Below are positions 1 through 58,242 of a stretch of 58,242 nt of DNA, one piece after another. The notes under the pieces are model-generated. The model was not told the DNA's origin and did not search any database. It was given only the letters and a program-made list of their open reading frames with translations. How positions within the stretch are numbered: position 1 is the first letter of the stretch; every line of letters starts with the position of its first letter. A program made the translations under genes and the position numbers. Where the stretch lies: contig CAYSID010000002.1 in the NCBI GenBank assembly GCA_964431075.1, forward strand, positions 1 to 58,242, read 5' to 3'. Origin of the DNA: an uncultured Gammaproteobacteria bacterium (lineage in GTDB: Bacteria; Patescibacteriota; Microgenomatia; JAMCZE01).

Positions 1-585
1 CACCTTTTGAGTGACAAAACCCATACCCCGCCGCGGACTTTCATGGTTAAATAAAATACCGCAGGCAATATACATCTTGTAACTGTCACGATAAATACGT
101 GCTAGATTGTGGGCCAATAATTTAAACGAAGCATAGGGATTCGCTGGGTAGAAGGGAGTGGTTTCTGATTGGGGAATTTCCACAGGTTTCCCATACATTT
201 CCGAAGATGAAGCCTGATAGATTTTACATGGAATACCGACTTGTCTTACAGCGTCAAAAAGCCGCAACGGCCCATGTCCAGTGACTTCCAATGTCTGACT
301 GGTGGTACGCCAGGATTCGGCAACATGCGATTGAGCTCCAAGATTATAAATTTCGTCCGGTTGATTATTCTTTATTGCCTCAACAAGAGATACGGGATCG
401 GTCAAATCTCCCTTAACAAGTTTTATACTGGTTAGGAGGTGAGTAATATTGTTTGGTAGGTCATGAGAGCTTCGGCGGTAAAGCCCAATAACTTGGTAAT
501 TTTTTTTCAAAAGAAACTCAGAAAGATAAGCACCGTCTTGCCCGGTGATCCCGGTAATAATTGCCGTTTTTTTCTTGTTTGCCAC
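1..585 (-). CDS. gmd: GDP-mannose 4,6-dehydratase, N-terminal 195 codons (gene continues beyond the left edge)
   Basis: Not in the ORF track (GTG start at 585-583, runs off the window). My minus-strand translation reads VANKKKTAIITGITGQDGAYLSEFLLKKNYQVIGLYRRSS...YQASSSEMYGKP...NPYASFKL...GILFNHESPRRG. It has the GxTGxxG Rossmann motif, a YxxxK catalytic motif and the LFNHESPRRG signature typical of Gmd. Confidence 0.85.
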   Translation of the reverse strand, partial: MANKKKTAIITGITGQDGAYLSEFLLKKNYQVIGLYRRSSHDLPNNITHLLTSIKLVKGDLTDPVSLVEAIKNNQPDEIYNLGAQSHVAESWRTTSQTLEVTGHGPLRLFDAVRQVGIPCKIYQASSSEMYGKPVEIPQSETTPFYPANPYASFKLLAHNLARIYRDSYKMYIACGILFNHESPRRGMGFVTQKV

Positions 586-634
586 AGTTTTATTATAAGT
601 AATAATGGTGTAAAATCAAGATGTTAGTTTGGGC

Positions 635-663
635 TTGACAGTTAGCAAATGGGGTGATAGAGT
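635..663 (+). promoter_or_regulatory. sigma70-type promoter candidate for lon (TTGACA - 17 nt - TAGAGT)
   Basis: TTGACA at 635-640, a 17-nt spacer, TAGAGT at 658-663, about 35 nt upstream of the lon ATG. Confidence 0.5.
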
Positions 664-668
664 GCTAG
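642..668. promoter_or_regulatory. CIRCE-like inverted repeat (candidate HrcA operator) overlapping the lon promoter
   Basis: TTAGCAAAT-N9-GAGTGCTAG against the CIRCE consensus TTAGCACTC-N9-GAGTGCTAA. The right arm matches 8/9, the left arm 6/9, and the 9-nt spacer is exact. Confidence 0.45.
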
Positions 669-698
669 GACGTACTGTTAGTTTAGTTAATTATTAAT

Positions 699-3098
699 AT
701 GGAAACAAAAATTATTCCGGTGTGCCCTTTACGGGATATGCCTATGTTTCCCCGAATGGAAACGGTGCTGTATTTTGGCCGGCCGAAAGCTGTGGCTGCC
801 ATTAAAGCGGCCTTCGAATCGGAAAAGCTCATTTTTGTGGTTTTTCAAAAAAATCTCCAAGCGGTTGACCCCACGCCTGAAGACTTGCACAAAGTTGGGG
901 TGGTTTGCCAAATAAAGCACGTTTTGTTTGAAGAAAACGGCGAGGTTTCAGTTTTGATTTCGGCCCTTTACCGGGCCAGAGTCGAGGCTTACCAAAGCTT
1001 TGATCATTTTCAAATTGCGACCGTCGTCCCTTTTAATGAGGAGATCAAGGCGACAGACGAAGACATTCTTCTTGGCAACCATATCGTGAATTTACTTTCG
1101 ACTGCCCTGCGGATCGGCAAGCCCTTCGACTTTTTGATTGTCATGCGGGTAATGTCCGGAATTACCCCCAACGAGCTAATCGACCTTGTCGCCCCGATGT
1201 TGGCGGAAAAAGGCGACGTCAAACAGCGAATCCTTGAAGAGTCAAGTCTTAAGCCCCGGCTAAATTTAATTATCGATTCCCTCACTAAAGAAATAAAGAA
1301 TTCCGAAGTGGAGAAAAGTTTAGCCATGAGAATGCAGCAGCAACTGGATAAAAACGCCAAGGAACACCTTTTAATGGAGAAGAAAAGGGCCATTGAGGAA
1401 GAGTTGGGAGAGGAAGATGACGAAAAATCAGAAGTTAAAGAATTCAAAGAGAAGCTGGCTAATTCCCAGGCTCCGGCAGGCGTCGTTAAAAAAGTGGAAA
1501 AGGAGATTAAGAAATTTGAAAAAATGAGCAACATGAATCCGGAGAAGGGATGGGTGCGCAATTGGCTGGAGTGGATATTGGACATGCCCTGGATCAAAGT
1601 TTCGCCTAATAACGCCGACATTAAACGGGCTGAAGAAATTCTTAATGAAGATCATTTTGGTCTGGAAAAAGTCAAGGAACGGGTAGTGGAGCATTTGGCT
1701 GTACTAAAGCTTCAGCATGAAAATTCCGAAAGCGAAGAAGATCTCCCGGCTGAGGAATCGTCCGCCAAGACGACTTTACCGGGAGCGAAATTGGCCAAGA
1801 AAAAACTGACCATGCCGACGATTTTGTGTTTTGTCGGGCCGCCGGGGGTAGGAAAAACCTCGATTGGCAAGTCCATTGCTAAGGCCTTGGGTAGAGAGTT
1901 TGTTCGGGTGTCGTTAGGCGGAGTCCGTGATGAAGCAGAAATCCGGGGCCACAGAAGAACATACGTCGGAGCCCTTCCCGGCCGGATTATCCAGGGAATG
2001 AAAGAGGCGGGGACAAAAAATCCTGTGTTTATGCTTGATGAAGTGGACAAACTGGGGGCGGATTTTCGCGGCGATCCCTCCGCCGCGCTTCTGGAGGCTC
2101 TTGATCCGGAACAAAACGTTGAGTTCACGGATCATTATTTGGATGTTCCCTTTGATCTGTCTCGGGTCATGTTTATTACCACCGCTAATTTATTGGATAC
2201 CATTCCTTCGGCCTTGCTTGACCGTTTGGAAGTGATTGAGTTTCCCGGTTACACGTTGGAAGAAAAGTTTCAAATTGCCAAAAAATATTTGTGGCCCAAA
2301 CAAAAAGAGATAAACGGCCTGAAGGGTAAGATGATCACTCTTGACGATGCCGCCTTGCGGGTTATTATTACCCGCTATACTTACGAAGCGGGGGTAAGAA
2401 ATTTAGAGCGGGAATGCGCCAGGATAATGCGTAAAATCGCCAAAAAAATTACTCAAGGAAAAATAACGGGGGATATTACCATTTCTGAAAGTGATTTACC
2501 GAGTTACCTCGGAGCCTTTAAATTTACCTCAACCGTTGCTGAACGCAAAGATGAGGTCGGGTTGGCCACGGGGTTATTTTGGAGTCAGGCGGGCGGAGGG
2601 ATTTTGTTAATTGAAGTAGCTATCATGCCAGGCAAGGGAACATTAACTTTGACCGGCCATTTGGGCGAAGTAATGCAGGAGTCGGCCCGGGCAGCTTTGT
2701 CCTATATTCGGTCGCACCACAAGGACCTTGGTCTTGACGCCAAGATATTTCAAAAAATTGATGTTCATATTCATGTCCCCGAAGGAGCGCGGCCAAAAGA
2801 CGGCCCATCGGCGGGGGTAGCCATAACGGCTGCTTTGGCCTCGGCTTTAACTAAGAGGCCGGTTAACCGGTTTGTGGGAATGACTGGGGAAGTGACTTTG
2901 CGCGGCCGGGTTTTGGAGATCGGAGGAGTCAAGGAAAAAATTGTCGGAGCTCATCTGGCCGGGATTAAAAAAATAATTCTGCCAAAACATAATAAGAAGG
3001 ACTTGGAAGAAATCCCCGAATATGTTACAAAGGATCTACAGTTTATTTTTGCCGAGTCGGTCGACGAGGTCTTAAAAGAAGCGCTGTTAGAAAAATGA
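699..3098 (+). CDS. lon: ATP-dependent Lon protease (LonA type)
   Basis: 799 aa with an N-terminal LON substrate-binding domain. AAA+ Walker A GPPGVGKTS, Walker B MLDEVDK, catalytic serine motif PKDGPSAG and downstream GGVKEKI lysine. Confidence 0.97.
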   Translation: METKIIPVCPLRDMPMFPRMETVLYFGRPKAVAAIKAAFESEKLIFVVFQKNLQAVDPTPEDLHKVGVVCQIKHVLFEENGEVSVLISALYRARVEAYQSFDHFQIATVVPFNEEIKATDEDILLGNHIVNLLSTALRIGKPFDFLIVMRVMSGITPNELIDLVAPMLAEKGDVKQRILEESSLKPRLNLIIDSLTKEIKNSEVEKSLAMRMQQQLDKNAKEHLLMEKKRAIEEELGEEDDEKSEVKEFKEKLANSQAPAGVVKKVEKEIKKFEKMSNMNPEKGWVRNWLEWILDMPWIKVSPNNADIKRAEEILNEDHFGLEKVKERVVEHLAVLKLQHENSESEEDLPAEESSAKTTLPGAKLAKKKLTMPTILCFVGPPGVGKTSIGKSIAKALGREFVRVSLGGVRDEAEIRGHRRTYVGALPGRIIQGMKEAGTKNPVFMLDEVDKLGADFRGDPSAALLEALDPEQNVEFTDHYLDVPFDLSRVMFITTANLLDTIPSALLDRLEVIEFPGYTLEEKFQIAKKYLWPKQKEINGLKGKMITLDDAALRVIITRYTYEAGVRNLERECARIMRKIAKKITQGKITGDITISESDLPSYLGAFKFTSTVAERKDEVGLATGLFWSQAGGGILLIEVAIMPGKGTLTLTGHLGEVMQESARAALSYIRSHHKDLGLDAKIFQKIDVHIHVPEGARPKDGPSAGVAITAALASALTKRPVNRFVGMTGEVTLRGRVLEIGGVKEKIVGAHLAGIKKIILPKHNKKDLEEIPEYVTKDLQFIFAESVDEVLKEALLEK

Positions 3099-3415
3099 GC
3101 GAAAAAATTACCGGCTATTTGTTATTAATAATTGGCGTGGGAATTATTATTCTTGCCCTGCTAAACGGGTACGGGATTTTTTCGGGGGTCCTTGATCCCG
3201 TGCAGTTTTTTAATTTCTCTCCAATGTCTATTGATTTGGGACAAACCAAACAGGAATTGTTTTCCGGCCAGGATCTGTCTCAATCAACCAATTTCTTTTT
3301 GCATTTAATTTTGCTGGGCTTTTTTGCCAACATCGGTTTCAAACTTGCCACTCTCGGCGTCCAACTTTTACGGCCAATAAAAATCGAGGTTAAGGATAAT
3401 AAGGTTATCCAATAA
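3095..3415 (+). CDS. small integral membrane protein, unknown function
   Basis: 106 aa. ATGA overlap with the lon stop. Two long hydrophobic segments (LLLIIGVGIIILALL, FFLHLILLGFFANIGF). Confidence 0.55.
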   Translation: MSEKITGYLLLIIGVGIIILALLNGYGIFSGVLDPVQFFNFSPMSIDLGQTKQELFSGQDLSQSTNFFLHLILLGFFANIGFKLATLGVQLLRPIKIEVKDNKVIQ

Positions 3416-3416
3416 C

Positions 3417-3830
3417 ATGGATCCACAGGAAGAAGATATCAAAAATCAGGCAGAAGAAATTGTGACCATTACGAATTTGGTGCAGACTTATATGGGGGCG
3501 GCGGCTCGGTTAAAAAATGAACTGCTGGAGAATAAGGAGGTCTTGGAGGACACGTTCGCTAACGATGCACGGTACATGGAAGTCAACGAGAAAGTCAAGT
3601 CCGCGGCTAAAGAGAAGAAACAGATCAAGGCGGAATTATTAAAAAATCCCCAAGCCTTGGCTTTGTCCCAGAAGATAAAAGACCTGTCGCAGGAACTTAA
3701 AGAAGCCCAACAGATGTTATCGGGCTACCTTGGCGATTACCAACGCTTAACGGCGGCCACCGAGATTGAAGACGCCGAAGGCCACTTGATGCGAATTATT
3801 ACTTTGACGAAATTAGTCCGATCAAAATAA
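3417..3830 (+). CDS. hypothetical coiled-coil protein
   Basis: 137 aa, starts 1 nt after the previous stop. Charged, heptad-like composition with no recognisable motif. Confidence 0.5.
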   Translation: MDPQEEDIKNQAEEIVTITNLVQTYMGAAARLKNELLENKEVLEDTFANDARYMEVNEKVKSAAKEKKQIKAELLKNPQALALSQKIKDLSQELKEAQQMLSGYLGDYQRLTAATEIEDAEGHLMRIITLTKLVRSK

Positions 3831-4545
3831 TCCCCAAACCAAAAAAGAACAACTGTTTGGCGGTTTTGTTTTTGTCCGGGCAACAGGCGTTTAGCTCCGG
3901 AGTAAGATCGGCAAGGGTAATGTAGAGAAAATTACCGGCAGCGAAGGCCAATAAACCAGTATTTAGTATCTGGAATCTAGTATTTAGGGAATAGGTAAAA
4001 ACCGCTCCCAATAGCGCGAAACAGGCGGAGAGAATATTTAGAAGTAAAGTTTGCCGCTTGGAGGCACCGTGAGAAAGCAGAATTCCGAAATCAACCAGTT
4101 CATGGGGAATTTCGTGCAGAAAAACCGCTAAAGAGGTCGTCATTCCAAGAGCCGGGCTGGCTATAAATGCCGCGGCAATAGCCACTCCGTCCAAAAAATT
4201 GTGAACCGAATCCCCAATTGTGATTAACCAAACAGCGGGTCTCACTTTATTATGGGGTTCGTGATGATGGTGGTACCAGAGCAGGGTTTTTTCCAACAGA
4301 AACAAGGCTAAAACTCCGGCAAAGAACCATAAAGAAAATACCCGAACGCTTGCCATTTCGGTGATGGCTTCGGGGATCAAATCAAAAAAGGCGGTGGCCA
4401 AAAGAGCTCCGGCGGCAAAAGCGATTATCACCTGAGTTCTCTCATGATCAAATTCTCCTTTATGCTTAGTCAACAACAGCACGCCCCCGGCGAGGGATAG
4501 AATGCTGGCGGCAAAAACTGCTAAAAGGATAAAGATCAACACCAC
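3799..4545 (-). CDS. ZIP family divalent metal transporter (ZupT-like)
   Basis: 248 aa, multi-pass membrane protein. Has an HHHHEPH loop and the conserved HNFLDGVAIAAAF and HEIPHELVDFGILL ZIP signatures. Confidence 0.85.
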   Translation of the reverse strand: MVLIFILLAVFAASILSLAGGVLLLTKHKGEFDHERTQVIIAFAAGALLATAFFDLIPEAITEMASVRVFSLWFFAGVLALFLLEKTLLWYHHHHEPHNKVRPAVWLITIGDSVHNFLDGVAIAAAFIASPALGMTTSLAVFLHEIPHELVDFGILLSHGASKRQTLLLNILSACFALLGAVFTYSLNTRFQILNTGLLAFAAGNFLYITLADLTPELNACCPDKNKTAKQLFFFGLGIILIGLISSK

Positions 4546-4742
4546 TATATTTTAACAGATATTACTTGAAAACCAGTGGAAAGCACATTACGATAGTGAT
4601 GACGAGTCAGATGCCGAAGTTTATAAAATGATGGAAGAAACTTTCAACGACAAAATAAAGGCGATCTTTGACACACAGACTTTCTTGTAAAATTTAAGTC
4701 CTTGTAAAGTGTCTAATTATTTTTAGATCGGAGGTGAGAACA

Positions 4743-5042
4743 ATGAGAGGATTTGTAGATTTTATAAGGGAACAGGGCGTGGTAGGACTGGCTGTGGGTT
4801 TTATTTTAGGCGGGGCTGTTTCAAAACTGGTTGCCTCGTTAGTAGCTGATATCATTAATCCATTTTTAGGCCTAGTTTTAGGGGCGGCGGGGAATCTTAA
4901 TGATGCATATTTAATAATTGGCTCGGCCAAAGTTATGTTTGGCAGTTTTGTGGCGACGGTGATTGACTTTTTAGTCGTTGCCTTGGTCGTCTATTATGGG
5001 GTAAAATTACTAAAGCTTGACCGGTTGGACAAGAAGAAGTAA
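4743..5042 (+). CDS. mscL: large-conductance mechanosensitive channel
   Basis: MRGFVDFIREQGVVGLAVGFILGGA is the classic MscL N-terminus. GGAGG at 4730-4734 favours the ATG at 4743 over the track start at 4734 (GTG). Confidence 0.85.
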   Translation: MRGFVDFIREQGVVGLAVGFILGGAVSKLVASLVADIINPFLGLVLGAAGNLNDAYLIIGSAKVMFGSFVATVIDFLVVALVVYYGVKLLKLDRLDKKK

Positions 5043-5785
5043 TGAAGAAGATATTTGTGGGGCTGGTTATATTAATAATTTTGATTGCCGGGGTCGGTGG
5101 CTATTTTATTTTGTTTGCCGGCAAGCCAAAAGATTTGGGAATTCGTTACACCGAAGATGACAGGACATCGGCGCGGGCTAAAAGTAAAATTGAATATGAA
5201 GCCTTACCGGAGACTACGCCGGTGACGGAAAGTATCCAGCGGTTTGGTACTCGCGAGGTAACGGCAGAATTTTCCTCGGCGGAAGTAACGGCTCTTATGA
5301 ATAACCGTCCGTGGCGATTTTGGCCCTATGCTAATGTTCAAGTAAAACTTAACGGTGATGGTTCCGGAGAAATTTCCGGTACCCTGATAAAGGATAGGCT
5401 TCCCGGCTATTTAACCTTTATTGGCGTTCCACAAGAAGCAGCTGATTTTATTATAAAATTTCTGCCGGCCAATCCCAGTTTTTATTTAAAAATTGTGGCT
5501 TCGGTGGAAAATAATCAAGTGGCCCTTTTTGATCCCAAAGCTCTGGAAGTAAATGGTCTGCCATTACCGGTTGGCCAGCTGTTATCTTTTATAAGGCCGG
5601 CCTACGCTGCCGATTCTGACATGTTGTCAGATCTTTCAAAAGTTAAAAACAAAAAATCGCTAATTATCAGTTTTATAAATAAACATCTAAACAAGAAAGG
5701 GTTTTTCGCTAAAAGGGCCTACGTTGCCGAAAATAAACTTATTTTTGACGGAAATCTTGTGGAAAAGGAAGCCACCCTTCGCTAA
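5042..5785 (+). CDS. membrane-anchored hypothetical protein
   Basis: 247 aa. ATG overlaps the mscL stop (TAATG). Single N-terminal TM helix and no recognisable domain. Confidence 0.55.
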   Translation: MKKIFVGLVILIILIAGVGGYFILFAGKPKDLGIRYTEDDRTSARAKSKIEYEALPETTPVTESIQRFGTREVTAEFSSAEVTALMNNRPWRFWPYANVQVKLNGDGSGEISGTLIKDRLPGYLTFIGVPQEAADFIIKFLPANPSFYLKIVASVENNQVALFDPKALEVNGLPLPVGQLLSFIRPAYAADSDMLSDLSKVKNKKSLIISFINKHLNKKGFFAKRAYVAENKLIFDGNLVEKEATLR

Positions 5786-6023
5786 GAAGCAGTTTTAGTT
5801 TCCCTTTTGATCCTCCGGTTCCGGAATAACCGCCAACGGATCCGTCAGACTTGATTACCCGGTGGCAGGGGACGCGGGGGGCAAACGGATTGGTTTTCAT
5901 AAAATAGCCCACCGCTCGTGCCGCTTTTGGCTTCCCCGCGGCGGTTGCCACTTCTTTATAGCTCATCACCGACCCTTTGGGGATCTTCGTGACCACGTCA
6001 TAGACTTTATCTCTAAAGGTCAT
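5739..6023 (-). CDS. MGMT-family methylated-DNA--protein-cysteine methyltransferase (short, active-site domain only)
   Basis: MTFRDKVYDVVTKIPKGSVMSYKEVA...PCHRVI. PCHRV is the alkyl-acceptor cysteine motif. The track ORF (5739..6266) is over-extended and runs antisense through tRNA-Gln, so I start at the Met at 6023. Confidence 0.75.
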   Translation of the reverse strand: MTFRDKVYDVVTKIPKGSVMSYKEVATAAGKPKAARAVGYFMKTNPFAPRVPCHRVIKSDGSVGGYSGTGGSKGKLKLLLSEGWLPFPQDFRQK

Positions 6024-6044
6024 TGGGGTATAATTATAACGTAT

Positions 6045-6115
6045 TCCGGCGTCGTATAACGGTAGTACCTTGGACTCTGAATCCAAGTATCTTCGTTCGA
6101 ATCGAAGCGCCGGAG
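6045..6115 (+). tRNA. tRNA-Gln (anticodon CUG)
   Basis: Hand-folded cloverleaf. Acceptor TCCGGCG/CGCCGGA with the bacterial tRNA-Gln U1-A72 pair. D stem GTAT/GTAC with loop AACGGTA. Anticodon stem TTGGA/TCCAA with loop CTCTGAA. T arm CTTCG-TTCGAAT-CGAAG. CCA is not encoded. Confidence 0.9.
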
Positions 6116-6169
6116 CATAACAAAGGGCTAATTTAATTATGGCAGATTCGCCATAGTTAAAATCTTTAG

Positions 6170-6421
6170 ATGGATTATTTAGTTTACATTCTTCGGACTT
6201 CGAAAAGCACGTTATATGTTGGGCAGACAAATAATTTAGAAAAAAGACTTTTGGAACATAAAGCAAAATCTTCTAAGGGTTCAAAATATATGAACGCCTT
6301 TGCGGATTTTAAATTAGTTTACACGGAAAAGTTTATGTCCAGAAGTGAAGCCATGAAACGAGAATATGCTATTAAACAATTAACTAAAAAACAAAAAGAA
6401 GAATTGGCGTATACTAAATGA
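6170..6421 (+). CDS. GIY-YIG nuclease family protein (UPF0213-like)
   Basis: 83 aa. YLVYILRTSKSTLYVGQTNNLEKRLLEH matches the GIY...YVG...N...R..EH core of small stand-alone GIY-YIG proteins. Confidence 0.8.
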   Translation: MDYLVYILRTSKSTLYVGQTNNLEKRLLEHKAKSSKGSKYMNAFADFKLVYTEKFMSRSEAMKREYAIKQLTKKQKEELAYTK

Positions 6422-6612
6422 ATATGGAAAACATAATTGCAAATTTGAGTTTGGTTCTAATCCCTTTAGCAATTTTTGATGTTGTGATGAGGGGGGTTGC
6501 TTTGTGGCAGGCGGCGCAAAACAAACAACGCAACTGGTTTATTGCGTTGTTGATTGTCAATTCTCTCGGAATTCTCCCTCTTGTTTATTTAAAATTCTTC
6601 CAGAAAAAATAA
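6418..6612 (+). CDS. small two-helix membrane protein
   Basis: 64 aa. ATGA overlap with the upstream gene. Two hydrophobic helices flank WQAAQNKQRNW. Confidence 0.5.
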   Translation: MNMENIIANLSLVLIPLAIFDVVMRGVALWQAAQNKQRNWFIALLIVNSLGILPLVYLKFFQKK

Positions 6613-6620
6613 AACCAAAA

Positions 6621-6648
6621 CCCCCGCTTGGGGCGGGGGAGAGTTTTG
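6621..6648. terminator. bidirectional intrinsic terminator between convergent genes
   Basis: CCCCCGC-TTGGG-GCGGGGG hairpin, T-rich on the + side (agagtttt) and T-rich on the - side (ttttggtttt). Confidence 0.6.
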
Positions 6649-6665
6649 ACCGGCTGCGGAAATGG

Positions 6666-7079
6666 TTAGCGGGTTTGCCCCTTAAACTCCGGATTGATTT
6701 GCACGCTTTGGGCGGCGACTGATCCATCGGCGTTTGTTTGACCAAAAACCGCAACTGTCGCCCCGGTTATTAAATCGGCCGCACTGGCTGTGGCGGCCTT
6801 ATTAATGGCTGTCGTTGGCGACAACATGACAATTTTTGAACTGCCATTGTTTAATTTTACAGTAATGGTGTTGTCACCGACGGCAATTATTTCTCCGGCC
6901 ACCGGTCGGAAACCGTTTCCCATCATCCGGTTGCCATTATTACTTTGGTTTACCATTAATTGGCGGTTGACAAAAGCGGGCCTTTGATTTTCCTGATATT
7001 TCATCCCGCCAAAAAAACCAGTCCCGGCGCCAATAATTAGCGTTAAAACGGCAATTATTATTAAATTTGTGTTTTTCAT
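6666..7079 (-). CDS. secreted/membrane-anchored hypothetical protein (last gene of the efflux operon)
   Basis: 137 aa with an N-terminal TM/signal helix. The beta-rich C-terminus (ITVKLNNGSSKIVML...ATVAVFGQTNADGSVAAQSVQI) matches no motif I can name with confidence. Confidence 0.55.
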   Translation of the reverse strand: MKNTNLIIIAVLTLIIGAGTGFFGGMKYQENQRPAFVNRQLMVNQSNNGNRMMGNGFRPVAGEIIAVGDNTITVKLNNGSSKIVMLSPTTAINKAATASAADLITGATVAVFGQTNADGSVAAQSVQINPEFKGQTR

Positions 7080-7136
7080 ATTTTCACCTACTCTCTTTTG
7101 TTATACTACACAGTTTTACTGAATTGTTACTGAATT

Positions 7137-8360
7137 TTATTCATACCTTAACGCTTCTATCGGTTGCATCTGCGAAGCCTTGTGGGCCGGATACCAGCCA
7201 AAAACAATGCCGATTCCCGCGGAGACCGCAAAGGCAAGCAGAACTGATGGGAGCGAAACCACAAACAGGGAACTTGTTAGGTTGGCAATTATATATGAAG
7301 TAATAATGCCGACGATGATGCCAACAACACCTCCGGAAAATGTCAAAATGAGGCTTTCGGTCAAAAATTGATAAATAATTATTTTTTTCTTGGCGCCAAG
7401 AGCTTTTCTTAACCCGATTTCTCGAGTCCTTTCGGTAACCGTGACGAGCATGATATTCATAATTCCAATTCCCCCGACTAAAAGAGAAATAGCGGCGATT
7501 CCGGACAGTAGCGCGGTAAAAGTTCCGGTTGTTGATGTGGCCGCGCTTAAAATATCCGCTTGGGACATTATGGAAAAATCTGCCAATGACGGGTCAAAGA
7601 GGCGATGCCTTTCGAGCAATAAATACCCGACTTCATTTTGAGCTTCCACCATTACTTCAGAATTTGCGGCTTCGAGGGCGATGGAAGTCAGATAATTTGA
7701 ACCAAATAATTGCTTTTGGGCCGTTGATAGAGGAACAAAAATAATATCATCCTGATTCATAAATCCCGAGCCGCCTTTAGCTGTTGTCACTCCGATAACG
7801 ATAAATGTTTGGTTACCAATTCTTATTGTTTTACCAAGCGGGTCGAAATTTTCCCCGAATAAATCAGCGACCGCCTGTGGTCCAAGGACGGCAGTTTTAT
7901 TTAAATTGTCAACGTCTCTTTGAGAGATAAAAACCCCCGAAGACAAGTTTATTTTGTGGACCTCGGCGTAAACGGGAGTTACTCCAATAATTTGCGTGTT
8001 TGTGTTTTTGCCGCCGGCGATAACCTGCGACCGCCGGGAGAATTCCGGGGAGACATTTTTTATCGTCGTGACTTTTCCCGAGGCGAGAATTGCCGCTGCG
8101 TCGTCATTAGTCAAAGTTGTTCCGCCGCCGGCCGCGCCCCGAACCGCTCCCGATCTTTGCCCGCCGGGTTGAACCGTCAGTAAATTTGCCCCGAGAGACC
8201 GAATTTGATTTTGTATTGATTGTTGGGAGGCCTGGCCCAAAGAAACAAGAGCGATAACCGAACCAATACCGATAACAATTCCCAGGACCGCCAGTCCGGT
8301 TCTCATTTTGTTAACCATCATTGTTTGTAACGATTCGGTTATTAGCTCAAAATAATCCAT
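7137..8360 (-). CDS. ABC transporter permease, MacB/FtsX family
   Basis: 407 aa. N-terminal TM, large periplasmic domain, then a C-terminal FtsX-type 3-TM bundle (RTREIGLRKALGAKK). Confidence 0.9.
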   Translation of the reverse strand: MDYFELITESLQTMMVNKMRTGLAVLGIVIGIGSVIALVSLGQASQQSIQNQIRSLGANLLTVQPGGQRSGAVRGAAGGGTTLTNDDAAAILASGKVTTIKNVSPEFSRRSQVIAGGKNTNTQIIGVTPVYAEVHKINLSSGVFISQRDVDNLNKTAVLGPQAVADLFGENFDPLGKTIRIGNQTFIVIGVTTAKGGSGFMNQDDIIFVPLSTAQKQLFGSNYLTSIALEAANSEVMVEAQNEVGYLLLERHRLFDPSLADFSIMSQADILSAATSTTGTFTALLSGIAAISLLVGGIGIMNIMLVTVTERTREIGLRKALGAKKKIIIYQFLTESLILTFSGGVVGIIVGIITSYIIANLTSSLFVVSLPSVLLAFAVSAGIGIVFGWYPAHKASQMQPIEALRYE

Positions 8361-8365
8361 GAATT

Positions 8366-9034
8366 TTAAATTACTTTTCCGTCCTTAATATGTATTATTC
8401 TTTGGGCATATTTGGCGATGTCTTCTTCATGAGTGATAACAACAATTGTGTGACCCTCGCTGTGCAATTTGTTAAAGATTTTCATAATTTCCTTGGCTTG
8501 GTTTGAAGCAATATTTCCCGTGGGCTCGTCGGCAAGAATTAACGCGGGGTTTAAAACCAGCGCCCGGGCGATGGCGACCCGCTGTTGTTGTCCGCCCGAT
8601 AGTTGATTGGACAAATGATCCATCCGGTCTTCAAGGCCAACCATCTTTAGATATTTTTTCGCCGTTAATTCCCGGTCTTCTTTGGGGAGACCGGCGTAAA
8701 CCATGGGCAACATCACGTTTTTTAAAGCGGTTGCCCGCGGCAGTAAGTTGTATGATTGAAAAACAAAGCCGATTTTGCGATTCCTGATGTTGGCAAGCTC
8801 ATCATCTGTTAAATTTTCAACGTTTTCCCCGTCCAAAATATATTTGCCGGAACTGGGTTTGTCCAATGCTCCGAGGATATGCATTAATGTCGATTTTCCC
8901 GATCCGGAGGGTCCCATAATCGCCACGAATTCCCCCCGGTTAATTTCAAAAGAAATGTCGGACAGAGCGATTGTTTTAACCGGGCTCGTCCCATAAATTT
9001 TGGAGATATTAATTATTTTGATAAGCGAAGTCAT
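8366..9034 (-). CDS. ABC transporter ATP-binding protein (MacB/LolD-like)
   Basis: Walker [10 protein letters not shown], signature [15 protein letters not shown], Walker [10 protein letters not shown]. Confidence 0.95.
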
Positions 9035-9035
9035 G

Positions 9036-10217
9036 TCATCTCATTTGGAATCTAACCCCGCCGCCCCCGAATCCGCCAAAAACGGAAGTAGTTTGTTTTG
9101 GAGCCGCCGTCGGATTGCTCGATCCCGTAATTACTTCATCATCTTCAGTTAAGCCGGCAAGAATTTCTGCTTCTGTTGAGGATTCAAGACCAACTTCAAT
9201 AGTCACGGTTTCTGGTTTGCCATTTTTTAAAACCTGAACCGTGTTATTAGTCAATGCCGAAACCGGAATTGTCAGGACGTCGTTTTTGGAAGCGGTAATA
9301 ATATTGGCGGTTGCGGACATATTTGTTAAGATCTCCGGCGATGTCACGTCGAGTTTAATGACCGCCGGATAGGTTGTGACGTTTGAGCTGACAGAGCCGA
9401 CAGTGTCAACGCTGATGACCTTGCCGGTGTATGTTTTATCGGGAAACGCTCCAAGAGTAACCGTAACAAGATTGCCGACCCTGACACTGGGAACATCTGT
9501 CTCGCTCAGCGACACAGTTACCGTTGGGGTGGCTTCAGTGACAACCGAGGCAATTTTTTGCGCCGTTGACCCGCCGGAGGAATTTGATTGAGCGGTGACA
9601 ACCGATCCAATTTGCAACCCGAAACCGGTAATTACTCCAGCGATCGGGGCGTAAATTGTTGGTGAGGCCTGCAGGTACGACAAATAGCTTTGGGTAATGT
9701 TGTTTTGGGCGTTTTTGTAGGCCGCCTCGGCCGAAAGCCAATCATCCTGGGCTATCATAAAAGCCGGTAATTGTCGAAAATCGGTTTTTGGGGATCCGTC
9801 GGAATTTTGATAAGTTCCTGATTGGGCCAATTTCATATAACTATCCCATTTGGCAAGCATCGCTGACTGTAAAGAATAGAGACTGTTTTGGGCGCTTTGG
9901 TAATTACTTAAGGCTTGGGAATAACGCTGTTGGCCTTCAATGTCTAAAGTTAAAACGGCAATCGGTTGGCCGGCGGTAACTTTTTGTCCGTTTTCCACCA
10001 GAATTTTGTCGATTACTCCCGAGGCTTCGGTTGTTACTTCGGCAGAATTAGCGGTGGAAACGGAGCCCGTAGCGGAAACGCTGACAATCAAAGAACCCCG
10101 TTCCGGTTTAACCGTTTGATAAATTATTTTTTTAGAGCTACCGCCGGATAATTTAAGAAAAACCGCTCCGGCCAAAACCAGAATTATTACCCCGATAACA
10201 ATAAATTTTCTACGCAT
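9036..10217 (-). CDS. efflux periplasmic adaptor subunit (HlyD/MacA family)
   Basis: 393 aa. N-terminal TM, lipoyl-like hairpin ([23 protein letters not shown]...APIAGVITG), beta-barrel C-terminus and a Gly-rich tail. Confidence 0.85.
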
Positions 10218-11172
10218 GAAAAGTTACCGTAAAGATTGTACCAGCCTCTTCCTGACTTTTTACTGTAATGTTGCCATTATGCGCTTTAACGATTTCTTTG
10301 GCAATAGCAAGCCCCAAACCAAAACCATTCCGACTTCGTGATTTTTCTGCCCGGTAGAAACGATCAAAAATATACGGCAAATCTTTTTCATCAATTCCGA
10401 CACCATGATCCTCAATCATAAACACATTATTAGCCAAATTAACAATAATTTTTTCCCCCGCGGGACTGTATTTAATCGCATTGTCTAAAAGAATTACAAC
10501 TAACTCTATTAAATTATTTTTGTCACCAATAACCGTTGAGTCTTTTAAGTTTTTAATTATTTTAATTTCTTTTTTTTTGGCTAACGGGGCAATTTTTTTA
10601 ATGGCTTCATTGACGATATCTTTTAAATTTATGTCGGTTAGGTTTAGTATCGGTTTTTGAAACTTTGCAAGTTTTAAAAGTGATTCGGATAAAAATTGCA
10701 GTTTATTCACTTCGGTGACGCTATCTTTGATAATTGATTTCGCTTCTGCCAGCGTCCCGGTTTTGTCTCTAAGGTAGACTTCAAAGGCTGTTTTTAAGGA
10801 CGTTAGCGGGGTTTTTAATTCGTGAGAGGCGTCGGAGATGAAGCGATTTTGTTCTTCAACCATGTCCTTTATCGGTTTTAGGGTCCTTCCGGCAAGAAGA
10901 TACCCGAATCCCCCCGAGGTTACTAAAATAATCGAGTTGATGATTATCAATGTGTATAAAACCCGCTGTTTTGTTTCGTCGAGGAGGTCGAGCATTGGCG
11001 ATGGGGGGGTCGGAATCAGGAAACGCCGTTCAAATCTTTGGCGCTGCATTCGTTCAAACCGCTCGACTTCATCGGAATATGATTTATAGATTATCGCGGA
11101 GAAGGACAGGCTCACCAGCATAATGATTAACAGGTACCAGGCGGTGAGTTTTAATCTTGTTTTGGTAAACAT
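10210..11172 (-). CDS. sensor histidine kinase
   Basis: Two TM helices. H box [12 protein letters not shown] box [10 protein letters not shown] boxes DHGVGI and [11 protein letters not shown]. Confidence 0.92.
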
Positions 11173-11771
11173 AAGCGGTAGCCAAAACCTCTAACAGTTT
11201 CAATCTTCAGGTCTTTGACTTTTTTTCTGATTTTCTTTATGTAAACTTCGACGGTGTTGGGTAAAATATCCGCGTCGTAATTCCAGACGTGGGCCATAAT
11301 CTGGCCTTTGGAAATAATTTTGTTGGGATTGCGAAGTAAATATTCCAGCAGCGAGAATTCTTTTCTTGACAAATTATATTTTTCCAAATTTTCATTGTCA
11401 GAAATTATTTGGTTTGGCCGCCTTATCAGGGCTCTAATTCTTGCCAATAATTCTTCGAACGAAAACGGTTTTGTTAAATAGTCATCGGCGCCGGAATCGA
11501 GTCCGGTAATTTTATCTTCGACTTGAGATTTAGCTGTCAACATCAATATCGGCACATGATTTTTATGATCACGGAGACTTTTGCAAATTTCCAGGCCGTC
11601 CATTTCCGAAAGCATCAAATCAAGAATGATCAGATCATAATCTTCCGTTGAGGCAAGATCGTAGCCAGTTATGCCGTCATGGGCGACATCGACCGCGTAG
11701 CGCTCCATTTCCAGGCCTTTTTTTATCGCTGTTGCCACCCTGTGTTCGTCTTCCACCACAAGGATTCTCAT
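11151..11771 (-). CDS. OmpR-family response regulator
   Basis: MRILVVEDE...[14 protein letters not shown]...LTAK receiver domain plus a winged-helix C-terminus ([12 protein letters not shown]...[10 protein letters not shown]). The track ORF is over-extended to 11924; the Met at 11771 gives the canonical N-terminus. Confidence 0.9.
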
Positions 11772-11830
11772 AACCTGATTATACGCCGGAGGCTGAATTA
11801 TTGCTGAATGTGCTAAAATCGGGATTACCG

Positions 11831-12439
11831 ATGTTTGAAGTAATTTTTGACTGCGAGACGAAGAAGTTTTTTGACGACACTGGGACTTCGGATCCGGGAG
11901 ATTTGGGAGTATCCATTGTTTCAATGTATGTCAGGGAGGTGAATAATTACGGCGACGAAATAAGCGGACAGATGATGAGCTATTGGGAAGGAGAGTTTGA
12001 AAAAATGTGGAAATATTTTTTCCAGGCCGATCGGATTATTGGTTTTAATTCCATCCATTTTGATGTCGCCGCCTTAAAACCCTATGCCCCGGCGGGATTT
12101 TCCAAATTGCCGCATTTTGATATTTTGGAAAAGTTGCGCGATGTTTCCGGAAAAAGAGTTGGATTAAATGCGGTCGCTCGGGACACGTTGGGGGAAGAGA
12201 AAAATGATCACGGATCTAACGCCATAAAATATTATTTGGCCGGCGACGGGGAAAGCCTTGCAAAACTTAAAAAATACTGCGAGATGGATGTGGAGATAAC
12301 CAAAAAAATTTACGATTTCGGAGTCAAAAAAAAATTCTTAAAATACACTGATTTTTGGAACGATCCCCACACCGTCACTGTCGATTTTTCCTACCCCCTT
12401 GGCTTTACCCCATCTGATAAACAGGAGAGTTTGTTTTAG
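11831..12439 (+). CDS. RNase H-like DEDD-type 3'-5' exonuclease domain protein
   Basis: MFEVIFDCET (Exo I DxE), IGFNSIHFD (Exo II) and YCEMDVEIT (Exo III YxxxD). I start at the ATG at 11831 rather than the TTG at 11801. Confidence 0.7.
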   Translation: MFEVIFDCETKKFFDDTGTSDPGDLGVSIVSMYVREVNNYGDEISGQMMSYWEGEFEKMWKYFFQADRIIGFNSIHFDVAALKPYAPAGFSKLPHFDILEKLRDVSGKRVGLNAVARDTLGEEKNDHGSNAIKYYLAGDGESLAKLKKYCEMDVEITKKIYDFGVKKKFLKYTDFWNDPHTVTVDFSYPLGFTPSDKQESLF

Positions 12440-12448
12440 TTTTAAGTG

Positions 12449-12488
12449 GTGTCATTGCGAGGAGTGAAACGACGAAGCAATCTTCTAG
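12449..12488 (+). repeat. short repeat family, copy A (GTGTCATTGCGAG...GAAGCAATCTTCTAG, with an internal insertion)
   Basis: Shares GTCATTGCGAG and GAAGCAATCTT with the copies at 12795, 14035 and 54264. Confidence 0.8.
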
Positions 12489-12514
12489 TGGAATAATTTA
12501 ATTGTATAATCTTC

Positions 12515-12781
12515 TCAGCTGGGATTTAATTGAGTTACCAAATTAAGTTTTTTCTGGCGTGACCCCGCCTTTAATTGTTTTTCTCTTTTGATCGCCTCAG
12601 TTATTTCTGAAAAAACTTCAAAATAAACCAATTTATTTACTTAATATTTTGTTGTAAATTTTGATCCTATGCCACCTAAACGGCAAATTGCCCTGGTGTA
12701 TAAGTTATTTGTTACACCAACATAAAGAACTTTATTATTCCAATTTGTCATTATGTAGACGAAGTATTGATATTTATACAC
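12515..12781 (-). pseudogene. decayed GIY-YIG nuclease gene (in-frame TAA, degenerate catalytic motifs)
   Basis: My translation: VYKYQYFVYIMTNWNNKVLYVGVTNNLYTRAICRLGGIGSKFTTKY*VNKLVYFEVFSEITEAIKREKQLKAGSRQKKLNLVTQLNPS*. The GIY-YIG scaffold is clear. The R..EH motif is replaced by R..CR, there is an in-frame TAA at 12643-12641, and the C-terminus is truncated. Confidence 0.75.
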
Positions 12782-12794
12782 ACTTCAAGTATAA

Positions 12795-12822
12795 GATTGC
12801 TTCGCTTCGCTCGCAATGACAC
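12795..12822 (-). repeat. short repeat family, copy B (inverted relative to copy A)
   Basis: The reverse complement reads GTGTCATTGCGAGCGAAGCGAAGCAATC. Confidence 0.85.
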
Positions 12823-12834
12823 TGTATTGGGATA

Positions 12835-13164
12835 TCATTTCTTTGCTCTTTTGATCTCAGCTAATAATTCCCTTTTAATTTTTTTGGCTTGTAAAAAAAT
12901 TTCTTTTTCAATATCAATTTTTATCTCTTTTTTTAAATAATCAAGCAAGGCCTTGTCATGCGGGGCGGCATGAAATTTGGTCAGAAAATGTTCATGTTTT
13001 TCTTTTGGCAGGTGGGTCAGAATCGTGTTTAAAACTTCATGATGAACCGTTTGGTCAACAAGCGAAAGCAGCTCCGACTTTTCATCAGATGATAGTTGAT
13101 AACTGTTGAGTTCTGTTTCTATTTCCTCAACAATTGTTATTTGATCGTAAAAAATTTTAGACAT
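12835..13164 (-). CDS. hypothetical protein
   Basis: 109 aa, overlaps the upstream gene by 8 nt. Helical, charged, no motif recognised. Confidence 0.5.
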   Translation of the reverse strand: MSKIFYDQITIVEEIETELNSYQLSSDEKSELLSLVDQTVHHEVLNTILTHLPKEKHEHFLTKFHAAPHDKALLDYLKKEIKIDIEKEIFLQAKKIKRELLAEIKRAKK

Positions 13165-14011
13165 GATTAGTTTTAGTATACTCTACTGGTCCAAGCGGCA
13201 ACAACTGTTGCGGGTCATCAAGAAAAAATAAGATTACCGGGCCTTTTTGTTTGCCAACGTTCAATTTTAGATGGGCCATCACTTCCGGACTGCCGCCGAA
13301 ATGTTTCCCGGTCCACCAGGATGGCCCGGCATCAGCAATGGCGGCAATTATAGCTTTACCGTTGACGGGGTTTATTACCAAACAGCGGCGGTGCTTGTAC
13401 CATCTTGAAAGCTGTCTGGTGTTGGTGTTCCAGTCGGGGAGATACAAAGTTTGAACGGCCAAATAATATTTTTCGATCTCCGGAGGAACATAGCCCCAAC
13501 CCCCAAGCCCCGGGGCCATATTGGGAACATTATCTCCGGGGAATCTTGCCAGATGTTGTTCAGCGCCGATATTCCCGTAGGTCTGATTTAGATGATTGTT
13601 TTCTAAAATGGCCACGGCATTTATGCCTAGAATTTTTTTAATGCGTTTAGAAATTTCTTCTTCTTGGGGGATTGTTAATGGCTGAACAAACGGCGGTAAG
13701 ACTTCCCGCAAACTGGCGGCCAACTCAATTTCTTTATTGGCGTAATAATCCGCCTCTTCGACGGGAGTGATGATGTGTTGAGGGATAGGGAGAGCTGACG
13801 GCGCGGTTAGTAATAATGTTCCGGCGAGAGCGCTGGAGGATAAAAGCTTCAAAGCATGGTCCCTTATTTTTCCGGGTCGCAGCTGGACTTTTTCAAAAAA
13901 CTCTTTAGCTGTCGCATGAGCTTCTAATAACTTTTTCTCCGACCCAAACACCCGCAACTTCAACCTATTTCTTAATGTTTCCGTGTCTAATTGATTTTTT
14001 TGCCCCGCCAC
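13157..14011 (-). CDS. hypothetical protein (probably exported)
   Basis: 284 aa. Internal hydrophobic segment LLSSSALAGTLLLTAPSAL. The conserved-looking C-terminal block GWGYVPPE...INPVNGKAIIAAIADAGPSWWTGKHFGGSPEVM could not be assigned to a family. Confidence 0.6.
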   Translation of the reverse strand: MAGQKNQLDTETLRNRLKLRVFGSEKKLLEAHATAKEFFEKVQLRPGKIRDHALKLLSSSALAGTLLLTAPSALPIPQHIITPVEEADYYANKEIELAASLREVLPPFVQPLTIPQEEEISKRIKKILGINAVAILENNHLNQTYGNIGAEQHLARFPGDNVPNMAPGLGGWGYVPPEIEKYYLAVQTLYLPDWNTNTRQLSRWYKHRRCLVINPVNGKAIIAAIADAGPSWWTGKHFGGSPEVMAHLKLNVGKQKGPVILFFLDDPQQLLPLGPVEYTKTNHV

Positions 14012-14034
14012 AAATTAATTGTACAACATCCCTT

Positions 14035-14071
14035 GTTGTCATTGCGAGCAAAGCGAAGCAATCTTTTCTAG
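14035..14071 (+). repeat. short repeat family, copy C
   Basis: GTTGTCATTGCGAGCAAAGCGAAGCAATCTTTTCTAG, in the gap between two minus-strand genes. Confidence 0.85.
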
Positions 14072-14105
14072 ATTGTCCCTAAGCCATTATCAAGCCGAGG
14101 GTTTA

Positions 14106-15464
14106 CTAGCTCAAACGGGATAAGGTTTCCTCTTTTCCTAAAACAACCATGACATCCCACAATGGGGGCGTGGCGGATTTGCCGGTGATGGCAAGGCGAA
14201 GGGTCATAAAATAGTCGCCGACCTTTATATTATTTTGGGCGCAAAATTTACGGGCCTCGGTTTCTAAAACTTTGCCATCAAACTCTTTTTCTAAAACCGC
14301 AACCGCATGCCCTAATACCTTGGTGTCTAACCAATTTTCCGCACGTGCGTTTTTTTGGTTAGGCTTTGAATAGAAATAATCAGTCAAGGAATCAAAATCT
14401 CTAAGAGTCACTAATCGATCGCGAACTAAAGGTATTAATTTCTCAAAATCTTTTTTATTGGTAAACGATTTTAATTTTCCAGCCAGTTCTTCATTCGATA
14501 GTTTTTTAATATATTGTTGATTAAACCAATTTAGTTTTTCAACATGAAACATCCCGTTGGCTTTTTGTAGCCCGTCAACATTAAAAGCTCTTACAAATTC
14601 GTCAATTGTAAAAAGTTCGCGATTGTCTTTTGGGGCCCAACCAACAAGCATAATATAATTTAAAATTGCCTCCGGCAAATACCCGGCATTGAGAAAATCT
14701 TCAGTCGAAACATTCCCCTTTCGTTTGGATAATTTTCCGCCGGCTGGGTCTAAAATATCTGTTAGATGTCCAATTTGCGGAATTTCATACCCTAAATATT
14801 TAAATAATAATAGGTGAATGGGAGTGCTGGGCAGCCATTCTAATGCTCTGATAATATGAGTCATCTTCATATCCGCGTCATCCACAACAACTCCCAATTG
14901 ATAAGTTGGGAAGCCGTCGGATTTTAAAAGCATGGCGTCGTCAACAAATTTTGTGTTCCATTTAATATTTTTTTTGACGACAAAATCATAAAAGGAAATT
15001 TCTTCATTGTCCGGAGTTTTTAACCGAATAGCGGGGATTTTACCAGCGGCAATTTTTTCGCTTATTTCTTTAGAGGTCAAATTACGGCAATTTAAATCGC
15101 GCATTTGCGAAACGCCTTTTTCGTGGGCTTCTTTTATTTCATCTTTTGATTGAGCTTTACAAAAGCAATAAAACGCGTGCCCGTCATCAACTAATTTATT
15201 GGCCGCATTTTTGTAGATATCTGTTTTCACCCGTTCTGACTGAATAAATGGCCCTTCATCCCAATTTATCCCAAACAGTTTCAATTGCCCGTATATTTTT
15301 TCTGTTGAACCTTGAACATACCGATTTCTATCTGTATCCTCGATTCGTAGAATAAATGTTCCATTTTGACTTTTGGCGAAGGCATAGGCGTAAAGTGCTG
15401 TCCGCAGGCTTCCAATGTGCATATAACCTGTTGGCGAGGGGGCAAAGCGGGTGCGAATTTGCAT
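14106..15464 (-). CDS. gltX: glutamate--tRNA ligase
   Basis: RFAPSPTGYMHIGSLRTALY (HIGH region) and KLSKRKG (KMSKS). 452 aa. Confidence 0.95.
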   Translation of the reverse strand: MQIRTRFAPSPTGYMHIGSLRTALYAYAFAKSQNGTFILRIEDTDRNRYVQGSTEKIYGQLKLFGINWDEGPFIQSERVKTDIYKNAANKLVDDGHAFYCFCKAQSKDEIKEAHEKGVSQMRDLNCRNLTSKEISEKIAAGKIPAIRLKTPDNEEISFYDFVVKKNIKWNTKFVDDAMLLKSDGFPTYQLGVVVDDADMKMTHIIRALEWLPSTPIHLLLFKYLGYEIPQIGHLTDILDPAGGKLSKRKGNVSTEDFLNAGYLPEAILNYIMLVGWAPKDNRELFTIDEFVRAFNVDGLQKANGMFHVEKLNWFNQQYIKKLSNEELAGKLKSFTNKKDFEKLIPLVRDRLVTLRDFDSLTDYFYSKPNQKNARAENWLDTKVLGHAVAVLEKEFDGKVLETEARKFCAQNNIKVGDYFMTLRLAITGKSATPPLWDVMVVLGKEETLSRLS

Positions 15465-15501
15465 GATTTGATTTTAACACAATTTAATTCATAATAGTTG
15501 T

Positions 15502-16584
15502 ATGGCGACTTTAACAGAAACGGCCTATTACACCAGAAAAGGCGTCAAAATTTTTATTGCCGCGATTATTGGCATTGTGGTTTTAAAAATTTTGTATGGC
15601 GTCGGCGTTCAGATTTGGCTTGCCTGGTTTCCTCCTCCGCCGCCGCCAGCTACCATGGCTTTTGGCCTTTTACCGAAAATTAAGTTTCCCAAAACAAATA
15701 TCTCCACCATGTCTGCCAGATTTACCTACCATCTGGAAACTGTTGACGGCAAATTACCGGCATTTCCGCAGAACTTACGGGTTTATTTTATTCCCAAGCC
15801 GGGTTCTTCGTTTGGGAAGGACGAACGAATGACGGCTCAAGCGGCCCAGCTTGGTTTTTTGGAAACGCCGGAGAAGATTTTTGGGACAACTGACAGTTGG
15901 CGCTTTAACGACCCGGTTTTGCCCTTGCGCCATTTGGAATACGACGCCACCACCAACCATTTTAAAGTCTTTTACGACTATCGGTTTGATTTAAACCTTT
16001 TTTCCGATAAAAGTTTTGCCTCCCAAGCCGAGATAGAAATCCAAGCCCGGGATTTTTTCGATGAGCTCGGACTTGAGTATCCGGATTTGGCGACGGGGTC
16101 AGTTAAAACCCGTTATTTTAAATTGGCCACCACAACTTTAGTTCCGACAACATCCCTGTTTGAAGCTGACGCCGTCTTGGTAAATCTTAACAGAGCCGCC
16201 ATTGTTGAGGGAAAGCTTATCTTTCCCGTGGTTGGCGCCGACCCTAATAAAACTAATGTTTCCGTTTTATTTTCCGGGTCTTTGGATAAGAGCAAGAAAA
16301 TTCTTGAGGCCAATTTTAATTACTCGGTCGTGGATTACGAAAACTATGCAACCTATCCGTCTCTGTCCGCGCAGGCGGCTTACGAGATGCTCGGCAGAGG
16401 TCAGGCTTTTGTCGCCTCGGTTCCGGCGGGAAATCCAAGGACTATAGCTGTTAGGCGGGTGGAAATTGGTTACTATGACGACCCGGAGGTTCAGAATTAT
16501 CTTCAACCGGTGGTGATTTTTTCTGACGGAAAAGGATTCACTGCCTATGTTCCCGCAGTCAGTCCAAGTCTTTTTGCTCCGTAA
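15502..16584 (+). CDS. membrane-anchored hypothetical protein
   Basis: 360 aa. N-terminal TM followed by a PPPPPP linker. No recognisable domain. Confidence 0.6.
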   Translation: MATLTETAYYTRKGVKIFIAAIIGIVVLKILYGVGVQIWLAWFPPPPPPATMAFGLLPKIKFPKTNISTMSARFTYHLETVDGKLPAFPQNLRVYFIPKPGSSFGKDERMTAQAAQLGFLETPEKIFGTTDSWRFNDPVLPLRHLEYDATTNHFKVFYDYRFDLNLFSDKSFASQAEIEIQARDFFDELGLEYPDLATGSVKTRYFKLATTTLVPTTSLFEADAVLVNLNRAAIVEGKLIFPVVGADPNKTNVSVLFSGSLDKSKKILEANFNYSVVDYENYATYPSLSAQAAYEMLGRGQAFVASVPAGNPRTIAVRRVEIGYYDDPEVQNYLQPVVIFSDGKGFTAYVPAVSPSLFAP

Positions 16585-17527
16585 GGCGAAAGTTTATAAA
16601 TCCCCAATTTAACAGGGCCGAAGCTTCCCCGAAACGGTCACGGCTGTTCAAAATCACAACCATTATTTTTCGCCTGTTTCTCTCAGCGGTGACTGCAAGA
16701 CATTGCCCCGCCAATTCTGTGTAGCCGGTTTTAACTCCATAGGTTCCCCAGTAAGAGGTAAGCAATTGATTAATGTTTTGTAAGGGGTAGCGGTGCAGGC
16801 CGGAAATGTCAAAGCTTAAGAACCAGTTGGTTTTGACAATTTGGGAAAGTAAGGGGTTCTCCAGGGCGGCCTTGGCCAAGAGAATTAGGTCGGCAACAGA
16901 GGAATAATGATCATCCCCGTCACGTCCGCTGGGGTTATTAAAATGGGTATGAAACATGTGCAGTTTGGCCGCCTTTTTGTTCATTGAGTTAATAAATTGT
17001 TCAAAACCGCCGGAAATATTATCCGCAAGGACAAAAGCAGCGTCATTTCCGGACGGCAACAACAGACCGTAAAGTAAATTTTTTACCGTCATTTGGTCGC
17101 CAAGTTTTAATCCCATTTTGGAGTCGCCGGAGATAATAACCAATTTACTGACGGTAATAATGTCATCGGGTTGGTAATAATCGAGAGCGACCAGAGCGGT
17201 CATGAGTTTGGTAAGGGAAGCCGGGCGCAATCTCTGATTGATATTTTTTTGAAACAACGGCACACCGGAGTTTAAATCAATTACCGCCGCGGCCGAAGCA
17301 GTCAGAAGCGGCGGCAAAACACCGGTTACTTTTACCGGATAAGGCGACGGGATAAAGTTGTCATAAGCGCTGGTTCTGACTTGCGGAGGGAAATATTTTA
17401 ACTGTAAAGTTTGATAATAATCCTGCCCCGGGAGCATGAAGAAAAATAACGCCGCTAGTCCCACCCCGATCCCTTGCCAAATTGTCAACCCCTTTTTAAT
17501 AATTTTATGTCTTTTATTCTTCTTCAC
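16559..17527 (-). CDS. D-alanyl-D-alanine carboxypeptidase (peptidase S11, low-MW PBP)
   Basis: SxxK (ASLTKLMT), SxN (SGND) and KTG (KTGYT) motifs with an N-terminal TM anchor. Confidence 0.88.
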   Translation of the reverse strand: MKKNKRHKIIKKGLTIWQGIGVGLAALFFFMLPGQDYYQTLQLKYFPPQVRTSAYDNFIPSPYPVKVTGVLPPLLTASAAAVIDLNSGVPLFQKNINQRLRPASLTKLMTALVALDYYQPDDIITVSKLVIISGDSKMGLKLGDQMTVKNLLYGLLLPSGNDAAFVLADNISGGFEQFINSMNKKAAKLHMFHTHFNNPSGRDGDDHYSSVADLILLAKAALENPLLSQIVKTNWFLSFDISGLHRYPLQNINQLLTSYWGTYGVKTGYTELAGQCLAVTAERNRRKIMVVILNSRDRFGEASALLNWGFINFRLTEQKDLD

Positions 17528-17569
17528 AAAATTATTTTACCTTAATTTGGGAATTTTTGGCGTTGAAGG

Positions 17570-17578
17570 TGGTATACT
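17570..17578 (+). promoter_or_regulatory. extended -10 promoter (TGgTATACT) for the downstream tRNA-like gene
   Basis: TGG + TATACT at 17570-17578. The predicted start, about 7 nt downstream, coincides with the first base-paired nucleotides of the tRNA-like RNA. Confidence 0.45.
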
Positions 17579-17586
17579 AATTTTGC

Positions 17587-17660
17587 ATGGGTCGCATCGG
17601 TATGGCTTCTAGTTTGTCAAGCTGGGTAGCGGGGGTTCGACTCCCCACGGGTCCATGCCA
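17587..17660 (+). tRNA. tRNA-Asp(GUC)-like gene with a non-canonical D-arm/T-stem geometry
   Basis: Canonical elements: anticodon arm CTAGT-TTGTCAA-GCTGG (17609-17625, anticodon GTC at 17616-17618); T loop TTCGACT flanked by GGGGG/CCCC; a 7-bp acceptor pairing ATGGGTC (17587-17593) with GGTCCAT (17650-17656), followed by G + CCA. Aberrant elements: the D region is only 15 nt (mini hairpin GCAT-CGGT-ATG), and the T stem needs a sixth base pair plus a bulged A. It may be a pseudogene. Confidence 0.4.
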
Positions 17661-17744
17661 CATTTAGCACTTGACAAGCGGGGAGAATTTTGCTAGCATA
17701 GTTTTGCTTGGCAAGCTAAGTCCGTACTGGTGTTACCCACTATG

Positions 17745-17765
17745 TCCCGCATCGGCGGGATTTTT
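17745..17765 (+). terminator. intrinsic terminator (TCCCGC-ATCG-GCGGGA + TTTTT)
   Basis: GC-rich 6-bp hairpin followed by a T5 run on the + strand only. It lies between the tRNA-like gene and the 3' end of aspS. Confidence 0.6.
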
Positions 17766-17789
17766 GGTGATCCAGTATTTTCCCTTAAT

Positions 17790-19121
17790 TTATGAAGTTT
17801 TCGGTGAAGACAGCCGTCCGTCAATTCGCTCCATATCCCTTGGAAACATTGACGCCTCACGGATGTTTGAGAGCCCTAAAATATGCATAGTAATTCTTTC
17901 TGCTCCGAAAGCAAAACCACCAAGCGGTGGCATGCCATACTTAAAACCTTGCAAGTACAAATCTATCTTTTTTACGTCGATTCCCCATTCTTCGGCGTGA
18001 GCCACTAAAGTTTGATAGTTATTAATTCGTCGTCCTCCAGTCATCCATTCAGCTCCACGGCCAATTAAATCAAAACCCTGATTAAATTCTGGATTTTCAT
18101 CATCTGGATAAGTGTAAAAGGGTCTAGTTTTTGTTGGGTAATGTGAAATAAAAACAAGGTCGGAACCGTGGTTTTCTAGCGCCCAACGACAAATTTCTCT
18201 TTCGTCTTCTGGATCGGGATCCTTTTCCAGACGATGGTCTCGCCCCGTTCTTTCAAAAATTATTTGCTGCGCATCACGAAGTTTGACGGATGGAATTTTG
18301 TCAGCTACTTTGGGGATAGTTGCTCCGTACATTTCCAACTCCTTTGCACACTTGTTTTTCACTTCAGACAAAATGTATTTAATAACATATTCGGCCATGT
18401 CTCGAACTTCGATCCAATCTCTAATGAAACCGAATTCACAATCAAGACTGGTGGCTTCTGTTATGTGTCTCGTAGTCACACTTGGTTCTGCTCGGTAGAT
18501 TTGATTAACACTAAAAACGCGTTCGAACGAACTAACGAGTAATGATTTATACAATTGCGGGCTCTGAGAAAGAAACGCCTTATTCTCAAAATATTTAACT
18601 TCAAATACTTCTGTCCCCCCTTCGGGTATCGCGGGAATTATTCCCGGGGCCTGAAATTCCAGAAAATCTTTTTCTAAAAGAGCTCTTCTAAAAGCATCAA
18701 TAACCACTCCTTGGACTCTAAAAATGGCTTGAACTTTTGGATGTCTTAATGTTAACCCCCGAAAATCAAGGAGGGTAGGGAGTTCTAAATCCAAATCAGG
18801 TTTTCCCATATCAAAGGGATAGACCTCTGATTTGGCTAAAACCTCAATTTTTTTTGCCTCCATTTCCACCGTCCCGGTTAACAATTTTTTATTTACAAGT
18901 TTTTCTGGGCGTTTTTTGATTAATCCTTCGACGGTAATTGCGTCGCCGGTTTTTATATCGCCGGCAATATCAGAAGAAACTACAACTTGAAGCGTTGCTG
19001 TGTAATCAGAAATATCAAGAAAAACAATTTTTCCATGATCCCGTCTGACCATGACGCGACCTTTTATGAATACTTCTTCTCCTTCATTATTTATTGTATT
19101 ATTGATTAATGTTCTGTCCAT
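17790..19121 (-). CDS. aspS: aspartate--tRNA ligase, short archaeal/eukaryal-type (AspRS2-like)
   Basis: 443 aa. N-terminal OB fold and a class II core with the LSQSPQLYK motif diagnostic of AspRS, plus GGFAFGAERI (motif 3). Its leader carries an Asp-specific T-box. Confidence 0.9.
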   Translation of the reverse strand: MDRTLINNTINNEGEEVFIKGRVMVRRDHGKIVFLDISDYTATLQVVVSSDIAGDIKTGDAITVEGLIKKRPEKLVNKKLLTGTVEMEAKKIEVLAKSEVYPFDMGKPDLDLELPTLLDFRGLTLRHPKVQAIFRVQGVVIDAFRRALLEKDFLEFQAPGIIPAIPEGGTEVFEVKYFENKAFLSQSPQLYKSLLVSSFERVFSVNQIYRAEPSVTTRHITEATSLDCEFGFIRDWIEVRDMAEYVIKYILSEVKNKCAKELEMYGATIPKVADKIPSVKLRDAQQIIFERTGRDHRLEKDPDPEDEREICRWALENHGSDLVFISHYPTKTRPFYTYPDDENPEFNQGFDLIGRGAEWMTGGRRINNYQTLVAHAEEWGIDVKKIDLYLQGFKYGMPPLGGFAFGAERITMHILGLSNIREASMFPRDMERIDGRLSSPKTS

Positions 19122-19245
19122 ATATTTACTTTAACACAAAAAAACCGTCCCTGTGTATTAGGACGGAATTACCGTGGTGCCACCTAACTTGCTTCTTAAT
19201 TTCTATGGATCAGCTCCGGTTTGTCAGACCATCATTGCCTTAATC
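19122..19245 (-). promoter_or_regulatory. T-box riboswitch leader (Asp specifier GAC) with terminator/antiterminator
   Basis: Minus strand reads ...GGTCTGACAAACCGG...AAGTTAGGTGGCACCACGGTAATTCCGTCCTAATACACAGGGACGGTTTTTTT. Antiterminator: helix A1 TTAGG/CCTAA, 7-nt bulge TGGCACC (consensus UGGNACC), helix A2 ACGG/CCGT. Competing terminator: CCGTCC-N10-GGACGG + T7 (19138-19166). GAC followed by A sits at 19225-19222. Confidence 0.85.
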
Positions 19246-19453
19246 TTAATATACCCCTTGACAGATATGGTGTCAAGCCATTAAAATACGGTCATCATGT
19301 TGAGATCTTGTTATCACAACCTCTTTATTATTACCTCCGTCCGATGGACGGCGGTTTAAGGTGGGAGGTTTAACAAGAATAGATAAAAATTAAAAATTTA
19401 AAATTTAAAATTAAAAATTTACAAGAACCTCCCAAACAAAGGGAGGATTTTTT

Positions 19454-19654
19454 ATGAAAAAAAAAGAAAAACTTGATCCATACAAAATAATTAAAGACGA
19501 ACTAGGTTTTGATCGTTCAGTGGTGCAATTATGGGGAGTTGGAGCCTTATTAAAAGCGGCAATGGCAAAACGTGGGAATGAGGCAGTTACTCGTTGCGAT
19601 GCAGATTCAAGAGATGGAACGGCAATAGAGGAACTGTTGAAAGACTACTTGTGA
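19454..19654 (+). CDS. small hypothetical protein (66 aa)
   Basis: Strong RBS GGGAGGA 7 nt upstream of the ATG. No recognisable motif. Confidence 0.45.
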   Translation: MKKKEKLDPYKIIKDELGFDRSVVQLWGVGALLKAAMAKRGNEAVTRCDADSRDGTAIEELLKDYL

Positions 19655-19668
19655 GGGGGTGATTTTTT

Positions 19669-19851
19669 ATGAAAACAGTACCAGAAGGATATGATCCAAA
19701 AGAAAATTTAACGAATTTATTAACATTAGGTGAAAGTAGGACTGCAGTTGGTCCGATGATATTGTGTAGAGAACTGGCTGAAAGACTCGGAATTGAAGTG
19801 TTAGAATTGAGAAAGCCCCAAGCCGCAGTTAATTGTTGCCCTGACACATAA
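19669..19851 (+). CDS. small hypothetical protein (60 aa, C-terminal ...AAVNCCPDT)
   Basis: RBS GAGGGGGTGA with the same ATTTTTTATGAAAA context as the preceding ORF. The 3' end overlaps the convergent recJ end by 23 nt. Confidence 0.4.
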   Translation: MKTVPEGYDPKENLTNLLTLGESRTAVGPMILCRELAERLGIEVLELRKPQAAVNCCPDT

Positions 19852-21394
19852 TATCCTTAATCTTTAACTGCAAAGTGGTTTTGCTGTTGAAGGTGTTGAG
19901 GTCGAGAGAGTAGGCCAGAGAGATTTTCTGGCCTGCTTTCAGTTTTGAGGCGAAGTGGCTCATGTTGAAGCCGACCGCTTCGAAGCCGCCGGACAACGTC
20001 AGTTTAATGTGCTGGCCGATTGGTCCCATGGTGCGGACATTCAATACTTCAACATCGGAACAGAAAACTGGTTGAGGATTGCCGAGACCGTGGGGCTCTA
20101 ACTGCTGAAGATCGGTGTAAAGTTTAAGGTTTAAAAGTTCAAGAGGAATTTTGGCATCAACTTTTAAAGTCTTTTCTAACAAATCATCCGTAAGTTTTTT
20201 GCTCGCATATTTTGAAATTTGAGTTTTGAACTTGGATATTTCCGCGGTGCGAATAGTAAATCCCGCCGCGGTGGGGTGGCCTCCCGCGTTGATTAGGATT
20301 TCTTCAGTAGAACGAATGGCTTCAATAATGTTGAAACCGGCGATTGACCGGGCCGAGGCTTTACTGACTTCTTCGCCTCTGGAAATGACAATACTTGGTA
20401 AATAATGTTTTTCGGTTAGTTTGCCGGCGATTAAGCCGATAATGCCTTGATGATATGATTCATGATCAATAACAATAATTTTGGAATTTGGAATTTGGGA
20501 TTTGGAATTTTCGAGGGCGTGAGCGACCGAGTTTTCCATCATCGTTTGTCGTTCGCGATTTATGGAATTTAATTCTTGGGCATATTCAAAAGCTTTTTGG
20601 GGATCGTGAGTACACAAAAGTCGTAAAGCAGTTAAAGCCGAATCAATCCGCCCGGCGGCGTTGAGGCGGGGGCCGATCATAAAACCCAATTCATAAGTCC
20701 CGACGGTTTTTATCCCGGCCACCTCAAATAACGCTTTTAACCCCGGACGTTTCGTTTCATTTAGACTTTTTAGACCGTATTTGACTATGGCGCGGTTCGC
20801 ACCAGTTAAGGGAACCATATCACATACCGTGGCGATGGCCGCAAGTTCCAAACCCTGATTGGCAAAAAAATAGGCAATGCCGGCGGAACATAAATGAGTT
20901 GTATGAATAATGGCGTCGGCCTTGGGTAGTTTTTTTGGTTTCTCGTGATGATCAATAACGATGACTTTTATCCCTTTGGAATGGGCGTAGTCTATCGCCT
21001 CGTGAGCCACGATGCCGGAGTCGACAGTAATTATTAATTGGGCGTCAACATGGTCTATTCCCGCTTTGGACAACCCATAGCCTTCATTTTCCCGTTGGGG
21101 AATAAACGGCAAGGCATTGGCTCCCATTTTATGCAACCATTCCCAAATTATGGCTGTGGCGCAAATGCCGTCAACGTCATAGTCGCCATACACCACTATT
21201 TTCTCTCCCAGTTTTATTGACTTTTCGATAATTTTTCTGGCTTTTTCGGTTTTGAATCTAGTATCTAGAATCTTGGGGCTAGAAGGGTTGAGAAATTCAT
21301 CAACATTTTTAATTCCTCGATTTTTAAGTATTATTTTTATAATTCCTAGATTCTCTATTCTAGATTCTAGATTCTGTAAAATGCGCCACTTCAT
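19829..21394 (-). CDS. recJ: single-stranded-DNA-specific exonuclease RecJ
   Basis: DHH family motifs VVYGDYDVDGICAT, TVDSG, VIDHHE, and the DHHA1 GGHPTAAG motif. Confidence 0.93.
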   Translation of the reverse strand: MKWRILQNLESRIENLGIIKIILKNRGIKNVDEFLNPSSPKILDTRFKTEKARKIIEKSIKLGEKIVVYGDYDVDGICATAIIWEWLHKMGANALPFIPQRENEGYGLSKAGIDHVDAQLIITVDSGIVAHEAIDYAHSKGIKVIVIDHHEKPKKLPKADAIIHTTHLCSAGIAYFFANQGLELAAIATVCDMVPLTGANRAIVKYGLKSLNETKRPGLKALFEVAGIKTVGTYELGFMIGPRLNAAGRIDSALTALRLLCTHDPQKAFEYAQELNSINRERQTMMENSVAHALENSKSQIPNSKIIVIDHESYHQGIIGLIAGKLTEKHYLPSIVISRGEEVSKASARSIAGFNIIEAIRSTEEILINAGGHPTAAGFTIRTAEISKFKTQISKYASKKLTDDLLEKTLKVDAKIPLELLNLKLYTDLQQLEPHGLGNPQPVFCSDVEVLNVRTMGPIGQHIKLTLSGGFEAVGFNMSHFASKLKAGQKISLAYSLDLNTFNSKTTLQLKIKDIMCQGNN

Positions 21395-21412
21395 GTGTTA
21401 GAATCATAACAT

Positions 21413-22705
21413 ATGGATGTTATTAAAAGACTAAAGGATGCCGGGTTTGAAGGATATTTAGTTGGCGGTGCGGTTCGGGATATGTTGTTGAATCGGCCAA
21501 CAAAAGATTGGGACTACGCAACTAATGCCCCGCCAGACAAAATTCAGGAAATTTTTCCCGAGGCGAATTACGATAACGCCTTCGGGACGGTTTCAATTGT
21601 CACAGACGAAGGCTTATTTGAAATTACTCCGTTTCGCAAAGAGGGGAAATATTCTGACGGGCGGCATCCGGATACGGTGATTTGGGCGAATACTCTTGAA
21701 GAAGACCTTGCGCGGCGTGAGTTAACAATAAGCGCCATGGCGTTTGATGGGAAAACTATTATTGACCCCTATCATGGTCGGGAAGATTTAAAAAATCGAA
21801 TTGTGAGAGCAGTCGGTACACCGGATGATAGATATAAAGAAGATGCTTTAAGAATGATAAGGGCGGTTCGCATTGCAACCCAATTAGGATTGGTCATTGA
21901 GGAAAAAACTTTTGCGGCTATAAAAACTAATGCCAAACTTTTGGAAAAAATTTCCGGGGAGCGGATCCGTGACGAGTTGGAGAAAATTTTAGTTTCTGAT
22001 TTTCCAGCCGACGGCATAAGATTATTATTGAATGCCGGTTTATTACAAATAATTTTTCCGGAGTTGACCCGGGGGGCGGATATGAAACAACCCGGTCATC
22101 ACATCTATGATGTCTTGACTCACTCGATTAAATCTTTGGAGGCTTGCCAAAATAAAAACTGGATTGTTCGTCTCGCCGCGTTGCTCCACGACGTCGGCAA
22201 ACCGGCGACTTATAAATTACGCGACGGTAAACCAACTTATTATTCTCATGAAACCGTTGGAGCGGCCATCGCCCGGGATATTGCTAACAGGTTGCATTTT
22301 AAAAAAGAAGATCGGGAAAAATTGTGGACGCTGGTTCGCTGGCACATGTTTTCGGTTTCGGAATTTATAACCGATGCGGCGGTGCGTCGGTTTATCCGGC
22401 GGGTAGGGGCGGAAAACACCACCGACATGCTGGATGTGCGAACCGCCGACCGGGTGGGGAGCGGGACTCCCGCCACCTCCTGGCGCCACGAGGATTTTAA
22501 ACGTCGGATTATCAAAGTCCAACAGCACATTCCTTCCGTCAACGATCTCGCCGTTGACGGCACCGATGTCATGAAAATTCTTAGCATTCCTCCCGGACCA
22601 AAAATTGGTAAAGTATTAAAAATATTATTTGATGAAATCATGGAGGATATTAGTAAAAATAATAGGGAGTATTTATTAAAAAGGGTTTCTTCAATGTCAT
22701 CCTGA
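21413..22705 (+). CDS. cca: CCA-adding tRNA nucleotidyltransferase with C-terminal HD domain
   Basis: YLVGGAVRD head motif, DWDY, and RRELTISAMA. The HD domain carries HHIYDVLTH...LLHDVGK. Confidence 0.92.
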   Translation: MDVIKRLKDAGFEGYLVGGAVRDMLLNRPTKDWDYATNAPPDKIQEIFPEANYDNAFGTVSIVTDEGLFEITPFRKEGKYSDGRHPDTVIWANTLEEDLARRELTISAMAFDGKTIIDPYHGREDLKNRIVRAVGTPDDRYKEDALRMIRAVRIATQLGLVIEEKTFAAIKTNAKLLEKISGERIRDELEKILVSDFPADGIRLLLNAGLLQIIFPELTRGADMKQPGHHIYDVLTHSIKSLEACQNKNWIVRLAALLHDVGKPATYKLRDGKPTYYSHETVGAAIARDIANRLHFKKEDREKLWTLVRWHMFSVSEFITDAAVRRFIRRVGAENTTDMLDVRTADRVGSGTPATSWRHEDFKRRIIKVQQHIPSVNDLAVDGTDVMKILSIPPGPKIGKVLKILFDEIMEDISKNNREYLLKRVSSMSS

Positions 22706-22719
22706 ACTTGTTTCAGGAT
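22699..22719 (+). terminator. hairpin overlapping the cca stop codon (ATCCTGAA-CTTGT-TTCAGGAT)
   Basis: Perfect 8-bp stem. No strong T-run follows it, so the terminator function is uncertain. Confidence 0.35.
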
Positions 22720-22728
22720 CTATATTTG

Positions 22729-22756
22729 ACCTGTATTTACGATCGTAAATACAGGT
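22729..22756. repeat. perfect 28-nt palindrome ACCTGTATTTACGA|TCGTAAATACAGGT
   Basis: Read directly from the sequence. It lies in the convergent gap between cca and secF. Confidence 0.9.
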
Positions 22757-22814
22757 ATATAGAGCATCTCAATAATATAAATAGATTCTGGACGCGGCCA
22801 GAATGACGGAGTTA

Positions 22815-23675
22815 CTATTTTGATTTATTTTCCCAAATGACAAGTAATGGGGCGGCGTTAAAAATACTGGAATAAGTTCCGGAGAAAATACCAATAAATA
22901 AAGCGAGAGCGAAATGGCGGATGGATTCGCCGCCGAAGAGAATTATTGCCGACATGACAAATAAAGCGGTAAGCGAAGTGTTAAGGGAACGAACGAGGGT
23001 TTGAAGCAGAGAATCATTAACGACCTGTTCGAACGATACCCGACTACCTTCTTTTCGTAAATTTTCCCGGATCCGGTCGAAAACAACGATGGTGTCGTGA
23101 ACGGAAAAACCAATTACTGTCAAGACGGCGGTGATAAATAAAACATCAATCTCCACGTTGAAATAATGGCCTAAAATAGAAAATATGCCAACCAGGACCA
23201 GAACGTCGTGAAGTAGCGCCGCAACGGCCGACAGGCCGAATTTTAAAGATGAGTACGGTTTGGGAATTTCCCGGAAGGCATAAGCAATGTAAGCAATTAT
23301 AGCCAGCGACGCGATAATCACCGCCATGATGGCTTTTTGGGTCAACTCCTGGCCAATAACCGGTCCGACGGTTTCAAATTTTAATAAAGTTGTTTCTCCG
23401 TATTTATTTGTTAAATCGGCAATGATTTTGTCTTTTTGGATAGTATCCAGTTGTTTCGTTCGTATCAAATAAGAATTAGCGGAAGTTTTTTGGATTATTC
23501 CCAAATCCGTCAGGTTTTGAGTTTGAATTTTTGAGTTTTGGATTTCCAAAAGGCTTCCACCGGTAAAATCAATGGATGGCCTCAATCCATAACGAATCAG
23601 GGAATAAATCCCCGGCAAAATAATGGCCAAAGATATGGCAAAAAACAAGTATTTAAATCTCATCAGATTAATCAT
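22815..23675 (-). CDS. secF: protein translocase subunit SecF
   Basis: MINLMRFKYLFFAISLAIILPG... with a 6-TM SecF topology. The ATG at 23675 overlaps the secD stop (ATGA). The track ORF is over-extended to 23804. Confidence 0.9.
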   Translation of the reverse strand: MINLMRFKYLFFAISLAIILPGIYSLIRYGLRPSIDFTGGSLLEIQNSKIQTQNLTDLGIIQKTSANSYLIRTKQLDTIQKDKIIADLTNKYGETTLLKFETVGPVIGQELTQKAIMAVIIASLAIIAYIAYAFREIPKPYSSLKFGLSAVAALLHDVLVLVGIFSILGHYFNVEIDVLFITAVLTVIGFSVHDTIVVFDRIRENLRKEGSRVSFEQVVNDSLLQTLVRSLNTSLTALFVMSAIILFGGESIRHFALALFIGIFSGTYSSIFNAAPLLVIWENKSK

Positions 23676-24976
23676 GTTCTTGTTGTTCGCAATAACGTTC
23701 TTGTTATCGTTATTGCCGTAAATAGCGATACCACGATTCCTATTGCAAGAGTTACGGCGAAACCGCGGATAGCGCCAGTGCCGAACCAGTACAAAATGGC
23801 GCAAATAATTAAAGAATTGGCATTGGAGTCGCGAATTGAAGGAAACGCCCGGACAAAGCCCAGTTCTATCGCCTGCAATTTATTTTTTCCCCACCTTAAT
23901 TCTTCCTTCATCCGTTCAAAAATTAAAATATTGGCGTCAACCGCCATGCCGATGGACAAAATAAATCCCGTAATACCGGCCAGAGTTAAAGTAACAGGAA
24001 CGAGTTTAAAAATAGCCAGAGAAAACAGGATATAGATTATCAAGGCTATATCCGCAATCAAGCCGTAGAATCCGTAGTTCGCAATCATAAAAATTGCCAC
24101 GATCCCAAGGCCAATGGCTCCGGCGATCAAGCTTTTGTTGACCGAGTCTTGCCCCAATGTGGCCCCGACGGTCCTTTCCTCAATGACTTTGACTGGGGCG
24201 GGGAGCGCTCCCGAGTTTAGCAGAGCCGCCATTTCTTTCGTTTGATAGGCTGTAAACTGGCCAGAGATAAAAGCCTTGCCGCCGGAAATGACACTTTGAA
24301 CGTTTGGGGCCATTAGAAGTTGGTCATCAAGAAAAATTGCCACTTGCCGGTTAAGGTTTCTTTTAGTGATCTCTTCGAATTTCTTAGCCCCTTCGTTCGT
24401 AAACTCCAGATTGACGATCGGCTCCCCGGTGTTTTGATCAAATCCAGCAGTCGCCCTTGCCAAGTCCGAGCCGGAAAGATCGGTCTCCTTTTGAAAATTT
24501 TGGTATAAAATTGCCGCAATGGTCGCTGTCTGTGCCGATGGCGACCCCTCTTCCCGAAATGATAGCTTAGCCGTTTGCCCGATCAGACCCAAAGCCGCCG
24601 AGGTATCTTTTATTCCAGCCAGTTCCACAATAATCCGATAGTCGTCGCTGACTTTGGCGGTTTGGATTGTTGGTTCGGAAACACCGAAAAAATTTACCCG
24701 ACGTTCAATTATTGACCTTAAAGATTCTAAGGCACGATTGCGGTCTTCCGGCCTTATTTTTGACATATCCGCTGACATGACAATATGCGAACCGCCGGCT
24801 AAATCGAGCCCTTCTTTGATATTCAAATCCCTTTGGAAATTTAATCCGGCGATAGACAGGTTTAATTCCGGCCGGTTAAAAGTTTTGTTAAGTAAGGTAA
24901 ATTCTTTGGGGAGATCAACATAAAACGCCCCGGTTGCGAGCAAAAAAATGACTAGGAGTTTTCTGGCGTTTTGCAT
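23672..24976 (-). CDS. secD: protein translocase subunit SecD
   Basis: 434 aa. N-terminal TM, periplasmic domain, then a C-terminal 5-TM bundle (GITGFILSIGMAVDANILIFERMKEE). Confidence 0.93.
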   Translation of the reverse strand: MQNARKLLVIFLLATGAFYVDLPKEFTLLNKTFNRPELNLSIAGLNFQRDLNIKEGLDLAGGSHIVMSADMSKIRPEDRNRALESLRSIIERRVNFFGVSEPTIQTAKVSDDYRIIVELAGIKDTSAALGLIGQTAKLSFREEGSPSAQTATIAAILYQNFQKETDLSGSDLARATAGFDQNTGEPIVNLEFTNEGAKKFEEITKRNLNRQVAIFLDDQLLMAPNVQSVISGGKAFISGQFTAYQTKEMAALLNSGALPAPVKVIEERTVGATLGQDSVNKSLIAGAIGLGIVAIFMIANYGFYGLIADIALIIYILFSLAIFKLVPVTLTLAGITGFILSIGMAVDANILIFERMKEELRWGKNKLQAIELGFVRAFPSIRDSNANSLIICAILYWFGTGAIRGFAVTLAIGIVVSLFTAITITRTLLRTTRT

Positions 24977-24983
24977 ACGGAAA

Positions 24984-25559
24984 TTATTTTACAAGTTCTT
25001 CTTCATCGCCAATTATCATAATACGGGAACCCTCCAAAATCGAGAGGAGAAACGGGTCGCGGCGGGTCTTGCGGAAAACATATTCTTCCTCGGTCATAAC
25101 CGTGTAATTTATCTCCGCTCCTCTTTTGTGTTCCGTTTCCCGAACGATGGCCGCCAATTCCGGAAGAACAATAGCCCCGACGACCAACAAATCTACATGG
25201 TCTTGCCCTGAAGGTTCGCCGCGGGCAAAACGTCCGGAGAGCATGGCAAACTTTATTCGCCCAAGCTTGACCTTATTTTTTAAAACATTACCTCCGAGCC
25301 CGGTGGTTTTGGCGACAAGTTCTAACAAGTCAAAATAAAGAGGATAATCCTTACGGGAAGAATAATAAACCCTGTTGGCTCGCGGTTCCCGTTTTAGAAG
25401 ACCAATTCTTTCTAGGTGAGCAAGCTCTCTTCTTACGGCGTTTATTTCTTCATGAGTTTGTCTAACGAGATCCCGGACGTGATAAATTTGCCCGGGATTG
25501 CCGAAAAAAATTTGTAAAAGTTTAACCCGAACTTTGGAGATTATTAAATCGTTCAGCAT
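24984..25559 (-). CDS. winged-helix DNA-binding protein with C-terminal minimal nucleotidyltransferase-like domain
   Basis: N-terminus YHVRDLVRQTHEEINAVRRELAHLERIGLL (wHTH). C-terminus SGRFARGEPSGQDHVDLLVVG resembles the GS-x(n)-DxD nucleotidyltransferase fold motif. Confidence 0.65.
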   Translation of the reverse strand: MLNDLIISKVRVKLLQIFFGNPGQIYHVRDLVRQTHEEINAVRRELAHLERIGLLKREPRANRVYYSSRKDYPLYFDLLELVAKTTGLGGNVLKNKVKLGRIKFAMLSGRFARGEPSGQDHVDLLVVGAIVLPELAAIVRETEHKRGAEINYTVMTEEEYVFRKTRRDPFLLSILEGSRIMIIGDEEELVK

Positions 25560-26762
25560 TTATTGGACCGCAACCGTTTGTCCAATGGGTAAAATTTCTA
25601 TCCAGGTCTGGCCGCGGTTTAGAGCAATTTCTTTACCCGTTATATCAAAAAACCTGGTTCTGTCAAGCCGGGTCTTTTTAACCCAGGTTCCGTCAGTAAT
25701 CTTCCCATCCATCAAAACCTTAACCTTACCTTGCCCTTTCGTTCCGTAAAGAACGTGGGTACCATGGCCTTCTTCGCTGTAGCCGTCATCGGCAATCCCC
25801 ATGGTCATGAACTGTAAAATGACGTTTTTGGCTAAAATCTGTTGGTTGGTGTTCATATCAGTGAACGGTAACCCGCCGTTAAAACGAAGATATGAGTTTG
25901 ACGTCCGGTCGTATTGCCATTTAATCGTGTAATCATTGGCATAGGAAGTTTGGGCGCTGGAAAGGGCAAAATCGGCGGTAAAATTTTGAGGTCTATCGGC
26001 CGGAGCCGCGTCGTCTTTGAATTTCCAGGAGGTAAAACCGGTGTCCCATTTTATTTCTTTACCCGTCCGGTCATCACTTTCCATGTTGGTCAGTCCGCGC
26101 TTCGCGGCCTCCTTCCAAAGTTCATCGGGAACACCGTATTTGGAATGCTCAACAGCAGTGTCCGGACCAAGGCGGTCGGTGTCCAAAATGTAGGCCGGGA
26201 GTCCCAAAGAAAGATTATCAAGGTCGTTGTAGAGTTTCCAGCCGTAGCTGTCAATTTGACCGAGCGCGTTGGCCGGGCCGGGGGTGTTGGCCCCGCCGAC
26301 ATGCGCATACAGCGGCGAGGAGCCGTACTCGGAAATCCAGTCAAGGAAATAAGTCCTTGCGGATCGAACCGGGCCGACATAGTCCGTTGACTGGCAGTAA
26401 TAAACCGCTAAAAATCGGGGAATGCCGCCCTCGGCGTTAGCCTCGTAGACCACATCGGCAAAAGAAATTCCCGACTGCGGGCGGGAGATCCGGGTATTTT
26501 CGATCATAACCCCCAGCGGCCGGCGGGTTTCCCACAAATCTTTTTCCGGTTTTGTAAACATTTCCCCGCTAAGCGGGCAGGCCTCATTTCGGGGAAGCGA
26601 CGGATCCCTCTTAAATCCTTTTGATTTCGTGTCGGTATTTGTTGCTACAGGTGACTTAAAACTCTTACTAGTTTGTGCATTTGAAAAATACACAAAAGAA
26701 CCTCCTGTCGTCAGGAGGTACAAAAATGCCCCGCCCAGAACCAAAACGACTTTTTTATTCAC
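25560..26762 (-). CDS. DUF3048-family exported protein (YerB-like)
   Basis: N-terminal TM/signal. RRPLGVMIENTRISRPQSGISFADVVYEANAEGGIPRFLAVYY is the characteristic DUF3048 N-domain block. Confidence 0.75.
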   Translation of the reverse strand: MNKKVVLVLGGAFLYLLTTGGSFVYFSNAQTSKSFKSPVATNTDTKSKGFKRDPSLPRNEACPLSGEMFTKPEKDLWETRRPLGVMIENTRISRPQSGISFADVVYEANAEGGIPRFLAVYYCQSTDYVGPVRSARTYFLDWISEYGSSPLYAHVGGANTPGPANALGQIDSYGWKLYNDLDNLSLGLPAYILDTDRLGPDTAVEHSKYGVPDELWKEAAKRGLTNMESDDRTGKEIKWDTGFTSWKFKDDAAPADRPQNFTADFALSSAQTSYANDYTIKWQYDRTSNSYLRFNGGLPFTDMNTNQQILAKNVILQFMTMGIADDGYSEEGHGTHVLYGTKGQGKVKVLMDGKITDGTWVKKTRLDRTRFFDITGKEIALNRGQTWIEILPIGQTVAVQ

Positions 26763-26778
26763 CCGTCAATGATACGGG

Positions 26779-26807
26779 TTGACTAACGGCAATGTCAAGG
26801 GTAATAT
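26779..26807 (+). promoter_or_regulatory. sigma70-type promoter (TTGACT - 17 nt - TAATAT)
   Basis: -35 at 26779-26784 and -10 at 26802-26807. The predicted start falls at or near the GTG at 26814, so the mRNA may have little or no leader. Confidence 0.5.
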
Positions 26808-26813
26808 TGGCTT

Positions 26814-27071
26814 GTGGGCAGAAAAACCAGACAACAAAAAATAATCGCCGATCTTCGGAGGCAGTTAAATAAAGTAGAACCGCGTTCATCGTTTGTAGTA
26901 GAATCGAAAGCAACTCCTGTTATTAACCGTGAACCCGCTTCTACAGTGTCTACAGCGTTTATCAATATAGATTATTCCCATGTCAAACATGATCTTCTAA
27001 AAACCGTGATTCTAACCGTACTTGCAATTTGCGTTCAAGTTGTGCTATGGTACGTAATAGGCAGGAAATGA
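26814..27071 (+). CDS. small membrane protein, unknown function
   Basis: 85 aa, GTG start, basic N-terminus, single C-terminal TM helix (LLKTVILTVLAICVQVVLWYVIG). Confidence 0.5.
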   Translation: MGRKTRQQKIIADLRRQLNKVEPRSSFVVESKATPVINREPASTVSTAFINIDYSHVKHDLLKTVILTVLAICVQVVLWYVIGRK

Positions 27072-27081
27072 GGTGATAATA

Positions 27082-27225
27082 ATGCAAGGGTACTGTGTTA
27101 AATGTCGAGCTAAGAGGGACGTCAAAGATGGAAAGGACGTCACTTGGAAAAACGGTCGGAGAGCTCATGTGGGAAAGTGTCCGGTTTGTGGGACCACCGT
27201 CGCGCGAGTTTTAGGAAAAGCCTAA
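27082..27225 (+). CDS. small zinc-ribbon protein (DUF5679-like, 47 aa)
   Basis: Below the ORF-track size cutoff. MQGYCVKCRAKRDVKDGKDVTWKNGRRAHVGKCPVCGTTVARVLGKA has a CxxC...CxxC pair, with RBS AGGTGA 5 nt upstream. Confidence 0.65.
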   Translation: MQGYCVKCRAKRDVKDGKDVTWKNGRRAHVGKCPVCGTTVARVLGKA

Positions 27226-27277
27226 CTAATAAGCAGTTAGGGGTTAGCGGTTAGAGATTAGAAATAATACTCGACCG

Positions 27278-27940
27278 CTAATTTGCGTTTAGGAAATTGA
27301 TTATTTTAGCCGAGGATTTCAGATCGGCGAAAATTTTCTGAAAGACTTCCGAAGCTTTTTGACGTTTTATAACAGCCATCGCTTCCTGTTTCAAGGCCGC
27401 TTCCTCGGTTGCCATCATGTAAGCTTTATTTTGGGTAATGTAATCAGAAAGCTCTTTATCTTCGATTTTTATCAGCGGTTCCGCAATTTTTTCCACCAAG
27501 GACTGCAAATATATCTGCCGGCGAAGTTCTTCGATGGTTATACCCTGCTGGGCCATGGCTTCTTCGAGAGTGCCCCGGCCCGCCAACAATTTAGTTAAAT
27601 CGGCGATTTTGGAATCGATATCCGCGGCTGATACGACGACCTTATCCATCCGGGCTTTCTCCGTTACCAGCCGCTCGGAAATTATTTCCTCAAGAGTTTG
27701 CTTGCCGTACCGGGCCATTATTTTTGATTCCAATTCAAATCGGGTGACCGGCCGGCCGTTAACGACGGCCACGATGAATAGTGTTCTAAATTTCCAAAGC
27801 AATAAGGCCGCCAAAAGAACGATGACAACAGCCACCCCAATTTTTTTATTCCTTTTACTTTTCAGGGTCTCTCTGCCGGTTTCCGGGGCAAGAACAGAAA
27901 CTTCCGTCTTCCCAGCCTTCGCGGTTTTTTTCGCTGGCAT
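27278..27940 (-). CDS. SurA/PrsA N-terminal-domain-like chaperone, membrane anchored
   Basis: N-terminal TM, then VAVVNGRPVTRFELESKI...QTLEEIISERLVTEKA, typical of the SurA_N chaperone domain. No parvulin PPIase motif seen. Confidence 0.6.
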   Translation of the reverse strand: MPAKKTAKAGKTEVSVLAPETGRETLKSKRNKKIGVAVVIVLLAALLLWKFRTLFIVAVVNGRPVTRFELESKIMARYGKQTLEEIISERLVTEKARMDKVVVSAADIDSKIADLTKLLAGRGTLEEAMAQQGITIEELRRQIYLQSLVEKIAEPLIKIEDKELSDYITQNKAYMMATEEAALKQEAMAVIKRQKASEVFQKIFADLKSSAKIINFLNAN

Positions 27941-27987
27941 AACTTTTGAATTATAACAAATAAACTTTGTAAAAAAAGGGGGGAATT

Positions 27988-28066
27988 TGGTAGCGCGTAG
28001 CGGATTTGAACCGCTGATTTGAACGTTGAGAACGTCCCGTCCTGGACCAGACTAGACGAACGCGCC
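27988..28066 (-). tRNA. tRNA-Glu (anticodon CUC), CCA encoded
   Basis: Minus strand: GGCGCGT-TC-GTCT-AGTCTGGTCCA-GGAC-G-GGACG-TTCTCAA-CGTTC-AAATC-AGCGG-TTCAAAT-CCGCT-ACGCGCT-A-CCA. All four arms fold (G1-U72 wobble). Confidence 0.88.
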
Positions 28067-28077
28067 ACAAAAAGGCA

Positions 28078-28105
28078 TTGACTTTCTTGACAACGGGTTT
28101 ATAAT
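28078..28105 (+). promoter_or_regulatory. sigma70-type promoter for greA (TTGACT - 16 nt - TATAAT)
   Basis: -35 at 28078-28083 and a consensus -10 at 28100-28105. Confidence 0.6.
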
Positions 28106-28130
28106 AGCACAACTGGATAGGAAAACCCAT

Positions 28131-28155
28131 AGCTGCACAGGCAGCTCTTTTTTTT
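28131..28155 (+). terminator. intrinsic terminator inside the greA leader (AGCTGC-ACAG-GCAGCT + C + T8)
   Basis: Perfect 6-bp hairpin with a T8 run ending 5 nt before the greA ATG, downstream of the promoter above. Confidence 0.6.
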
Positions 28156-28160
28156 GAAAT

Positions 28161-28607
28161 ATGTTGACGGTCAATGGTTTAAAGAAACTCCAAGATGAAC
28201 TTGAGGAGCTTAAAAAAAGAAAAATTCCGGCTGTTGTCGAACGGCTGTCTATGGCGCGCGCGGAAGGTGATCTTTCGGAAAACAGCGCCTATCAGGGTGC
28301 CCGTGAGGAACTGGAATTTTTAGAAAATCGGGTAGCCGAGTTGGAGTCTGTGATTGATACCGGCTCAGTCGTCGGACCGGCAAAGAAAAGCGGGGTTGTG
28401 GATGTCGGCCATACGGTCACGGCTACTGTTTCCGGTAAAAAAATGATTTTTGTTATGGTTGGCGACTGGGAGGCCGACCCAAAATCCGGGAAGATTTCCA
28501 GCAACTCTCCAATAGGCAAAGCTTTGATAGGTAAAAAAGTCGGCGACAAGGTTGAAGTCTCTATCCCCGCCGGCAAAGTCATTTATACAATTATCTCCAT
28601 CGATTAA
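28161..28607 (+). CDS. greA: transcription elongation factor GreA
   Basis: 148 aa. Coiled-coil N-terminus with the acidic tip ARAEGDLSENSAYQGAREE, and a C-terminal globular domain ISSNSPIGKALIGKKVGD. Confidence 0.92.
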   Translation: MLTVNGLKKLQDELEELKKRKIPAVVERLSMARAEGDLSENSAYQGAREELEFLENRVAELESVIDTGSVVGPAKKSGVVDVGHTVTATVSGKKMIFVMVGDWEADPKSGKISSNSPIGKALIGKKVGDKVEVSIPAGKVIYTIISID

Positions 28608-28613
28608 CAATTT

Positions 28614-28781
28614 ATGGAAAGAGATCCCCTCTCAATTATTCTTCGAATTTCTGAATGCGGTTGTGTCGTTGGAATTGGAACAGTAACTGTTGTTTTTTTA
28701 GTATGGATTAGAAGCCTAATGCCAAATAAAAAAGATAAAACGATAAATAGAATGCTTGATGCGGCAAGAAAGAAAAAATGA
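28614..28781 (+). CDS. possible 55-aa single-TM protein
   Basis: Below the track cutoff. MERDPLSIILRISECGCVVGIGTVTVVFLVWIRSLMPNKKDKTINRMLDAARKKK. It fills the greA-lysS gap and has no clear RBS. Confidence 0.3.
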   Translation: MERDPLSIILRISECGCVVGIGTVTVVFLVWIRSLMPNKKDKTINRMLDAARKKK

Positions 28782-28793
28782 TATTATCATCGC

Positions 28794-30176
28794 ATGGCGC
28801 AAGCGATTGAAGAAATTCGCAGGCTTCGGATTGAAAAACTGGAAAAATTAAAAAAGTTAGGGGTCAACCCTTATCCGGCAAAATTTTCCAAGCCCTTTAT
28901 CCCTATTAATAATGCTTTGCAAAAACTCGGCGAAGAGGTTTCTGTTGTAGGCCGGATAGTAAACTTGCGGGAACACGGCAACATGACCTTTGCCAACTTA
29001 ATGGATGAATCTGGAAAAATCCAAATCTGGTTTCAAAAAAATTTACTCGGCGAAAAATATGAACTATTAAAGCTCCTTGATGTTGGTGATTTTTTAGGAG
29101 TAACAGGAGAAATTGTCAAAACAAAAACCGGGGAAATAACCGTCAACATTAAATCATTCGAACTCTTATCCAAATCAATAAGGCCGATTCCCAACGAGTG
29201 GTTTGGCATTAAAGACGAGGAGACCCGTTACCGCCAAAGATATCTTGACCTTTTATTGAACAACGATTTAAAAGTATTATTCAGAAAAAAGGCGGTATTT
29301 TGGAGCTCCATGCGGGAGTTTTTGCGACAAAAAGGATTTTTGGAAGTGGAAACCCCGGTTTTAGAAATCACGGCGGGTGGGGCGGACGCCAATCCTTTTG
29401 TCACTCACCACGATGCTTTAGACATTGATTTATTTTTACGCATATCCATGGGGGAGTTGTGGCAAAAACGGCTAATGATCGCCGGGTTTGAAAAAACTTT
29501 TGAGATAGGACGACAATTTCGTAACGAGGGAATGAGCCGGGAGCATTTGCAGGATTATACCCAAATGGAGTTTTATTGGAGTTATGCGGATTATAACGAC
29601 TCCTCTGCTCTTGTTGAAGAAATGTATAAATATGTAATAGGTAAAACTTTCGGGACTTTAAATTTTAAAATCGGCGACTTTGCCATAAATTTTGATCCGA
29701 AATGGGAAAGAATCGATTATGCGGAAACGATTAAAAAATATGCTAAAGTTGATATATCCAAAATAATTGACGGCCGGGAAATTGACGGAATTTGGAAAGA
29801 GGTTAGAAAACAAATTGCCGGCCCGGTGTTTTTAACCGGTCACCCGGTTTCCGTTTCCCCGCTAGCGAAACGACAAGTAAAAAATCCGGAATTTGTGGAA
29901 AGATATCAAGTTATCATTGCCGGATCAGAATTGGGAAACGGCTATTCGGAACTAAACGACCCGATTGATCAGGCAGAGAGATTTAAAATACAGCAGGAAA
30001 TGAAAGACAAGGGTGACGAAGAAGCTCAAATGAATGATAGGGATTATGTTTTAGCCATGGAGTACGGCATGCCTCCCGTTTCCGGTTTTGGAGTTTCCGA
30101 GCGGTTATTTTCCTTTTTGTGCAACCTCCCCATCCGCGAAACCGTTTTGTTTCCACTCTTAAGACCGGAAAACTAA
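28794..30176 (+). CDS. lysS: lysine--tRNA ligase (class II)
   Basis: 460 aa. OB-fold N-domain, class II motifs (FLEVETPVL, FEIGRQFRNEG, GFGVSERL). Confidence 0.94.
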   Translation: MAQAIEEIRRLRIEKLEKLKKLGVNPYPAKFSKPFIPINNALQKLGEEVSVVGRIVNLREHGNMTFANLMDESGKIQIWFQKNLLGEKYELLKLLDVGDFLGVTGEIVKTKTGEITVNIKSFELLSKSIRPIPNEWFGIKDEETRYRQRYLDLLLNNDLKVLFRKKAVFWSSMREFLRQKGFLEVETPVLEITAGGADANPFVTHHDALDIDLFLRISMGELWQKRLMIAGFEKTFEIGRQFRNEGMSREHLQDYTQMEFYWSYADYNDSSALVEEMYKYVIGKTFGTLNFKIGDFAINFDPKWERIDYAETIKKYAKVDISKIIDGREIDGIWKEVRKQIAGPVFLTGHPVSVSPLAKRQVKNPEFVERYQVIIAGSELGNGYSELNDPIDQAERFKIQQEMKDKGDEEAQMNDRDYVLAMEYGMPPVSGFGVSERLFSFLCNLPIRETVLFPLLRPEN

Positions 30177-30190
30177 ATGTTTAAAATCTC

Positions 30191-30231
30191 TAACCAATAA
30201 AACGCACGTGCGAAATATTGGTTATGTTTTT
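30191..30231 (+). terminator. lysS terminator: 9-bp stem TAACCAATA/TATTGGTTA enclosing the palindromic CGCACGTGCG, then TGTTTTT
   Basis: Read directly from the sequence. A T-run follows the stem. Confidence 0.55.
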
Positions 30232-30242
30232 ATAATTCGATT

Positions 30243-30590
30243 TTGAGATGTATAATAGGAGTGGTGAAAAAAATTAGTTTATCGCCAATAACGATTGGAA
30301 TTTTGCAAACGGCTGGGTTTCTGGTTTACGCCTCGGGGGTTGCGTGGCTAATGATGAATGGAAATAATTTGTTTGGAAAAACACCAAATTTAATTGGCCC
30401 CATGCTTTTTCTTGCCCTTTTTGTTTTCTCGGCAATTTTTTCCGCAGGGATATTATTGGGATACCCGTTTTATGTTTTTTGGGAGAAGAAGGATTTCAAA
30501 ACCGCTTTCAAAATTGTCGCCTCCTCGACGATTTTCCTTTTTGCCTTTATAATCCTCACGTTATGGTTATTACTCGCGACCAGGCTCTAG
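30243..30590 (+). CDS. small 3-4 TM membrane protein
   Basis: 115 aa in the track (TTG start). GTG at 30261/30264 after GGAG is a more likely start. Highly hydrophobic. Confidence 0.55.
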   Translation: MRCIIGVVKKISLSPITIGILQTAGFLVYASGVAWLMMNGNNLFGKTPNLIGPMLFLALFVFSAIFSAGILLGYPFYVFWEKKDFKTAFKIVASSTIFLFAFIILTLWLLLATRL

Positions 30591-31138
30591 AACTTCTTTG
30601 CTCCAAAATGCAAAGTGTAAATTTACGGCGGCATTGTCTGGCGGTTGAAGCGGCGATGGGGGCTTTATTTCAAGAATTAGGAAATAAGAATGACAGTGAA
30701 CAGTCATGGAAAGTTGTTGGGCTTATGCATGATGGGGATTATGAGCAGACAAAGGGGGATATGTCAAACCACTCGGTTCTAATGGCGCGGTGGCTCCGGG
30801 AGTTGGGGGAAACAGACGAGGTTTTACTGCACGGCATTGAATCTCATGGGGCGTCGCATCGCGGGATCGAACCAACAAACGTCATGGAATGGTCTTTATT
30901 TTGCTGCGACGAATTAACCGGTTTAATTGTAGCCACAGCTTTGGTGCAACCGGACAAAAAATTGGCTTCAGTTACAACAGAAGCCATCCTGAAGAAGTTC
31001 AGGATCTCTAGTTTTGCCGCCGGCGCAAAAAGAGAGGATATTATCAAATGCGAGGGAAAATTAAACTTAAAGCTAGATAAATTTGTTGAAATCGTCTTAA
31101 AAGGCATGCAGTCAATTGCAAATGAAATAGGATTATAA
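30563..31138 (+). CDS. HD-domain phosphohydrolase
   Basis: MVITRDQALELL...RHCLAVEAAM...GLMHDGDYE...HG. The H...HD...H metal ligand pattern is present. I start at the Met at 30563; the track start at 30479 overlaps the upstream gene extensively. Confidence 0.75.
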   Translation: MVITRDQALELLCSKMQSVNLRRHCLAVEAAMGALFQELGNKNDSEQSWKVVGLMHDGDYEQTKGDMSNHSVLMARWLRELGETDEVLLHGIESHGASHRGIEPTNVMEWSLFCCDELTGLIVATALVQPDKKLASVTTEAILKKFRISSFAAGAKREDIIKCEGKLNLKLDKFVEIVLKGMQSIANEIGL

Positions 31139-31170
31139 GATGATAGGATGATAGTGAATAATCAATAACA

Positions 31171-31539
31171 ATGATTGAAAGTTATAAGGAATTAATTTTT
31201 TGGAAAACAGCAAGAGAAACCAGTCTTTCTGTCTATAAATTAATCAAGAAATTACCTAATGAAAGGCCTGTTTGGATTATTGCTGATCAGTTATTAAGAG
31301 CGGCATTTTCTATTGGAGCAAATATTGCCGAGGGGTTTGGAAAATATAAAGGGTTAGAATATTCTCGTTTTATAAGGATTGCCCTTGGTTCAGCGAATGA
31401 AGCAAGGTATTGGCTGGAATTACTAGAAGATCTTTTCCCTCAATTTAAAGTGGAAATTGATTTAATGGTTGCTAAAAATATGGAAACGATTAAAATGTTG
31501 ACAGCCACAGTTAAATCTTTGGCAAATAATCGTTCCTAA
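31171..31539 (+). CDS. four-helix-bundle protein (23S rRNA IVS protein / Avd-like family)
   Basis: FWKTARETSLSVYKLIKKLP...ADQLLRAAFSIGANIAEG...EYSRFIRIALGSANEARYWLELL is the characteristic motif set of this family. Confidence 0.8.
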   Translation: MIESYKELIFWKTARETSLSVYKLIKKLPNERPVWIIADQLLRAAFSIGANIAEGFGKYKGLEYSRFIRIALGSANEARYWLELLEDLFPQFKVEIDLMVAKNMETIKMLTATVKSLANNRS

Positions 31540-31578
31540 ACTATTCATTATTTACTATCATCTTATCACCCTAAATTT

Positions 31579-32928
31579 ATGTTAGACATCAAATTTATTC
31601 GCGAAAATCCGGAAAAGGTAAAACAGAATGTTTTGAATCGGAGAGTGGATCCGAAGAAAGCTGATGTGGACGAGCTTCTTTTAATTGATGCCCGGAAAAA
31701 TAAACTGCAGCGGGAGATTGAAGAGATGCGGGCGGCGCGCAATAAATTTGCCGAAACCTTGAAAGACGCAAAAGACCGGACGCAGGAAAAAATGGATGAG
31801 GGGCGCAAAATTAAAGAATCAATCGGTATTGCCGAAAAAGAACTGGCCGAACTTGAAACAAGATGGCAAGAAATAATGGATTGGATGCCCAATATCATGG
31901 ATGAGGATGTACCCCTTGGAAAAAATGAGGATAATAATCTGGAAATTGTTGCGTGGACGGAAAAAGATGGCTATTTCCCCAAAGAAAAATTAGGGTTAAA
32001 GGACTTTTCCAAAAAATGGATGCCGGTAAAAGATTTTGAAATGAAAGACCATGTGGATTTGGGAAAAGATTTGGACATGATTGATGTTGAACAAAGTGCT
32101 AAAGTTTCCGGTTCTCGATTCGCATATCTTAAGAACGACTTAGTTTTAATGCAATATGCCTTGTTTGACTTTCTGTTTAAAAAATTAGTCCGTGATTTTG
32201 GCTACCATCCAATGGTTGTCCCTCTATTGGTTAAAGAGAAAGTTTTGTATGGCTCCAGCCACTTTCCAGAGGGGCGTGACCAAGTTTATAGAATTGAAAA
32301 TACCAATGTGGAAGATAACCAGGATTTATTTTTGGTCGGTTCCTCGGAACCTCCGCTTTTTGCCTACGGAATGGATAAAGTTTTTGACGTTTCTCAATTA
32401 CCATATAAAATGTGTGCTTTTACCTCATGTTTTAGGTCCGAAGTGGGATCGTGGGGCAAGGATGTTAAGGGAATAAAAAGAGTTCACCAGTTTGATAAAT
32501 TGGAAATTGACACCTTTTGTTTGCCTGAGCAATCAGATGAAATTTTTGAAGAAAACTTAAAAATAAACAGATGGTTTTTTGAGTCGTTAAAATTACCTTA
32601 TCATCAGATATTAAAATGCACTGCTGATTCGGGTTATCAAGCATCAACAAAGCAAGTTGACACCGAAGTTTGGCTGCCGGGGCAAAAAGAATTTATTGAA
32701 GTGGGAACAGATACCAACGCCCGAACTTTTCAGGCGAGAAGGTTAAATATTAAATTCGAAAAAGAGGGGAAAAGAGAATATGTTCATACGGTTAATGATA
32801 CCGGATGTCCTATGGGGCGAGTCTTGATTGGAATTTTAGAAAATTATCAAAATGCCGACGGCTCTGTTACCGTCCCCGAAGTTTTACGGAAGTATGTGGG
32901 GAAGGAAATTTTAAAATCAAAAAATTAA
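31579..32928 (+). CDS. serS: serine--tRNA ligase
   Basis: N-terminal coiled-coil arm (MLDIKFIRENPEKV...), class II core (FTSCFRSEVGS, GSSEPPL, NDTGCPMGRVLIGILENYQ). Confidence 0.94.
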   Translation: MLDIKFIRENPEKVKQNVLNRRVDPKKADVDELLLIDARKNKLQREIEEMRAARNKFAETLKDAKDRTQEKMDEGRKIKESIGIAEKELAELETRWQEIMDWMPNIMDEDVPLGKNEDNNLEIVAWTEKDGYFPKEKLGLKDFSKKWMPVKDFEMKDHVDLGKDLDMIDVEQSAKVSGSRFAYLKNDLVLMQYALFDFLFKKLVRDFGYHPMVVPLLVKEKVLYGSSHFPEGRDQVYRIENTNVEDNQDLFLVGSSEPPLFAYGMDKVFDVSQLPYKMCAFTSCFRSEVGSWGKDVKGIKRVHQFDKLEIDTFCLPEQSDEIFEENLKINRWFFESLKLPYHQILKCTADSGYQASTKQVDTEVWLPGQKEFIEVGTDTNARTFQARRLNIKFEKEGKREYVHTVNDTGCPMGRVLIGILENYQNADGSVTVPEVLRKYVGKEILKSKN

Positions 32929-33773
32929 AACCCCAAGATCTTTTGTACTAAATTCTTGGTAACCGATTCCCCCCCAAATTTTGTTTTTTCTGTTGGACAG
33001 CTTTCTTCAGAGGGGGAGACAACAAAACTATTTGGGTTTTCGTGAAGTAAAAGATCGTTTAAGGCGACACTTGAAATATGAATCACCCGTCCATGATCGT
33101 TCCTTGTTATATGGGGTATATCAAGAACTGCTCGGGCGGTCTCCAAGATGTCGTGATAAAATTTTTTCAAATCGTCTGAAAGCTTTTTCCGTGATGATTT
33201 TCCTTCAAACAACATGTACGTTTCTCTGACATCATGATCAGAAATTGGTTCAAAATGTTGTGTCATGGCATCAAGTCTAATTCTGAGCCGTTTGACAACT
33301 TTCCCTTGATGGTCTTTTACAGGAATTTCGACTAATTCTTCGACTCTTATTTGGTTGGGGTTTGGTGCCCTATTATTAATTTTTCGAGCAAGAGAAATCC
33401 CGTCATCAATTGCTTCCTGTGGATCAAGAACAACAGTTCCCCCTTCCTCAAACATGTCCGTCATAAGCGCGTGTCTCGCAAAGTCTTGGAAAACTCTACT
33501 TCTGCTGGCAATTTTTATCGGGGTATCAATCTTATCCTTAGGTCCTAGCAGTTTTTGGCATAGTCTGTGGACAGCACTTCCCCTTTTTTGATAAATTGTC
33601 GGAGCTTTATCATTATTTATATTGCCCGCATTACGCAAATCGGTGACTGTGACAATATTCGCAGGTTTTGTTTTTAGTAATTTTTGGCCGAATACTGGCC
33701 TATCATTGGCCGGGTGAGAGTCAATAACGTGGGGTCTTTTTTTACCCTTTTTTATTTTTCCGGGAGTTGTCAT
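32925..33773 (-). CDS. hypothetical protein (lineage-restricted; possible PD-(D/E)XK-like D...ExK pattern)
   Basis: ATGA-type overlap with the serS stop region. I start at MTTPGKIKKGKKRP (33773). LRIRLDAM...YMLFEGK is a weak nuclease-like pattern and nothing more can be said. Confidence 0.5.
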   Translation of the reverse strand: MTTPGKIKKGKKRPHVIDSHPANDRPVFGQKLLKTKPANIVTVTDLRNAGNINNDKAPTIYQKRGSAVHRLCQKLLGPKDKIDTPIKIASRSRVFQDFARHALMTDMFEEGGTVVLDPQEAIDDGISLARKINNRAPNPNQIRVEELVEIPVKDHQGKVVKRLRIRLDAMTQHFEPISDHDVRETYMLFEGKSSRKKLSDDLKKFYHDILETARAVLDIPHITRNDHGRVIHISSVALNDLLLHENPNSFVVSPSEESCPTEKTKFGGESVTKNLVQKILGF

Positions 33774-33919
33774 GGTTTCTGCTGTAACTCTATATGTTCT
33801 TTGGGGTGGCGAAGAACCTGTGGGTGGAAACCAATCGGAAAAATCGTCTTCTTGGGGACACACGACCAAATTACTACACTCCCTTGCTCAAATCAAGAGG
33901 AAAGTGTACAATTGCGTCT

Positions 33920-35041
33920 GTGGCGGCGAAAAAACTGTCTTCTTCTAAAAAACCAGTCAAAATTGATCTCCAACCGGAGGCTTTGGACCTCCTAAAAAAG
34001 GGAAGGGGGGCGGGTTTTATCACCCAGGAAGAGGTATTAAATATTTTTCCCAAAGCCGAGGATCATCTTGAGGAACTTGATGAGCTTTACAACGAGTTAA
34101 TAAATAAAAATATCGATCTGTTCGAAACTACAACCGGAGAGTTGCAAGAAGCCGCCAATTTGGCCACCGATTTGGAAAAGGAATTGGAGTCGCTTTCCGC
34201 TCTTGACGAATTAGGATCAACTGACCCGGTACGGATGTACTTAAAGGAAATTGGCAGAATAAAACTTTTAAATGCCAATGAGGAAATTGTGTTGGCCAAA
34301 AAGGCGGAAAAAGGGGACAAAATTGCCAAAGCAAAATTGATTGAAGCCAATCTAAGATTAGTTGTTTCTATCGCTAAAAAATATATTGGCCGAGGGCTGA
34401 CAATGCTGGATCTGATTCAGGAGGGAAATCAAGGACTGATCCGAGCGACGGAAAAATACGACTGGCGGCGCGGGTTCAAATTTTCTACCTATGCCACCTG
34501 GTGGATCAGGCAGGCCATTACCCGGGCGATTGCTGATCAGGCAAGAACCATAAGAATTCCGGTCCACATGGTAGAAACAATCAACCGGTTTATCAGGACT
34601 CGCAATCGGTTAACGGCGGAAATGGGCCGGGAGCCGAACCCGGAAGAAATCGCCAAAGAGATGCAGATTGAAGTCCCAAAAGCTTTGGAGATTATGAAAA
34701 TTTCTCAAGAACCAACATCTCTACAAACTAAGATTGGGGACGATGAGGATTCGGTTTTGGGGGATTTTGTGCAGGATACCAGCCAACCAACCCCTTATGA
34801 CGCCACTTCAAAAGTCTTATTGCGGGAACAATTGGAAGAAGTTTTGGCAACTTTAAACGATCGGGAGAAAAAAGTTTTGATCATGCGGTTTGGTTTGGAA
34901 GACGGTAAACCGCGAACCCTTGAGGAAGTAGGAAAAGCCTTTGGAGTTACCCGGGAACGGATTCGGCAAATTGAGGCCAAAGCCATCCGAAAACTCAAAC
35001 ACCCCTCAAGAGCCAAAAAATTAAAGGATTATTTGGAGTAA
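33920..35041 (+). CDS. rpoD: RNA polymerase sigma factor RpoD (sigma70, short N-terminus)
   Basis: Region 1.2 [11 protein letters not shown], region 2 [54 protein letters not shown], region 4 [23 protein letters not shown]. The start is uncertain; GTG at 33920 was chosen, and the track ATG at 33794 would overlap the divergent gene. Confidence 0.9.
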
Positions 35042-35042
35042 T

Positions 35043-35438
35043 TTATTTCAACTCCACAATTTTATTTTTCTCATCAAAAATAATTTTAAAATTCTCAAAA
35101 AAGGAACTGCGGCCGAGGAGGTTGAAAGAAACTAAATAGTCATTAGAGAAAACAACGGGGATTGTCAAGTTTTTTCCGGAAACCTCAATTTTTAAATTAT
35201 GGACGTAGCCTTTTATTTTCCCTCCGACTCCGTCGAGTTCAATTTCCTTCCCGGTTTTTATTTCTATTCCTATTTGTTGAGCCACCTCAGTTTTGAAAAT
35301 AGAAATAGTTGCTCCGGAGTCGATCAAAGCCACAGTGTCAAATTTATTTGATTTTTCGGTAAAGATGGTGAAGGGAATTATCGGGAAAAATTGGTTCTGC
35401 AGATGAGCACGGTATTTATAGGACATAAGGGCCCTCAT
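35043..35438 (-). CDS. retropepsin-like aspartic protease
   Basis: 131 aa. ALIDSGATISIF carries the D-S/T-G catalytic triad motif, with the typical downstream GVGG flap. Confidence 0.7.
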   Translation of the reverse strand: MRALMSYKYRAHLQNQFFPIIPFTIFTEKSNKFDTVALIDSGATISIFKTEVAQQIGIEIKTGKEIELDGVGGKIKGYVHNLKIEVSGKNLTIPVVFSNDYLVSFNLLGRSSFFENFKIIFDEKNKIVELK

Positions 35439-35631
35439 TTTTATGAGGAACTAAAAATGAGTAAGGCACATTGCCCGAAAGTCTTTTATCCGTTGCCGGT
35501 CGGGTAACAAGCGAAGAAATTTCGCTGAGTTTTTTACCATAGGCGATTATTTTGTCAATTTTCGGATCAATAACAATCCATTTGCCGGCAAGCTTTCCCA
35601 TTTGTGATAAAGAAAGTTTTACTTTAGTCAT
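35416..35631 (-). CDS. small protein, DUF5678-like
   Basis: 71 aa. LAGKWIVIDPKIDKIIAYGKKLSEI resembles the small beta-rich partner often found next to retropepsin-like genes. Overlaps the protease gene by 23 nt. Confidence 0.5.
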   Translation of the reverse strand: MTKVKLSLSQMGKLAGKWIVIDPKIDKIIAYGKKLSEISSLVTRPATDKRLSGNVPYSFLVPHKNEGPYVL

Positions 35632-35643
35632 AAAGTCATTATA

Positions 35644-36084
35644 TCATTTTTTACAAGTATTCCATAAACCCAATTTATTTTCTCTCGCGTATTTTTCAGA
35701 TTCCAAAAATTGCCCGGCGAATTTGACATCGGGAGGATAAGTGGCAACGTTGGCAAAACCCTGTTTAACCAGCTCGTCATTAACAAAAACATCCCCGACA
35801 TAAACATAGCGGAGCCGTCGGCCGTATTTATCCTCGTTGGAAATGTCCTTTTCTAATTTTACCGTTTTAAGCTCAACCAACTCTTTATTTTTTTTGGTTG
35901 CTTCGTCTCCAAAGCAGGTTTTGACTTCCGGCGTGTTGACGCCAAGATAACGAACTTTTTCTCCGGTAATAAGTTCGATTGTGTCCCCGTCAATGACCCG
36001 TTTTGTAAAGTTTATTTCGAGATTATTTTTCGCCGGAAATAACAAATTTATTGTCAGAATAATTATCAAAAATAAATCATTCAT
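35644..36084 (-). CDS. thermonuclease (staphylococcal nuclease, SNase) family protein
   Basis: VIDGDTIEL...VRYLGVNTPE...GDEATKKNKELV...DKYGRRLRYVYV...NDELVKQGFA. The SNase catalytic scaffold is present, with an N-terminal signal/TM. Confidence 0.85.
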   Translation of the reverse strand: MNDLFLIIILTINLLFPAKNNLEINFTKRVIDGDTIELITGEKVRYLGVNTPEVKTCFGDEATKKNKELVELKTVKLEKDISNEDKYGRRLRYVYVGDVFVNDELVKQGFANVATYPPDVKFAGQFLESEKYARENKLGLWNTCKK

Positions 36085-37502
36085 TGTTTAATTATTACTC
36101 CCTCGACAAAACCGGCGGGATTGCGAAATATAACCGATTGCGGCGTAATGATATTTTTTATTTTTTCGATATTGTCCTCATTTATTAAATAAGCCGAAAC
36201 GGCGCTGGCAGTCGTGACTTTAACATTTTTACTAAGAAAAAAATGTCGCTGTTCGCTCTCATCCATACTGATATTTTCATATTTAATGTCGTTGATATAA
36301 CCAATCATATTTAACAAAGTTTGTTTGTTGATCTGCCAGTTGTAACGATACCAGTGCGGGTTGAGATTTTGTTGATTAAAATACCAAAAAAGATTTAATA
36401 AACAAATAACTGCCGTGATTATTATTGCTAATTTATATTCAAATTTTGATACTGCAATTGTCGCAAAAAAAATAACCGGTATTAAAAAGCCGGAAACGCG
36501 CAGGGCGTTGGGATGGCCCAAGCCATAATAATGAAATTCCGGGATTTGTTCGATGGAAAAAATATCGGAAAATAAGGCGGCCAGGCAAAACATAAGTATG
36601 GACCAAAAAAATTGACGTTTGGTTTTGAAAATTATTACCGCTCCGGCTAAAAATAAAATGGAAGTTAAAGGATCAAAAACCGGGACTCCGGCGGGATTTT
36701 TGCCCGGATTGGGATCACCGGTTATGCCAAACATCGTCAATGTCCGCCAGGTGCTGCCGGCGATTTCTTTTATCACTTCTTCTCGCGGCAATTTGCGGCC
36801 GAAGACGGAGATGTCTGCTGACCGGGAAAAGAAGGGTTCGGGATTTTGGATTGCAAAAACGCCTAACGGCAAAAGAATAATTATCGTTGTGATAAAAACT
36901 ATAAAAGTTAATTTGAAATTTTTAAGTAACAGATAAGTGGCGGGAATGGCGGCAAGAAAAAATAGCCGGAAATTTAAATAAGTGTAAAGACCTGCTCCCA
37001 AAGCCGCCCCGGCAAAAATTAGATGATAAGACTTTTTAGTTTTAAGAAACAAAAACACAAACAGTAAAAATGCCAGCTGGCAAAAAGTGGAAGCGGGGGG
37101 TTCGTAGGCCAGGCGATTTAAAACAATTGAAGTATAGGACGTTGCCCAAATTGCGGCTCCCAAAACGCTTTTAAGTTTATCTAAAAATAATCTTAGCAAA
37201 AAGTAAAACAGGACGGTATTTAAAGCGCCAATAATTATTATTGGCAAGCGAATCGCGGTTGGGGTGCGACCAAATAATTCGATACTTGCTCCGGCTAAAT
37301 ATAAAAGCGGCGTCGGGTGGCCATAATCGCCTAAAAATGGCGTCAAAGTTTTTGATTCCCAAAGGGCTACTGCCTTTCGTCCCAATGTTACTTCGTCTCC
37401 GTACATCCCCGGAGGGATTTCTTCAACGCGGTATAAATTAATAATTAAACTTACAACAAAAAATACAACCGCAATCACAAAATCTTTTTTCAAAAACCCC
37501 AT
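36081..37502 (-). CDS. GT39/ArnT-like membrane glycosyltransferase
   Basis: 473 aa with more than 10 TM segments. The first loop carries GMYGDE (DE-type motif), typical of GT-C family dolichyl/undecaprenyl-phosphate-sugar transferases. Confidence 0.7.
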   Translation of the reverse strand: MGFLKKDFVIAVVFFVVSLIINLYRVEEIPPGMYGDEVTLGRKAVALWESKTLTPFLGDYGHPTPLLYLAGASIELFGRTPTAIRLPIIIIGALNTVLFYFLLRLFLDKLKSVLGAAIWATSYTSIVLNRLAYEPPASTFCQLAFLLFVFLFLKTKKSYHLIFAGAALGAGLYTYLNFRLFFLAAIPATYLLLKNFKLTFIVFITTIIILLPLGVFAIQNPEPFFSRSADISVFGRKLPREEVIKEIAGSTWRTLTMFGITGDPNPGKNPAGVPVFDPLTSILFLAGAVIIFKTKRQFFWSILMFCLAALFSDIFSIEQIPEFHYYGLGHPNALRVSGFLIPVIFFATIAVSKFEYKLAIIITAVICLLNLFWYFNQQNLNPHWYRYNWQINKQTLLNMIGYINDIKYENISMDESEQRHFFLSKNVKVTTASAVSAYLINEDNIEKIKNIITPQSVIFRNPAGFVEGVIIKQ

Positions 37503-37519
37503 GAATTAATGATAGCAGA

Positions 37520-38080
37520 TTAGTTCGCTCTTGAGACATAAGAACCATCGGCGGTGGAGACGAGAATTTTTTCGCCTTCTTTAATAAACAGCGGGGCCTG
37601 GACTTTAAGTCCGGTTTCAACAGTAATTTCTTTTTTCGGGGCGTTAACCCGGTTGCCGGCCACGGCGTCTTGCGATTCCGTGACGGTCAAAGCGACGTTA
37701 GGCGGCAAAATAATGTCAATTGGTTGATTTTCAAAAAGCAAAACCCAGCATTTTAAATCGGGGATTAAATAAACTTCGCGGCCGGCAAGAACAGCATGGG
37801 AAACGGTTGTTTGTTCATAAGTTTTAACATCGATAAAAACAGCATCTTGACCGTCAAAATAGGAAAAAGCCAATTCCACTTTGTCTATATCCGCTTCTTC
37901 GACGGACTCGGTAGTTTTGTGGGTAAATTCCACCACATTGCCGTTTTTTAAGCTTTTATATTTAACCCGCATGATGGCGGAACCTTTACCGGGGTTCATA
38001 AATTCTTTAGCGGTAACAACACACGGCTCCTCGCGAAATAATAAATACATTCCCTTTTCAATATCTCCGGCATTTATCAT
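37520..38080 (-). CDS. efp: translation elongation factor P
   Basis: 186 aa. MNPGKGSAIMRVKYK contains the conserved PGKG loop lysine. Three beta-barrel domains. Confidence 0.93.
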   Translation of the reverse strand: MINAGDIEKGMYLLFREEPCVVTAKEFMNPGKGSAIMRVKYKSLKNGNVVEFTHKTTESVEEADIDKVELAFSYFDGQDAVFIDVKTYEQTTVSHAVLAGREVYLIPDLKCWVLLFENQPIDIILPPNVALTVTESQDAVAGNRVNAPKKEITVETGLKVQAPLFIKEGEKILVSTADGSYVSRAN

Positions 38081-38084
38081 GGGA

Positions 38085-39128
38085 TTATTTTATCACTCGA
38101 GACTGGTTTTGTCCCCAGTCAAAATTAGAATCGGCAATTATTTGTGAGCCGATTTTATCGCCAATATTAAAATAACTAATCGGGTTATCAACATAGATTG
38201 CCGTCGCCAGATGAAAAATTAATAGCATAGCGACGAGAAAATTAAGTTTAACTCTGCCTGCCATAATGGCCAAAAAGGGGTACATTGGCAGTAGATGACG
38301 GACACCGGTTGAGTACCGGCCAAGAGTAACAATAAAAAAAACGCAAATGGCCGCCAGAAATAAATAGTTTCTCTTGGGGGCAAAAATTAGAAAAATTAAT
38401 AAAGGTGGAGAGGTTTTTATTAAAAAAGATACCAGAGGATAAGAGAACCAACCGTGTCCGGAAATTTGTCCAAAGTAAAACAACCGCCTAGTTTCATCAA
38501 ATTTAGGATTGAAAACAAAACTTGCCGCGTGTTTAAAAGTTTCCGGAAACTGGCCAAAATTACCAAGCCATAAAATTATTAGGAAAACGGCAACATATTT
38601 TATTTTTAGAACCGGTTTTCGGTAGATAAGGCAAAAAATTAAAATCATAGGCAAAAGAGTAATTTTCACACCAGCAGCCATGCCCAGAAAAATCCAGAAC
38701 CGCCAAAAATTGTTGGATAAATAAGAAGTGATTACAAGAAAATAAATCAAGGTCGCGGCCAAATCGGTTGTTACCAAATGGCCGTGAGCTAAAATATTCG
38801 CTTCAAAAGCGAGTAGAAAAACGGCCACAAGGGCCGTTTTTTCATCATAAGTTTTTTTAGTCCAGGTAAAAACGGCAATCAGTAACAATAAAGTTAAAAA
38901 AATAGTAGCGACTCGCGGGTTAATGCCAAGGTAATTAAATGCCGCTGGGAGCATCTTGGCCAGCGGTGGGTTAAACGGATCGGTCGGGGATTTAAATTGC
39001 GTTACCCACTCCACAGCCGATCGTAAATGTAGTGGTTCGTCGACTGTCCATGAGTCCAGCGTTATTGCACGCATCAACAAAACGGCGGATAGAACAATTG
39101 TTAAAAATAATAATAATTTTGGGTTCAC
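38085..39128 (-). CDS. polytopic membrane protein, GT-C (ArnT/PMT)-like
   Basis: 347 aa, multi-TM. N-terminal loop DSWTVDEPLH resembles the DE motif of GT-C glycosyltransferases. Confidence 0.55.
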   Translation of the reverse strand: MNPKLLLFLTIVLSAVLLMRAITLDSWTVDEPLHLRSAVEWVTQFKSPTDPFNPPLAKMLPAAFNYLGINPRVATIFLTLLLLIAVFTWTKKTYDEKTALVAVFLLAFEANILAHGHLVTTDLAATLIYFLVITSYLSNNFWRFWIFLGMAAGVKITLLPMILIFCLIYRKPVLKIKYVAVFLIILWLGNFGQFPETFKHAASFVFNPKFDETRRLFYFGQISGHGWFSYPLVSFLIKTSPPLLIFLIFAPKRNYLFLAAICVFFIVTLGRYSTGVRHLLPMYPFLAIMAGRVKLNFLVAMLLIFHLATAIYVDNPISYFNIGDKIGSQIIADSNFDWGQNQSRVIK

Positions 39129-39176
39129 CGCCGTAATTTACAATGAAACGGGGATAATGTAAAATTAAAACAATAT

Positions 39177-39249
39177 TCCTCTGTAGCTCAGCTGGTAGAG
39201 CGGCTCCCTGTTAAGGAGAAGGTCCGAGGTTCGAGTCCTCGCGGAGGAG
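39177..39249 (+). tRNA. tRNA-Asn (anticodon GUU)
   Basis: TCCTCTG-TA-GCTC-AGCTGGTA-GAGC-G-GCTCC-CTGTTAA-GGAGA-AGGTC-CGAGG-TTCGAGT-CCTCG-CGGAGGA-G. It has the same UCCUCUG 5' end as E. coli tRNA-Asn. Confidence 0.9.
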
Positions 39250-39546
39250 CTGAATTGGTCTTAATCTGACCATGTTGGCGGTCTTTAAGGCATTAAATAT
39301 TGGTGTGGGCTTTGCTTCAACAATTACTTTGTTATCCACAACGAACGGGAATTCTGATAGATTATCGAAACAACCAAGAAAGTCAGGAAAATTTTTCTTT
39401 AATTCTTCTAGCTTTGTGTATTTTGATAAATCTGCCGTTGCTTCATCAACCCAAAATGCATCTACTTCTCCGTCTGAAAAAGACCCGTATTCCTCAAGTG
39501 ATAATAAGTTCGGAATACTATATGTTTTCCTTAGATTAGGTAACAT
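39211..39546 (-). CDS. hypothetical protein (first ORF of the A+T-rich island; 3' end overlaps tRNA-Asn antisense)
   Basis: 111-aa ORF with no motif recognised. The last 13 codons are antisense to the tRNA, so the true end or the reality of the gene is uncertain. Confidence 0.35.
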   Translation of the reverse strand: MLPNLRKTYSIPNLLSLEEYGSFSDGEVDAFWVDEATADLSKYTKLEELKKNFPDFLGCFDNLSEFPFVVDNKVIVEAKPTPIFNALKTANMVRLRPIQLLREDSNLGPSP

Positions 39547-39724
39547 ATTTAGAAACGCGGGTTTATCAAAAAGTAAAGCAAGTTCTTGATAGTTAATATC
39601 CTTACTTGCACGAATATCAATCTTTAATATCGAAGATGGGCTTTATCGTTTTTCTTAATTTTCATAATTCTCAATTTATATTCTACAATAAAACGCCAAT
39701 TGATGTATAATTAAGAATAATTGA

Positions 39725-39937
39725 TTGACTATGAAGAAAGACGAAGTATCGGAACTATTAACTTTAGAAGAAGCTGCTAAAAAATTAAAGGTCAGCGAGC
39801 AGACTTTAAGGCGTTGGGATAACAGCGGCCATTTTAAAGCGGTAAGAGTTGGCACAAGGCGAGGCCTGGGTGATCGAAGATATCGGGTTAAAGACATTGA
39901 AAATTATACTAAGCAAAAAAATACAAAAAAAAGATAA
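39725..39937 (+). CDS. MerR/excisionase-type helix-turn-helix DNA-binding protein
   Basis: 70 aa. LLTLEEAAKKLKVSEQTLRRWDNSGHFKAVRVG...RRYRVKDIENY is the HTH_17/MerR-excisionase pattern. Confidence 0.75.
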   Translation: MTMKKDEVSELLTLEEAAKKLKVSEQTLRRWDNSGHFKAVRVGTRRGLGDRRYRVKDIENYTKQKNTKKR

Positions 39938-39982
39938 TTTACTAACGAGGAAAATAGAAAATTAAGAAAATAAAAGAAAATT

Positions 39983-42205
39983 ATGACAAATCAAAATAAG
40001 GCTTCTTCGGAAGCAGATGCCAGAATTATTGTTGACCGACTGCTTCGGGAAGCGGGCTGGGATATTGAAGACAAAAATCAGGTAACCACCGAGGAATCGA
40101 TTAAAGACGGCAGAGCTGATTATTTACTTCTTGATAGCCGAAGCCGGCCCTTGGCTGTTGTAGAGACAAAAAGGTTTTCCAAAGACCCATATACTGCCAA
40201 AGAACAGGCTGAAAATTATGCTAAAGAACTACTGGCTCCCTTTATCTTCCTTTCCAATGGCACCGATACCTACTTTTGGGATTACAACAAAGCTGATGCC
40301 CGTTTAGTTGATTCTTTTTTCTCCCGTTTTGATTTGGAAAGAATTGCTACTTTAAGAAAGTATCAGAAACCGCTATCTACGATCCCTGTTCTGGATAAGT
40401 TTTTCTTTAAAGGAAATGAGATAACGGTTAGACCTTATCAAAAAGAAGCCCTGCAAACGATAGATAAAGCATTAGGGGAAAATAAACGTCGTTTGTTAGT
40501 CGAAATGGCAACAGGCACAGGCAAGACTTTAGTGGCCGCGATGATGATTAAGAGACTGTTTCAGGCAGGATTGGTAGAAAGGGTTTTGTTTTTAGTTGAT
40601 AGGATTGAACTTGCCAATCAAGCAAAAGAAACTTTCGACGACTATCTTTCTGAATATCCCTCAATTGTTTTATATGGCGGGAAAAGGAGTAAAGAAGGCC
40701 AGATTGTTATTGGCACGCTTCCCACAATCCAATCTCAAATAGACGCTTTTACCAGCGGTTATTTTGATTTGGTAGTTACTGATGAATGTCATCGGTCAAT
40801 TTACAGCGTCTATCGCTCACTCCTTACCCATTTTGATGCCATCCATGTTGGCTTAACTGCTACCCCCAGCAATCTTATCGACAGAAACACCTATGAGTTT
40901 TTTAACTGCTGGAATCCTTTAACCAGAAAGGGAGAACCAACTTTTATCTATGGCATAAGGAAAGGGATAAATGATGGTTATCTGGCTCCTTACAAGGTTT
41001 ATCACGCCAGAAGCAAGATCTCGCTGGAAGGCATCAATTGGCAAGGAGAAGATTACGAACCGCAAGATTTGGAAAGAACGATCACGGTTGAAGACAGAAA
41101 TAAATTGTTTGTTCAGGAGTTTAAGGAAAACGAAGAAAAAAGAGGCGGCGATCATCCCAGAAAAACAATTGTCTTTGCCATCACTAAAAAACATGCGGCT
41201 CAACTGGCAAGATTTTTCAATGAAATGTACCCCGAATACAAAGGTAAGTACGCCGAGATTATTACTACCGATACTTTTGATCCCCAAAGAGCCATTAAAC
41301 GCTTTAAAAAAGAACCTTTACCTGTAATTGCGGTTTCGGTGGCCATGCTTGATACCGGTTTTGATTATCCGGCAGTAGAAAACCTGATGATGTGTCGTCC
41401 TACCCGTTCTCCTACTTTCTACCAGCAAATGAGAGGTCGAGGTTCCCGGCTTTGCCCGCAAGTCGGTAAAAAAGAATTCCTTATTTATGATTTTGTGGGT
41501 AATGCCGAATACTTTAATGATGAGGGTTACGATCCATTTGAGCAAAAGAAAGTTGCTACCAGAATGAAAGTTGAGGAAGTTGAAAAGGAAGAAATAACAG
41601 AAGAACAAATACCGGAAGCTATTGTTAGGCAATTTGTTACTATCCCCTTGGGTCAAGCCCGTGATGAGTGGATAGAAAGAAGATATATCGAGTTTGGACC
41701 GGAAGGAGAAAAAGTTGATGCCAGAGAATACAAAGATAGATTTGCTGAAGAAGTTAAGAAATTGGCTGATACCAATGAGATTGTGATTAAGCTCAGGCAA
41801 AAACAGGATGTAACTGATGATGAAATTCAAGAATTAGGGCAACTTCTCAATCACCCGGAATTCTTTTTCAATGAGAACAATTTAAGGCAAGCCTATGACC
41901 AGCCAACAGGCAATTTAGTTGATTTTGTTAAAAGCGCTTTAGGAATGCATAAGTTCCCCACCAGAGAAGAAAGAGTTAGTAGCGCTTTTGATGCCTGGAT
42001 TATCCAAAAGAATTTTGCTCCTGAACAAGTGCGGGTACTAAGAATGCTTAAGAATCAGTTCTTGGCAGGAAGTAAGGCGGATATTTCAGACTTTAACCGA
42101 CCACCGATTTCTCAATATGGTGGCTTACAGTACGCCATCAAAACTTTTGGTGAGGATGGTTTAAAACAAGTTGTTGATGATTTACAACAAGGAGTATTCA
42201 AATGA
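39983..42205 (+). CDS. hsdR: type I restriction enzyme R subunit (short HsdR with EcoEI-R-like C-terminus)
   Basis: N-terminal PD-(D/E)XK (DGRADYLLL...LAVVETKR). SF2 helicase Walker A EMATGTGKT, DEAH-like VTDECHRS, motif VI QMRGRGSR. Helical C-terminal domain. Confidence 0.9.
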   Translation: MTNQNKASSEADARIIVDRLLREAGWDIEDKNQVTTEESIKDGRADYLLLDSRSRPLAVVETKRFSKDPYTAKEQAENYAKELLAPFIFLSNGTDTYFWDYNKADARLVDSFFSRFDLERIATLRKYQKPLSTIPVLDKFFFKGNEITVRPYQKEALQTIDKALGENKRRLLVEMATGTGKTLVAAMMIKRLFQAGLVERVLFLVDRIELANQAKETFDDYLSEYPSIVLYGGKRSKEGQIVIGTLPTIQSQIDAFTSGYFDLVVTDECHRSIYSVYRSLLTHFDAIHVGLTATPSNLIDRNTYEFFNCWNPLTRKGEPTFIYGIRKGINDGYLAPYKVYHARSKISLEGINWQGEDYEPQDLERTITVEDRNKLFVQEFKENEEKRGGDHPRKTIVFAITKKHAAQLARFFNEMYPEYKGKYAEIITTDTFDPQRAIKRFKKEPLPVIAVSVAMLDTGFDYPAVENLMMCRPTRSPTFYQQMRGRGSRLCPQVGKKEFLIYDFVGNAEYFNDEGYDPFEQKKVATRMKVEEVEKEEITEEQIPEAIVRQFVTIPLGQARDEWIERRYIEFGPEGEKVDAREYKDRFAEEVKKLADTNEIVIKLRQKQDVTDDEIQELGQLLNHPEFFFNENNLRQAYDQPTGNLVDFVKSALGMHKFPTREERVSSAFDAWIIQKNFAPEQVRVLRMLKNQFLAGSKADISDFNRPPISQYGGLQYAIKTFGEDGLKQVVDDLQQGVFK

Positions 42206-43716
42206 GTAAAGTTTCAAAACAGGAATTACAGTCAGTTATTAACCAGATTTGCAACAAACTCTGGGCAGCGGGATTAACTAACCCCATTACCTATATTGAA
42301 CAGATTTCCTATTTCTTCTTTTTAAAGATGCTTGAGGAATGGGATAATCAGAAAGCCAATGAATCTAGACTTACCGGGAATAAAAATGGGTATGAATCAA
42401 TCTTTGAAAAGGAAAATGAGAAGTTCCGCTGGAGTGAGTGGACACATATTGCTGACAATACCAGGATGTTTAAATTCGTCCGTGACGAAGTGTTCCCTTT
42501 TATGGCAAACCTGCCCGGAACAAATGAAAATATCAGAAGGTTTTTTGCAGACGCTAGGTTTCAGATCCCTGATGGCGTGGTGCTTCGGGACGTCGTTGAT
42601 AAGCTAAGAGATATTTCTTTTATTGAACTGGACGCTGATGTTAAAGGTGATTTGTATGAATATCTTTTAAACCAGTTAACTACTTCTGGTAAAGCCGGAC
42701 AATTTAGAACTCCCAGACATATTATTCGCACCATAGTTCAATTGGTTAACCCTCAAATTGGAGAAACTGTTTTAGATCCTGCTTGCGGTACTGGTGGCTT
42801 TTTACTTGGAGCTTTTGAATACATAAAAACTTGTAACTCTGATCCCAGCAACACAACCGAATATCAAAATGGCAACGGACAGACAGTAAAAAAAGGCCCT
42901 GGAGATAAACTTTCTCCAACACAATGGCAATTTATGCAAACAGATGCTTTAACCGGATTTGATGTTGATGCTTCCATGGTGAAGATTGCCACCATGAACT
43001 TGATTTTGCATGGCTTGGAAAAATCTCAAATTATCAGACGAGATTCAATTGCGGGCAGTCCTGATGATTGGGATGAGCGAGAATTTGATATTGTACTTTC
43101 CAATCCGCCCTTTGCAGGTACTATTAACAAGGAAAGAGTTAAAAAGAACCTTCCGGTTCAGGCTACAGACACAACGATCCTTTTCCTAGGATTAATGATT
43201 GAAGGATTAAGGCAAGGCGGTAGAGCGGGGGTAGTTGTTAACGAAGGAGTTTTGTTCAACCGCAATAAAGCCGCTAAAGAGTTAAGACGATATTTGATGG
43301 ACAGAAGGAATTTAGTGGCGGTTGTTTCTCTCCCCGGTGGTGTTTTTCAACCATATTCGGGTGTCAAAACCAGTGTTTTGTTTTTCAATAACGATGGCAA
43401 GAAAACAGAAAAGGTTTGGTTTTATGATGTCCGCTTTGATGGTTTTGAATTGGCTACCCAAAGAAGACCATCTCCCGATAAGAACGATTTACCGGATTTG
43501 ATTTCCAAATGGAAAGACAAATCGGATTCAGAAAGAAGCTGGTCAGCCACCACAAAACAAATAGAAGAAAACGACTTTATCCTTTCAGCCTCTGCATACA
43601 GACCGATTACTGAAGATGAAACCCAACACCGAGACCCAAAAGAGATATTTAAGGAAATTAAGGAGTTAAATAAGGAGTCTCAAGAACAGTTAAAGAAAAT
43701 TGAAGAATTTATATGA
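42202..43716 (+). CDS. hsdM: type I restriction-modification N6-adenine DNA methyltransferase subunit
   Basis: HsdM N-terminal domain (LWAAGLTNPITYIEQISYFFFLKML), AdoMet motif I DPACGTGGFL, catalytic motif IV NPPFAG. ATGA overlap with hsdR. Confidence 0.95.
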   Translation: MSKVSKQELQSVINQICNKLWAAGLTNPITYIEQISYFFFLKMLEEWDNQKANESRLTGNKNGYESIFEKENEKFRWSEWTHIADNTRMFKFVRDEVFPFMANLPGTNENIRRFFADARFQIPDGVVLRDVVDKLRDISFIELDADVKGDLYEYLLNQLTTSGKAGQFRTPRHIIRTIVQLVNPQIGETVLDPACGTGGFLLGAFEYIKTCNSDPSNTTEYQNGNGQTVKKGPGDKLSPTQWQFMQTDALTGFDVDASMVKIATMNLILHGLEKSQIIRRDSIAGSPDDWDEREFDIVLSNPPFAGTINKERVKKNLPVQATDTTILFLGLMIEGLRQGGRAGVVVNEGVLFNRNKAAKELRRYLMDRRNLVAVVSLPGGVFQPYSGVKTSVLFFNNDGKKTEKVWFYDVRFDGFELATQRRPSPDKNDLPDLISKWKDKSDSERSWSATTKQIEENDFILSASAYRPITEDETQHRDPKEIFKEIKELNKESQEQLKKIEEFI

Positions 43717-44408
43717 GCTTAAATATTAATTTGATTGATACAATTTTGGCAATTGGTTCCGTCTCTGGATTATTAGTTTTACCTTATACGATTGTTCAAG
43801 CTTCCAAGAAAAGACCTCGGTTAAAATTTGACTTTTCAGGAATGAGTGGAAGCGGAGTAAAAAAAAGTGATGCCGTTGGTGAATATTACCGTTTTGAATT
43901 TTCTGGCACGATCAAAAATCGTTCCACAGAGACAAACTCAATTTCAAAGATTTATCTCGTTGTTTGGGCAGATAATAAAAAAAGAAATTCTGCCCTGAGG
44001 CTTGGTTTTGGCGGGGTTTTATTAGATTCAAGTAAAAATGTATTATCTTTACCTTTAGAATTGCCATCAAGAACAGGTAAAAAGCTGGAAATAATTTTTG
44101 AAATTCCAGTTACGGGCACATCAGACGAAAGACTACTTAAAGAGTTTATTCCTGTCGGTAATAGTGGTCGTTTTTATTTACCTAAGCACAAATATGAGCT
44201 TTGTTTTGAGGACACTGATGAAAACTTCTTTGATCAACAAGGTAGATTAAGAAATTTAAATGAAATTAACCTAAGATGGACTCTCCCCAACACAATAAAA
44301 GAATTACAAAAAGGCAATATTGCTCCGTTTTTAAAACATATGTTTCAGATACAAAAATCAAGAATATTATTTTCTATAAAACGAATTAGTTATCAGATAG
44401 GATTATGA
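43713..44408 (+). CDS. unknown membrane-anchored protein X1, inserted between hsdM and hsdS
   Basis: 231 aa with ATGA overlaps at both ends. N-terminal TM (IDTILAIGSVSGLLVLPYTIV), then a beta-rich domain (YYRFEFSGTIKNRSTETNSISKIYLVVW...LELPSRTGKKLEIIFEIP...YELCFEDTDENFF). No known family recognised. Confidence 0.7.
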   Translation: MSLNINLIDTILAIGSVSGLLVLPYTIVQASKKRPRLKFDFSGMSGSGVKKSDAVGEYYRFEFSGTIKNRSTETNSISKIYLVVWADNKKRNSALRLGFGGVLLDSSKNVLSLPLELPSRTGKKLEIIFEIPVTGTSDERLLKEFIPVGNSGRFYLPKHKYELCFEDTDENFFDQQGRLRNLNEINLRWTLPNTIKELQKGNIAPFLKHMFQIQKSRILFSIKRISYQIGL

Positions 44409-45562
44409 ATACTTGGCAAACTAAAAAATTAGGAGACATTACCGAAATTAATGGAGGAGGAACACCACCCACAAGCAAAACTGAATATTTCAGTGGCGAT
44501 ATACCATGGTTTACTCCTTCTGAAATTACTTCAGGTACAGTTTCAGTACTGAATAACAGTCAAAGACAAATTACAGAAGATGCGATGCGGTTTACAAAAG
44601 TAGCCGAACAAGGAACAGTTTTATTATCAAGCAGGGCAACGATTGGCAATGTTGGGATAGTATCTGATAGGTCAACTTATAACCAAGGAATAAAAGGATT
44701 AACCCCAAAAAAAGAATTAAGCCATTGGTATCTTGCATATTGGTTGTTAGCGAATAAAAAGAGGTTGGAAAGTCAATCTCATGGAACAACATTTAAAGAA
44801 TTGAGTACAACTGCCTTAAAAAAGTTTGATATTTCAGTTCCACCGCTTTCCATTCAACAACAAATAGTTGAGAAAATAAACGCAATCAGAAAATTGCAGG
44901 AATTAAATAATAAGGAAATTGAAAAAGCGGTGGAATTGTTTAAAACACAGCTTTCTAATTGTTTTAAATGGCAAGAGCAATGGAAAAAGATTAAGCTGGC
45001 AGAGATATGTGATGTGAGAGATGGTACGCATGACAGTCCAAAATACCAACCTTCTGGTATTCCACTCATAACATCAAAGAACTTGAAAGAAGATTTAATC
45101 GATTTTACAAATATCAATTACATTTCTGAAAAAGATCACCAACAAATAGTTAAAAGATCGTTTGTAGAGAATGGAGATATTCTTTTTGGGATGATTGGGA
45201 CAATAGGTAATCCCGTTATTGTTGATACTGAAAGAACGTTCAGCATTAAAAATGTCGGGTTAATAAAGTTCCCAAACAGAAAAATAGTTAACAATTTGTT
45301 TGTGAAGTATTTCCTTCAAAGTCCGTCGTTAGAAATAGAAATAAAAAGACTGTCGCGTGGAGGAACACAAAAATTTGTTTCGCTAGGAAATTTAAGAAAT
45401 CTTCTTGTGCCATTACCATCTCTAAAAGAACAGGAAAAAATTGCTATGGAGTTAAACAATATTAGACTTTTCAATTCCAAACTTAATTTAAAAGGGATTA
45501 AATTATCAGAACTTTTTGAAAGTGCTCTAAATAAATTTATGAAGAGAGAACTGATCAATTAA
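44405..45562 (+). CDS. hsdS: type I restriction-modification specificity subunit
   Basis: Two target-recognition domains (GGGTPPTSKTEYFSGDIPWFTPSEI and RDGTHDSPKYQPSGIPLITSKNL). They are separated and followed by the conserved helices PPLSIQQQIVEKI and PLPSLKEQEKIAMEL. Confidence 0.93.
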   Translation: MNTWQTKKLGDITEINGGGTPPTSKTEYFSGDIPWFTPSEITSGTVSVLNNSQRQITEDAMRFTKVAEQGTVLLSSRATIGNVGIVSDRSTYNQGIKGLTPKKELSHWYLAYWLLANKKRLESQSHGTTFKELSTTALKKFDISVPPLSIQQQIVEKINAIRKLQELNNKEIEKAVELFKTQLSNCFKWQEQWKKIKLAEICDVRDGTHDSPKYQPSGIPLITSKNLKEDLIDFTNINYISEKDHQQIVKRSFVENGDILFGMIGTIGNPVIVDTERTFSIKNVGLIKFPNRKIVNNLFVKYFLQSPSLEIEIKRLSRGGTQKFVSLGNLRNLLVPLPSLKEQEKIAMELNNIRLFNSKLNLKGIKLSELFESALNKFMKRELIN

Positions 45563-45565
45563 CCT

Positions 45566-46231
45566 ATGAATTATTGGCAAAGTTTACTCGATTTATCACA
45601 AGCAGTATTTTTCCCCCAGATATTGAACATTGTCAATGTTGTTTTGATATTGCTTACAGTCCTGGTGACTTATTTGTCATGGCATACTGCTAAAAGAGCG
45701 AACGAATTACAGTTACTTCCTCTTCTTGCTGTCTATTTTAGGGGTAAAGCCTTGAAAGATAGAACGATTAGGATACGAAATATTGGCAAGAGTCCAGCTT
45801 ACGATATAAAAATAGAGTCCTATCTGAACATTATTAAGGATATACAGCATGTGTGGCGATTAGATTTGTCTTTGAGTGGTACAAACGTCTTGGTGCCCGA
45901 CGAGGAGAAAGATTTAAAGATGAGGGCAACGGACAACGGGAAAGAAGCCGATATGTCAGAATTTATGGTTTTTCATCTTGACCCAGAAGAAGAACATAAG
46001 AGAGAAAGAGTTGGCCTATTGCTAACGTTTAGAAATGCGGAGGGAAATTATTACTATTCTGAGGTGGAAACTGGCGCAGGTGGTTTGTTCATAAAGCCTG
46101 CAAGAAAATATAACCTTTGGGGTAAGGCGTATGTAGGCTATAGACAATATTCGGAGAAAGTTTTATTGAAACTGTATGAATTTAAATGGAAATTTACTAA
46201 GCCTTATATTAAACAGCCAAAGAAGGCTTGA
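45566..46231 (+). CDS. unknown membrane-anchored protein X2
   Basis: 221 aa, starts 3 nt after the hsdS stop. N-terminal TM (ILNIVNVVLILLTVLVTYL), then RTIRIRNIGKSPAYDIKIES...VLVPDEEKDLKM...VGLLLTFRNAEGNYYYSEVE. The motif is shared with X3 and, more loosely, X1. Confidence 0.7.
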   Translation: MNYWQSLLDLSQAVFFPQILNIVNVVLILLTVLVTYLSWHTAKRANELQLLPLLAVYFRGKALKDRTIRIRNIGKSPAYDIKIESYLNIIKDIQHVWRLDLSLSGTNVLVPDEEKDLKMRATDNGKEADMSEFMVFHLDPEEEHKRERVGLLLTFRNAEGNYYYSEVETGAGGLFIKPARKYNLWGKAYVGYRQYSEKVLLKLYEFKWKFTKPYIKQPKKA

Positions 46232-46243
46232 TAAAAAATAATT

Positions 46244-47548
46244 ATGAAAGCACAGGATAAACCAAAATATGTTCAAGAGGCACGAGAGTTATATGGTTCA
46301 CTTGATGTAGATGCGTTGATTGATGACCCAAATAATTTAAAAACACTTGAGAAAATTAGTCGCCTGATAGCTATTTTTACTAATTTTTCCTATAACGACG
46401 GACAAGACTTGAAAGAATTACTATGTGAGTTCCAAAAATGGGCGAGGCGAAGTACGAGCATCGGTACTATAAGAAATAGGGCTACCGATATGCTCCAGTT
46501 TATTATTCAAAAAATAGAAGAAATGGATATTTATGTGATTGAAGAACCAATTAGGAAAAAACAAGAAAAAATTGTAAAAAGCTTGAAGGATGAAAACTTA
46601 TGGATGCAATCATCCCTAGAAGGTAAGGATTTACATATTTTGGTTGGAGAGAGAAATGCTAAAGCGGGTGAGCACGTCCATTTAATCAGCGATTCAGAAA
46701 CTGGCGAAATTAGAGTTGATGCTGACGATAAAACCCCCGATGAGCTTATAGAAAGAGTCGTTAGTATTACTACAAAACACGGCTCAACAATAGGGATTTC
46801 ACAATACGGAGTAAAAACAACAATGGAGTTTATCAATAAAGATACAACAGAAGACAAAGACCCTCCGATTTTATATGCCACTGGAATAAGACGAAGTGGC
46901 GGACCTCAAGGCCATTTTGATTACATAACGATTAAAAATGTTGGGAAAAATATCGCATTAGATATTCATTGGGGTATAAGGGCATTTGCCTATGAATGGC
47001 GACCATCAGAAGAGCCTTTTGAATTAGAACCAAATAAGGAAAAAGAAGTTGTTTTTCCCACTTCTTCCGAAAGAGTATTTAAAGAAATTATTCCAGAACT
47101 AAATGTAATAATGGAATATAAGGATGTAAATAACAAATCTTACTTTACCAGAAGGGAATTAAATCAACTAAAAGTTCCTTCGGGGGCATTTTATGAATTG
47201 AAAGCCGACACTTTCCACCCTCCTTCTATACTAATTGATGATGGATTACGATTGATTTCTGAACCTGTTCGCAATGGCGATAGAACTGAGGCAACTTTTA
47301 AGATTAATACCGAAGAAGGGGGTAAAGAAGTAAAGATCGGCTTAAGTGGCAGTCTTATCGCTGTTTTTGGTTTTGAGAATGACGGGTTAGTCAAACAAGC
47401 AATATTAGAATTAGCTCATAGATTGATTAGAAAAATGGTTAAATCGAAGACCCTATCTGACTATTGCTTTACTACTCACGATTTACCCGAACACCATATA
47501 AGTGGATTTGAAGCCTATGTACAATTAAGGAATAACATTACTTATTAA
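46244..47548 (+). CDS. unknown 434-aa protein X3
   Basis: Helical N-terminus. The central block FDYITIKNVGKNIALDIHWGI...ELEPNKEKEVVF...LNVIMEYKDVNNKSYFTRRE parallels X2. No catalytic motif recognised. Confidence 0.7.
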   Translation: MKAQDKPKYVQEARELYGSLDVDALIDDPNNLKTLEKISRLIAIFTNFSYNDGQDLKELLCEFQKWARRSTSIGTIRNRATDMLQFIIQKIEEMDIYVIEEPIRKKQEKIVKSLKDENLWMQSSLEGKDLHILVGERNAKAGEHVHLISDSETGEIRVDADDKTPDELIERVVSITTKHGSTIGISQYGVKTTMEFINKDTTEDKDPPILYATGIRRSGGPQGHFDYITIKNVGKNIALDIHWGIRAFAYEWRPSEEPFELEPNKEKEVVFPTSSERVFKEIIPELNVIMEYKDVNNKSYFTRRELNQLKVPSGAFYELKADTFHPPSILIDDGLRLISEPVRNGDRTEATFKINTEEGGKEVKIGLSGSLIAVFGFENDGLVKQAILELAHRLIRKMVKSKTLSDYCFTTHDLPEHHISGFEAYVQLRNNITY

Positions 47549-47549
47549 A

Positions 47550-48236
47550 ATGAATATGACTGATAACATTATTAAACTTTCGCCATCAACAATCAGTCTA
47601 TTTATGGAATGCCCGAGGTGTTTTTGGTTGCAGTTTAACAAAAATATCCATCGGCCAAGAGGGATATTTCCCTCACTTCCTGGAGGAATGGATGGAGTGA
47701 TTAAAAAATACTACGACACATATCGAAGACAAGGCAAACTACCACCAGAAGTTGATGGAAAATTAACTGGCAAACTTTTTGCAGATGAGAAATTATTAAA
47801 ATCGTGGCAAAGCAACTGGGAGGGGATTAAATATTTTGACAAAGAATTAAACGCTCTAATGAAAGGTGTCTTAGATGATTGTTTGGTTGATGGTGATACA
47901 TATATTCCCCTTGATTACAAAACGAGGGGTTATGATTTAAAAGAAGATTCTACTTCCTATTATCAGCACCAGCTTGATATTTACTGTTACCTGCTTGTAA
48001 AAAACGGTTATAAAGTTGCCAATTACGCCTATTTGGTTTATTACTTCCCTAAATTAGTAAAAGATAACGGGCAGGTCGAGTTTAATGTTGAACCCAAAAA
48101 AGTAGACACTGATATTAAACATGCCGAGCAATTATTTAAAGATGCTGTTACCTGTTTAAGAGGTCCAGAACCCAAAAGGCACAGCGACTCCTCGTGTGAG
48201 TTCTGTAATTGGGGTTTTGAAGCCTTTGGAGAATAA
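47550..48236 (+). CDS. Cas4-like PD-(D/E)XK nuclease with Cys cluster
   Basis: 228 aa. LSPSTISLFMECPRCFWL (N-terminal Cys), GVLDDCLV...YIPLDYKT (D...DxK), QHQLDIYCYLL (QxxxY), and C-terminal C-x16-CEFC (putative Fe-S ligands). Confidence 0.8.
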   Translation: MNMTDNIIKLSPSTISLFMECPRCFWLQFNKNIHRPRGIFPSLPGGMDGVIKKYYDTYRRQGKLPPEVDGKLTGKLFADEKLLKSWQSNWEGIKYFDKELNALMKGVLDDCLVDGDTYIPLDYKTRGYDLKEDSTSYYQHQLDIYCYLLVKNGYKVANYAYLVYYFPKLVKDNGQVEFNVEPKKVDTDIKHAEQLFKDAVTCLRGPEPKRHSDSSCEFCNWGFEAFGE

Positions 48237-48240
48237 AAAT

Positions 48241-50643
48241 ATGGATATACAGAAAATAAAAATTAAAGGTGATTATAAATTAGCAGATATTGTTCATGAT
48301 ATTGAAAAGGGAATCTTGCGGATTCCTCAATTTCAACGGGAATTTGTTTGGGATAAGCCCAGGGTAATAAAACTACTCGAAAGTATTTATCTTGAGTATC
48401 CGATAGGCTCTTTCTTCTTTTGAGATGCACCCAGAAAATACTATGATTTCTACCGGGATATTGCGGAGTTGGGACTGCCCAAACCGGACAAGTATGAGAA
48501 GATCGTTTTTATCCTTGATGGTCAGCAACGGCTTACTTCTCTTTATGTTACTGTTAAAGGTTTAACTTTATATGGCCGGGATTATAAAAAAATTTGTTTT
48601 GATTTAGATGAAAAAGTCTTTGTTGATCGGGCTCCTGATAATCAACGATTTGTTTCTTTAAGTGACCTATTATCCAGTGAACGTTACAGCGAAGTTTATG
48701 AAGGCTTAACTCCCGCAAGACGCAAGGCTGTTTATGAATGTTTGCAGCGATTTAACAATTATCCCTTTTCTGCGATTGATGTTCGGGATAAAGAACTGGA
48801 TGAAGTCTGTGATATTTTTGAACGGATTAATCAGGGTGGACAAAGGTTAAACCTTTTTGATTTGATTTCTGCCAGCACCTGGACGCCTGATTTTGATTTG
48901 AGATTAGCGGTTAAAGGAGAAAACGAGAGATTAAAGACAAAAGGATTTGGGGAAATTGACAATGAAGTTTATCTTCAGGCACTTTCTCTTATTGCCAAAG
49001 GCTCTTGTACCAGGCCGGTCCAACTGCAGCTTCGAGCTGAGGATGTGACTAAGTTTTGGCAGGACACAATTGATTCAATCTCTTTGGCAATAGATTATCT
49101 TAAAAGCTATTTAGGTGTAGTTAACTCCGTTTTTATTCCTTACCGAAGCATGATTGCTCTAGTAGCCTATCTTTTTTATAAAGCCAAGGGCAGGAGTTTA
49201 GACCATGAACAATCAGAGCTTTTAGCCCAGTGGTTTTGGCAAACTACTTTTTCTGAGAGGTACAGCGCCTCAATTTTAACTTTGATGACTGAGGATAAGA
49301 AACTGATGGATAAGATAGCTTCGGGGACAAGCGTTGGTATTAAATACCTCTTTGAGCTGGATATTGATACCCTGATTCAAATCCGCATGTACCGAAAGTC
49401 AGCTATCAAAAATGGTGTACTTTGTTTACTGGTTAAAAGAGAGCCTAAACATTTTAAAAACAACATTACCTTACCGCTTAAAGATGGCTATTATTCAGAC
49501 TTTAATAGTTCTGAAAAGCATCATATTTTCCCTAAATCCATTATCCAAAAAAATTATCCGATGATCATGGTTCACTCGCTTCCCAACTTCTGCTTTATCC
49601 CGGCAGAATTAAACAAAGAAATTTCCAACAAAAAGCCCAGCAAATATTTTGAAGAATACCAAGAAAGCAATCCTGATTTTCTTGATGCTTTAAAAACTCA
49701 CCTAATCAAATATGACGAGTCAATAAAACAGGACGATTATATGTCTTTTTTGGCTTCAAGGGCTGCCTTGATACTGGAGGAAATAACCAGAGCCACAGGC
49801 TCTAAAATTGGCCGGGTAGTAGCTGATAATGTTAACAAAGCCATTGATGATATTGAAAAAAGATTACGAGATTTTATTGATAAAAAGATGTTGGTTAAAA
49901 ATCCTGACTATTGGAAAAAATCTATGCCAAGCGATATTGTTGGCGTGGTTCGTCAAAGAGTAAATGAGTATCTATCCAAAGACCCTTCCAAGACGATTAA
50001 TGACTTTGGTTCAAGAGAGCTTCTAGATTTTATGGACATTATGGATTATTCCAAAGTCGTTCTTTTCAACTGGGATGTCTTTGGCTCTATTTTTAGATCA
50101 AAAGCGGAGACCGAGAAACGATTTTTAAACCTTAAGGAGTTTAGAAATGCAGTTAAACACGGGAGGGATGAAATTGTGCCTTTCATTCAAAAAGAGGGAG
50201 AAGCGGCATTGGAGTGGCTTTCTATTATTTTAGAGGAAGCGGAGAAAAATCCAGTAAGGTCTGTTAAGCCTGCCGAAAGCGAAGAAGAAACCATTAGTCG
50301 GGTTAAGAATGACTTTGTACAGAAAGCCGTTAGGCTTATATCGGAATGGATTGAGAAAGAATATTCTGATGGCAAATTAACGATAAAAAGGGGCAATGCT
50401 GGTTCGCACCGAAGCATAATGCAAGGCAAAAAGCTTATTCTCTTCTACTACTTTGCTGGCAATTGGGTTTATGGAGAACTACAGGCGACCACTCCTGATG
50501 AGCTTAAAATATTACAGGACAAGCTGTCTAAACCCGAATCAGTACTTGATAGAAAAAGTAAATATGGGCAGGTAAGATTCCATATGATTAACGAAGACGA
50601 TTTAGAGTTAGTCAAGGATATTGTAAAAAATAGAGTTAAATAA
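48241..50643 (+). pseudogene. GmrSD-like DUF262 + DUF1524 + HEPN fusion gene interrupted by one in-frame TGA (48421-48423)
   Basis: Track ORFs 48196..48423 and 48469..50643 are in the same frame. The read-through sequence is ...IPQFQREFVWDKPRVIKLLESIYLEYPIGSFFF*DAPRKYY...ILDGQQRLTSLY (DUF262/ParB-like). SSEKHHIFPKS...NFCFIPAELN is DUF1524 His-Me-like. EFRNAVKHGR is HEPN Rx4H (50143-50160). The TGA sits where this family normally has Trp. Confidence 0.75.
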
Positions 50644-50752
50644 ATATGAACAAACCAAAATTAAACGCTAAATGGCATTTAACAAACAAGATTTTCTGTT
50701 ACTATTATCAATAGCTGAAATTATTTTTTCAGCATAGTGAGGAGGTGAAATA

Positions 50753-51232
50753 ATGAAAAAGAATCTTCTTATCCCTGTTGTTGCTGTTGTTGGGCTAGTC
50801 GTTGTGGTCGGGATTTATTTGGTTTCTCAAGGATCCAAACAAACACAACCGTCATCAGAAACTGTCACGCGGGAACAGACAACGAAAAAAGACACCATTA
50901 CGAATAAGGCCGGATGTACGGTTGGTACAACCAAAACGGTGGTCGGTCTAAAATATCAAGTTACCGGACAAGAAACATATACCATCCAAGGCAAATCCTA
51001 TGATCTGTGTTGCTGGGAGACCGGCGAAGGCACGAGGCAGAAAAAAATCTGCAGTGATATCGAATCCGGGCCGGTAGGCTACAATTACGGTGTTCTTTTT
51101 GAGAACAATAAGAATACCGGTAGCCTTTACAAGTCAATGGAAACATACCGGGACGGTAACAACGTTTGCCAGCAATTTTATGAGGCAGATGGATCTGCCG
51201 GTCCGTTAAATTGCAAAGAAAGGTTAAATTGA
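50753..51232 (+). CDS. secreted Cys-containing hypothetical protein
   Basis: 159 aa. Strong RBS GAGGAGGTGA, N-terminal signal/TM, six Cys in the mature part. Confidence 0.6.
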   Translation: MKKNLLIPVVAVVGLVVVVGIYLVSQGSKQTQPSSETVTREQTTKKDTITNKAGCTVGTTKTVVGLKYQVTGQETYTIQGKSYDLCCWETGEGTRQKKICSDIESGPVGYNYGVLFENNKNTGSLYKSMETYRDGNNVCQQFYEADGSAGPLNCKERLN

Positions 51233-51278
51233 CCCGCAGCAATTGTATTTGATTCAATTGGGGATTTATAACCCTATC

Positions 51279-51479
51279 TTAGGTCCGCCTTTTAAGCGTG
51301 TCTACCGCGTCTAGAATCGCGTTTACGCGCCTTGCTGACGGATTAGCCCTTTTGGTTTCAATCAAAGAAATATAAGTTTGGGAATAACCGGATGGCTCTG
51401 ATAGTCCTTTTTTTATGAAGTTCCCGTCCGTGACGAACCGGCCATCTTGAGATAATTTATTTTTTGGTCTATTATTGAA
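51279..51479 (-). pseudogene. remnant of an XRE-family HTH gene (no start codon, helix 2 truncated)
   Basis: My translation: FNNRPKNKLSQDGRFVTDGNFIKKGLSEPSGYSQTYISLIETKRANPSARRVNAILDAVDTLKRRT*. SQTYISLIE..RANPS...AILDAV matches the XRE helix-3 region. There is no ATG/GTG/TTG upstream in frame. Confidence 0.4.
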
Positions 51480-51481
51480 TT

Positions 51482-53197
51482 ATGAATCTGCCCGTGGCAA
51501 ATAATGACGAGGAAATCAGGGCTTTAATTAGTGAATCCAAACTTCTTAGTAAGGAAGAGCTTAAAGAGGTTGAAGAGGTTGTTTCCAAATACAGAGTTCC
51601 CCTCCATGACGCTTTGATTGAACGGGACCCAAGTTTTGATAAAAAAATCGGTCAGGAAATGGCAAAGAAATTTAATGTCCCGTTTATTTCCCTTATCGAC
51701 ACGTCAATTTCCGAAGAAACCTTTTTTACCATCCCGGAAAGTTTTGCCGCCAGAAGAAAAGTAATTGTTTTTGACCGAAAAAAGACGGAACTTTCTTTGG
51801 CCATGGCTGACCCCTTGGATAAAGAAACCGTGGAGAAGATTGCTTGGAAAACCGGACTTAAAGTTGACGTTTTTTACGCCACCCCGATTGATATTGAAAA
51901 TACTTTAAAAATCTATAAACAGGATTTGCAAAAAGTTGTTGACGCCCTTTTGCGGGAGGAATACCGTCCCGTCTCCGCCGTTTTGGAGGAAGCGGCCATG
52001 GATGCTCCGGTGGTTAAAATTGTGGATGCGGTTATTAATTCCGCGTACAAGGAAAAAGCCTCGGATATTCATATCGAGGTGGAAGAGAAAAGGTCATTGA
52101 TCAGATTCCGGATTGACGGCATCCTTCATGATATTTTGCACCTGCCAAAGGCGCTTCACGACCGGGTGATAACCAGAATAAAAGTTCTGTCCAATCTGCG
52201 CACTGATGAACATTTGGCGGCCCAGGACGGTAAAATGCGAATAGTTGTGGGTGAGGAAAACCTTGATATCCGTGTTTCCATTTTGCCGATAATTGAAGGA
52301 GAAAAAGCTGTCTTACGGCTACTTTCTTCCAAGAATAAGGATTTCTCCCTGACAGATTTGGGGATGACCCGAAAGGATTTGGAAAAAATAAACCTGGCTT
52401 TTTCCAAATCTTATGGCATGATCCTTTCAACCGGACCCACCGGATCAGGAAAAACTACCTCCATTTATTCAATACTGAAAATTTTAAATATCCGGGAACG
52501 AAACATTACCACTATTGAGGATCCGGTGGAATACCGGATTTTGGGAGCCAATCAAGTTCAAGTCAACACCAAGACTAACCTGACTTTTGCCAATGGACTG
52601 CGGTCAATTTTACGGCAGGACCCCAACATCATTTTTGTCGGGGAAATAAGAGACAATGAAACAGCCTCGATTGCCGTTAATGCCGCTTTAACCGGCCATC
52701 TGGTTTTTTCGACCCTGCACACCAACGACGCGGCCACGGCCATTCCCAGGCTTTCAGATATGAAGGTAGAGCCTTTCCTTGTCGCTTCGACGGTCAACGT
52801 GATTATTGCCCAGCGGCTAGTGCGGAAGGTTTGCCAGTTTTGTAAAAACCCCACTATTGTTTTACGGGACAGTTTGTTAACAAATATCAATGATCCAAAA
52901 CTGCTGGATAAATTTTTTCCTATCGATAAGGATGGACAGGCGACGGTCTACGAAGGCAAGGGTTGTAAGCAATGTCATTTCACCGGTTATTCCGGAAGGA
53001 TCGGGGTTTTTGAAGTTTTAGAGATGACAAAAAGAATTCGCGAGTTGGTGGTTAAAAAAGCCGATGCAGATGAAATTATGGCCGCCGCCGTGGAAGAAGG
53101 GATGACAACAATGCTTGTTGACGGCCTATTCAAAATCTCACAGGGTTTAACAACTTTAGAGGAAGTGCTTCGGGCGGTTAAAACGGAGTCAAACTGA
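51482..53197 (+). CDS. pilB: type IV pilus assembly / type II secretion ATPase (GspE/PilB family)
   Basis: N-terminal T2SSE_N domain, Walker A GPTGSGKTT, Asp box, Walker B IIFVGEIRD, His box TGHLVFSTLHTND, tetracysteine CQFC...CKQC. Confidence 0.93.
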   Translation: MNLPVANNDEEIRALISESKLLSKEELKEVEEVVSKYRVPLHDALIERDPSFDKKIGQEMAKKFNVPFISLIDTSISEETFFTIPESFAARRKVIVFDRKKTELSLAMADPLDKETVEKIAWKTGLKVDVFYATPIDIENTLKIYKQDLQKVVDALLREEYRPVSAVLEEAAMDAPVVKIVDAVINSAYKEKASDIHIEVEEKRSLIRFRIDGILHDILHLPKALHDRVITRIKVLSNLRTDEHLAAQDGKMRIVVGEENLDIRVSILPIIEGEKAVLRLLSSKNKDFSLTDLGMTRKDLEKINLAFSKSYGMILSTGPTGSGKTTSIYSILKILNIRERNITTIEDPVEYRILGANQVQVNTKTNLTFANGLRSILRQDPNIIFVGEIRDNETASIAVNAALTGHLVFSTLHTNDAATAIPRLSDMKVEPFLVASTVNVIIAQRLVRKVCQFCKNPTIVLRDSLLTNINDPKLLDKFFPIDKDGQATVYEGKGCKQCHFTGYSGRIGVFEVLEMTKRIRELVVKKADADEIMAAAVEEGMTTMLVDGLFKISQGLTTLEEVLRAVKTESN

Positions 53198-53198
53198 T

Positions 53199-54254
53199 AT
53201 GGCCAAGGGGTCAAAAATTACTCTTTCACCCAACGATAAAATCGGCCTGCTTAGCAACTTAGCGACGATGCTTGGAGCCGGAATTCCCATCATGGAGGCC
53301 GTCGAGTCGTTACTGGAAGACGCTAAGGGTAACGCCAGAAAAGTCTTGGAAAATTTACGCGACGATCTGGCCCAAGGGAAACGGATTTCCGCTTCTTTCG
53401 CCACGTTCCCCAACGTTTTTGATAAAGTAACAACCAACGTTATCAAAGCCTCAGAGGAAGCGGGAACCCTGGAAACCGCTTTGCGGGATATTAAAGACAA
53501 TATCCTAAAAGAGATGGAATTCGGGGATAAAATAAAATCAGCCATGGTTTATCCGGCCTTGATTTTGGTCGTCTTTCTTGGCGTCATGGGAGTAATGTTG
53601 ACAATTGTGGTCCCAAAAATCGCCGTGGTATTTACTAAACTCAAAGTCTCTTTACCCCTGCCCACTCAAATAATGATTTTTCTCTCTGATCTGATTATGA
53701 AGCAGACAGCGTATTTTGCCGGAGGATTAGTTTTGTTAATTATGCTGTTTATTGTTTTGTTTAAAACCCAAAAACCGGCGATGATGCGGATTATTTATTC
53801 TTTGCCCATTATTTCCCGGCTGGCAAGAGAAATTGATCTGGCAAGATTCTCCCGGACACTTTACCTTTTATTAAATGCCGGACTGACGATCACTTCGGCT
53901 TTAGAGTTGGCGCAGGAAGTGGTGATGCGTCAGAAAACCAGAGCCATAATCGCCCAGTCGCGGGAGATGGTTTTGTCCGGGAAGAAACTGGCTGAAGGTA
54001 TGAAGAAAAATAAAGGGGAAGTGCCGTCAATTATGGTCAAATTGATTGAAGTTGGGGAAAAATCCGGATCGCTGGATAAGGCCATGCTGGAGATTTCTGA
54101 ATATCTTGACTATCAAATTTCCGGGACGCTGAAAACCTTAACCGTTTTAATGGAGCCTTTGATGTTAATTCTTGTTGGTGTCTCCGTTGGTGGCATGATG
54201 TTGGCGATCATCGCCCCCATGTATGGATTAATCGGTCAAATCGGGAATAGATAA
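53199..54254 (+). CDS. pilC: type II secretion system F family platform protein (PilC-like)
   Basis: 351 aa. Two T2SSF repeats (LATMLGAGIPIMEAVE and LLLNAGLTITSALE), 3 TM segments. Confidence 0.9.
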   Translation: MAKGSKITLSPNDKIGLLSNLATMLGAGIPIMEAVESLLEDAKGNARKVLENLRDDLAQGKRISASFATFPNVFDKVTTNVIKASEEAGTLETALRDIKDNILKEMEFGDKIKSAMVYPALILVVFLGVMGVMLTIVVPKIAVVFTKLKVSLPLPTQIMIFLSDLIMKQTAYFAGGLVLLIMLFIVLFKTQKPAMMRIIYSLPIISRLAREIDLARFSRTLYLLLNAGLTITSALELAQEVVMRQKTRAIIAQSREMVLSGKKLAEGMKKNKGEVPSIMVKLIEVGEKSGSLDKAMLEISEYLDYQISGTLKTLTVLMEPLMLILVGVSVGGMMLAIIAPMYGLIGQIGNR

Positions 54255-54263
54255 CTATCTCCA

Positions 54264-54292
54264 GTAACATTGCGAGCGAAGCGAAGCAATCC
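54264..54292 (+). repeat. short repeat family, copy D
   Basis: GTAACATTGCGAGCGAAGCGAAGCAATCC, between the pilC stop and the stop of the convergent small ORF. Confidence 0.85.
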
Positions 54293-54564
54293 TATCCTCT
54301 ACCAACCATTTCCATCAATACAATGTTTTGAGCAGGAGTCAATGGACTATCTCCACTTATTTGCTCAGGCGTCAATTCTGGCAATCCCAGTCCTTCTAAA
54401 ACTCCATTAAGCATCCCCAGCCGACCCTCTCGTAAAGCTTCTGGCGATGGTGACTTGACGCCGTAAGATTTTGCAACAAGTTCGGTTATAAGATCACACA
54501 AAGGCTCTTTGGGTTTACTCGCCATATTTTGGGCTATTCTCTCTCTCTCTGCACTATAAGTCAA
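54292..54564 (-). CDS. hypothetical protein (90 aa)
   Basis: ORF only. No motif recognised. Its stop abuts repeat copy D. Confidence 0.4.
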   Translation of the reverse strand: MTYSAERERIAQNMASKPKEPLCDLITELVAKSYGVKSPSPEALREGRLGMLNGVLEGLGLPELTPEQISGDSPLTPAQNIVLMEMVGRG

Positions 54565-54597
54565 TACCCGAAAATTATAGGCCTATCAACCTAATTT

Positions 54598-54621
54598 CGC
54601 CTGCCTGCCGGCAGGCAGGCG
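54598..54621. repeat. perfect 24-nt GC-rich palindrome CGCCTGCCTGCC|GGCAGGCAGGCG
   Basis: Read directly from the sequence. It lies in the divergent intergenic region upstream of the pilin gene set. Confidence 0.9.
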
Positions 54622-54685
54622 CCTGCGTTTGTAGGTGGAAAATTGTTTTTATTATTTTAGTTGCAAAAAGTGCTACACTTTTAGG

Positions 54686-55162
54686 GTGAGAAAAAAAGGA
54701 TTCACGTTGGTTGAGATGCTGGTGGTGATGGGGATTTCCGCGATTTTAGTGGCTTTTTCCACCGTTAATATCTTGGGGCTTCAGCAAAGAACACAATTGA
54801 GTTCAAAACTGGACACCCTGGTTACCGATTTTCGGGCGCAGCAAGTCAGGGCGATGATCGGAGAGGCGGATGACAGCGGGAATATTGTTGCCAGAGGAAT
54901 TCATTTTGATAGCAACCGTTATGTCCTTTACCGCGGATCGGTTTACAATCCGTCCGATCCTTACAATTTCACCGTTAATCTTGAGGGAGAGCGGTTTGTC
55001 AATATTAATTTCCCCAACGCTAATCTGGTTTTTTCTCCGGGCTCCGGCGAGCCGGTTAATTTTTCTCCCGGGGAGGACAGTGTCACTCTCCAACAGGAGT
55101 CCGGAGGAATCCAGAAAACCGTTACTGTTAATAAGTATGGGACAATTATTTCGGTTGATTAG
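54686..55162 (+). CDS. type IV pilin / pseudopilin-like protein
   Basis: VRKKG|FTLVEMLVVMGISAILVAF is a class III (prepilin) signal with Glu at +5. I prefer the GTG at 54686 to the track start at 54635. Confidence 0.8.
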   Translation: MRKKGFTLVEMLVVMGISAILVAFSTVNILGLQQRTQLSSKLDTLVTDFRAQQVRAMIGEADDSGNIVARGIHFDSNRYVLYRGSVYNPSDPYNFTVNLEGERFVNINFPNANLVFSPGSGEPVNFSPGEDSVTLQQESGGIQKTVTVNKYGTIISVD

Positions 55163-57131
55163 AGACGAGACCGGGCAATCATTGGTGGAGCTCTTACTGG
55201 TATTTGCCCTTTCGGCGATTTTGTTGCCGGCGGTTTTGACCGGGGTATTGTCGTCGCGTGAAGGTAAGTCCCAGCAGAAAGAACGGGCGAGGGCGTTGGA
55301 AATTCTGCGGGAGATGAACGAATCCGTAAGGAGTGTCAGGCGTAAGGGGTGGGATAGTTTTGCTGTGAACGGCAGTTATTATCCGGTCATTTCCGGCAAT
55401 AATTGGAGTCTGGTAAACGGGGTGGCCACCATTTCCGGCTTCACCCGGCAGATTTTAATCTCTGATGTTTTTCGGGATAACGATGGTAAAATTTCGTCGC
55501 AAGCCGGCATCGTTGATCCCTCAACTAAAAAAGTCGTTTCCCGGGTATCATGGACCGAACCGTATCCATCTTCAGTGGAGTCAGTCGCATATTTAACCCG
55601 GTATTTGGACAATCTTTCCGTAATTCAAACGACGGAAGCCGATTTCTTGGCCGGGACGACAAACGGGACTTCAGTAACTAATACGGCCGGGGGAGAAGTA
55701 ACTCTTGGGGCTGGGGCTCAAGCCAATTGGTGCGCTCCTCAGGACGCCATTCGGGAAACCTTGACTTTGCCCAAGCGGGGGAATGCCATATACGCCAAAC
55801 AAGGCTCGGCGTATGTGGCCAGCGGCGACGGGACCGAGGGGGTGACCTTTGTTAATGTGGGGATAAGCAATCCTCCATTACCCGCTTTTCCCGACGCCTC
55901 AATTGTGGGGACATATTCTTCCGGCTATAAAACCAACGCGGTCTTTTCTGACGGCACCTATGTTTATCTGGCCACGGACAACGGTTCGGAGCAGGTGGTG
56001 ATTTTGGATTTAACCAACCAGCCGTATGCTAAAGTGGGAACAGTGACAATCGCCGGCGGTAATCCCGGAAATAGCGTCTTTGTCGCCGGAAACATTTTGT
56101 ATGTGACTTCGGGTGACCGGCTTTATACTTATGATGTCACGGTTAAAACAGGTCCGCACAGTACCCCGTTGGGGTCGCGGGCGATGTGGTTTAATTTTGG
56201 CAGTCAGCCGCAAGCGCGTCAGGTGGTGGTGGTGGGGAATTATGCATTTGTCGGGACCGGCAACAGTCTTTTTGGGTTGCAAAAATTTTTAATAAGCAAT
56301 GGGGGCAGAACGATTACTTTTAAAGGAGCTTCAAATCTAACCTGGAACCAGCAGTCGCAGGGTTTAGCAGTTAACTCTTCTGGAACCCGGGCCTACGTGG
56401 CTTTTAATCAGGGTGCCGGAATTTTTTCCAAAGGTTTTTTTATCGTGGATGTTTCCACCGACCCGCCGTGGTGGTGGCCGTTTCTTCCCATTAAGGGGTC
56501 TTATAATGCCGGAGCCACCGACCCTCGAGGCATGGCCATCGGAACGGGGAACAAAGCTATGATCGTGGGAATTGAGGGGTCGCAGCAGTATCACGTTATT
56601 GATATTACCGGTGATAACCCGGTTTATTGCGGTGGTTTAGCTGTTGCCAGCGGAGTTTACGGTGTGGCATCGGTGCTTGAAGAAGATGGTGATGCTTATT
56701 CTTATCTTATTACCGGGGAATCTCAAGACCAATTTAAAATAATTCAGGGCGGATCGGGTGGACGTTATGCTCCGGCAGGAACTTTTGAATCCGACCCGGT
56801 TAGCCTGGGACACGATACCGCCTTCAACCGCTTAACGGCTACCGTTGACCAGTCACCTCCCGTGACGGGAATTTCTCTGCAGGTGGCAGTTGCTTCCCAA
56901 GTTTCCGGAAGTTGCGCCGGCGCCGATTATACTTACGTGGGCCCGCAAGCCAGTACCAGTGCTTATTTTACTCCTGTGGCCGCATCCATTTCCGCAACCA
57001 TCCCTTTCGGAATTTATCCGCCAAGCTATCAAAATCCCGCCCGTTGTTTTCGGTACAAACTTTTTCTTACTTCAACGGACAACAATCAGACACCGGTTTT
57101 CTATGATATGACCGTGAATTATTCGCCATGA
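55137..57131 (+). CDS. large (664-aa) pilin-like protein with repeated beta-propeller-type (LVIVD-like) modules
   Basis: MGQLFRLIRDETG|QSLVELLLVFALSAILLPAV is a prepilin-type N-terminus. It is followed by six repeats of the form G-x-x-a-Y-V-A...h-x-h-h-D-h-T/S-x-P (55780-56620). The track ORF is over-extended to 54870. Confidence 0.8.
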   Translation: MGQLFRLIRDETGQSLVELLLVFALSAILLPAVLTGVLSSREGKSQQKERARALEILREMNESVRSVRRKGWDSFAVNGSYYPVISGNNWSLVNGVATISGFTRQILISDVFRDNDGKISSQAGIVDPSTKKVVSRVSWTEPYPSSVESVAYLTRYLDNLSVIQTTEADFLAGTTNGTSVTNTAGGEVTLGAGAQANWCAPQDAIRETLTLPKRGNAIYAKQGSAYVASGDGTEGVTFVNVGISNPPLPAFPDASIVGTYSSGYKTNAVFSDGTYVYLATDNGSEQVVILDLTNQPYAKVGTVTIAGGNPGNSVFVAGNILYVTSGDRLYTYDVTVKTGPHSTPLGSRAMWFNFGSQPQARQVVVVGNYAFVGTGNSLFGLQKFLISNGGRTITFKGASNLTWNQQSQGLAVNSSGTRAYVAFNQGAGIFSKGFFIVDVSTDPPWWWPFLPIKGSYNAGATDPRGMAIGTGNKAMIVGIEGSQQYHVIDITGDNPVYCGGLAVASGVYGVASVLEEDGDAYSYLITGESQDQFKIIQGGSGGRYAPAGTFESDPVSLGHDTAFNRLTATVDQSPPVTGISLQVAVASQVSGSCAGADYTYVGPQASTSAYFTPVAASISATIPFGIYPPSYQNPARCFRYKLFLTSTDNNQTPVFYDMTVNYSP

Positions 57132-57580
57132 AAAAACGGGGTTTTACTTTACCGGAATTGCTGGTGTATTGCGGTTTGTTGGCTATACTTCTGGTGGTTA
57201 TTACCAATGTTTTTATGTCCATTCTTAATTTGCAACTGGAAACGGAGACTGTTTCCGGACAGGCCCAGGACGGGCAATACATTTTGTCAAGGTTAAGTTA
57301 TGATTTACGACGGGCTTCATCGGTGACTTCGCCCGCGTTGGGCGGTACAAGCGCGAGTTTGAGTGTCATCATCGACGGCGTCTCTTATCAATACGGGCTT
57401 GACGGCAACAACAATTTAGTGGTCGCGGGACAAGGACAACTGAACAGTTTTTTAACAACGGTTTCCGATCTAAGTTTTACCCATTTAGGAACGGTTGGTG
57501 GAGAGGAAGATACCATCCAGATCGGTTTCAATCTTGGGGACAGGTTTTTTCAGACCACTATTGGTTTGAGGTCCAACTGA
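57128..57580 (+). CDS. pseudopilin / minor pilin-like protein
   Basis: MKKRG|FTLPELLVYCGLLAILLVVI prepilin signal. ATGA overlap with the upstream gene. Confidence 0.8.
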   Translation: MKKRGFTLPELLVYCGLLAILLVVITNVFMSILNLQLETETVSGQAQDGQYILSRLSYDLRRASSVTSPALGGTSASLSVIIDGVSYQYGLDGNNNLVVAGQGQLNSFLTTVSDLSFTHLGTVGGEEDTIQIGFNLGDRFFQTTIGLRSN

Positions 57581-57581
57581 T

Positions 57582-57971
57582 ATGAAGATCAATAACAAGG
57601 GTCAGGCGCTGGTTTTGATTTTAATTTTAGCGGTTGTTATGGTCTCGGTAACAACAGCTGCGGTAGCGATTGTTCTGACTAATTCCCAACTGACAAGCCA
57701 GACGGAGATTGGCAGCCAGGCTCTGGCGGCGGCGGAATCGGGAGCGGAAAATGCGCTTCTTTTACTCTTGCGTGACCCTTATGGCTACCTGGGGGAAACG
57801 ATTGATTTTTTTGATGGCTCGACAGCTCTTGTCTCCATCCCGTCGGGCAATTATCCCAAGACGATGATTTCAACGGGGAAATTCGGTAATTTTACCCGAA
57901 AGGTTGAAATTGGGTTGACTTACAGCAATAATGAATTGGGGATTTCTTTTTGGCGGGAAATCTACCAATAA
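57582..57971 (+). CDS. minor pilin-like protein (PilX-like N-terminus)
   Basis: MKINNKG|QALVLILILAVVMVSV, a hydrophobic N-terminal helix after Gly. 129 aa. Confidence 0.65.
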   Translation: MKINNKGQALVLILILAVVMVSVTTAAVAIVLTNSQLTSQTEIGSQALAAAESGAENALLLLLRDPYGYLGETIDFFDGSTALVSIPSGNYPKTMISTGKFGNFTRKVEIGLTYSNNELGISFWREIYQ

Positions 57972-57977
57972 TAGAAT

Positions 57978-58242
57978 ATGACGAAAAAGACTCAACCCCC
58001 CGTTTTATATCTTTTGAGGAAATCACTACAGTTTTATGACGGAGTCCGGGAGGGGCCTCTAGTCTTGGAATTTGACGGGGAGACTGTTGCCGATTTGGAG
58101 GTTAAAAAGAACGATCTTTTAAACGATCGGATCAGGATATTTATTGAGCAAAATAAGATTACCCCGGTTCCCTTTACGACGGTTTTATCCCCGGAAGTTT
58201 GTTTAGAGACGACTTTTTTCGAAGGAACAGCAGAATCAAAAA
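57978..58242 (+). CDS. hypothetical protein, N-terminal fragment (continues past the right edge)
   Basis: Open frame from the ATG at 57978 to the window end (MTKKTQPPVLYLLRKSLQFYDG...). The position suggests another pilus-cluster gene, but no motif was recognised. Confidence 0.45.
   Translation, partial: MTKKTQPPVLYLLRKSLQFYDGVREGPLVLEFDGETVADLEVKKNDLLNDRIRIFIEQNKITPVPFTTVLSPEVCLETTFFEGTAESK

What the first reader, a model, noticed from the sequence alone, without database searches (positions are those of the whole stretch)
17570..17660. Non-canonical tRNA-Asp(GUC)-like gene with its own promoter, tail-to-tail with the T-box-controlled aspS
Canonical features:
- anticodon arm with loop UUGUCAA
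- 4-5-nt variable loop
- T loop TTCGACT
- a 7-bp acceptor pairing (17587-17593 with 17650-17656) followed by G + CCA. G73 is the bacterial tRNA-Asp discriminator, and it matches the UGGC bulge of the T-box at 19172-19187.

An extended -10 (TGgTATACT) is placed to start transcription at the acceptor stem.

Aberrant features: the D region has only 15 nt (a mini hairpin with a CGGT loop, and no U8/A14 context). The T stem must be 6 bp with a bulged A to join the acceptor.

Under the alternative canonical register, the 5' 13 nt do not pair at all. That would make it a 5'-truncated tRNA fragment such as an old integration scar.

Either reading is unusual: a structurally novel tRNA, or a tRNA-like decoy or remnant next to its cognate synthetase.
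Basis: partly seen in the sequence, partly recalled or inferred. Interest (0 to 1): 0.6.

Follow-up and report, generated by a model that had tools for sequence, protein, structure and literature searches.

The report
tRNA-shaped RNA plus antisense partner cassette
This is not an aspartate tRNA but half of a small, apparently undescribed two-RNA gene cassette of ultra-small bacteria: an alanine-tRNA look-alike followed by a second RNA able to pair with and unfold it, and the cassette usually sits backwards inside protein-coding genes.

Summary
The tRNA-like features are real, but the tRNA-Asp reading fails. ARAGORN and Rfam call no tRNA here, and a canonical tRNA-Asp(GUC) lies elsewhere in the genome.

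Window 17585-17659 belongs to a conserved RNA family of 22 distinct loci. It is a linker-free four-helix junction, 93.8% paired, with 21 of 28 pairs changed on both sides. G3:U70 and A73, the alanine marks, are invariant, and the D arm is a 3-bp mini hairpin. "G73-CCA" is part of a closing helix, and GUC is not conserved.

Every member is followed by TTGACA-N17-TAnnnT, a ~65-nt RNA II and a terminator. RNA II is antisense to the whole 5' half of its own tRNA-like RNA (30-38 bp; 590 Watson-Crick and 107 G:U pairs).

The ~207-bp cassette (17569-17775) is an insertion. Two relatives have aspS abutting the next gene, and a 34-36-nt direct repeat flanks the cassette. Elsewhere 9 of 14 copies lie antisense and in frame inside long ORFs, four of them in or beside intein sequence.

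I found no matching Rfam family or paper, and no expression data. The function is inferred: an antisense-controlled tRNA mimic carried by a selfish cassette.

The parts
17533..17568 (.). Left copy of the flanking direct repeat. It is a diverged duplicate of the aspS 3' end plus the aspS-dacA spacer.
   Evidence: local alignment with 17776-17809, 29 of 34 aligned positions identical plus a 2-nt gap. Score 20 against a maximum of 14 in 500 shuffles.
17569..17775 (+). The whole inserted cassette (~207 bp): P1, tRNA-like RNA, P2, RNA II, terminator.
   Evidence: It is bounded by the direct repeat. The site is empty in G013 and G001. The same architecture is seen in 14 of 14 loci from related genomes.
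17570..17578 (+). P1, an extended -10 promoter (TGgTATACT) with no -35. The predicted start is near 17585.
   Evidence: Sequence. Strict TGnTAnnnT in 11 of 22 members; a -10-like hexamer in 10 more, 5 of them TGnGATAAT by eye; none in 1. It was not reported by the two-hexamer scan.
17585..17659 (+). tRNA-like RNA, a linker-free four-helix junction. Closing helix 17585-17594 with 17648-17658: acceptor G1 = 17589, G3:U70 = 17591:17652, A73 = 17655, and G17649 bulged. D-like mini hairpin 17595-17604. Arm 17605-17630 with loop 17614-17620. T arm 17631-17647.
   Evidence: Model R2 scores it 66.9 bits. Covariation.
17671..17699 (+). P2: TTGACA, 17 nt, TAGCAT, with TG before the -10.
   Evidence: 10 of 12 matches. 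TTGACA in 14 of 14 loci, with TAnnnT after exactly 17 nt in 13 of 14.
17706..17766 (+). RNA II (predicted ends). 17705-17740 is antisense to 17587-17623, the 5' half of the tRNA-like RNA. The terminator hairpin is 17744-17761, followed by a T run.
   Evidence: Duplex of 32 bp (6 G:U), -46.7 kcal/mol, against a mean of -22.4 for shuffled RNA II. Terminator found.
17776..17809 (.). Right copy of the flanking direct repeat. It holds the aspS stop codon (17790-17792) and last codons.

Best explanation
Window 17569-17775 is one copy of a ~200-bp self-contained cassette that carries two small RNA genes.

RNA 1 is driven by an extended -10 promoter at the cassette's left edge. It is a 75-80-nt alanine-tRNA-derived mimic with these parts:
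- a 7-bp acceptor with G3:U70 and A73, lengthened by leader-trailer pairing;
- a T arm;
- a 3-bp D-like hairpin that offers GG;
- a ~10-bp arm ending in an anticodon-like loop that has U at the position of tRNA U33.

RNA II is driven by a near-consensus promoter about 12 nt downstream of RNA 1 and ends at the cassette's terminator. Its 5' end pairs with the arm loop, and the pairing can run on through the arm, the D-like hairpin and the acceptor 5' strand. That would unfold RNA 1 and leave a long duplex. I infer from recalled systems that RNase III might cut this duplex.

The 'GUC anticodon' is the nucleation loop for this pairing. I do not take it to be a decoding anticodon.

The cassette is an insertion that behaves like selfish DNA. 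It sits patchily in one class of ultra-small bacteria, mostly antisense and in frame inside protein genes. Here it landed between aspS and the dacA-like gene.

Shown:
- the RNA 1 structure;
- the cognate complementarity;
- conservation of the promoter and terminator motifs;
- the insertion polymorphism.

Inferred:
- that both RNAs are made;
- that RNA II inhibits RNA 1;
- that the cassette moves;
- what RNA 1 does when free.
For: **Family and structure**
- BLASTN found one homologue.
- Models R1 and R2 found 14 loci in 11 related genomes. The scores separate cleanly: 12 matches at 64 bits or more, and the next at 44.2.
- Eight further loci came from a pattern scan of species genomes.
- On the MAFFT alignment of 8 loci, 93.7% of cells pair, against 28-52% when the partners are slid. 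17 of 30 pairs change on both sides, and 0 of 500 shuffles reach this.
- On the 22-member alignment, 93.8% pair and 21 of 28 pairs change on both sides. G3:U70, U-1:A73 and G7-C66 hold in 22 of 22.

**Partner RNA**
- The arm against its own RNA II gives a mean of -31.5 kcal/mol. Against other members' RNA II it gives -16.5 +/- 5.5.
- The cognate partner ranks first in 16 of 21 and within the top three in 21 of 21.
- The full duplex is 30-38 bp in 19 of 21. The other two were truncated by my extraction.
- In total there are 590 Watson-Crick and 107 G:U pairs, against 9 C:A or A:C single mismatches. This argues for selection on RNA of this strand.

**Promoters and terminator:**

**Insertion**
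- aspS abuts the dacA-like gene in G013 and G001.
- A direct repeat flanks the cassette.
- Orthologues of the G015/G004 host protein in G009 (same genus as G015) and in G013 lack the 67-codon insert.

**Habitat**
- 9 of 14 loci lie inside long antisense ORFs.
- Three of those hosts match Pfam Intein_splicing above its cut-off, and one matches below it.
- Of 44 distinct metagenome modules, 34 keep an antisense frame open, against 2.1 expected. Only 6 keep a sense frame open.
Against: - No expression data exist. No RNA run holds the stretch, so starts, ends and processing are all predicted.
- The window copy is the weakest of its family. It has a 6-bp acceptor with a bulged G and a G:A mismatch in the T stem. 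No antisense frame spans its cassette, and it scores 66.9 bits. It may be decaying.
- The single-sequence fold is unremarkable.
- The read-through P1 transcript is predicted to prefer the long-range duplex (-72 to -82 kcal/mol) over the cloverleaf. The tRNA shape may therefore be transient.
- Mobility is indirect. No significant flanking repeat was found in the other 13 loci, and no terminal inverted repeats were seen by eye.
- There are only one or two copies per genome and no associated protein gene. No match was found in viral contigs, but only the pattern for one subgroup, not the window's, was scanned there.
- The same site is occupied in two genera (G015, G004). That could be old inheritance followed by loss.
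- The 22-row alignment was fitted to the model and so leans towards its structure.
- The rows are related, so the shuffle counts are not probabilities.
Confidence: 0.68

Rival explanations
1. Hairpin-element reading. The unit is one long imperfect inverted repeat, like a MITE or a Rickettsia palindromic element. Its read-through transcript or its single-stranded DNA forms a ~35-bp stem, and the tRNA likeness is left over from its ancestry and has no present role.
For: - The minimum-energy fold of the full P1 transcript is the long-range duplex.
- The two repeat arms cover about 40 nt each.
- The cassette behaves like in-frame selfish DNA.
Against: - The T arm lies outside the repeat, and so do the 3' strands of the closing helix and of the arm. 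All still covary with their cloverleaf partners.
- A G:U pair kept at one position in 22 of 22, and A73 in 22 of 22, serve no purpose in a plain hairpin.
- A consensus promoter sits between the repeat arms in 14 of 14 loci.
- The 107 G:U pairs against 9 C:A or A:C mismatches argue against a DNA-level repeat.
Confidence: 0.12
2. It is a working non-canonical tRNA-Asp (G73, CCA encoded), or a tRNA-Asp decoy that acts on the T-box leader of the adjacent aspS.
For: - The window copy has the loop UUGUCAA and, 3' of the helix, GCCA.
- ARAGORN calls the G002 homologue tRNA-Asp(gtc), 70 nt.
- By my eye, the aspS leader has a short hairpin with loop CUGACAA (GAC plus A) and a T-box core with UGGC.
- By my reading, six members or more carry a YUGUCAA loop.
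Against: - A canonical tRNA-Asp(GUC) with G73 exists.
- The family discriminator is A in 22 of 22.
- GCCA is unique to this copy.
- The other loop types are not Asp.
- Adjacency to aspS is an insertion absent from G013 and G001.
- ARAGORN of the first 8 members a tRNA, and the Rfam tRNA model gives no hit here.
Confidence: 0.04
3. A dead tRNA gene, or an attachment-site scar left by an integrated element.
For: - It lies next to a duplicated target sequence.
- The acceptor and T arm are nearly identical to the family's tRNA-Ala(GGC): by my count 31 of 32 positions between the G015 copy and the G009 tRNA (sequences).
Against: - Both halves are present and all helices are kept by compensatory change across 22 loci.
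- Its own promoter, its partner RNA and its terminator are conserved.
- It shows no similarity to the resident tRNA-Asp.
Confidence: 0.03
4. The selected product is the ~67-residue peptide that the antisense strand adds to host proteins, and the RNA features are by-products.
For: 34 of 44 metagenome modules and 9 of 14 genomic loci are read through in frame.
Against: - Two different reading registers are used, 24 and 10 modules. The resulting peptides differ (GVEPGR against GPEGNRTP).
- Copies with no antisense frame open across the cassette keep all the RNA features (window, G013).
- The variation is compensatory at the RNA level.
Confidence: 0.03

Closest known systems
[quoted passage not shown]
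   Same: - G3:U70 with A73.
- A 7-bp acceptor stacked on a 5-bp T arm with a T loop.
- A D arm reduced to a short element that offers GG.
- The arm stands where tmRNA helix P2 stands.
- The Rfam tmRNA model gives a weak local hit here (15.1 bits) and 23-42 bits on 7 of 10 related loci.
   Different: - No mRNA-like domain, pseudoknots or tag frame.
- Far below the gathering score of 47.
- The genome has its own tmRNA beside smpB (99.6 bits).
- The leader and trailer are paired.
- It has a dedicated antisense partner.
C4 antisense RNA of phages P1 and P7. A review passage lists it as an RNase P substrate (PMC11143913). The details are recalled; Hartmann et al. 1995 is not held.
   Same: A small structured RNA encoded on the same strand as, and upstream of, the sequence it pairs with. 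As I recall, it is matured by a tRNA-processing enzyme.
   Different: C4 targets an mRNA to control downstream genes. Here the partner is a separate small RNA with its own promoter, and in the window no gene follows it.
hok/sok-type (type I) and RNA-only (type VIII) toxin-antitoxin pairs, and plasmid antisense control such as ColE1 RNA I/RNA II (all recalled)
   Same: - A short antisense RNA from a strong promoter, whose single-stranded 5' end meets a loop in its target that has a tRNA-U33-like U.
- A long duplex results.
- The pairs have orthogonal specificities.
   Different: - The two RNAs come from an inverted duplication on one strand, not from opposite strands.
- I identified no toxin ORF, but I did not scan for one.
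- Toxicity is untested.
Rickettsia palindromic elements and bacterial MITEs that insert in frame into genes. Seen in search listings only: PMC1779305, PMC10969869, PMC5896051.
   Same: Short protein-less insertions tolerated inside ORFs and read through as extra peptide. Their distribution is patchy.
   Different: - No terminal inverted repeats were seen.
- One or two copies per genome, not tens.
- Carries two promoters, a terminator and a four-helix tRNA mimic.

Membership tests
Canonical tRNA (RF00005), tRNA-Asp | Recognised by tRNA covariance or heuristic models | tested here: not met
   ARAGORN finds nothing at the locus. Rfam finds nothing at gathering, and no RF00005 match at E up to 10. 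ARAGORN of the first 8 family members, the G002 copy, as a 70-nt tRNA-Asp.
Canonical tRNA (RF00005), tRNA-Asp | Linkers U8/N9 and N26, a 4-bp D stem with a 7-11-nt loop, and a variable loop | tested here: not met
   The four helices abut without linkers. The D element is 3 bp plus 4 nt. The 'variable loop' is paired.
Canonical tRNA (RF00005), tRNA-Asp | Conserved GUC anticodon and G73 | tested here: not met
   At least four loop types occur. The discriminator is A in 22 of 22.
tRNA-Ala identity (G3:U70, A73; recalled rule) | G3:U70 in a 7-bp acceptor, and A73 | tested here: met
   G:U at this position in 22 of 22 and A73 in 22 of 22. The window copy has only 6 acceptor pairs and a bulge.
tRNA-Ala identity (G3:U70, A73; recalled rule) | A free 3' end carrying CCA, and charging by AlaRS | not testable with these tools
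   CCA is not encoded, and A73 is paired with U-1 in the primary transcript. A CCA-adding enzyme gene lies at 21413-22705.
tmRNA (RF00023) | tRNA-like domain plus an mRNA-like domain with a tag frame and pseudoknots; score above gathering | tested here: not met
   15.1 bits against 47. The RNA is 75 nt in all. The genuine tmRNA is at G000:C6:23511-23896.
MITE / Rickettsia palindromic element | In-frame residence inside ORFs | tested here: met
   9 of 14 loci. 34 of 44 metagenome modules, against 2.1 expected.
MITE / Rickettsia palindromic element | Terminal inverted repeats, a fixed short target duplication, and many copies per genome | tested here: not met
   A flanking repeat is significant at 1 of 14 loci, and there it is 34-36 nt. 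The inverted repeat is internal. One or two copies per genome. The termini were compared by eye only.
Type I toxin-antitoxin (hok/sok-like) | A toxin ORF in the target RNA | not tested
   I made no systematic small-ORF scan of RNA 1 or of the P1 transcript.
Antisense RNA pair (general) | Extended complementarity that is specific to the cognate pair and covaries | tested here: met
T-box ligand (uncharged tRNA-Asp mimic) | An anticodon that matches the specifier and an NCCA end that matches the UGGN bulge, both conserved | tested here: not met
   GCCA occurs only in the window copy. The link to aspS is not conserved.

The most novel reading that the evidence does not exclude
The cassette is an RNA-only addiction module. 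When free and matured, RNA 1 is an alanine-accepting tRNA mimic. Either its anticodon-like loop lets it insert alanine at the wrong codons (GUC, GAU or AAG, depending on the loop type), or it poisons ribosome rescue as a tmRNA head without a message. RNA II, made from the stronger promoter, masks exactly the loop and the 5' half. Losing or silencing the cassette would then harm the cell, which would let a 200-bp protein-less element persist inside essential genes and inteins.
Probability: 0.12. Interest if true: 0.95.

Novelty: categorically new. Interest (0 to 1): 0.8.

Why it matters
If this holds, ultra-small (CPR) bacteria carry a kind of genetic element I found no description of. It is a protein-less cassette of about 200 bp, made only of two promoters, a tRNA-Ala mimic, its matched antisense RNA and a terminator. 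It lives backwards inside protein-coding genes and inteins.

- It would give a natural case of a tRNA mimic whose alanine marks are held invariant while its 'anticodon' serves as an RNA-RNA docking loop.
- It would be a compact system for asking how tRNA mimicry, antisense control and selfish persistence combine.
- It would show gene annotators that long ORFs in these genomes can hide nested RNA genes.
- For this window, it removes a false tRNA-Asp and a false link to aspS regulation.

Tried and rejected
- **tmRNA or two-piece tmRNA.** Rejected: the genome has a full tmRNA beside smpB.
- **Copy of the resident tRNA-Asp.** No similarity.
- **RNA II as a trans-supplied message for a split tmRNA.** Rejected on topology. 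By my reading of the duplexes, the RNA II body emerges at the junction side, not at the loop side.
- **Invertible promoter between the repeat arms.** Disfavoured by the excess of G:U over C:A or A:C mismatches.
- **Target duplications at other copies.** None is significant. The 'p = 0.0' lines printed for loci without any repeat are an artefact of my script.
- **Expression.** No RNA holder is listed for window 17000-18400. The only holder is a DNA run that may be the source sample.
- **Phage carriage.** 0 matches in viral contigs, but only the pattern for one subgroup was scanned.
- **Wider phylum.** 0 of 150 other genomes match at E <= 1e-7.
- **Literature.** Six full-text searches listed nothing that describes this element. 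One paper opened on a hunch was irrelevant (PMC8265657).
- **Earlier scan notes.** No look-alike by sequence.
- **First MAFFT attempts** misplaced a gap and were not used.
- **One script failed** and was rewritten.

Full report
**1. The observation**

No program calls it a tRNA.
- ARAGORN finds three other tRNAs in the window.
- Rfam at gathering finds the same three.
- A permissive Rfam search of 17300-19600 gives no tRNA match here. It gives only a 15.1-bit local tmRNA match at 17601-17647 and a weak T-box match at 19156-19304 on the minus strand (24.6 bits, gathering score 93).
- Folded alone, the 76 nt are no more stable than shuffles (z = -0.92).

On this evidence alone the finding would be weak.

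**2. Genome context**

The window is contig C2 of an 871-kb genome in 60 contigs, 98% complete.
- A canonical tRNA-Asp(GUC) with G73 lies at C7:14536-14611 and is unrelated in sequence.
- A full tmRNA lies beside smpB on C6.
- The neighbours are gltX, a dacA-like carboxypeptidase (16559-17527, minus strand), a non-discriminating-type AspRS (17790-19121, minus strand), recJ and a CCA-adding enzyme.

**3. A family**

BLASTN over 61 genomes gave one true homologue, in G002, at 73% identity.

A two-sequence covariance model found eight loci of the same build in five genomes of the family. Real tRNAs scored well below most of them but overlapped the two weakest: tRNAs reached 39 bits, members ran from 36 to 112.

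A MAFFT alignment of the eight shows a junction of four helices with no linkers:
- a closing helix of 9-14 bp;
- a 3-bp hairpin with a GG-bearing tetraloop;
- a 26-nt arm;
- a 5-bp T arm.

93.7% of cells pair, against 28-52% when the partners are slid. 17 of 30 pairs change on both sides, and 0 of 500 shuffles reach this.

Model R2, run on 151 genomes of the class, gave 12 matches of 64 bits or more in 9 genomes, with the next at 44.2 bits. In 150 other genomes of the phylum it found none at E <= 1e-7.

A pattern scan of species genomes added eight distinct cassette-type members.

On all 22 members, aligned to the model and so leaning towards it, 93.8% of cells pair and 21 of 28 pairs change on both sides. 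G3:U70, U-1:A73 and G7-C66 hold in 22 of 22.

The acceptor and T arm nearly equal the family's tRNA-Ala(GGC) (sequences).

**4. The partner RNA**

About 12 nt after the closing helix, all 14 loci from related genomes have TTGACA. 13 of 14 have TAnnnT exactly 17 nt later (in the window 17671-17699). A 60-75-nt stretch follows, ending in an intrinsic terminator (window 17744-17761).

The start of that stretch is complementary to the arm of its own tRNA-like RNA.
- Cognate duplexes average -31.5 kcal/mol; non-cognate duplexes average -16.5 +/- 5.5.
- The cognate ranks first in 16 of 21 and within the top three in 21 of 21.
- One degenerate copy, G004b, was left out of these counts.

The complementarity runs on through the D-like hairpin to the acceptor 5' strand.
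- It spans 30-38 bp in 19 of 21. The other two were cut short by my extraction.
- In all there are 590 Watson-Crick and 107 G:U pairs.
- The single mismatches are 8 C:A, 5 G:G, 1 A:C and 3 others.

A DNA-level repeat should show G:T and A:C mismatches about equally, so this bias points to selection on plus-strand RNA.

The loops differ between subgroups (YUGUCAA, UUGAUAMC, CUAAGAAU, CUUGCCAG) and the partner follows. All types keep a U at the position of tRNA U33.

I recall that loops with such a U-turn speed up pairing in natural antisense systems. That is a lead, not a test.

The read-through P1 transcript is predicted to prefer the long duplex over the cloverleaf. Both folds are under selection, so I read the unit as a two-state pair.

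**5. An insertion**

In G013 (AspRS 74% identical) and in G001 (same genus), the aspS stop is followed within 8-27 nt by the GTG start of the dacA-like gene. In the window 262 nt lie between them.

The 207 nt from 17569 to 17775 are flanked by an imperfect direct repeat, 17533-17568 and 17776-17809. It consists of the aspS 3' end plus the old spacer (score 20 against a maximum of 14 in 500 shuffles). The other 13 loci show no significant flanking repeat.

**6. Habitat**

9 of 14 loci lie inside long ORFs of the opposite strand and are read through without stops as about 67 extra codons.
- Two lie between intein blocks B and F.
- Two lie just after intein block A. The block positions were read by eye.
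- Pfam Intein_splicing matches three of these hosts above its cut-off and one below it.
- Two lie at the same loop of an orthologous membrane protein in G015 and G004. Its orthologues in G009 (same genus as G015) and in G013 lack the insert.

A metagenome scan with the pattern for one subgroup gave 64 loci with 49 distinct cores.
- 45 of 64 have the exact P2 spacing.
- All 55 that have a TTGAxA box pair with the downstream 60 nt at -35 kcal/mol or better.
- Of 44 distinct, fully held modules, 34 keep an antisense frame open, against 2.1 expected after shuffling. Only 6 keep a sense frame open. Two reading registers are used.

No viral contig matched that pattern.

**7. Mechanism**

Most likely RNA II is a dedicated antisense RNA that docks on the arm loop and unzips the tRNA mimic.

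What the free mimic does is open. The invariant alanine marks suggest that AlaRS or another tRNA-handling enzyme sees it.

How the cassette moves is also open. I saw no terminal inverted repeats and no partner protein. The left end is the P1 promoter itself, which argues against copying from the P1 transcript.

**8. Comparison and novelty**

It fails the tests for tRNA, for tmRNA and for MITE/RPE membership. It works most like an antisense-controlled small RNA (C4, hok/sok, ColE1; recalled, apart from one review passage).

No Rfam family matches it. Six literature searches listed nothing like it.

The claim about L137 in the passing notes rests on a genome marked unpublished (G302).

Noticed in passing
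L126, L137, L127, L140, L136, L130 (loci); also L169, L205, L191, L209, L210, L193, L200: 'Solo' relatives of the tRNA-Ala-like core, with the same mini D hairpin GGCAGGTTYGC. They occur in assemblies titled Chloroflexi, Limnocylindria, Gaiellaceae, Acidobacteriota, Alphaproteobacteria and Adlerbacteria.
- Most have no P2 and no antisense partner within 300 nt; L169 is marginal.
- Two have an encoded CCA.
- Among the six loci scanned (L126, L137, L127, L140, L136, L130), Rfam's tmRNA model scores five at 32-42 bits as a head without a message; L127 got no match at E <= 0.01.
- R2 matched once in each of four of the five genomes searched and not at all in G306, the genome of L136.
- Three sit beside IS1, IS1595 or DDE-type transposase ORFs, and a fourth does so by eye.
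- L137 lies in a genome marked unpublished (G302).
   Followed up: partly
G000:C19:9536-9612 (L076:1514-1590): The same genome carries a second cassette, of the other loop type (84.7 bits). It lies antisense inside a mini-intein of a 969-residue ORF, between blocks B and F. Pfam Intein_splicing scores 59.6 bits.
   Followed up: yes
window 19135-19304, minus strand: The aspS leader.
- The T-box match is weak (24.6 bits).
- TTGACA (19276-19271), 17 nt, TATATT (19253-19248) lies inside the part that Rfam aligned as the T-box 5' region.
- Downstream are a short hairpin with loop CUGACAA (GAC at 19225-19223), a T-box core with UGGC (19182-19179) and a terminator.

This may be a short-stem-I T-box with an Asp specifier.
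   Followed up: partly
L214 and L215 (one 3,038-base metagenome contig): Two cassettes lie 1.9 kb apart in the same orientation, each with an antisense frame open across it. Possibly one large protein holds two occupied inteins.
   Followed up: no
G000:C6:23511-23896: ARAGORN reports no tmRNA in the genome. Rfam finds one at 99.6 bits beside smpB.
   Followed up: yes
record titles (L124, L128, L131, L132, L134, L138, L141): Several species-representative assemblies that carry the cassette are titled 'uncultured Gammaproteobacteria'. Their loci are identical to loci of the window's relatives with small genomes, so the titles look wrong.
   Followed up: no

Follow-up and report, generated by a model that had tools for sequence, protein, structure and literature searches.

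[quoted passage not shown] The question is raised by a locus of about 11 kb (39725-50643) in the stretch of DNA analysed here (58,242 nt, referred to as the window). Genes for an HTH protein, HsdR, HsdM, X1, HsdS, X2, X3, a Cas4-like nuclease and a GmrSD-like enzyme follow each other on the + strand. The original prediction treated these nine genes as an obligatory unit, and its appeal to precedent for extra effectors in hsd loci holds: PrrC, the rlo genes, TgvAB, DarTG2 and "guilt-by-embedding" are already documented. Embedded defence genes and first-ORF regulators have also been described (PMC11411939; PMC12255303; bioRxiv 10.1101/2024.01.29.577857).

Operon organization and genomic setting

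The nine ORFs overlap or nearly abut. Inspection of every junction on the sequence confirmed the predicted coordinates and gene order, with ATGA overlaps at 42202, 43713 and 44405 and intergenic gaps of 3, 12, 1 and 4 nt at 45562/45566, 46231/46244, 47548/47550 and 48236/48241 respectively. The predicted layout stands for the first eight ORFs and fails for the ninth, in which an in-frame TGA had been missed (see below). The HTH ORF has a TTG start at 39725, while one gene caller begins it at 39731.

Directly upstream, a consensus scan located a promoter-like site whose -35 element is TCTACA and whose -10 element, TATAAT, occupies 39706-39711; CAATTG/TAATTGAT motifs flank it. A block, GTATAATTAA-N5-(C/T)AATTGAT, is kept upstream of the HTH gene in an alignment of the window with loci L015, L001 and L035, and may serve the HTH protein as its operator. 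HTH_17 ORFs lead related operons in L001, L002, L011, L015, L035, L013, L041 and L043, and to judge from the sequence the protein is probably the transcriptional regulator of the island, in which role it would control the operon. No convincing internal terminator was found in the operon, in line with the original prediction: there are only three weak + strand terminator-like matches, and the total over both strands (15, versus 9.6 +/- 3.5 in shuffles) is close to chance. The operon would be read as one polycistronic transcript.

Table 1. Features of the locus, and gene order in four related loci
Feature	Position	Strand	Basis or gene order
tRNA-Asn(GTT), left flank of island, outside operon	39177..39250	+	ARAGORN, Rfam
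Promoter-like site	39682..39725	+	sigma-70-like TCTACA-18-TATAAT (39682-39711), directly 5′ of HTH gene; consensus scan
HTH_17 (MerR/excisionase-like) small protein, first ORF	39725..39937	+	Pfam HTH_17 2.2e-11; PADLOC mad1 1.2e-10
hsdR, type I restriction subunit	39983..42205	+	Pfam ResIII, HSDR_N, Helicase_C, EcoEI_R_C
hsdM, N6-adenine methyltransferase subunit	42202..43716	+	Pfam N6_Mtase 2.5e-58, HsdM_N; PADLOC MTase_I 2.7e-154
X1, 231-aa predicted single-pass membrane protein, between hsdM and hsdS	43713..44408	+	TM about 5-30, then KKRPR (hydropathy)
hsdS, specificity subunit, two target-recognition domains (TRDs)	44405..45562	+	Pfam Methylase_S, two stretches, 3e-49
X2, 221-aa predicted single-pass membrane protein	45566..46231	+	TM helix 16-49; Ig-like beta-sandwich 54-176; basic C-terminal helix 184-208
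X3, 434-aa soluble three-module (N-M-C) protein	46244..47548	+	N 1-100; M 105-203; C 205-432
Cas4-like PD-(D/E)XK nuclease, CxxC...CxxC cysteines	47550..48236	+	Pfam PDDEXK_1 3.8e-11; phrog_31195 8.9e-42
GmrSD-like type IV restriction gene	48241..50643	+	Pfam GmrSD_N 1.5e-13; HEPN_Swt1 2.7e-4 (below cutoff)
Locus L015			HTH-hsdR-hsdM-215aa-hsdS-X2-OLD-PDDEXK-GmrSD
Locus L021			hsdR-hsdM-80aa-116aa-X1-hsdS-Shedu SduA-PDDEXK-GmrSD
Locus L001			HTH-hsdR-hsdM-234aa-hsdS-97aa-X3
Locus L027			hsdM-hsdS-hsdR-GmrSD-c12-X3

Type IV pilus/T2SS genes lie immediately downstream of the island. The tRNA gene on its left flank marks a probable insertion hotspot, and in other assemblies the strain's contigs begin at 39558. 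Across 39-51 kb GC content is lowered to 0.33-0.41, compared with about 0.42-0.47 outside. Thirteen relatives of HsdR reach 90% identity or more, while EF-P and T2SS-E, encoded on the flanks, are near-singletons. On the basis of the HsdR relatives, the GC dip and the tRNA gene, the operon is horizontally acquired and mobile, its host apparently belonging to the CPR/Patescibacteria.

The restriction-modification backbone and the 3′ genes

The predicted identities of the HTH protein, the type I R, M and S subunits, the Cas4-like PD-(D/E)XK nuclease and the GmrSD/HEPN protein hold at the domain level (Pfam, PADLOC, NCBIfam). HsdR comprises a nuclease N-domain, an SF2 helicase and EcoEI_R_C; it scores 326 bits with the NCBIfam EcoAI-family model, under that model's 550-bit cutoff, and is 89-91% identical in amino acids to orthologues from Patescibacteria MAGs. 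HsdS is just 31-52% identical to its orthologues, against 80-90% for the rest of those operons, as expected because TRDs are variable.

Assignment of the Cas4-like gene to the Cas4 of CRISPR systems was rejected, its score with TIGR00372 (cas4) being 30.7 bits, under the 65-bit cutoff. A PDDEXK_1 gene likewise precedes GmrSD in L015 and L021, with about 30% identity to the protein of the window. The GmrSD-like gene, which also matches PADLOC models PDC-M55C (4e-46), HEC-05 (9e-40) and PDC-M34B (3.5e-10), includes DUF262 with DGQQR, a His-Me-like motif, the HEPN Rx4H motif RNAVKH and a C-terminal domain. It is not the intact ninth gene originally described. Counted from the ATG at 48241, codon 61 is an in-frame TGA (48421-48423; Trp61 to stop), which splits the gene into 48196/48241-48423 and 48469-50643 and occupies the position of the invariant Trp of GSFF(F/I)W in the alignment to orthologues. 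Intact orthologues are 78% (L015), 85% (L027) and 50% (L021) identical to the window gene. Three further assemblies of the strain, with 100% nucleotide identity along their full lengths, have the same TGA. This codon normally acts as a stop here, and it ends hsdR, hsdM, X1 and X2.

Three families without curated relatives

As originally stated, X1-X3 match no known family: searches of Pfam, PADLOC, NCBIfam and PDB sequences were empty and those of PHROGs marginal. X1 had no match in any of these five collections, X2 only a weak one to phrog_11802 (1.4e-3), and the PHROGs matches of X3 were marginal. Their homologues (19 for X1, 36 for X2 and 129 for X3, the last with 190 representatives among 1.84e9 proteins) are nearly all from metagenomes and Patescibacteria MAGs; relatives of X2 and X3 were not found in 2.9 million viral contigs. 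All three proteins are conserved and under purifying selection, with dN of 0.17-0.24 (0.18 for X1) and saturated dS; the one dN/dS ratio obtainable, for X3, is about 0.1.

X1 and X2 are probably membrane-anchored in an N-out/C-in topology. In Foldseek searches the AF2 model of X2 (pLDDT 78) retrieved generic sandwiches only. X1 also fills the hsdM-hsdS slot in a Nealsonbacteria operon (L021). X2 is found 3′ of hsdS (L015, L017), 3′ of a type IIG enzyme (L019) and at the end of a type III operon (L074), as well as outside R-M operons, as HTH-X2-X3 in L035 and with no adjacent R-M gene in L072. A protein of L062 joins X3-N (hhalign 99.7%), a TM segment and an X1-like domain (98%). The X1-like domain lies in the region where X3 relatives carry TIR or Mrr, and this points to an effector role. 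From this context X1 and X2 are most likely membrane-targeting effectors or sensors of the abortive-infection or exclusion type.

X3 is built from a helical bundle (N, 1-100), a small beta domain (M, 105-203) and a tandem beta-sandwich with helices (C, 205-432). Its AF2 model has an overall pLDDT of 75, low in M (25-66), and retrieved nothing specific from Foldseek PDB or BFVD. No recognisable catalytic fold was found in M, in which only two His (H131, H146) and TGEIR are conserved family-wide. The modules are shuffled among relatives: M is swapped for TIR (N-TIR-C, TIR_2) or Mrr (N-Mrr-C, Mrr_cat), and C is fused elsewhere to other domains (AbiEii-C, NTP_transf_8-C, AAA_14/DUF4143-C); a weak PLD-like match also occurs among the relatives. 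The AbiEii-C relative examined has no R-M linkage. Most likely X3 combines sensor and effector in one self-contained defence protein: the conserved N and C modules would sense or regulate, and M, by its position, would be the presumed effector.

Recurrence and alternative interpretations

The backbone HTH_17-hsdR-hsdM-[slot A]-hsdS-[slot B]-PD-(D/E)XK-GmrSD repeats in Patescibacteria MAGs. Slot B holds Shedu (L021) or X2 and OLD (L015) in sister operons versus X2 and X3 in the window. For the X3 family, we considered 21 non-redundant informative loci, each with at least 3 kb upstream. R-M genes are present in the co-directional upstream run at 11 of the 21 (12 if the MmeI locus L054 is included), and at about 40% none is recognised immediately upstream. 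The R-M operons that have an X3-family gene as their last member are of at least five kinds (type I EcoAI-like, type I HindI-like, type III, PLD-SNF2 with an Eco57I-type MTase, and MmeI); HTH-X3 also occurs alone in L013 and L041. Related loci are mostly metagenomic contigs from one broad lineage, the Patescibacteria, so shared ancestry inflates the apparent recurrence. The backbone and each unknown recur in other genomes, but the exact nine-gene combination was found only in this strain; X1-X3 matched neither housekeeping nor known defence families. Most occurrences of the unknowns are in or near R-M operons, L013, L041, L035 and L072 being among the exceptions.

Could all nine genes form one integrated system, X1-X3 being obligate partners of the R-M enzyme, the Cas4-like nuclease and GmrSD, for instance guards that fire on R-M inhibition? 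The tight translational coupling, with ATGA overlaps flanking X1, the place of X1 between hsdM and hsdS in two lineages, the strong skew of X3-family and X2 genes to R-M operon 3′ ends and the PrrC precedent, held by EcoprrI, are consistent with this, but we consider it quite unlikely. The full set was found in this strain only, each of X1, X2 and X3 can be present when the other two are absent, and their neighbours are R-M systems of differing mechanism (two type I families, III, IIG, PLD-SNF2/MTase) or, as in L013, L041, L035 and L072, none; stand-alone Shedu and OLD take the same slot, and the Cas4-like protein shares just about 30% identity with the proteins in its position elsewhere. An obligatory unit is not upheld. 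Such free movement would not be expected of a guard tied to one enzyme; a sensor of restriction failure in general may be at work.

It is unlikely that X1 and X2 are instead membrane-anchored accessory or regulatory factors of R-M, tethering the complex where DNA enters or moderating restriction after transfer. In favour of this reading, each has one N-terminal TM helix followed by basic residues, which suggests a cytoplasmic C-terminal domain, the modelled Ig-like sandwich of X2 is a fold typical of protein-binding domains, and wherever X2 belongs to an R-M operon, of any of three types, it directly follows the gene for specificity or the MTase. TM proteins of X1-like architecture, although non-homologous, occupy the X1 slot of L015 and the gap between mod and res in L061. 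Against this stand the occurrences of X2 in L072 and L035, the fusion of an X1-like domain to the X3 N module, and zero sequence similarity of X1 and X2 to known R-M subunits. That X1-X3 are unrelated cargo (addiction modules, surface or competence proteins, degenerate phage genes) whose position is meaningless is very unlikely. The island is mobile and adjoins a tRNA gene, beta-sandwich folds are generic and the pilus genes are close by, but the three recur specifically in or at the end of R-M/defence operons on many unrelated contigs, their relatives carry hallmark immune effector domains (TIR, Mrr, AbiEii and the weak PLD-like match), viral relatives of X2 and X3 were not found, and purifying selection is strong.

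Comparison with known systems

PrrC, an ABC-ATPase-like protein with an anticodon nuclease, is encoded in the type Ic hsd locus EcoprrI. Like X1-X3 it is an extra gene inside a type I R-M operon and co-expressed with it, and it acts as a second line of defence, as X1-X3 may do; X1-X3, however, lack a PrrC match in PADLOC and differ in architecture. As they are not confined to one R-M type, nothing points to a PrrC-style latent association with the R-M enzyme. Known embedded type IV enzymes of the GmrSD family (DUF262 and His-Me) lie in or next to a modification-based system and cover modified-DNA phages that escape R-M, and the window protein resembles them in its HEC-05 match. It differs as a single protein of about 800 aa that has an HEPN-like region and a C-terminal domain in addition, and its gene, which carries the nonsense codon, lies 3′ of PD-(D/E)XK, after hsdS and not between hsd genes.

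In the EPEC RptR-DarTG2-type I RMS island, a first-ORF DNA-binding protein represses a single promoter, a defence module is embedded, and the hsd interior is a recombination hotspot for defence cassettes (PMC12255303). The window shares a small DNA-binding protein as first ORF and a type I R-M system with unrelated embedded genes of putative defence function, but RptR is a 79-aa four-helix protein of Gammaproteobacteria whereas the window protein is HTH_17/MerR-like, with CAATTG-type putative operators, other passengers and a presumed regulatory role. The guilt-by-embedding candidates (PDC/HEC; Payne et al., bioRxiv 10.1101/2024.01.29.577857) illustrate the same phenomenon, yet X1-X3 match none of the 5,027 PADLOC-DB v2 models, PDC and HEC included. 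Like the modular effectors of Avs, CBASS and Thoeris, the X3 family pairs conserved non-catalytic modules with swappable TIR, Mrr, nucleotidyltransferase or TM domains, but it has no NTPase/STAND, cyclase or SIR2/ThsA-type module. Its N, M and C modules have no detectable sequence or structure relatives, and membership of X3 in any of these systems is not supported.

A probable mosaic defence operon

We think it rather likely that the locus is a mosaic, horizontally mobile, single-promoter defence operon, in which independent passenger cassettes have settled. Such embedding in R-M operons is already known, and the families are new here, with X1-X3 as the putative defence cassettes. Under the HTH_17 regulator, the EcoAI-like type I system would methylate host DNA and cut unmodified invaders; at the 3′ end would act the PD-(D/E)XK nuclease and the GmrSD/HEPN type IV enzyme, the latter aimed at modified DNA. 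The passengers, X1 in the hsdM-hsdS interval (slot A) and X2 and X3 in the interval from hsdS to the PD-(D/E)XK gene (slot B), would not be subunits of the R-M enzyme. The C beta-sandwich and N helical modules of X3 may sense or regulate, M sitting at the TIR/Mrr effector position of its relatives, and X1 and X2 may be membrane-anchored effectors or sensors. What speaks for defence by X1-X3 is their genomic context and the domain swaps of their relatives; a role as accessory factors of R-M enzymes would fit X1 and X2 just as well. By lying inside an R-M operon the passengers would be expressed and transferred together with it, so that defence would be layered. Because X1-X3 are also met one by one in R-M operons of other kinds, we regard them as good candidates for novel antiviral genes and not as components of a single nine-gene machine.

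Operon organization and genomic surroundings

All nine forward-strand open reading frames of the original prediction, and every junction proposed between them, were borne out on the sequence (Table). What did not hold was the implied integrity of the last gene, whose in-frame TGA had been overlooked. Within the operon, only three weak terminator matches were found on the forward strand and the overall count is close to shuffle expectation; the original prediction had noted no internal terminator-like hairpin. Domain scans identify the product of the first ORF as HTH_17/MerR-like, and a sigma-70-like site lies immediately 5′ of its gene. A sequence block 5′ of the HTH_17 gene is shared with three related loci and may represent a candidate operator for the HTH protein. 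Its retention before the HTH gene in four operons, together with the analogy with RptR, suggests that this protein could be autoregulatory. The window also has an additional CAATTGATG copy directly before the −10 element.

For hsdR there are 13 relatives that are at least 90% identical, in contrast to the flanking EF-P and T2SS ATPase genes, which are near-singletons. This, together with a dip in GC content and the adjoining tRNA-Asn, indicates that the island has spread horizontally. No att-type direct repeats were found around it. A phage origin was also considered and rejected: X2 and X3 have no relatives in IMG/VR, and none was found for the Cas4-like protein among GenBank phages. Other samples gave contigs of the identical strain that start exactly at position 39558, about 300 bp past the tRNA-Asn, and two of them stop at 48721, within the GmrSD gene, which suggests population heterogeneity both at the left edge of the island and inside this gene.

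A 159-aa ORF separates the island from the T2SS/type IV pilus genes; it has a strong Shine-Dalgarno sequence (GGAGGTG), and its product carries a hydrophobic segment at the N-terminus. It matches no family and is probably a member of the pilus cluster rather than of the operon. The pilus/T2SS cluster also includes a 753-aa ORF with no Pfam match at E<1e-3.

Features of the operon, of its surroundings and of related loci (L0xx; positions are those of the window unless a locus is named; percentages are identities to the window proteins)
Feature	Position	Strand	Description
Sigma-70-like site	39682-39711		TCTACA-18-TATAAT, immediately 5′ of the first ORF
Conserved block 5′ of the HTH_17 gene	window 39697-39725; L015 ~4150-4215; L001 ~3800-3865; L035 ~1290-1350		GTATAATTAA-N5-(C/T)AATTGAT
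hsdR/hsdM junction	42202	+	ATGA overlap
hsdM/X1 junction	43713	+	ATGA overlap
X1/hsdS junction	44405	+	ATGA overlap
hsdS/X2 gap		+	3 nt
X2/X3 gap		+	12 nt
X3/Cas4-like gap		+	1 nt
Cas4-like/GmrSD gap		+	4 nt
GmrSD ORF pieces	48196-48423; 48469-50643		Two pieces
In-frame TGA of the GmrSD gene	48421-48423		Codon 61, read from the ATG at 48241
159-aa ORF	50753-51232		3′ of the island
753-aa ORF	54870-57131		In the pilus/T2SS cluster
Operon L015			HTH-hsdR(89%)-hsdM(85%)-215aa TM protein-hsdS-X2(74%)-OLD nuclease-PDDEXK-GmrSD
Operon L021 (Nealsonbacteria)			hsdR-hsdM-two small 2-TM proteins-X1(76%)-hsdS-Shedu SduA-PDDEXK-GmrSD
Operon L001 (UBA6130)			HTH-hsdR(91%)-hsdM-234aa-hsdS-97aa-X3(71%), then ends
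Operon L027			Different type I system, then GmrSD(85%)-c12-X3(73%)
Small membrane proteins	L061 2873-3601; L015 8174-8821; L021 9400-9997		In R-M operons
c12 genes	L027 9250-9990; L014 7064-7780		~240-aa protein
N module-TM-X1-like fusion	L062 9994-11064		356 aa

Known components of the operon

The backbone is a type I restriction-modification (R-M) system, whose three subunits are encoded together: HsdR with an N-terminal nuclease domain and an SF2 translocase (Pfam HSDR_N/ResIII/Helicase_C/EcoEI_R_C; PADLOC REase_I, 1.8e-88), the N6-adenine methyltransferase HsdM (N6_Mtase and HsdM_N; MTase_I, 2.7e-154) and HsdS with two target recognition domains (two copies of Methylase_S; Specificity_I, 1.2e-57). 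HsdR matches NCBIfam NF046051, the type IB EcoAI/FtnUII equivalog, over nearly its full length (325.9 bits, E 5.8e-97), but this is below the 550-bit cutoff: the protein is related to the EcoAI family and falls under the equivalog threshold. Matches of the operon to the PADLOC mad1, mad2 and mad5 models reflect generic HTH, methyltransferase and S subunit similarity. The NCBIfam cutoffs for MAD1 (16.5 vs 80 bits), MAD2 (134 vs 720) and MAD5 (49.8 vs 400) are all missed and the other mad genes were not found, so that the operon is not a MADS system.

The Cas4-like protein scores 30.7 bits against TIGR00372, far under the cutoff of 65 bits, and no cas families were detected by Pfam scans of the operon and its directly flanking ORFs. 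It is thus not a CRISPR-associated Cas4 and, as judged from its sequence, is a generic PDDEXK_1 nuclease.

Downstream, the GmrSD translation includes the motifs IPQFQREFVW and LDGQQRLTS, the QR/DGQQR signature of the N-terminal DUF262 domain defining the GmrSD family, and Pfam GmrSD_N matches the downstream fragment (1.5e-13). PADLOC matches are to PDC-M55C, HEC-05 (BrxU family) and PDC-M34B. A multi-gene PDC-M55 system can be discarded since only the GmrSD-like component C was matched (4e-46): PADLOC detected neither PDC-M55A nor PDC-M55B among the nine operon proteins and the downstream 159-aa ORF. Pfam DUF1524 has no match in the protein at E<0.01; a conserved EKHHIFPK...NFCFIPAELNKE block resembling H...N...N (His-Me-like) was spotted by eye alone. 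Residues 531-642 match PDC-M34B (3.5e-10), HEPN_Swt1 reaches 21.7 bits, under its 27.5-bit Pfam cutoff, and the HEPN-like motif RNAVKH is retained in GmrSD orthologues.

A nonsense codon in the GmrSD gene

The gene appears as two ORF pieces because of the in-frame TGA at codon 61, which substitutes an invariant Trp and is incompatible with an intact ORF. This Trp, within GSFF(F/I)W, is present in all intact orthologues compared (L015, L027 and L021, with respective identities of 78%, 85% and 50% along about 800 residues). Apart from Trp/TGA, the L015 protein shows a single difference from the window in its first 110 residues. The same TGA is carried by three contigs of other samples that match the window with 100% identity across their full lengths of 6.8-18 kb; these further assemblies of the strain rule out an assembly error and identify the TGA as a real allele. 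Reassignment of TGA is unlikely since hsdR, hsdM, X1 and X2 all terminate in this codon. The part of the gene 3′ of the TGA shows no relaxation (dN/dS ~0.06 against L015), which implies either recent inactivation or low-level expression through readthrough or re-initiation. The TGA could have knocked out the gene very recently, or it could be a leaky stop which throttles a toxic nuclease.

Related operons and cassette exchange

Recurrence of the gene order elsewhere had been put forward as a check on the original prediction. The backbone does recur in Patescibacteria, where the two slots, between hsdM and hsdS and between hsdS and the PD-(D/E)XK gene, are occupied by other cassettes (Table). 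The exact nine-gene combination was encountered only in the window strain. X1 lies between hsdM and hsdS in both the window and L021, while X2 and X3, located in the window between hsdS and the PD-(D/E)XK/GmrSD pair, are found again within, or as the final genes of, further R-M operons. All three are thus embedded cassettes in the "guilt-by-embedding" sense: genes nested among defence core genes and recurring there. The PD-(D/E)XK gene keeps its position 5′ of GmrSD between operons with an identity of only ~30%.

Small membrane proteins are recurrent within CPR R-M operons. Examples are a TM+beta protein between the type III mod and res genes of L061, the TM protein in the hsdM/hsdS slot of L015 and the two small 2-TM proteins 5′ of X1 in L021. 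None has detectable homology with X1 or X2. The TM-beta proteins c161 and c468, from equivalent slots, share a similar build only, with no detectable homology.

Sequence and structural properties of X1, X2 and X3

X1 (231 aa), X2 (221 aa) and X3 (434 aa) had been presented as unknown genes, and scans of PADLOC-DB v2, Pfam and NCBIfam were indeed empty, with two marginal matches only in PHROGs. Profiles of the three proteins and of the isolated middle domain of X3 retrieved nothing from PDB sequences. Structure searches, also proposed at the outset, were made with Foldseek on AF2 models of X3 (against PDB and BFVD) and X2 (against PDB); all matches were generic Ig-like sandwiches (adaptin ear, ApaG, arrestin-like), and no TM-score exceeded 0.38. 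Homologues are few (19 for X1, 36 for X2 and 129 for X3 among 5.8 billion clustered proteins) and nearly all come from metagenomes or Patescibacteria MAGs. For X3, exhaustive HMM searching retrieved 190 cluster representatives out of 1.84 billion. Comparison with orthologues of 65-76% identity gave dN values of 0.17-0.24, with dS saturated for most pairs, so that purifying selection is claimed only qualitatively.

X1 carries a single N-terminal TM helix followed by KKRPR. The X2 model (pLDDT 78) shows an Ig-like sandwich between a long TM helix and a basic C-terminal helix. The basic residues directly past the TM helix suggest, according to the positive-inside rule, that the C-terminal domains of both proteins would be cytoplasmic. 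The X3 model (pLDDT 75) has three parts: a helical N module (1-100), a small beta domain that is poorly predicted (M, 105-203) and, at 205-432, the C module of tandem beta-sandwiches and helices. A common beta-sandwich origin of the three proteins was not retained: profile comparison of X1 with X2 and with X3 gave nothing, and the single signal, between X2 and the first sandwich of X3-C, is weak (hhalign E 2e-4, probability 46%) and is not claimed as homology.

Modular architectures of X3 relatives

Each of the N, M and C modules can be found without the others, according to BLAST, Pfam and sub-profile searches. Among the proteins in hand, 60 are N-M-C, 27 N-other-C, 13 M-C and 5 N-M, and C, M and N occur alone in 82, 55 and 22 cases, some of these single-module entries being gene fragments. 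In N-other-C proteins the middle part is TIR_2 or Mrr_cat. The C module is also found behind AbiEii, NTP_transf_8 or AAA_14+DUF4143, and the N module before a PLD-like region (PLDc_2, E 2.3e-3, weak and below cutoff). In a 356-aa protein of L062, also present in L063, the N module of X3 is joined through a TM helix to an X1-like domain (hhalign probabilities of 99.7% for N and 98% for X1); the gene for this protein in L062 is located 3′ of those for a 906-aa methyltransferase and a 410-aa uncharacterised protein. This Rosetta-stone fusion links X1 to the X3 family and sets a TM/X1-like unit in the region where relatives have enzymatic effectors.

Two His residues and TGEIR are kept throughout the M domain family. 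No Pfam or PDB relative was detected, a Pfam scan of 33 M-domain sequences giving scattered chance matches only. The domain (motif HxxIG...HLI...TGEIRID) is also mobile as free-standing proteins of 100-410 aa (P0252, P0262, P0261, P0286 and ~50 others), none with a Pfam assignment; a common type of ~180 aa has an unrelated helical N-terminus of ~90 aa.

Genomic contexts of the X3 and X2 families

Genome and metagenome scans provided 42 non-redundant X3-family genes, for 21 of which the sequence extends 3 kb or more upstream. Recognised R-M genes are present in the co-directional upstream run of 11 of these 21, or 12 if the MmeI-type locus L054 is counted, and are of several kinds: type I (two families), type III, a PLD-SNF2 helicase with an Eco57I/TaqI_C methyltransferase, and MmeI. 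On the short contigs, a fragment of an R-M gene lies directly upstream in 4 of 21. The remaining loci with annotated neighbours include defence-type genes (SLFN/AlbA_2, DUF5677, reverse transcriptase, helicases). X3 can also accompany HTH_17 alone (L013, L041) or form an HTH-X2-X3 group (L035).

The PLD-nuclease/SNF2-helicase (~1,055-1,115 aa) and Eco57I/TaqI_C-type methyltransferase (~1,080-1,240 aa) form a recurrent R-M-like pair in L009, L010, L011, L053 and L057. An HTH_17 ORF precedes the pair in L011 and L057, and the X3-family gene follows directly 3′ in all but L010, in which it is separated from the pair by two small ORFs. A second recurrent neighbour, c12, is a ~240-aa protein that has a TM helix at its N-terminus, a long, charged tail which is probably coiled-coil, and no Pfam match. 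Its gene is directly 5′ of the X3-family gene in L027, L040 and L059; in L014 three ORFs separate the two.

X2 follows hsdS in the window, L015 and L017 and a type IIG enzyme in L019, and in L074/L075 it closes a type III operon (Res-DUF8168-Mod-DUF4145-X2). The gene 3′ of X2 differs, being X3, OLD, DUF3800 or SLFN/AlbA_2.

Discussion

The evidence favours a single-promoter mosaic operon in which a type I R-M backbone is combined with a complementary type IV module, here probably disabled, and with independent passenger cassettes. X3 would most plausibly be a self-contained sensor-effector whose N and C modules have sensing or regulatory roles and whose M domain occupies the effector position, while X1 and X2 would most plausibly act as membrane-anchored effectors or sensors. 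We infer these assignments from genomic context and domain swaps.

PrrC is a defence gene embedded in an hsd locus, and a PrrC-like guard coupled to R-M could be envisaged here. X1, X2 and X3 have no PADLOC, Pfam or NCBIfam match to a PrrC-type anticodon nuclease (ABC-ATPase-like N-terminus and nuclease C-terminus). We consider such a guard less probable than the mosaic operon. X1 and X2 might otherwise be R-M accessory or tethering factors. Both are found among or directly behind R-M genes, and X2 also occurs without an adjacent R-M gene (L072); this explanation too appears less probable than a mosaic of independent cassettes. Another possibility, which we regard as rather unlikely, is that the X3 modules and X1/X2-type proteins constitute a new R-M-coupled immune layer widespread in CPR, in which N docks onto or monitors several R-M types and, upon failure or inhibition of restriction, frees swappable effectors (M, TIR, Mrr or a TM/X1-like pore). 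If true, such guarding of R-M would be a general mechanism, PrrC having been its sole worked example.

Embedding as such is already known since defence genes in hsd loci are well documented. These include the Campylobacter rlo genes and GmrSD homologues in type I loci (cited in PMC11411939), TgvAB (PMC11411939), DarTG2 with RptR (PMC12255303) and the 3,231 embedded families of a systematic "guilt-by-embedding" survey (bioRxiv 10.1101/2024.01.29.577857). New elements are the three families themselves, the three-module build and the effector swaps of X3, and the exchange of cassettes at two slots of a type I operon from CPR.

Should X1-X3 not be defence genes, the finding would amount to no more than an ordinary defence island. 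Sister operons, when compared, provide a clean natural case of cassette swapping at two fixed slots of a type I operon. X3 shows a clear TIR/Mrr/AbiEii/TM effector-swapping signature, and its family is small (~190 cluster representatives) and well delimited, with N-TIR-C and N-Mrr-C relatives as natural, easily assayed controls. The absence of X1-X3 from PADLOC, Pfam and NCBIfam indicates that they are missed by current models; if they are defence genes, three unclassified families would be added to the immune genes which ride within R-M operons.

Follow-up and report, generated by a model that had tools for sequence, protein, structure and literature searches.

A guest gene family in restriction–modification operons as a candidate accessory anti-phage module

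We report that X1, a protein encoded between the hsdM and hsdS genes in a Type I restriction–modification (R-M) operon, is the product of a guest gene that moves independently of the restriction enzyme with which it is co-transcribed and translationally coupled. X1 belongs to a protein family previously without annotation, and a descriptive count of contexts links this family strongly to restriction and defence loci as well as to the neighbourhoods of mobile elements. On this basis, we tentatively propose, at a little less than an even chance, that X1 is a mobile defence-island cassette embedded in R-M operons, and a candidate autonomous accessory anti-phage module at the inner face of the membrane. 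The DNA analysed, called the window here, is a stretch of 58,242 nucleotides (nt).

A coupled guest gene in a Type I R-M operon

The X1 operon is a Type I R-M operon within a low-GC defence island that adjoins tRNA-Asn in a CPR-type (Patescibacteria-like) genome (Table 1). The island (39251–51232) has a GC content of 37.1%, compared with 42.5% and 46.2% in its flanks. The HTH_17/MerR-like gene at the operon head is also the first gene in the sister operons L052, L053 and L054, and at another locus (L049) it lies upstream of an X1 homologue. hsdR and hsdM overlap by 4 nt. Within the operon, X1 and hsdS have the lowest GC, with a GC3 of 23–26% versus 36% for hsdR and hsdM. Beyond hsdS lie a second guest (X2), the modular gene X3 and a Cas4-like nuclease gene that recurs in X1-type islands, with homologues in L001, L022 and L044; L052 also holds a PDDEXK_1 gene. 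The GmrSD-like gene at the end of this run is interrupted by an in-frame TGA at 48421–48423, a site at which a tryptophan is conserved in L052 and L001.

Table 1 Features of the X1 operon and its island, with positions in the window
Feature	Position	Strand	Basis
tRNA-Asn(GTT), left edge of operon-bearing low-GC island	39177..39250	+	ARAGORN
Small HTH_17/MerR-like gene, operon head	39725..39937	+	Pfam HTH_17, 2.2e-11
hsdR, 740 aa, ResIII and EcoEI_R_C	39983..42205	+	Pfam; PADLOC REase_I 1.8e-88
hsdM, 504 aa	42202..43716	+	Pfam HsdM_N and N6_Mtase (2.5e-58); PADLOC MTase_I 2.7e-154
X1, 231 aa, family without annotation	43713..44408	+	ORF, ATGA overlap at each end
X1 residues 5–32, hydrophobic N-terminal helix, marginal transmembrane segment	43725..43808	+	AlphaFold2; KD19, dGapp
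X1 residues 31–38, SKKRPRLK, basic stretch right behind helix	43803..43826	+	Sequence
X1 residues 37–174, Ig-like beta-sandwich	43821..44234	+	AlphaFold2
X1 residues 182–228, C-terminal helices	44256..44396	+	AlphaFold2, pLDDT 84–92
hsdS, 385 aa, two target-recognition domains	44405..45562	+	Pfam Methylase_S 3e-49, two stretches
X2, 221 aa, second guest	45566..46231	+	AlphaFold2, pLDDT 82.3
X3, 434 aa, modular	46244..47548	+	N-domain residues 1–100; C-domain
PD-(D/E)XK Cas4-like nuclease gene	47550..48236	+	Pfam PDDEXK_1 3.8e-11; PADLOC Cas4
GmrSD-like (DUF262) type IV restriction gene, broken by in-frame TGA	48241..50643	+	Pfam GmrSD_N

The first-pass annotation had described a 231-amino-acid (aa) reading frame wedged between hsdM and hsdS by ATGA overlaps. 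We confirmed the frame and both junctions, and the domain content of the flanking genes identifies them as hsdM and hsdS. Read from the sequence, the X1 ATG overlaps the hsdM TGA at 43713–43716 (tatATGAgct), and the hsdS ATG overlaps the X1 TGA at 44405–44408 (attATGAat). No Shine–Dalgarno-like sequence was found upstream of the X1 start, which fits coupled translation from hsdM. The overlaps show co-expression and coupling with the methyltransferase; the original wording, that X1 synthesis is stoichiometrically tied to it, was an overstatement. The reservation that the frame might lack coding-type conservation can be set aside, because X1 has homologues (19 of them close) and is a genuine gene kept by strong purifying selection: pN is 0.06–0.23 against a pS of 0.46–0.89, and dN/dS does not exceed 0.08 at unsaturated dS.

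The hsdM–hsdS slot as a variable cassette

Two operons closely related to that of the window hold unrelated guests in the same slot. In L052 (hsdR 89.5% and hsdM 85.3% identical to the window) the slot is filled by a 215-aa guest, and in L054 (90.8% and 80.2%, respectively) by a 234-aa guest; neither is a divergent X1, as hmmsearch with the family HMM was negative for both. In L013, X1 is 71% identical to its counterpart in the window, versus 53–54% for hsdR and hsdM. Thus, X1 is not co-inherited with hsdR, hsdM and hsdS in L052, L054 and L013. The in-operon position seen in the window is also found in L001, L010, L013, L015 and L022, which carry additional guest genes. Guests of the slot are mostly small membrane proteins, with some soluble proteins among them, and all guests of these operons are chained by 4-nt overlaps. 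The specificity gene is variable as well, as hsdS identity is only 29–52% between operons whose hsdR and hsdM are 80–90% identical.

Because near-identical operons carry either X1 or other guests in this variable slot, X1 moves independently of the enzyme; at the level of sequence comparison, these operons establish that it is a guest gene and not a subunit of the Type I enzyme. ATGA coupling is common to every guest; it therefore characterizes the slot and cannot be taken as evidence that X1 partners specifically with HsdM or HsdS.

The second guest of the window, X2, has 36 homologues and is also found 3′ of hsdS in L052. Its AlphaFold2 model comprises a helix (16–50), strands (54–181) and a further helix (184–210), read as a clear transmembrane helix (dGapp −0.83), an Ig-like sandwich and a C-terminal helix. 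We considered whether X1, X2 and X3 are paralogues, but BLASTP and profile–profile comparisons were not significant (hhalign probability of 2% for X2 against the X1 family), and X1 and X2 share architecture only.

Architecture, family and genomic contexts of X1

The AlphaFold2 model of X1 (pLDDT 79.5, pTM 0.71) consists of an N-terminal helix, a beta-sandwich and C-terminal helices (Table 1), bearing out the beta-rich domain and the basic juxtamembrane SKKRPRLK stretch described at first. The single N-terminal transmembrane helix described with them is modelled as a helix, but its transmembrane nature is marginal, with a KD19 of 1.95 and a Hessa dGapp of +2.3 kcal/mol (simple-sum). X1 is therefore probably, but not securely, membrane-anchored. 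The same holds across the short-form family, in which the median simple-sum dGapp of this helix is +3.4, versus −2.05 in the long relatives, so that constitutive membrane insertion of the short forms is uncertain. G15, S16, G19 and Y25 are conserved in the helix, which is rich in Gly and Ser, and R34 in the basic stretch behind it is invariant in close homologues. Short-form members have 0–3 lysines or arginines before the helix and mostly 3–8 after it. By this charge pattern, the SKKRPRLK stretch predicts an N-out/C-in orientation for X1, which would put the sandwich on the cytoplasmic side. The last helix (204–228) is amphipathic and basic, with five K/R, no D/E and a hydrophobic moment of 0.80.

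The sandwich carries the family motifs KNxS...N, GTxD and YELxFEDxxGNxFDxxG, and no invariant residues of a catalytic type were found in the columns of the family alignment. Foldseek searches with the model returned generic sandwiches only, the best being ApaG/DUF525 proteins (1xq4, 1xvs and 1tza), PDIP38, TRAP subunits, archaeal pilins and DUF4352 phage proteins; no enzyme-like folds were among the matches, and TM-scores against solved structures were at most about 0.5. X1 resembles these named matches only weakly (TM-score about 0.3–0.5, identity 7–15%, no HMM match to the ApaG/DUF525 or DUF4352 families), and the modelled resemblance to folds of this type is one of general fold level that carries no functional information. 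As X1 combines a hydrophobic N-terminal helix with the lack of an enzymatic domain, a membrane-level role seems reasonable.

The X1 family comprises about 115 clusters (115 cluster representatives) among 1.84 billion proteins. For the metagenome scan a 14-sequence subset was used, as a broad 45-sequence alignment was too divergent. Genomes that bear X1 homologues range in GC from 25% to 68%. X1 matched no family in Pfam (E up to 0.1) or NCBIfam, and together with nine long-form relatives it matched none of the 5027 models in PADLOC-DB 2.0.0, which include HEC and PDC. Run against PDB sequences, the family profile found no solved relative. In comparison with phage superinfection-exclusion proteins, X1 had no phage-family match: IMG/VR contigs held no relative, tblastn against 50,697 phage genomes gave no match and PHROG yielded nothing below E 0.28. 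Four different family members also found no match among PLSDB plasmids. On these empty IMG/VR, phage-genome and PLSDB searches, we rejected a phage or plasmid origin for X1. Two defence proteins, LdgA and DdgA, are specific to Patescibacteria (PMC12366544), whereas the X1 family also reaches beyond that group.

To describe the contexts of the family, we used 19 loci with annotated neighbours in a descriptive count; many contigs were too short to judge. Nine of the 19 adjoin restriction enzymes (six of Type I, one of Type ISP at L025, where the enzyme gene lies 102 nt upstream of the X1 homologue, and two Type III-like Res at L004 and L044). Another three adjoin other defence-linked genes, namely SIR2_2 (L028), Hypoth_Ymh (L007) and DUF4238 (L016); five adjoin integrases or recombinases (L019, L027, L039, L043 and L049); and the last two have housekeeping neighbours only. 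PADLOC matches near X1 homologues include enzymes of Types III, IIG and IV as well as SIR2 and a number of PDC candidates. No recognizable defence gene was seen in the contexts L011, L021, L026, L037 and L038, the family as a whole shares no conserved partner gene, and a PDB search did not identify the ResIII partner gene at L044. Had homologues shown no link to R-M or defence neighbourhoods, the first-pass view of a defence role would have been refuted; the 19 annotated loci do show such a link, again as a descriptive count.

Long-form relatives reuse the same part of the protein. Their constant TM-sandwich module carries at least six different N-terminal domains, and the sandwich is predicted to lie outside the cell with the variable domain in the cytoplasm. 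Short and long forms therefore have opposite predicted topologies for a homologous sandwich. One long form, P0102, consists of the X3 N-domain (42% identity, 2e-22), a transmembrane helix and an X1-like domain. It is encoded at an HpaII R-M locus (L055), downstream of M.HpaII-like, R.HpaII and Vsr genes and of a gene for a 404-aa protein, with a 4-nt overlap. This 404-aa partner had no family match and an empty PDB search; an Rx6H motif, spotted by eye only, would suggest a HEPN-like protein. The X3 N-domain is also fused to TIR plus the X3 C-domain (P0192), to Mrr plus the C-domain (P0209) and to a PLD-like PDC-S05 domain (P0250), and other fusions link the C-domain to TIR, Mrr, AbiEii-NTase and AAA_14. 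Proteins P0249–P0253 were at one point taken for long-form X1 relatives and were rejected, because their sequences show the X3 N-domain with PLD-like PDC-S05 instead.

Possible roles of X1

In our proposal, X1 would act alone, as an accessory anti-phage module on the inner side of the membrane. The beta-sandwich would serve as a binding or sensing domain, and the N-terminal helix, with its small-residue packing motif G15-S16-x-x-G19, together with the basic amphipathic C-terminal helix, may lead to membrane association and oligomerization. The outcome could be exclusion or a membrane perturbation of the abortive-infection type, adding to restriction. An effector-type role is favoured by the constancy of the TM-sandwich module, which is placed where TIR, Mrr and PLD-like effectors sit beside the X3 N-domain. 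The opposite topologies of short and long forms are awkward for a single mechanism, and the sandwich could be a sensor instead of part of an effector. Of the earlier suggestion of a second-line or membrane effector at the hsd locus, what stands is a guest gene of a defence-linked family with a reasonable membrane role; its guarding by the R-M complex found no support.

Known systems offer partial parallels. A gene embedded in a Type I R-M, BREX or DISARM operon frequently has a defence function (Payne et al. 2024, bioRxiv 10.1101/2024.01.29.577857), and TgvAB and similar systems are independent defence cassettes within multi-gene R-M, BREX or Hma operons (PMC11411939; bioRxiv 10.1101/2024.01.29.577857). 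Like TgvAB, HEC and PDC genes, X1 is enclosed in a multi-gene defence operon, flanked by core genes that run on its strand, and its relatives recur in other defence contexts (L025, L004, L044, L028, L007 and L055, by descriptive count). The island of X1 fits this guilt-by-embedding pattern and holds a GmrSD-like gene and the modular X3 as well. However, TgvAB and HEC are GmrSD-type nucleases with demonstrated activity, whereas X1 lacks an enzymatic domain and matches no HEC or PDC model.

A second parallel is with a membrane effector. The CBASS effector Cap15 has N-terminal hydrophobic helices followed by a compact beta domain, is non-enzymatic and perturbs membranes through oligomerization. 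Its general architecture resembles that of X1 (hydrophobic helix, beta-rich domain and no enzyme), and oligomerization of this kind is a plausible model for X1, by analogy only. In contrast to Cap15 with its two clear transmembrane helices, X1 has one marginal helix and its operon has no cyclase or signal generator; no cyclase was seen at the homologue loci examined either. Cap15-like effectors were absent from the PADLOC results for X1 and from the listed Foldseek PDB matches.

Among the alternatives, a role outside defence is unlikely, yet has several observations in its favour. X1 would then be mobile-element cargo or a hitch-hiker in permissive, recombination-prone R-M slots, serving, for example, element maintenance or a niche envelope function. 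Five contexts adjoin integrases or recombinases, in some the neighbours are all unknown or housekeeping genes, recombination is concentrated in hsdS regions (compare the low hsdS identity given above), and no known defence model matches X1. Passive carriage fits poorly with the strong purifying selection on X1, with its repeated placement in operons under in-frame coupling rather than at random, with the link of the family to four kinds of restriction system and with its absence from the phage and plasmid collections.

The first-pass annotation had favoured a guarded effector on the PrrC and RloC model. The gene for PrrC lies between hsdS and hsdR. PrrC is the precedent for an accessory gene inside a Type I R-M operon, dispensable for restriction and modification, and for guards embedded in hsd operons (PMC12707154). 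Applied to X1, binding by HsdM2S1 or R2M2S1 would silence a membrane-damaging abortive-infection effector that a phage anti-restriction protein would set free. X1 is likewise inside a Type I hsd locus, on the same strand and coupled through 4-nt overlaps at both junctions; it has no enzymatic domain, and its hydrophobic and basic amphipathic helices would suit membrane action. The recurring link to ATP-dependent restriction enzymes of Types I, ISP and III also agrees with a guard. The differences are nevertheless substantial. PrrC and RloC combine an ABC-ATPase-like part with a C-terminal tRNA nuclease, whereas X1 is a helix plus an Ig-like sandwich in 231 aa, and no such NTPase or nuclease features were found in it by Pfam, NCBIfam, PADLOC or the AlphaFold2 model. 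X1 lies between hsdM and hsdS, and its family extends past hsd loci: some homologues have no hsd genes and sit beside Type ISP, Type III or SIR2 genes or integrases, and some have no R-M gene nearby at all. Where partner enzymes are present, their architectures are unrelated (Types I, ISP, III and II), so a conserved X1 binding interface is unlikely. Unrelated guests occupy the slot in operons whose hsdR and hsdM are 80–91% identical, and in L013 X1 is better conserved than hsdR and hsdM. We regard guarding as very unlikely.

An equally improbable alternative makes X1 a membrane tether or adaptor that has no effector activity and gathers translocating restriction enzymes where DNA enters through the inner membrane, improving restriction. 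Type I enzymes such as EcoKI are reportedly membrane-associated, according to Holubova and colleagues (BBRC 2000 and 2004), and these reports would suit a tether, as would a non-enzymatic sandwich, typically a protein-binding fold, that is predicted to be cytoplasmic beside the membrane and is encoded inside or directly after the genes of ATP-dependent restriction enzymes of three types. This account is at odds with the independence of X1 from hsd (contexts without hsd; L013, L052 and L054), with the heterogeneity of the slot guests, soluble ones included, and with long forms that bear their own variable N-terminal domains, like self-contained conflict proteins.

Least probable is a membrane sensor, whose TM-sandwich would detect an envelope event such as phage DNA entry and signal to a nearby effector (X3-type, the Cas4-like nuclease or the 404-aa protein of L055): the predicted topology of the long forms, an X3 N-domain that could be a homotypic adaptor common to P0102 and effector-bearing proteins, the translational coupling of P0102 to the 404-aa protein (Rx6H by eye only) and the Cas4-like gene accompanying X1 homologues in the window, L001, L022 and L044 speak for it, but X1 lacks an X3-type N-domain, the family has no conserved partner gene, short forms predict a cytoplasmic sandwich and the 404-aa protein has no family match.

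Beyond our proposal of an autonomous anti-phage module, a broader idea, distinctly unlikely in our estimate, is that X1, X2 and other small membrane guests form an undescribed class of restriction-coupled membrane modules, co-translated with the enzyme, that would position ATP-dependent restriction enzymes at the DNA-entry site or provide a second line of defence at the membrane, and that this module is reused in longer proteins under variable sensor or adaptor domains.

Accessory genes in R-M operons have proved fertile ground for new anti-phage systems, and the X1 family travels with four kinds of restriction system and contributes a module that is reused in fusions alongside TIR, Mrr and PLD-type effectors. 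The variable hsdM–hsdS slot, whose guests are mostly small membrane proteins, is a place to mine for further candidates. If X1 acts at the membrane, it would connect DNA restriction with an envelope-level layer of defence, and it would join the very few defence functions so far known in CPR/Patescibacteria.

The X1 gene and its slot in the operon

X1, the 231-aa product encoded between hsdM and hsdS, is a real gene. Across six operon copies, pN is 0.06–0.23 against a pS of 0.46–0.89, and dN/dS is 0.04–0.08 where dS is unsaturated. We recovered 19 homologues (E up to 0.01) from a collection of 5.8 billion proteins, and searching 1.84 billion cluster representatives with a profile gave 115 matches, 54 of them below 1e-30; the GC content of the recovered loci ranges from 25 to 68%. 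The family is rare, with members in 4 of 185,579 species-representative genomes and at 30 metagenome loci, and it was not found in IMG/VR, phage genomes or PLSDB plasmids.

The first-pass annotation had described X1 as joined to hsdM and hsdS by an ATGA overlap on each side, and the ORF and junction sequences confirm this: read directly, X1 starts on the hsdM stop (tatATGAgct, 43713–43716) and ends on the hsdS start (attATGAat, 44405–44408). The flanking genes form a bona fide Type I restriction–modification (R-M) system. Because a 4-nt overlap also joins hsdR to hsdM and the genes downstream are spaced 1–12 nt apart, the nine genes that run from the HTH gene (39725) through the GmrSD-like gene (end 50643) look like a single transcription unit. 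No recognisable ribosome-binding site was found upstream of X1, in contrast to the AAGGAG of hsdM, which fits translation of X1 by coupling; hsdM and hsdS of EcoKI likewise overlap and are translationally coupled (PMC3510504). Overlaps of 4 nt occur at nearly every slot junction in the X1-bearing and sister operons, whichever guest gene is present, and are a property of the slot. The HTH_17/MerR-like gene that heads the operon also heads the sister operons L052, L053 and L054, and in L049 it lies directly upstream of a truncated homologue of X1; a role in dedicated regulation of these R-M islands is possible.

Every close X1 homologue (70–92% identity) occupies the hsdM–hsdS slot of the same operon type (L001/L018/L023, L010, L013, L015 and L022). 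The additional guests beside them vary from operon to operon and include an 80-aa protein and a 116/124-aa family, each with two transmembrane (TM) helices, a 212-aa protein with C-terminal TM helices and a DUF5677 protein. The hsdR and hsdM products of L052 (89.5% and 85.3% identical to those of the window) and L054 (90.8% and 80.2%) match those of the window no less closely than the products of the X1-bearing operons do, yet their slot proteins are unrelated to X1: that of L052 (215 aa) has a TM helix, a KRP motif and a beta-rich region, and that of L054 (234 aa) is soluble. In L013, HsdR and HsdM are only 53–54% identical to their window counterparts and X1 is 71% identical. On these comparisons, X1 is a cassette and not a subunit of the Type I enzyme. 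In the window, the GC3 of X1 and hsdS (23–26%) is well below that of hsdR and hsdM (36%), which suggests that guest and hsdS were exchanged together; hsdS identity among these operons is only 29–52%.

The slot is a hot spot, with at least seven unrelated guests in this operon family, almost all chained through 4-nt overlaps. Five of the at least seven are small predicted membrane proteins, including the recurrent 116/124-aa family.

Features of the window and of related loci
Feature	Locus	Coordinates	Description
tRNA-Asn and low-GC island	window	39177–51232	37.1% GC; flanks 42.5% and 46.2%
HTH_17/MerR-like gene	window	39725–39937	
hsdR	window	39983–42205	ResIII + EcoEI_R_C
hsdM	window	42202–43716	HsdM_N + N6_Mtase, 2.5e-58
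X1	window	43713–44408 (+)	231 aa
hsdS	window	44405–45562	Methylase_S, 3e-49
X2	window	45566–46231 (+)	221 aa; unannotated second guest directly after hsdS
X3	window	46244–47548 (+)	434 aa; modular
Cas4-like gene	window	47550–48236	PD-(D/E)XK nuclease
GmrSD-like (DUF262) gene	window	48241–50643	in-frame TGA at 48421–48423; ORFs 48196/48241–48423 and 48469–50643
Type IV pilus genes	window	51482–57580	directly downstream of island
Slot guest	L001	7400–7997	
Slot guest	L010	8746–9345	
Slot guest	L013	4504–4878	
Slot guest	L015	3087–3437	
Slot guest	L022	6783–7421	
Slot guest	L052	7174–7821	
Slot guest	L054	6803–7507	
Cas4-like gene	L001	10826–11635	
Cas4-like gene	L022	10911–11600	
Cas4-like gene	L044	4652–5407	
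Cas4-like gene	L052	11456–12214	
P0102 cluster	L055	1–5170	

The low-GC island that holds the operon starts directly after tRNA-Asn. The stop codon that splits its GmrSD-like gene, TGA, replaces a Trp of near-identical homologues (GSFFF*DAPRKYY versus GSFFFWDAPRKYY in L052); it reflects either a nonsense mutation (TGG to TGA) or an error in sequencing. The Cas4-like gene is found repeatedly in islands of this kind, in most cases directly ahead of the GmrSD-like gene, and no CRISPR array or cas1/cas2 was seen near the copies. The pilus genes (a PilB-like T2SSE ATPase, a PilC-like T2SSF protein and a prepilin with an N-methylation motif) mark the return to the core genome.

Predicted architecture and topology

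Searches of Pfam, NCBIfam, PADLOC, PHROGs and PDB sequences gave no match to X1. An AlphaFold2 model from an 18-sequence alignment (pLDDT 79.5, pTM 0.71) bears out the earlier description of an N-terminal helix and a beta-rich domain, with a helix at residues 5–32, a beta-sandwich at 37–174 and helices at 182–189, 191–199 and 204–228. The Foldseek matches were all generic Ig-like sandwiches (ApaG/DUF525, PDIP38, TRAP subunits, archaeal pilins, the TMEM106B lumenal domain, LEA14 and DUF4352); against those named, TM-scores are about 0.5 or lower at 7–15% identity. Conserved positions comprise G15/S16/G19/Y25 in the helix and the motifs R34-P35, KNxS...N, GTxD, YELxFEDxxGNxFDxxG and LRWTLPN; they look structural in type and make up no catalytic constellation. 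The final helix is amphipathic and basic (five K/R, no D/E, hydrophobic moment 0.80).

The predicted architecture of X2 has the same three parts, a clear TM helix (H16–50), an Ig-like sandwich (strands 54–181) and a long C-terminal helix (H184–210; AlphaFold2 pLDDT 82.3). Its Foldseek matches are generic sandwiches, several common to X1 (ApaA 1xq4, pilin 8fk7 and the KirBac cytoplasmic domain), and no sequence relationship between the two proteins was detectable. Judging by the models, hsdS is flanked by genes for two architecturally alike, putative membrane proteins. The search for X2 relatives gave 36 homologues; the copy in L052 has an OLD-family nuclease gene after it in place of X3.

X1 had been called membrane-anchored. 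The hydrophobic N-terminal helix supports this, but is only marginally hydrophobic (KD19 1.95; simple-sum Hessa dGapp +2.3 kcal/mol). By the same measure, short-form relatives have a median dGapp of +3.4 (n = 61), long relatives −2.05 and X2 −0.83. Because short forms consistently carry 0–3 K/R before the helix and mostly 3–8 after it, they are predicted to be N-out/C-in, with the sandwich in the cytoplasm. Long relatives (330–450 aa) place a soluble N-terminal domain of 130–270 aa ahead of a very hydrophobic TM helix, and the opposite orientation is predicted for them because K/R precede this helix and few follow. Across the family (P0001–P0128), the charges around the hydrophobic helix (residues 5–38 in X1) thus predict opposite topologies for the homologous beta-sandwich of short and long members, a contradiction that is the main puzzle of X1.

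Neighbourhoods and domain fusions

In a descriptive count of 19 non-redundant X1-family loci with annotated neighbours, six lie in the Type I operons. Elsewhere, X1 homologues lie 102 nt after a 1648-aa Type ISP enzyme (L025), after a ResIII/Type III-like restriction subunit (L004 and L044, the latter also with a Cas4-like gene two positions downstream, which shares 48% identity with that of L001), before a SIR2_2 gene (L028), between a Hypoth_Ymh gene and a Y1 transposase (L007), after a DUF4238 gene (L016) or beside integrases or recombinases (L019, L027, L039, L043 and L049). Two loci have housekeeping neighbours only (L021 and L026), and a non-defence hitch-hiker is a possible reading of X1. 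The homologue loci compared share no conserved partner gene.

P0102, a long-form relative, is encoded last in a cluster that starts with a RadC-JAB/C5-methyltransferase fusion and continues with R.HpaII, Vsr and a 404-aa gene; P0102 overlaps the 404-aa gene by 4 nt. The 404-aa protein carries KARNYGDVAHP, an Rx6H HEPN-like motif spotted by eye only, and has no family or PDB match. From these contexts, the P0102 cluster included, R-M and defence neighbourhoods recur around X1 homologues.

Over residues 1–100, P0102 matches the N-domain of X3 at 42% identity (E 2e-22); the X3 gene lies two positions downstream of X1. The remainder of P0102 is a TM helix and an X1-like sandwich. The X3-type N-domain precedes TIR and the X3 C-domain in P0192, Mrr and the X3 C-domain in P0209, and a PLD-like domain with a match to PDC-S05 in P0250. 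Other domains found ahead of the X3 C-domain are AbiEii-type nucleotidyltransferase and AAA_14/DUF4143. Long forms carry at least six unrelated N-terminal domains, with no Pfam or PADLOC match, on a constant TM–sandwich module. Such a modular pattern is characteristic of conflict systems, and it puts the TM–sandwich module where recognised effector domains sit. A sensor role, also possible for X1, would fit the pattern if the N-domain is a homotypic adaptor. X3, whose N-domain (residues 1–100) is common to proteins with TIR, Mrr, PLD-like or TM and X1-like parts, appears to be a further, undescribed defence protein; its L053 copy lies after a Type III-like R-M system and an AAA_15/21 ATPase.

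X1 as an embedded defence candidate

Together, these results show X1 to be an accessory cassette of defence islands that is conserved and mobile, and that is co-expressed with the Type I R-M system yet independent of it. We infer a membrane-associated, non-enzymatic module. Its most likely role is an autonomous contribution to defence, in which the sandwich would serve in binding and the helices in membrane action or oligomerisation. The first-pass annotation had instead proposed an effector guarded by the R-M complex, in the manner of PrrC. The R-M and defence neighbourhoods of the homologues do not refute this possible reading, which is supported in part, whereas the independence of X1 from the Type I system speaks against it. 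A role as a membrane tether is also possible.

Independent defence genes embedded in Type I operons are an established phenomenon, exemplified by PrrC (PMC12707154) and TgvAB (PMC11411939), with 3,231 embedded families reported (bioRxiv 10.1101/2024.01.29.577857). X1 would therefore be a membrane-type addition to these genes and not a new category. It is one among thousands of embedded candidates; its distribution across R-M types is unusual, its topology puzzle is intriguing, and it offers a clean, testable candidate from the poorly explored CPR genomes.

Follow-up and report, generated by a model that had tools for sequence, protein, structure and literature searches.

Three closely packed open reading frames (ORFs) lie directly behind the hsdS gene of a type I restriction-modification (R-M) operon, and the question raised by this locus is whether they form one undescribed defence system. 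The original prediction read them as a module of a membrane sensor (X2), an adaptor (X3) and a Cas4-like nuclease effector. The phage defences of CPR/Patescibacteria are poorly known, and these bacteria seldom encode CRISPR-Cas (PMC6509639). Here, we analyze the window, the whole stretch of 58,242 nucleotides that contains these genes, together with relatives of the encoded proteins. Our preferred reading, to which we assign a probability of about 60%, is that an R-M island with swappable cargo carries X2, X3 and the nuclease as separate passengers, with X3 as a single-gene candidate for an abortive-infection-type protein.

An R-M island with a proposed exchange of genes

The features of the island are as follows:

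39177-39250, + strand: tRNA-Asn(GTT), found with ARAGORN, directly upstream of the island
39725-39937, + strand: HTH_17/MerR-type small DNA-binding protein (PF12728, E 2e-11), heading the co-directional array
39983-42205, + strand: hsdR of the type I R-M system (Pfam, PADLOC)
42202-43716, + strand: hsdM of the type I R-M system (Pfam, PADLOC)
43713-44408, + strand: X1, 231 aa, with an N-terminal hydrophobic helix, in the variable cargo slot between hsdM and hsdS
44405-45562, + strand: hsdS specificity subunit (PF01420, E 3e-49)
45566-46231, + strand: X2, 221 aa
46244-47548, + strand: X3, 434 aa
47550-48236, + strand: stand-alone Cas4-like PD-(D/E)XK nuclease, 228 aa (PF12705, PADLOC Cas4, CxxC...CxxC cysteines)
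48241-50643, + strand: type IV restriction gene resembling GmrSD/BrxU (DUF262 and a HEPN-like region; Pfam GmrSD_N, PADLOC HEC-05)

The predicted coordinates of the three ORFs proved exact, with spacers of 3 nt (hsdS to X2), 12 nt (X2 to X3) and 1 nt (X3 to nuclease), and a defence island as their setting is likewise supported. The genes appear to make up a co-directional island of ∼11 kb just 3′ of tRNA-Asn in a probable Patescibacteria (CPR) genome, in the order HTH, hsdR, hsdM, X1, hsdS, X2, X3, Cas4-like nuclease and GmrSD. The type I R-M operon would be the conserved backbone, and the positions between hsdM and hsdS and after hsdS would be swappable cargo slots, filled here by X1, X2 and X3. 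The GC content of the island (0.33-0.38) is lower than that of its flanks (0.42-0.51), and the window outside the island holds housekeeping genes. The tRNA-Asn is a possible integration hotspot; a second copy of its 3′ end, the mark of an att site, was not found within the window. Promoter and terminator scans gave counts that do not differ from those in shuffled sequence, and so mark no operon limits.

The hsdR, hsdM and hsdS genes also match mad1, mad2 and mad5, but assignment to a MADS system was rejected, as their scores are much higher with the type I models, and X1-X3 have no match to the mad models. X1 has no family match in Pfam, NCBIfam, PADLOC or PHROGs, and it was rejected as a paralogue of X2, to which it has no detectable relation (hhalign probability 0.3%). 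In related loci, the slot between hsdM and hsdS holds a 215-aa TM protein (L079), DUF3800 plus an 80-aa ORF (L095) or a 234-aa protein (L001). The GmrSD gene (GmrSD_N, E 2e-12 and 1.5e-13; GmrSD_C, just E 0.058) has its reading frame broken by an in-frame TGA at 48421-48423, where its homologues, intact at 798-801 aa, have Trp. A non-standard genetic code was rejected as the source of this TGA because every other long ORF is intact under code 11.

A tblastn search with the window proteins, covering 78 loci of X3 relatives and 11 of X2 or nuclease relatives, found no second trio. Among 54 non-redundant X3-relative loci and nine X2 contexts, many of them short metagenomic contigs, the three genes stand together only in the window. 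Across the 54 non-redundant clusters of proteins with the C-terminal module of X3 (X3C), X2 is adjacent in three and a nuclease lies within three genes in four. Because the trio was found only here, the reading of X2, X3 and the nuclease as one sensor-adaptor-effector module is not supported; a lack of co-occurrence outside this genome is the outcome that the original prediction had itself named as speaking against the module. The window, L001 and L079 have operon genes that are 74-91% identical (80-91% for hsdR and hsdM of the window against the other two) and islands that are otherwise alike, beginning, as in L026, with the same HTH gene, but the genes after hsdS differ. L079 has the order HTH-hsdR-hsdM-215aa-hsdS-X2-OLD-PDDEXK-GmrSD, in which an OLD nuclease replaces X3, while L001 (hsdRMS-108aa-X3) has no X2 and carries a 108-aa ORF ahead of X3. 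In L095 (hsdRM-DUF3800-hsdS-X2), unrelated genes follow X2.

It is extremely improbable that the trio is a young, lineage-restricted system of X2 as sensor, X3 as adaptor and the nuclease. In its favour are the shared direction of the genes, their spacing of 12 and 1 nt, and the repeated presence of Cas4-like nucleases in related islands. However, every gene of the array between hsdR and GmrSD is as closely packed, the trio is not seen again in 98 loci, the nearest relative islands exchange each gene independently, and the close orthologues of the nuclease sit outside such arrays. With the three genes read as separate passengers, the speculative three-gene system gives way to two concrete, testable objects, the X3 family and X2.

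X3 and its exchanged middle domain

The structure model of X3 (pLDDT 79.5) shows a helical bundle at residues 1-96, in agreement with the helical N-domain originally described, followed by a low-confidence beta region (102-204) and by beta-sandwiches and helices (205-434). The protein is sub-divided as follows:

46244-46543, + strand: N-terminal helical bundle, residues 1-100, conserved in TIR-, Mrr-, HNH- and PLD-bearing relatives
46559-46843, + strand: middle domain, residues ∼106-200, placed by alignment, in the slot of TIR, Mrr or HNH in relatives
46856-47548, + strand: X3C, the C-terminal module, residues 205-434, of beta-sandwiches and helices, the conserved core of the family

Family, PADLOC and fold searches assign X3 to no known system, consistent with the family being undescribed. 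No family match was found in Pfam, PADLOC or NCBIfam, and PHROGs returned a weak match to phrog_32564 (E 0.0076). The X3 alignment used as a profile had no match among PDB sequences, and the Foldseek matches of the model in the PDB and BFVD were just generic Ig-like sandwiches (TM-scores 0.1-0.4). The family is rare (168 clusters in a set of 1.84 billion representative proteins), and no relatives were found in IMG/VR viral contigs.

A closer look at the relatives, through precomputed Pfam domains and alignment, shows that the N- and C-domains are kept and that the middle is a TIR, Mrr/Cap4-like or Cap5-like HNH domain. The Pfam census of remote relatives counts Mrr_cat (8), CAP12-PCTIR_TIR (4), TIR_2 (2), AbiEii (1), PLDc_2 (1) and four HNH-type families (1 each). 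PADLOC matches are confined to these effector segments and include Cap5-type HNH (E 5e-27), LmuA/Cap4-like, TIR PDC-S66, AbiEii (E 3e-66), PDC-S01 and PDC-S05. Further fusions join X3C to AbiEii, NTP_transf_8-like and AAA_14/DUF4143 proteins. The AbiEii-X3C fusions follow a 193-aa neighbour family without a Pfam match (F1), which we infer to be AbiEi, in nine of nine clusters, and the NTP_transf_8-X3C fusions are preceded by an AbiEi_2 protein in five of five. The middle domain of the window X3 (∼95 aa) has low pLDDT, is weakly modelled, and has no recognisable catalytic motif and no Pfam match; it also occurs as a separate domain of ∼90 aa in other small proteins (P0363, P0385, P0349 and others).

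X3 had been described as an adaptor with no catalytic motif, which does not hold for the family: the polypeptides of relatives include a TIR, HNH or Mrr effector of their own, and the family therefore looks self-contained. The exchange of domains between constant modules is a signature that has repeatedly revealed real abortive-infection proteins. Because this rare family exchanges known cell-killing domains, X3 is a likely new anti-phage protein candidate. It may act as a single-polypeptide defence protein of the abortive-infection type, in which X3C would sense or gate, the N-terminal bundle would oligomerise or dock, and the middle domain would execute. The family joins N- and C-terminal modules without known fold or family to a middle that swaps among TIR, HNH, Mrr, AbiEii and PLD, and its TIR and HNH relatives give assayable activities for finding what X3C senses.

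Of the 24 relatives that bear the N-domain, ∼11 have R-M genes no more than three genes away, and stop and start codons often overlap. About half of these relatives have no R-M gene nearby, and the same is true of most AbiE-type fusions. A reverse transcriptase, Schlafen-like proteins, a serine recombinase and TraG are also found in the neighbourhood.

The nuclease, X2 and a possible link to R-M enzymes

The nuclease passes the gathering score of PF12705 (PDDEXK_1; E 3.8e-11, 43.8 bits vs. a cut-off of 22) and matches PADLOC Cas4 (E 2e-11), and its score for the Cas4 equivalog TIGR00372 (30.7 bits) does not reach the cut-off of 65. Its best match among solved structures is a weak one to Cas4 4r5q (E 0.018), and it has a full-length match to the phage family phrog_31195. 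Residues C21, C24, D109, D110, D122-Y123-K124, Q141, Y145, C216 and C219 are invariant in 21 homologues, whereas C202 is not conserved. Of the Cas4 hallmarks in the original prediction, D...DYK and QxxxY are confirmed by this invariance, while the single N-terminal Cys with a C-terminal C...CxxC gives way to a CxxC...CxxC pattern. The view that the enzyme is Cas4-like yet not CRISPR-associated is upheld, as the window contains no CRISPR-like array, the 44 other window ORFs of 90 aa or more include no Cas match, and no cas genes were found in the five homologue contexts examined.

There are at least 2,408 homologues of the nuclease, mostly in Patescibacteria, and those examined are found mostly amid housekeeping genes. 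The 80%-identical orthologues adjoin UvrC/UvrA or GlmS (L088 within housekeeping genes; L089 by GlmS, downstream of a divergent type III R-M), and the 55%-identical homologues adjoin pyrE/F or FtsEX/Sua5. L079 carries a 30%-identical PD-(D/E)XK paralogue at the same position ahead of GmrSD, and L003/25, L010/44, L029 and L080 have similar paralogues 1-3 kb or less from their X3 or X2 genes, so that Cas4-like nucleases are enriched in these islands, a point that weighs against the preferred reading. The nuclease may take part in repair or recombination as a processing enzyme for DNA ends, and is probably not a dedicated effector of X2 or X3.

The AF2 model of X2 (pLDDT 81.5) has a helix with a hydrophobic stretch (residues 16-50), a beta-sandwich (54-180) and a further helix (184-210), agreeing with the predicted N-terminal TM helix and beta-sandwich. 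As for X3, family, PADLOC and fold searches give no assignment to a known system, consistent with the prediction of an undescribed family. X2 (36 homologues) has no family match in Pfam, PADLOC or NCBIfam, a weak match to phrog_11802 in PHROGs (E 0.0014), no match of its alignment profile among PDB sequences, and just generic Ig-like sandwiches (TM-scores 0.1-0.4) in Foldseek against the PDB. In seven of nine non-redundant contexts, X2 is directly 3′ of R-M genes of type I (L079, L080, L095), type IIG (L082, L096/97) or type III (L086). In four loci, it starts 1-3 nt after the conserved hsdS 3′ end (...ELIN*), which abuts X2 in the window; L082 (type IIG) retains an hsdS 3′ remnant ahead of X2, and in L086 (type III) X2 begins 0 nt after the DUF4145 gene of the operon. 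The gene that follows differs among genomes and can be X3, HNH-X3C, OLD, Schlafen-like or DUF3800. No R-M accompanies X2 in L084 or in the phage contig L098, which holds one distant phage homologue. X2 is of interest as a small membrane protein riding on the conserved hsdS 3′ end, behind three R-M types. Its beta-sandwich is predicted to face the cytoplasm, and the gene may spread with hsdS through recombination. X2 is probably an accessory in its own right, acting as a defence protein of the TM-effector type or helping R-M, and would be paired with X3C proteins only now and then.

The beta-sandwich block that X2 and X3 were said to share finds weak support in one common 14-residue motif (IRIRNIGKSPAYDI vs. 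ITIKNVGKNIALDI) and in an hhalign alignment of X2 64-168 to X3 224-305 (probability 14%, E 0.002, three collinear motifs). A closer partnership has to be weighed here, in which X2 and X3C proteins form a facultative two-gene system, X2 acting as membrane anchor or as pore-type effector and docking the related X3C beta-sandwich, with the nuclease a bystander. An X3C protein is found 7-13 nt after X2 in the window, L026 and L096/97/65 (HNH-X3C in the last); X3C, not the N-terminal part, is the element common to these arrangements, three architectures exceed expectation for two rare families, and the collinear motifs connect the two sandwiches. However, six of the nine X2 contexts contain no X3C protein, X2 is missing from 51 of 54 X3C clusters, the hhalign probability is low, and the same 13-nt spacing precedes the OLD nuclease in L079, which makes the pair unlikely.

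PrrC guards EcoprrI and fires when the restriction enzyme is inhibited. X2 and/or X3 could similarly be accessory subunits of R-M enzymes and not independent defences, tethering the R-M complex to the membrane, tuning R-M, or guarding it and firing on inhibition. The start of X2 1-3 nt behind hsdS in four loci, its place directly behind type III and type IIG operons, and the frequent overlap of X3 relatives with the upstream MTase stop codon are consistent with this, as is the placement of PrrC almost exclusively within type I R-M systems in the Fig. 6C legend of a preprint (bioRxiv 10.1101/2024.01.29.577857). We nevertheless consider such subunits quite unlikely: both X2 and about half of the N-domain X3 relatives, with most AbiE-type fusions, are also found away from R-M, and the R-M types concerned have unrelated subunit structures. 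It is more doubtful still that X2 and X3C constitute one beta-sandwich sensor superfamily guarding R-M and firing whichever effector is attached. The trigger for such a superfamily would be either a phage product or an attack by phage on restriction, and its effectors would be the TM helix of X2, the TIR, HNH, Mrr or AbiEii of X3 relatives and the ∼95-aa domain of the window X3. If true, many CPR bacteria would have a second line of defence that resembles PrrC or PARIS.

Comparison with known systems

With the three genes taken as separate passengers, each can be compared with its own closest systems. Cas4, AddB and Dna2 have a cluster of four cysteines, one N-terminal and a C-terminal triad of the C...CxxC type. 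The window nuclease resembles the Cas4/AddB-type PD-(D/E)XK nucleases, which carry an iron-sulfur cluster, in D...D-Y-K, QxxxY and four invariant cysteines flanking the core, but differs in its cysteine pattern, its equivalog score under the cut-off, its weak PDB match, the lack of cas1, cas2 or a CRISPR array in the window, the housekeeping surroundings of its family in Patescibacteria and its match to phrog_31195.

Similarity to AbiE is seen in one X3C branch, which is an AbiEii nucleotidyltransferase (PADLOC E 3e-66) always preceded by F1. These fusions differ in an extra X3C module of ∼230 aa outside the canonical AbiEii models, and the combination of an AbiEii domain with an upstream AbiEi occurs only in the 462-475-aa relatives; the window X3 has neither the domain (no PF08843 match) nor an AbiEi neighbour. 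Like the CBASS Cap4/Cap5/TIR effectors and Lamassu LmuA, the X3 family alternates the same effectors beside a constant non-catalytic module, with Cap5-type HNH, Mrr/Cap4-like, TIR and PLD domains at one position. Unlike in those systems, neither the N-bundle nor X3C resembles SAVED, CARF or SMC or has a known fold match, no cyclase or partner gene is conserved, and the middle of the window X3 is not a recognised effector.

Another close class is that of defence genes embedded in R-M, BREX, DISARM or Hma operons, from which the guilt-by-embedding approach proceeds (Payne et al., bioRxiv 10.1101/2024.01.29.577857); examples are TgvAB within a type I R-M operon of V. cholerae (PMC11411939) and PrrC in EcoprrI. 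X1, X2 and X3 match no component in PADLOC-DB v2, including its HEC, PDC and MADS models, at E up to 0.1, which sets them apart from the named members of this class. Also different are the position of X2 and X3, appended after hsdS and not strictly nested, and the CPR host, and X1-X3 are putative defence genes. The likeness lies in unrelated small genes that sit inside a type I R-M operon or directly behind it, in the swapping of cargo between otherwise similar operons, and in a GmrSD/BrxU-like (HEC-05) gene within the array. X1 lies between hsdM and hsdS, and recurrent positions close to R-M genes were found for X2 (directly 3′ in 7/9 contexts) and for X3 relatives (within three genes in ∼11/24). 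X2 and X3 support the view that R-M operons carry swappable defence cargo.

Island architecture

The trio, which consists of X2 (a TM plus beta-sandwich protein), X3 (434 aa) and a Cas4-like nuclease, lies in an array of about ten tightly packed plus-strand genes (39725-50643) that includes a type I restriction-modification (R-M) operon.

Features of the island
39177-39250: tRNA-Asn(GTT), directly upstream of the lower-GC island
From 39725, plus strand: HTH_17/MerR-type protein, first in the array (ORF and family searches)
Next, plus strand: hsdR, then hsdM
43713-44408, plus strand: X1, 231 aa, without family, between hsdM and hsdS
Between X1 and X2, plus strand: hsdS
45566-46231, plus strand: X2 (ORF)
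46244-47548, plus strand: X3 (ORF)
47550-48236, plus strand: PD-(D/E)XK nuclease
48241-50643, plus strand: GmrSD/BrxU-like gene

The coordinates and gene descriptions of the original prediction are correct, since the ORF calls, family matches and predicted models in the window agree with them. The intergenic spacers around the trio are 3, 12, 1 and 4 nt. GC content is 0.33-0.38 across 44-50 kb compared with 0.42-0.51 in the flanks, and elsewhere the window carries housekeeping genes (Lon, tRNA synthetases, SecDF, RecJ, PilB/PilC). No duplicated att-like copy of the tRNA-Asn(GTT) 3′ end was seen in the window and no integrase was found; a minus-strand 111-aa ORF (39211-39546) overlaps this tRNA and is probably spurious. 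The predicted absence of CRISPR-Cas was borne out, with neither a CRISPR-like array nor Cas matches across the window. One housekeeping-region ORF outside 39.6-50.7 kb strongly matches PADLOC MzaA (E 1.5e-69) and others match mad3 and mad8, which is probably generic ATPase or kinase homology.

An in-frame TGA (48421-48423) breaks the GmrSD/BrxU-like gene, where the window reads GSFFF*DAPRKYY versus GSFFFWDAPRKYY in L079. Among the loci fetched around homologues (L numbers), L079 encodes Trp exactly there, and neither its homologue nor that of L018 is interrupted (798-801 aa). A nonsense mutation, a sequencing error or recoding may account for the TGA.

Distribution of the trio

X2, X3 and the nuclease had been proposed as a new three-gene system. 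Genomic neighbourhoods of X3 relatives (78 loci) and of X2 or nuclease relatives (17 loci) were retrieved, and a tblastn search of these with all island proteins of the window found the trio in none beyond the window. Among 54 clusters (non-redundant at 90% identity) bearing X3C, the C-terminal module of X3, three have X2 next to the X3C protein (the window, L026, and L065 with the L096/97 arrangement), and four have a Cas4-like nuclease at most three genes away. Outside the window, those nucleases are 28-30% identical paralogues, non-adjacent to X3 and on either strand. X2, X3 and the nuclease do not travel together, and a three-gene system, tightly packed as the genes are in the window, is very improbable.

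In the AlphaFold model of X2 (pLDDT 81.5), a beta-sandwich (54-180) lies between a long N-terminal helix, part of which is hydrophobic, and an amphipathic, basic helix at the C-terminus. Because Lys and Arg come after the hydrophobic stretch, the topology suggests a sandwich on the cytoplasmic side. A homologue search returned 36 relatives. Nine non-redundant X2 contexts were obtained.

Genomic contexts of X2 (n=9)
Window: type I R-M, X2, X3
L079: type I R-M, X2, OLD nuclease, PD-(D/E)XK, GmrSD
L095: type I R-M, X2, then unrelated genes
L080/81: hsdS, X2, DUF3800
L082/83: type IIG enzyme, X2, Schlafen/AlbA_2-like protein
L096/97/65: SNF2-PLD, Eco57I-type MTase, 237-aa protein, X2, HNH-X3C, DUF3800
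L086/87: type III Res, DUF8168, Mod, DUF4145, X2, then housekeeping genes
L026: HTH, X2, X3
L084/85: X2, without a nearby R-M gene

R-M genes lie immediately 5′ of X2 in seven of the nine. In four loci, the window among them, the conserved end of hsdS (...GELIN*) falls 1-3 nt before the X2 start. In L082 the 66-nt gap between the type IIG R-M gene and X2 (7935-8000) encodes the last hsdS residues (...AFGEELVN*), which differ little from those of hsdS in L080. This remnant and the 1-3 nt spacing suggest that X2 and the 3′ end of hsdS spread together through recombination. A distant homologue (hhalign probability 92%) with a TM helix and NIGKSPA motif is encoded on a 122-kb viral contig (L098 5833-6441; IMGVR_UViG_3300042922_000886), adjoining a DUF262/ParB-like gene and an XRE-type regulator.

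The hsdR and hsdM genes are 80-91% identical between the window and L001 and L079, and the type I operon of L095 has the window's layout. In the hsdM-hsdS slot, the window has X1, L079 another TM protein (215 aa), L095 DUF3800 together with an 80-aa ORF, and L001 a 234-aa protein. X2 is followed by X3 in the window and by an OLD-family nuclease in L079; in L001, X3 is present and X2 absent. In these islands, cassettes are exchanged on a conserved R-M scaffold. X1 itself, with an N-terminal hydrophobic helix, beta-rich body and C-terminal amphipathic helix, is an architectural analogue of X2 with no detectable homology to it. A facultative X2-X3C pair would fit the three clusters where they adjoin and is unlikely, as six of the nine X2 contexts have no X3C protein and 51 of the 54 X3C clusters have no X2.

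The nuclease passes PF12705, matches PADLOC Cas4 models and falls under the curated Cas4 cut-off. Cas4, AddB and Dna2 usually carry cysteines in a 1+3 pattern, whereas this Patescibacteria-wide family has an invariant CxxC...CxxC; of the predicted Cas4 hallmarks, the catalytic motifs hold and the cysteine arrangement does not. Residues C21, C24, D109/D110, D122-Y-K124, Q141, Y145, C216 and C219 are invariant (alignment A6, covering the nuclease). There are at least 2,408 homologues. Orthologues with 80% identity lie beside UvrC/UvrA-region genes (L088) or GlmS (L089, where a divergent type III R-M lies upstream), and 55%-identical members beside pyrE/pyrF, or FtsEX and Sua5, on long Patescibacteria contigs; given these contexts, the family is widespread and mostly outside defence islands. 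Over its whole length the nuclease matches phrog_31195, a functionally unassigned phage family. A second subfamily (~30% identical) recurs in defence islands (L003, L010, L029, L079, L080), in L079 at the same position before GmrSD as in the window, and some tie between Cas4-like nucleases and such islands is possible.

Modules of X3

In the AlphaFold model of X3 (pLDDT 79.5), a helical bundle (1-96) and a beta-sandwich plus helix module (205-434) are confident, while a beta region (102-204) is poor. Comparison of the X2 and X3 models with the PDB, and of X3 with BFVD, gave no informative match, and profile searches of PDB sequences with both found nothing. The beta-sandwich block predicted to be shared with X2 reduces to one 14-residue motif; hhalign aligns X2 64-168 to X3 224-305 over three collinear motifs at 14% probability, and sandwich homology is possible.

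A homologue search returned 129 relatives, whose alignment defines three modules, with the N-bundle (1-100) and X3C (205-434) conserved. The middle is replaced by TIR_2 in ~502-aa relatives, a Mrr/LmuA-Cap4-like nuclease in ~518-aa relatives and a Cap5-type HNH in ~480-aa relatives, and the N-bundle is also paired with a PLD-like domain where X3C is absent. X3C is fused behind AbiEii nucleotidyltransferases (462-475 aa; preceded in 9/9 clusters by F1, a 193-aa family without Pfam match, which we infer to be AbiEi), NTP_transf_8-like proteins (~540 aa; preceded by an AbiEi_2 protein in 5/5 clusters) and AAA_14/DUF4143 proteins. PADLOC matches in the relatives are confined to effector segments and never cover the N-bundle or X3C. 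L047 (6590-8696) has an apparently split X3, with the N-bundle in a ~385-aa ORF and X3C in the next, of ~383 aa.

X3 belongs to a rare family, since an exhaustive profile scan covering 1.84 billion representative proteins yielded just 168 clusters, of which 89 have E values of 1e-10 or lower. In this search the middle domain, first sandwich and last ~100 residues were each found separately in other proteins, and a Pfam census of 102 remote matches included Mrr_cat, CAP12/Pycsar-type TIR, TIR_2, HNH, AbiEii and PLD. The middle domain (residues ~106-200; window 46559-46843; consensus ...LWVxS...QHLxIGEK...KVHLI...TGEIRID...) forms a well-conserved domain of ~90 aa in its own right, which recurs C-terminally in ~180-aa proteins as well as in further architectures (P0363, P0385, P0394, P0349, P0366); it has no Pfam match and its AlphaFold model is poor. 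Stand-alone ~110-aa proteins (P0337, P0368, P0381 and similar) correspond to the final ~100 residues of X3C and are either complete genes or contig-end fragments.

Neighbours of X3 relatives include R-M genes of type I, IIG, III and ISP, in many cases with stop and start codons that overlap, along with GmrSD, reverse transcriptase, Schlafen-like, serine recombinase and TraG-like genes. No X3 relatives were found in viral contigs. The R-M neighbours would suit X2 and X3 as R-M accessory or guard subunits, a reading we hold to be quite doubtful; X2 in L084/85 has no R-M gene nearby.

Interpretation and known systems

With this anatomy, modularity and these genomic associations, and no conserved trio, we favour (probability about 0.6) X3 as a self-contained candidate, X2 as an independent tag-along and the nuclease as acting in end processing. 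X3 would be an abortive-infection-type protein in which X3C may gate the middle domain and the N-bundle may mediate assembly. X2 would accompany R-M systems as a TM-type effector or R-M helper, while the nuclease would process DNA ends.

[quoted passage not shown] R-M operons with exchangeable defence cargo are already known, and so is the principle of swapping effectors on a constant module. What is new is that the constant modules have no family or fold match, that X2 is associated with three different R-M types, and that the host is a CPR bacterium.
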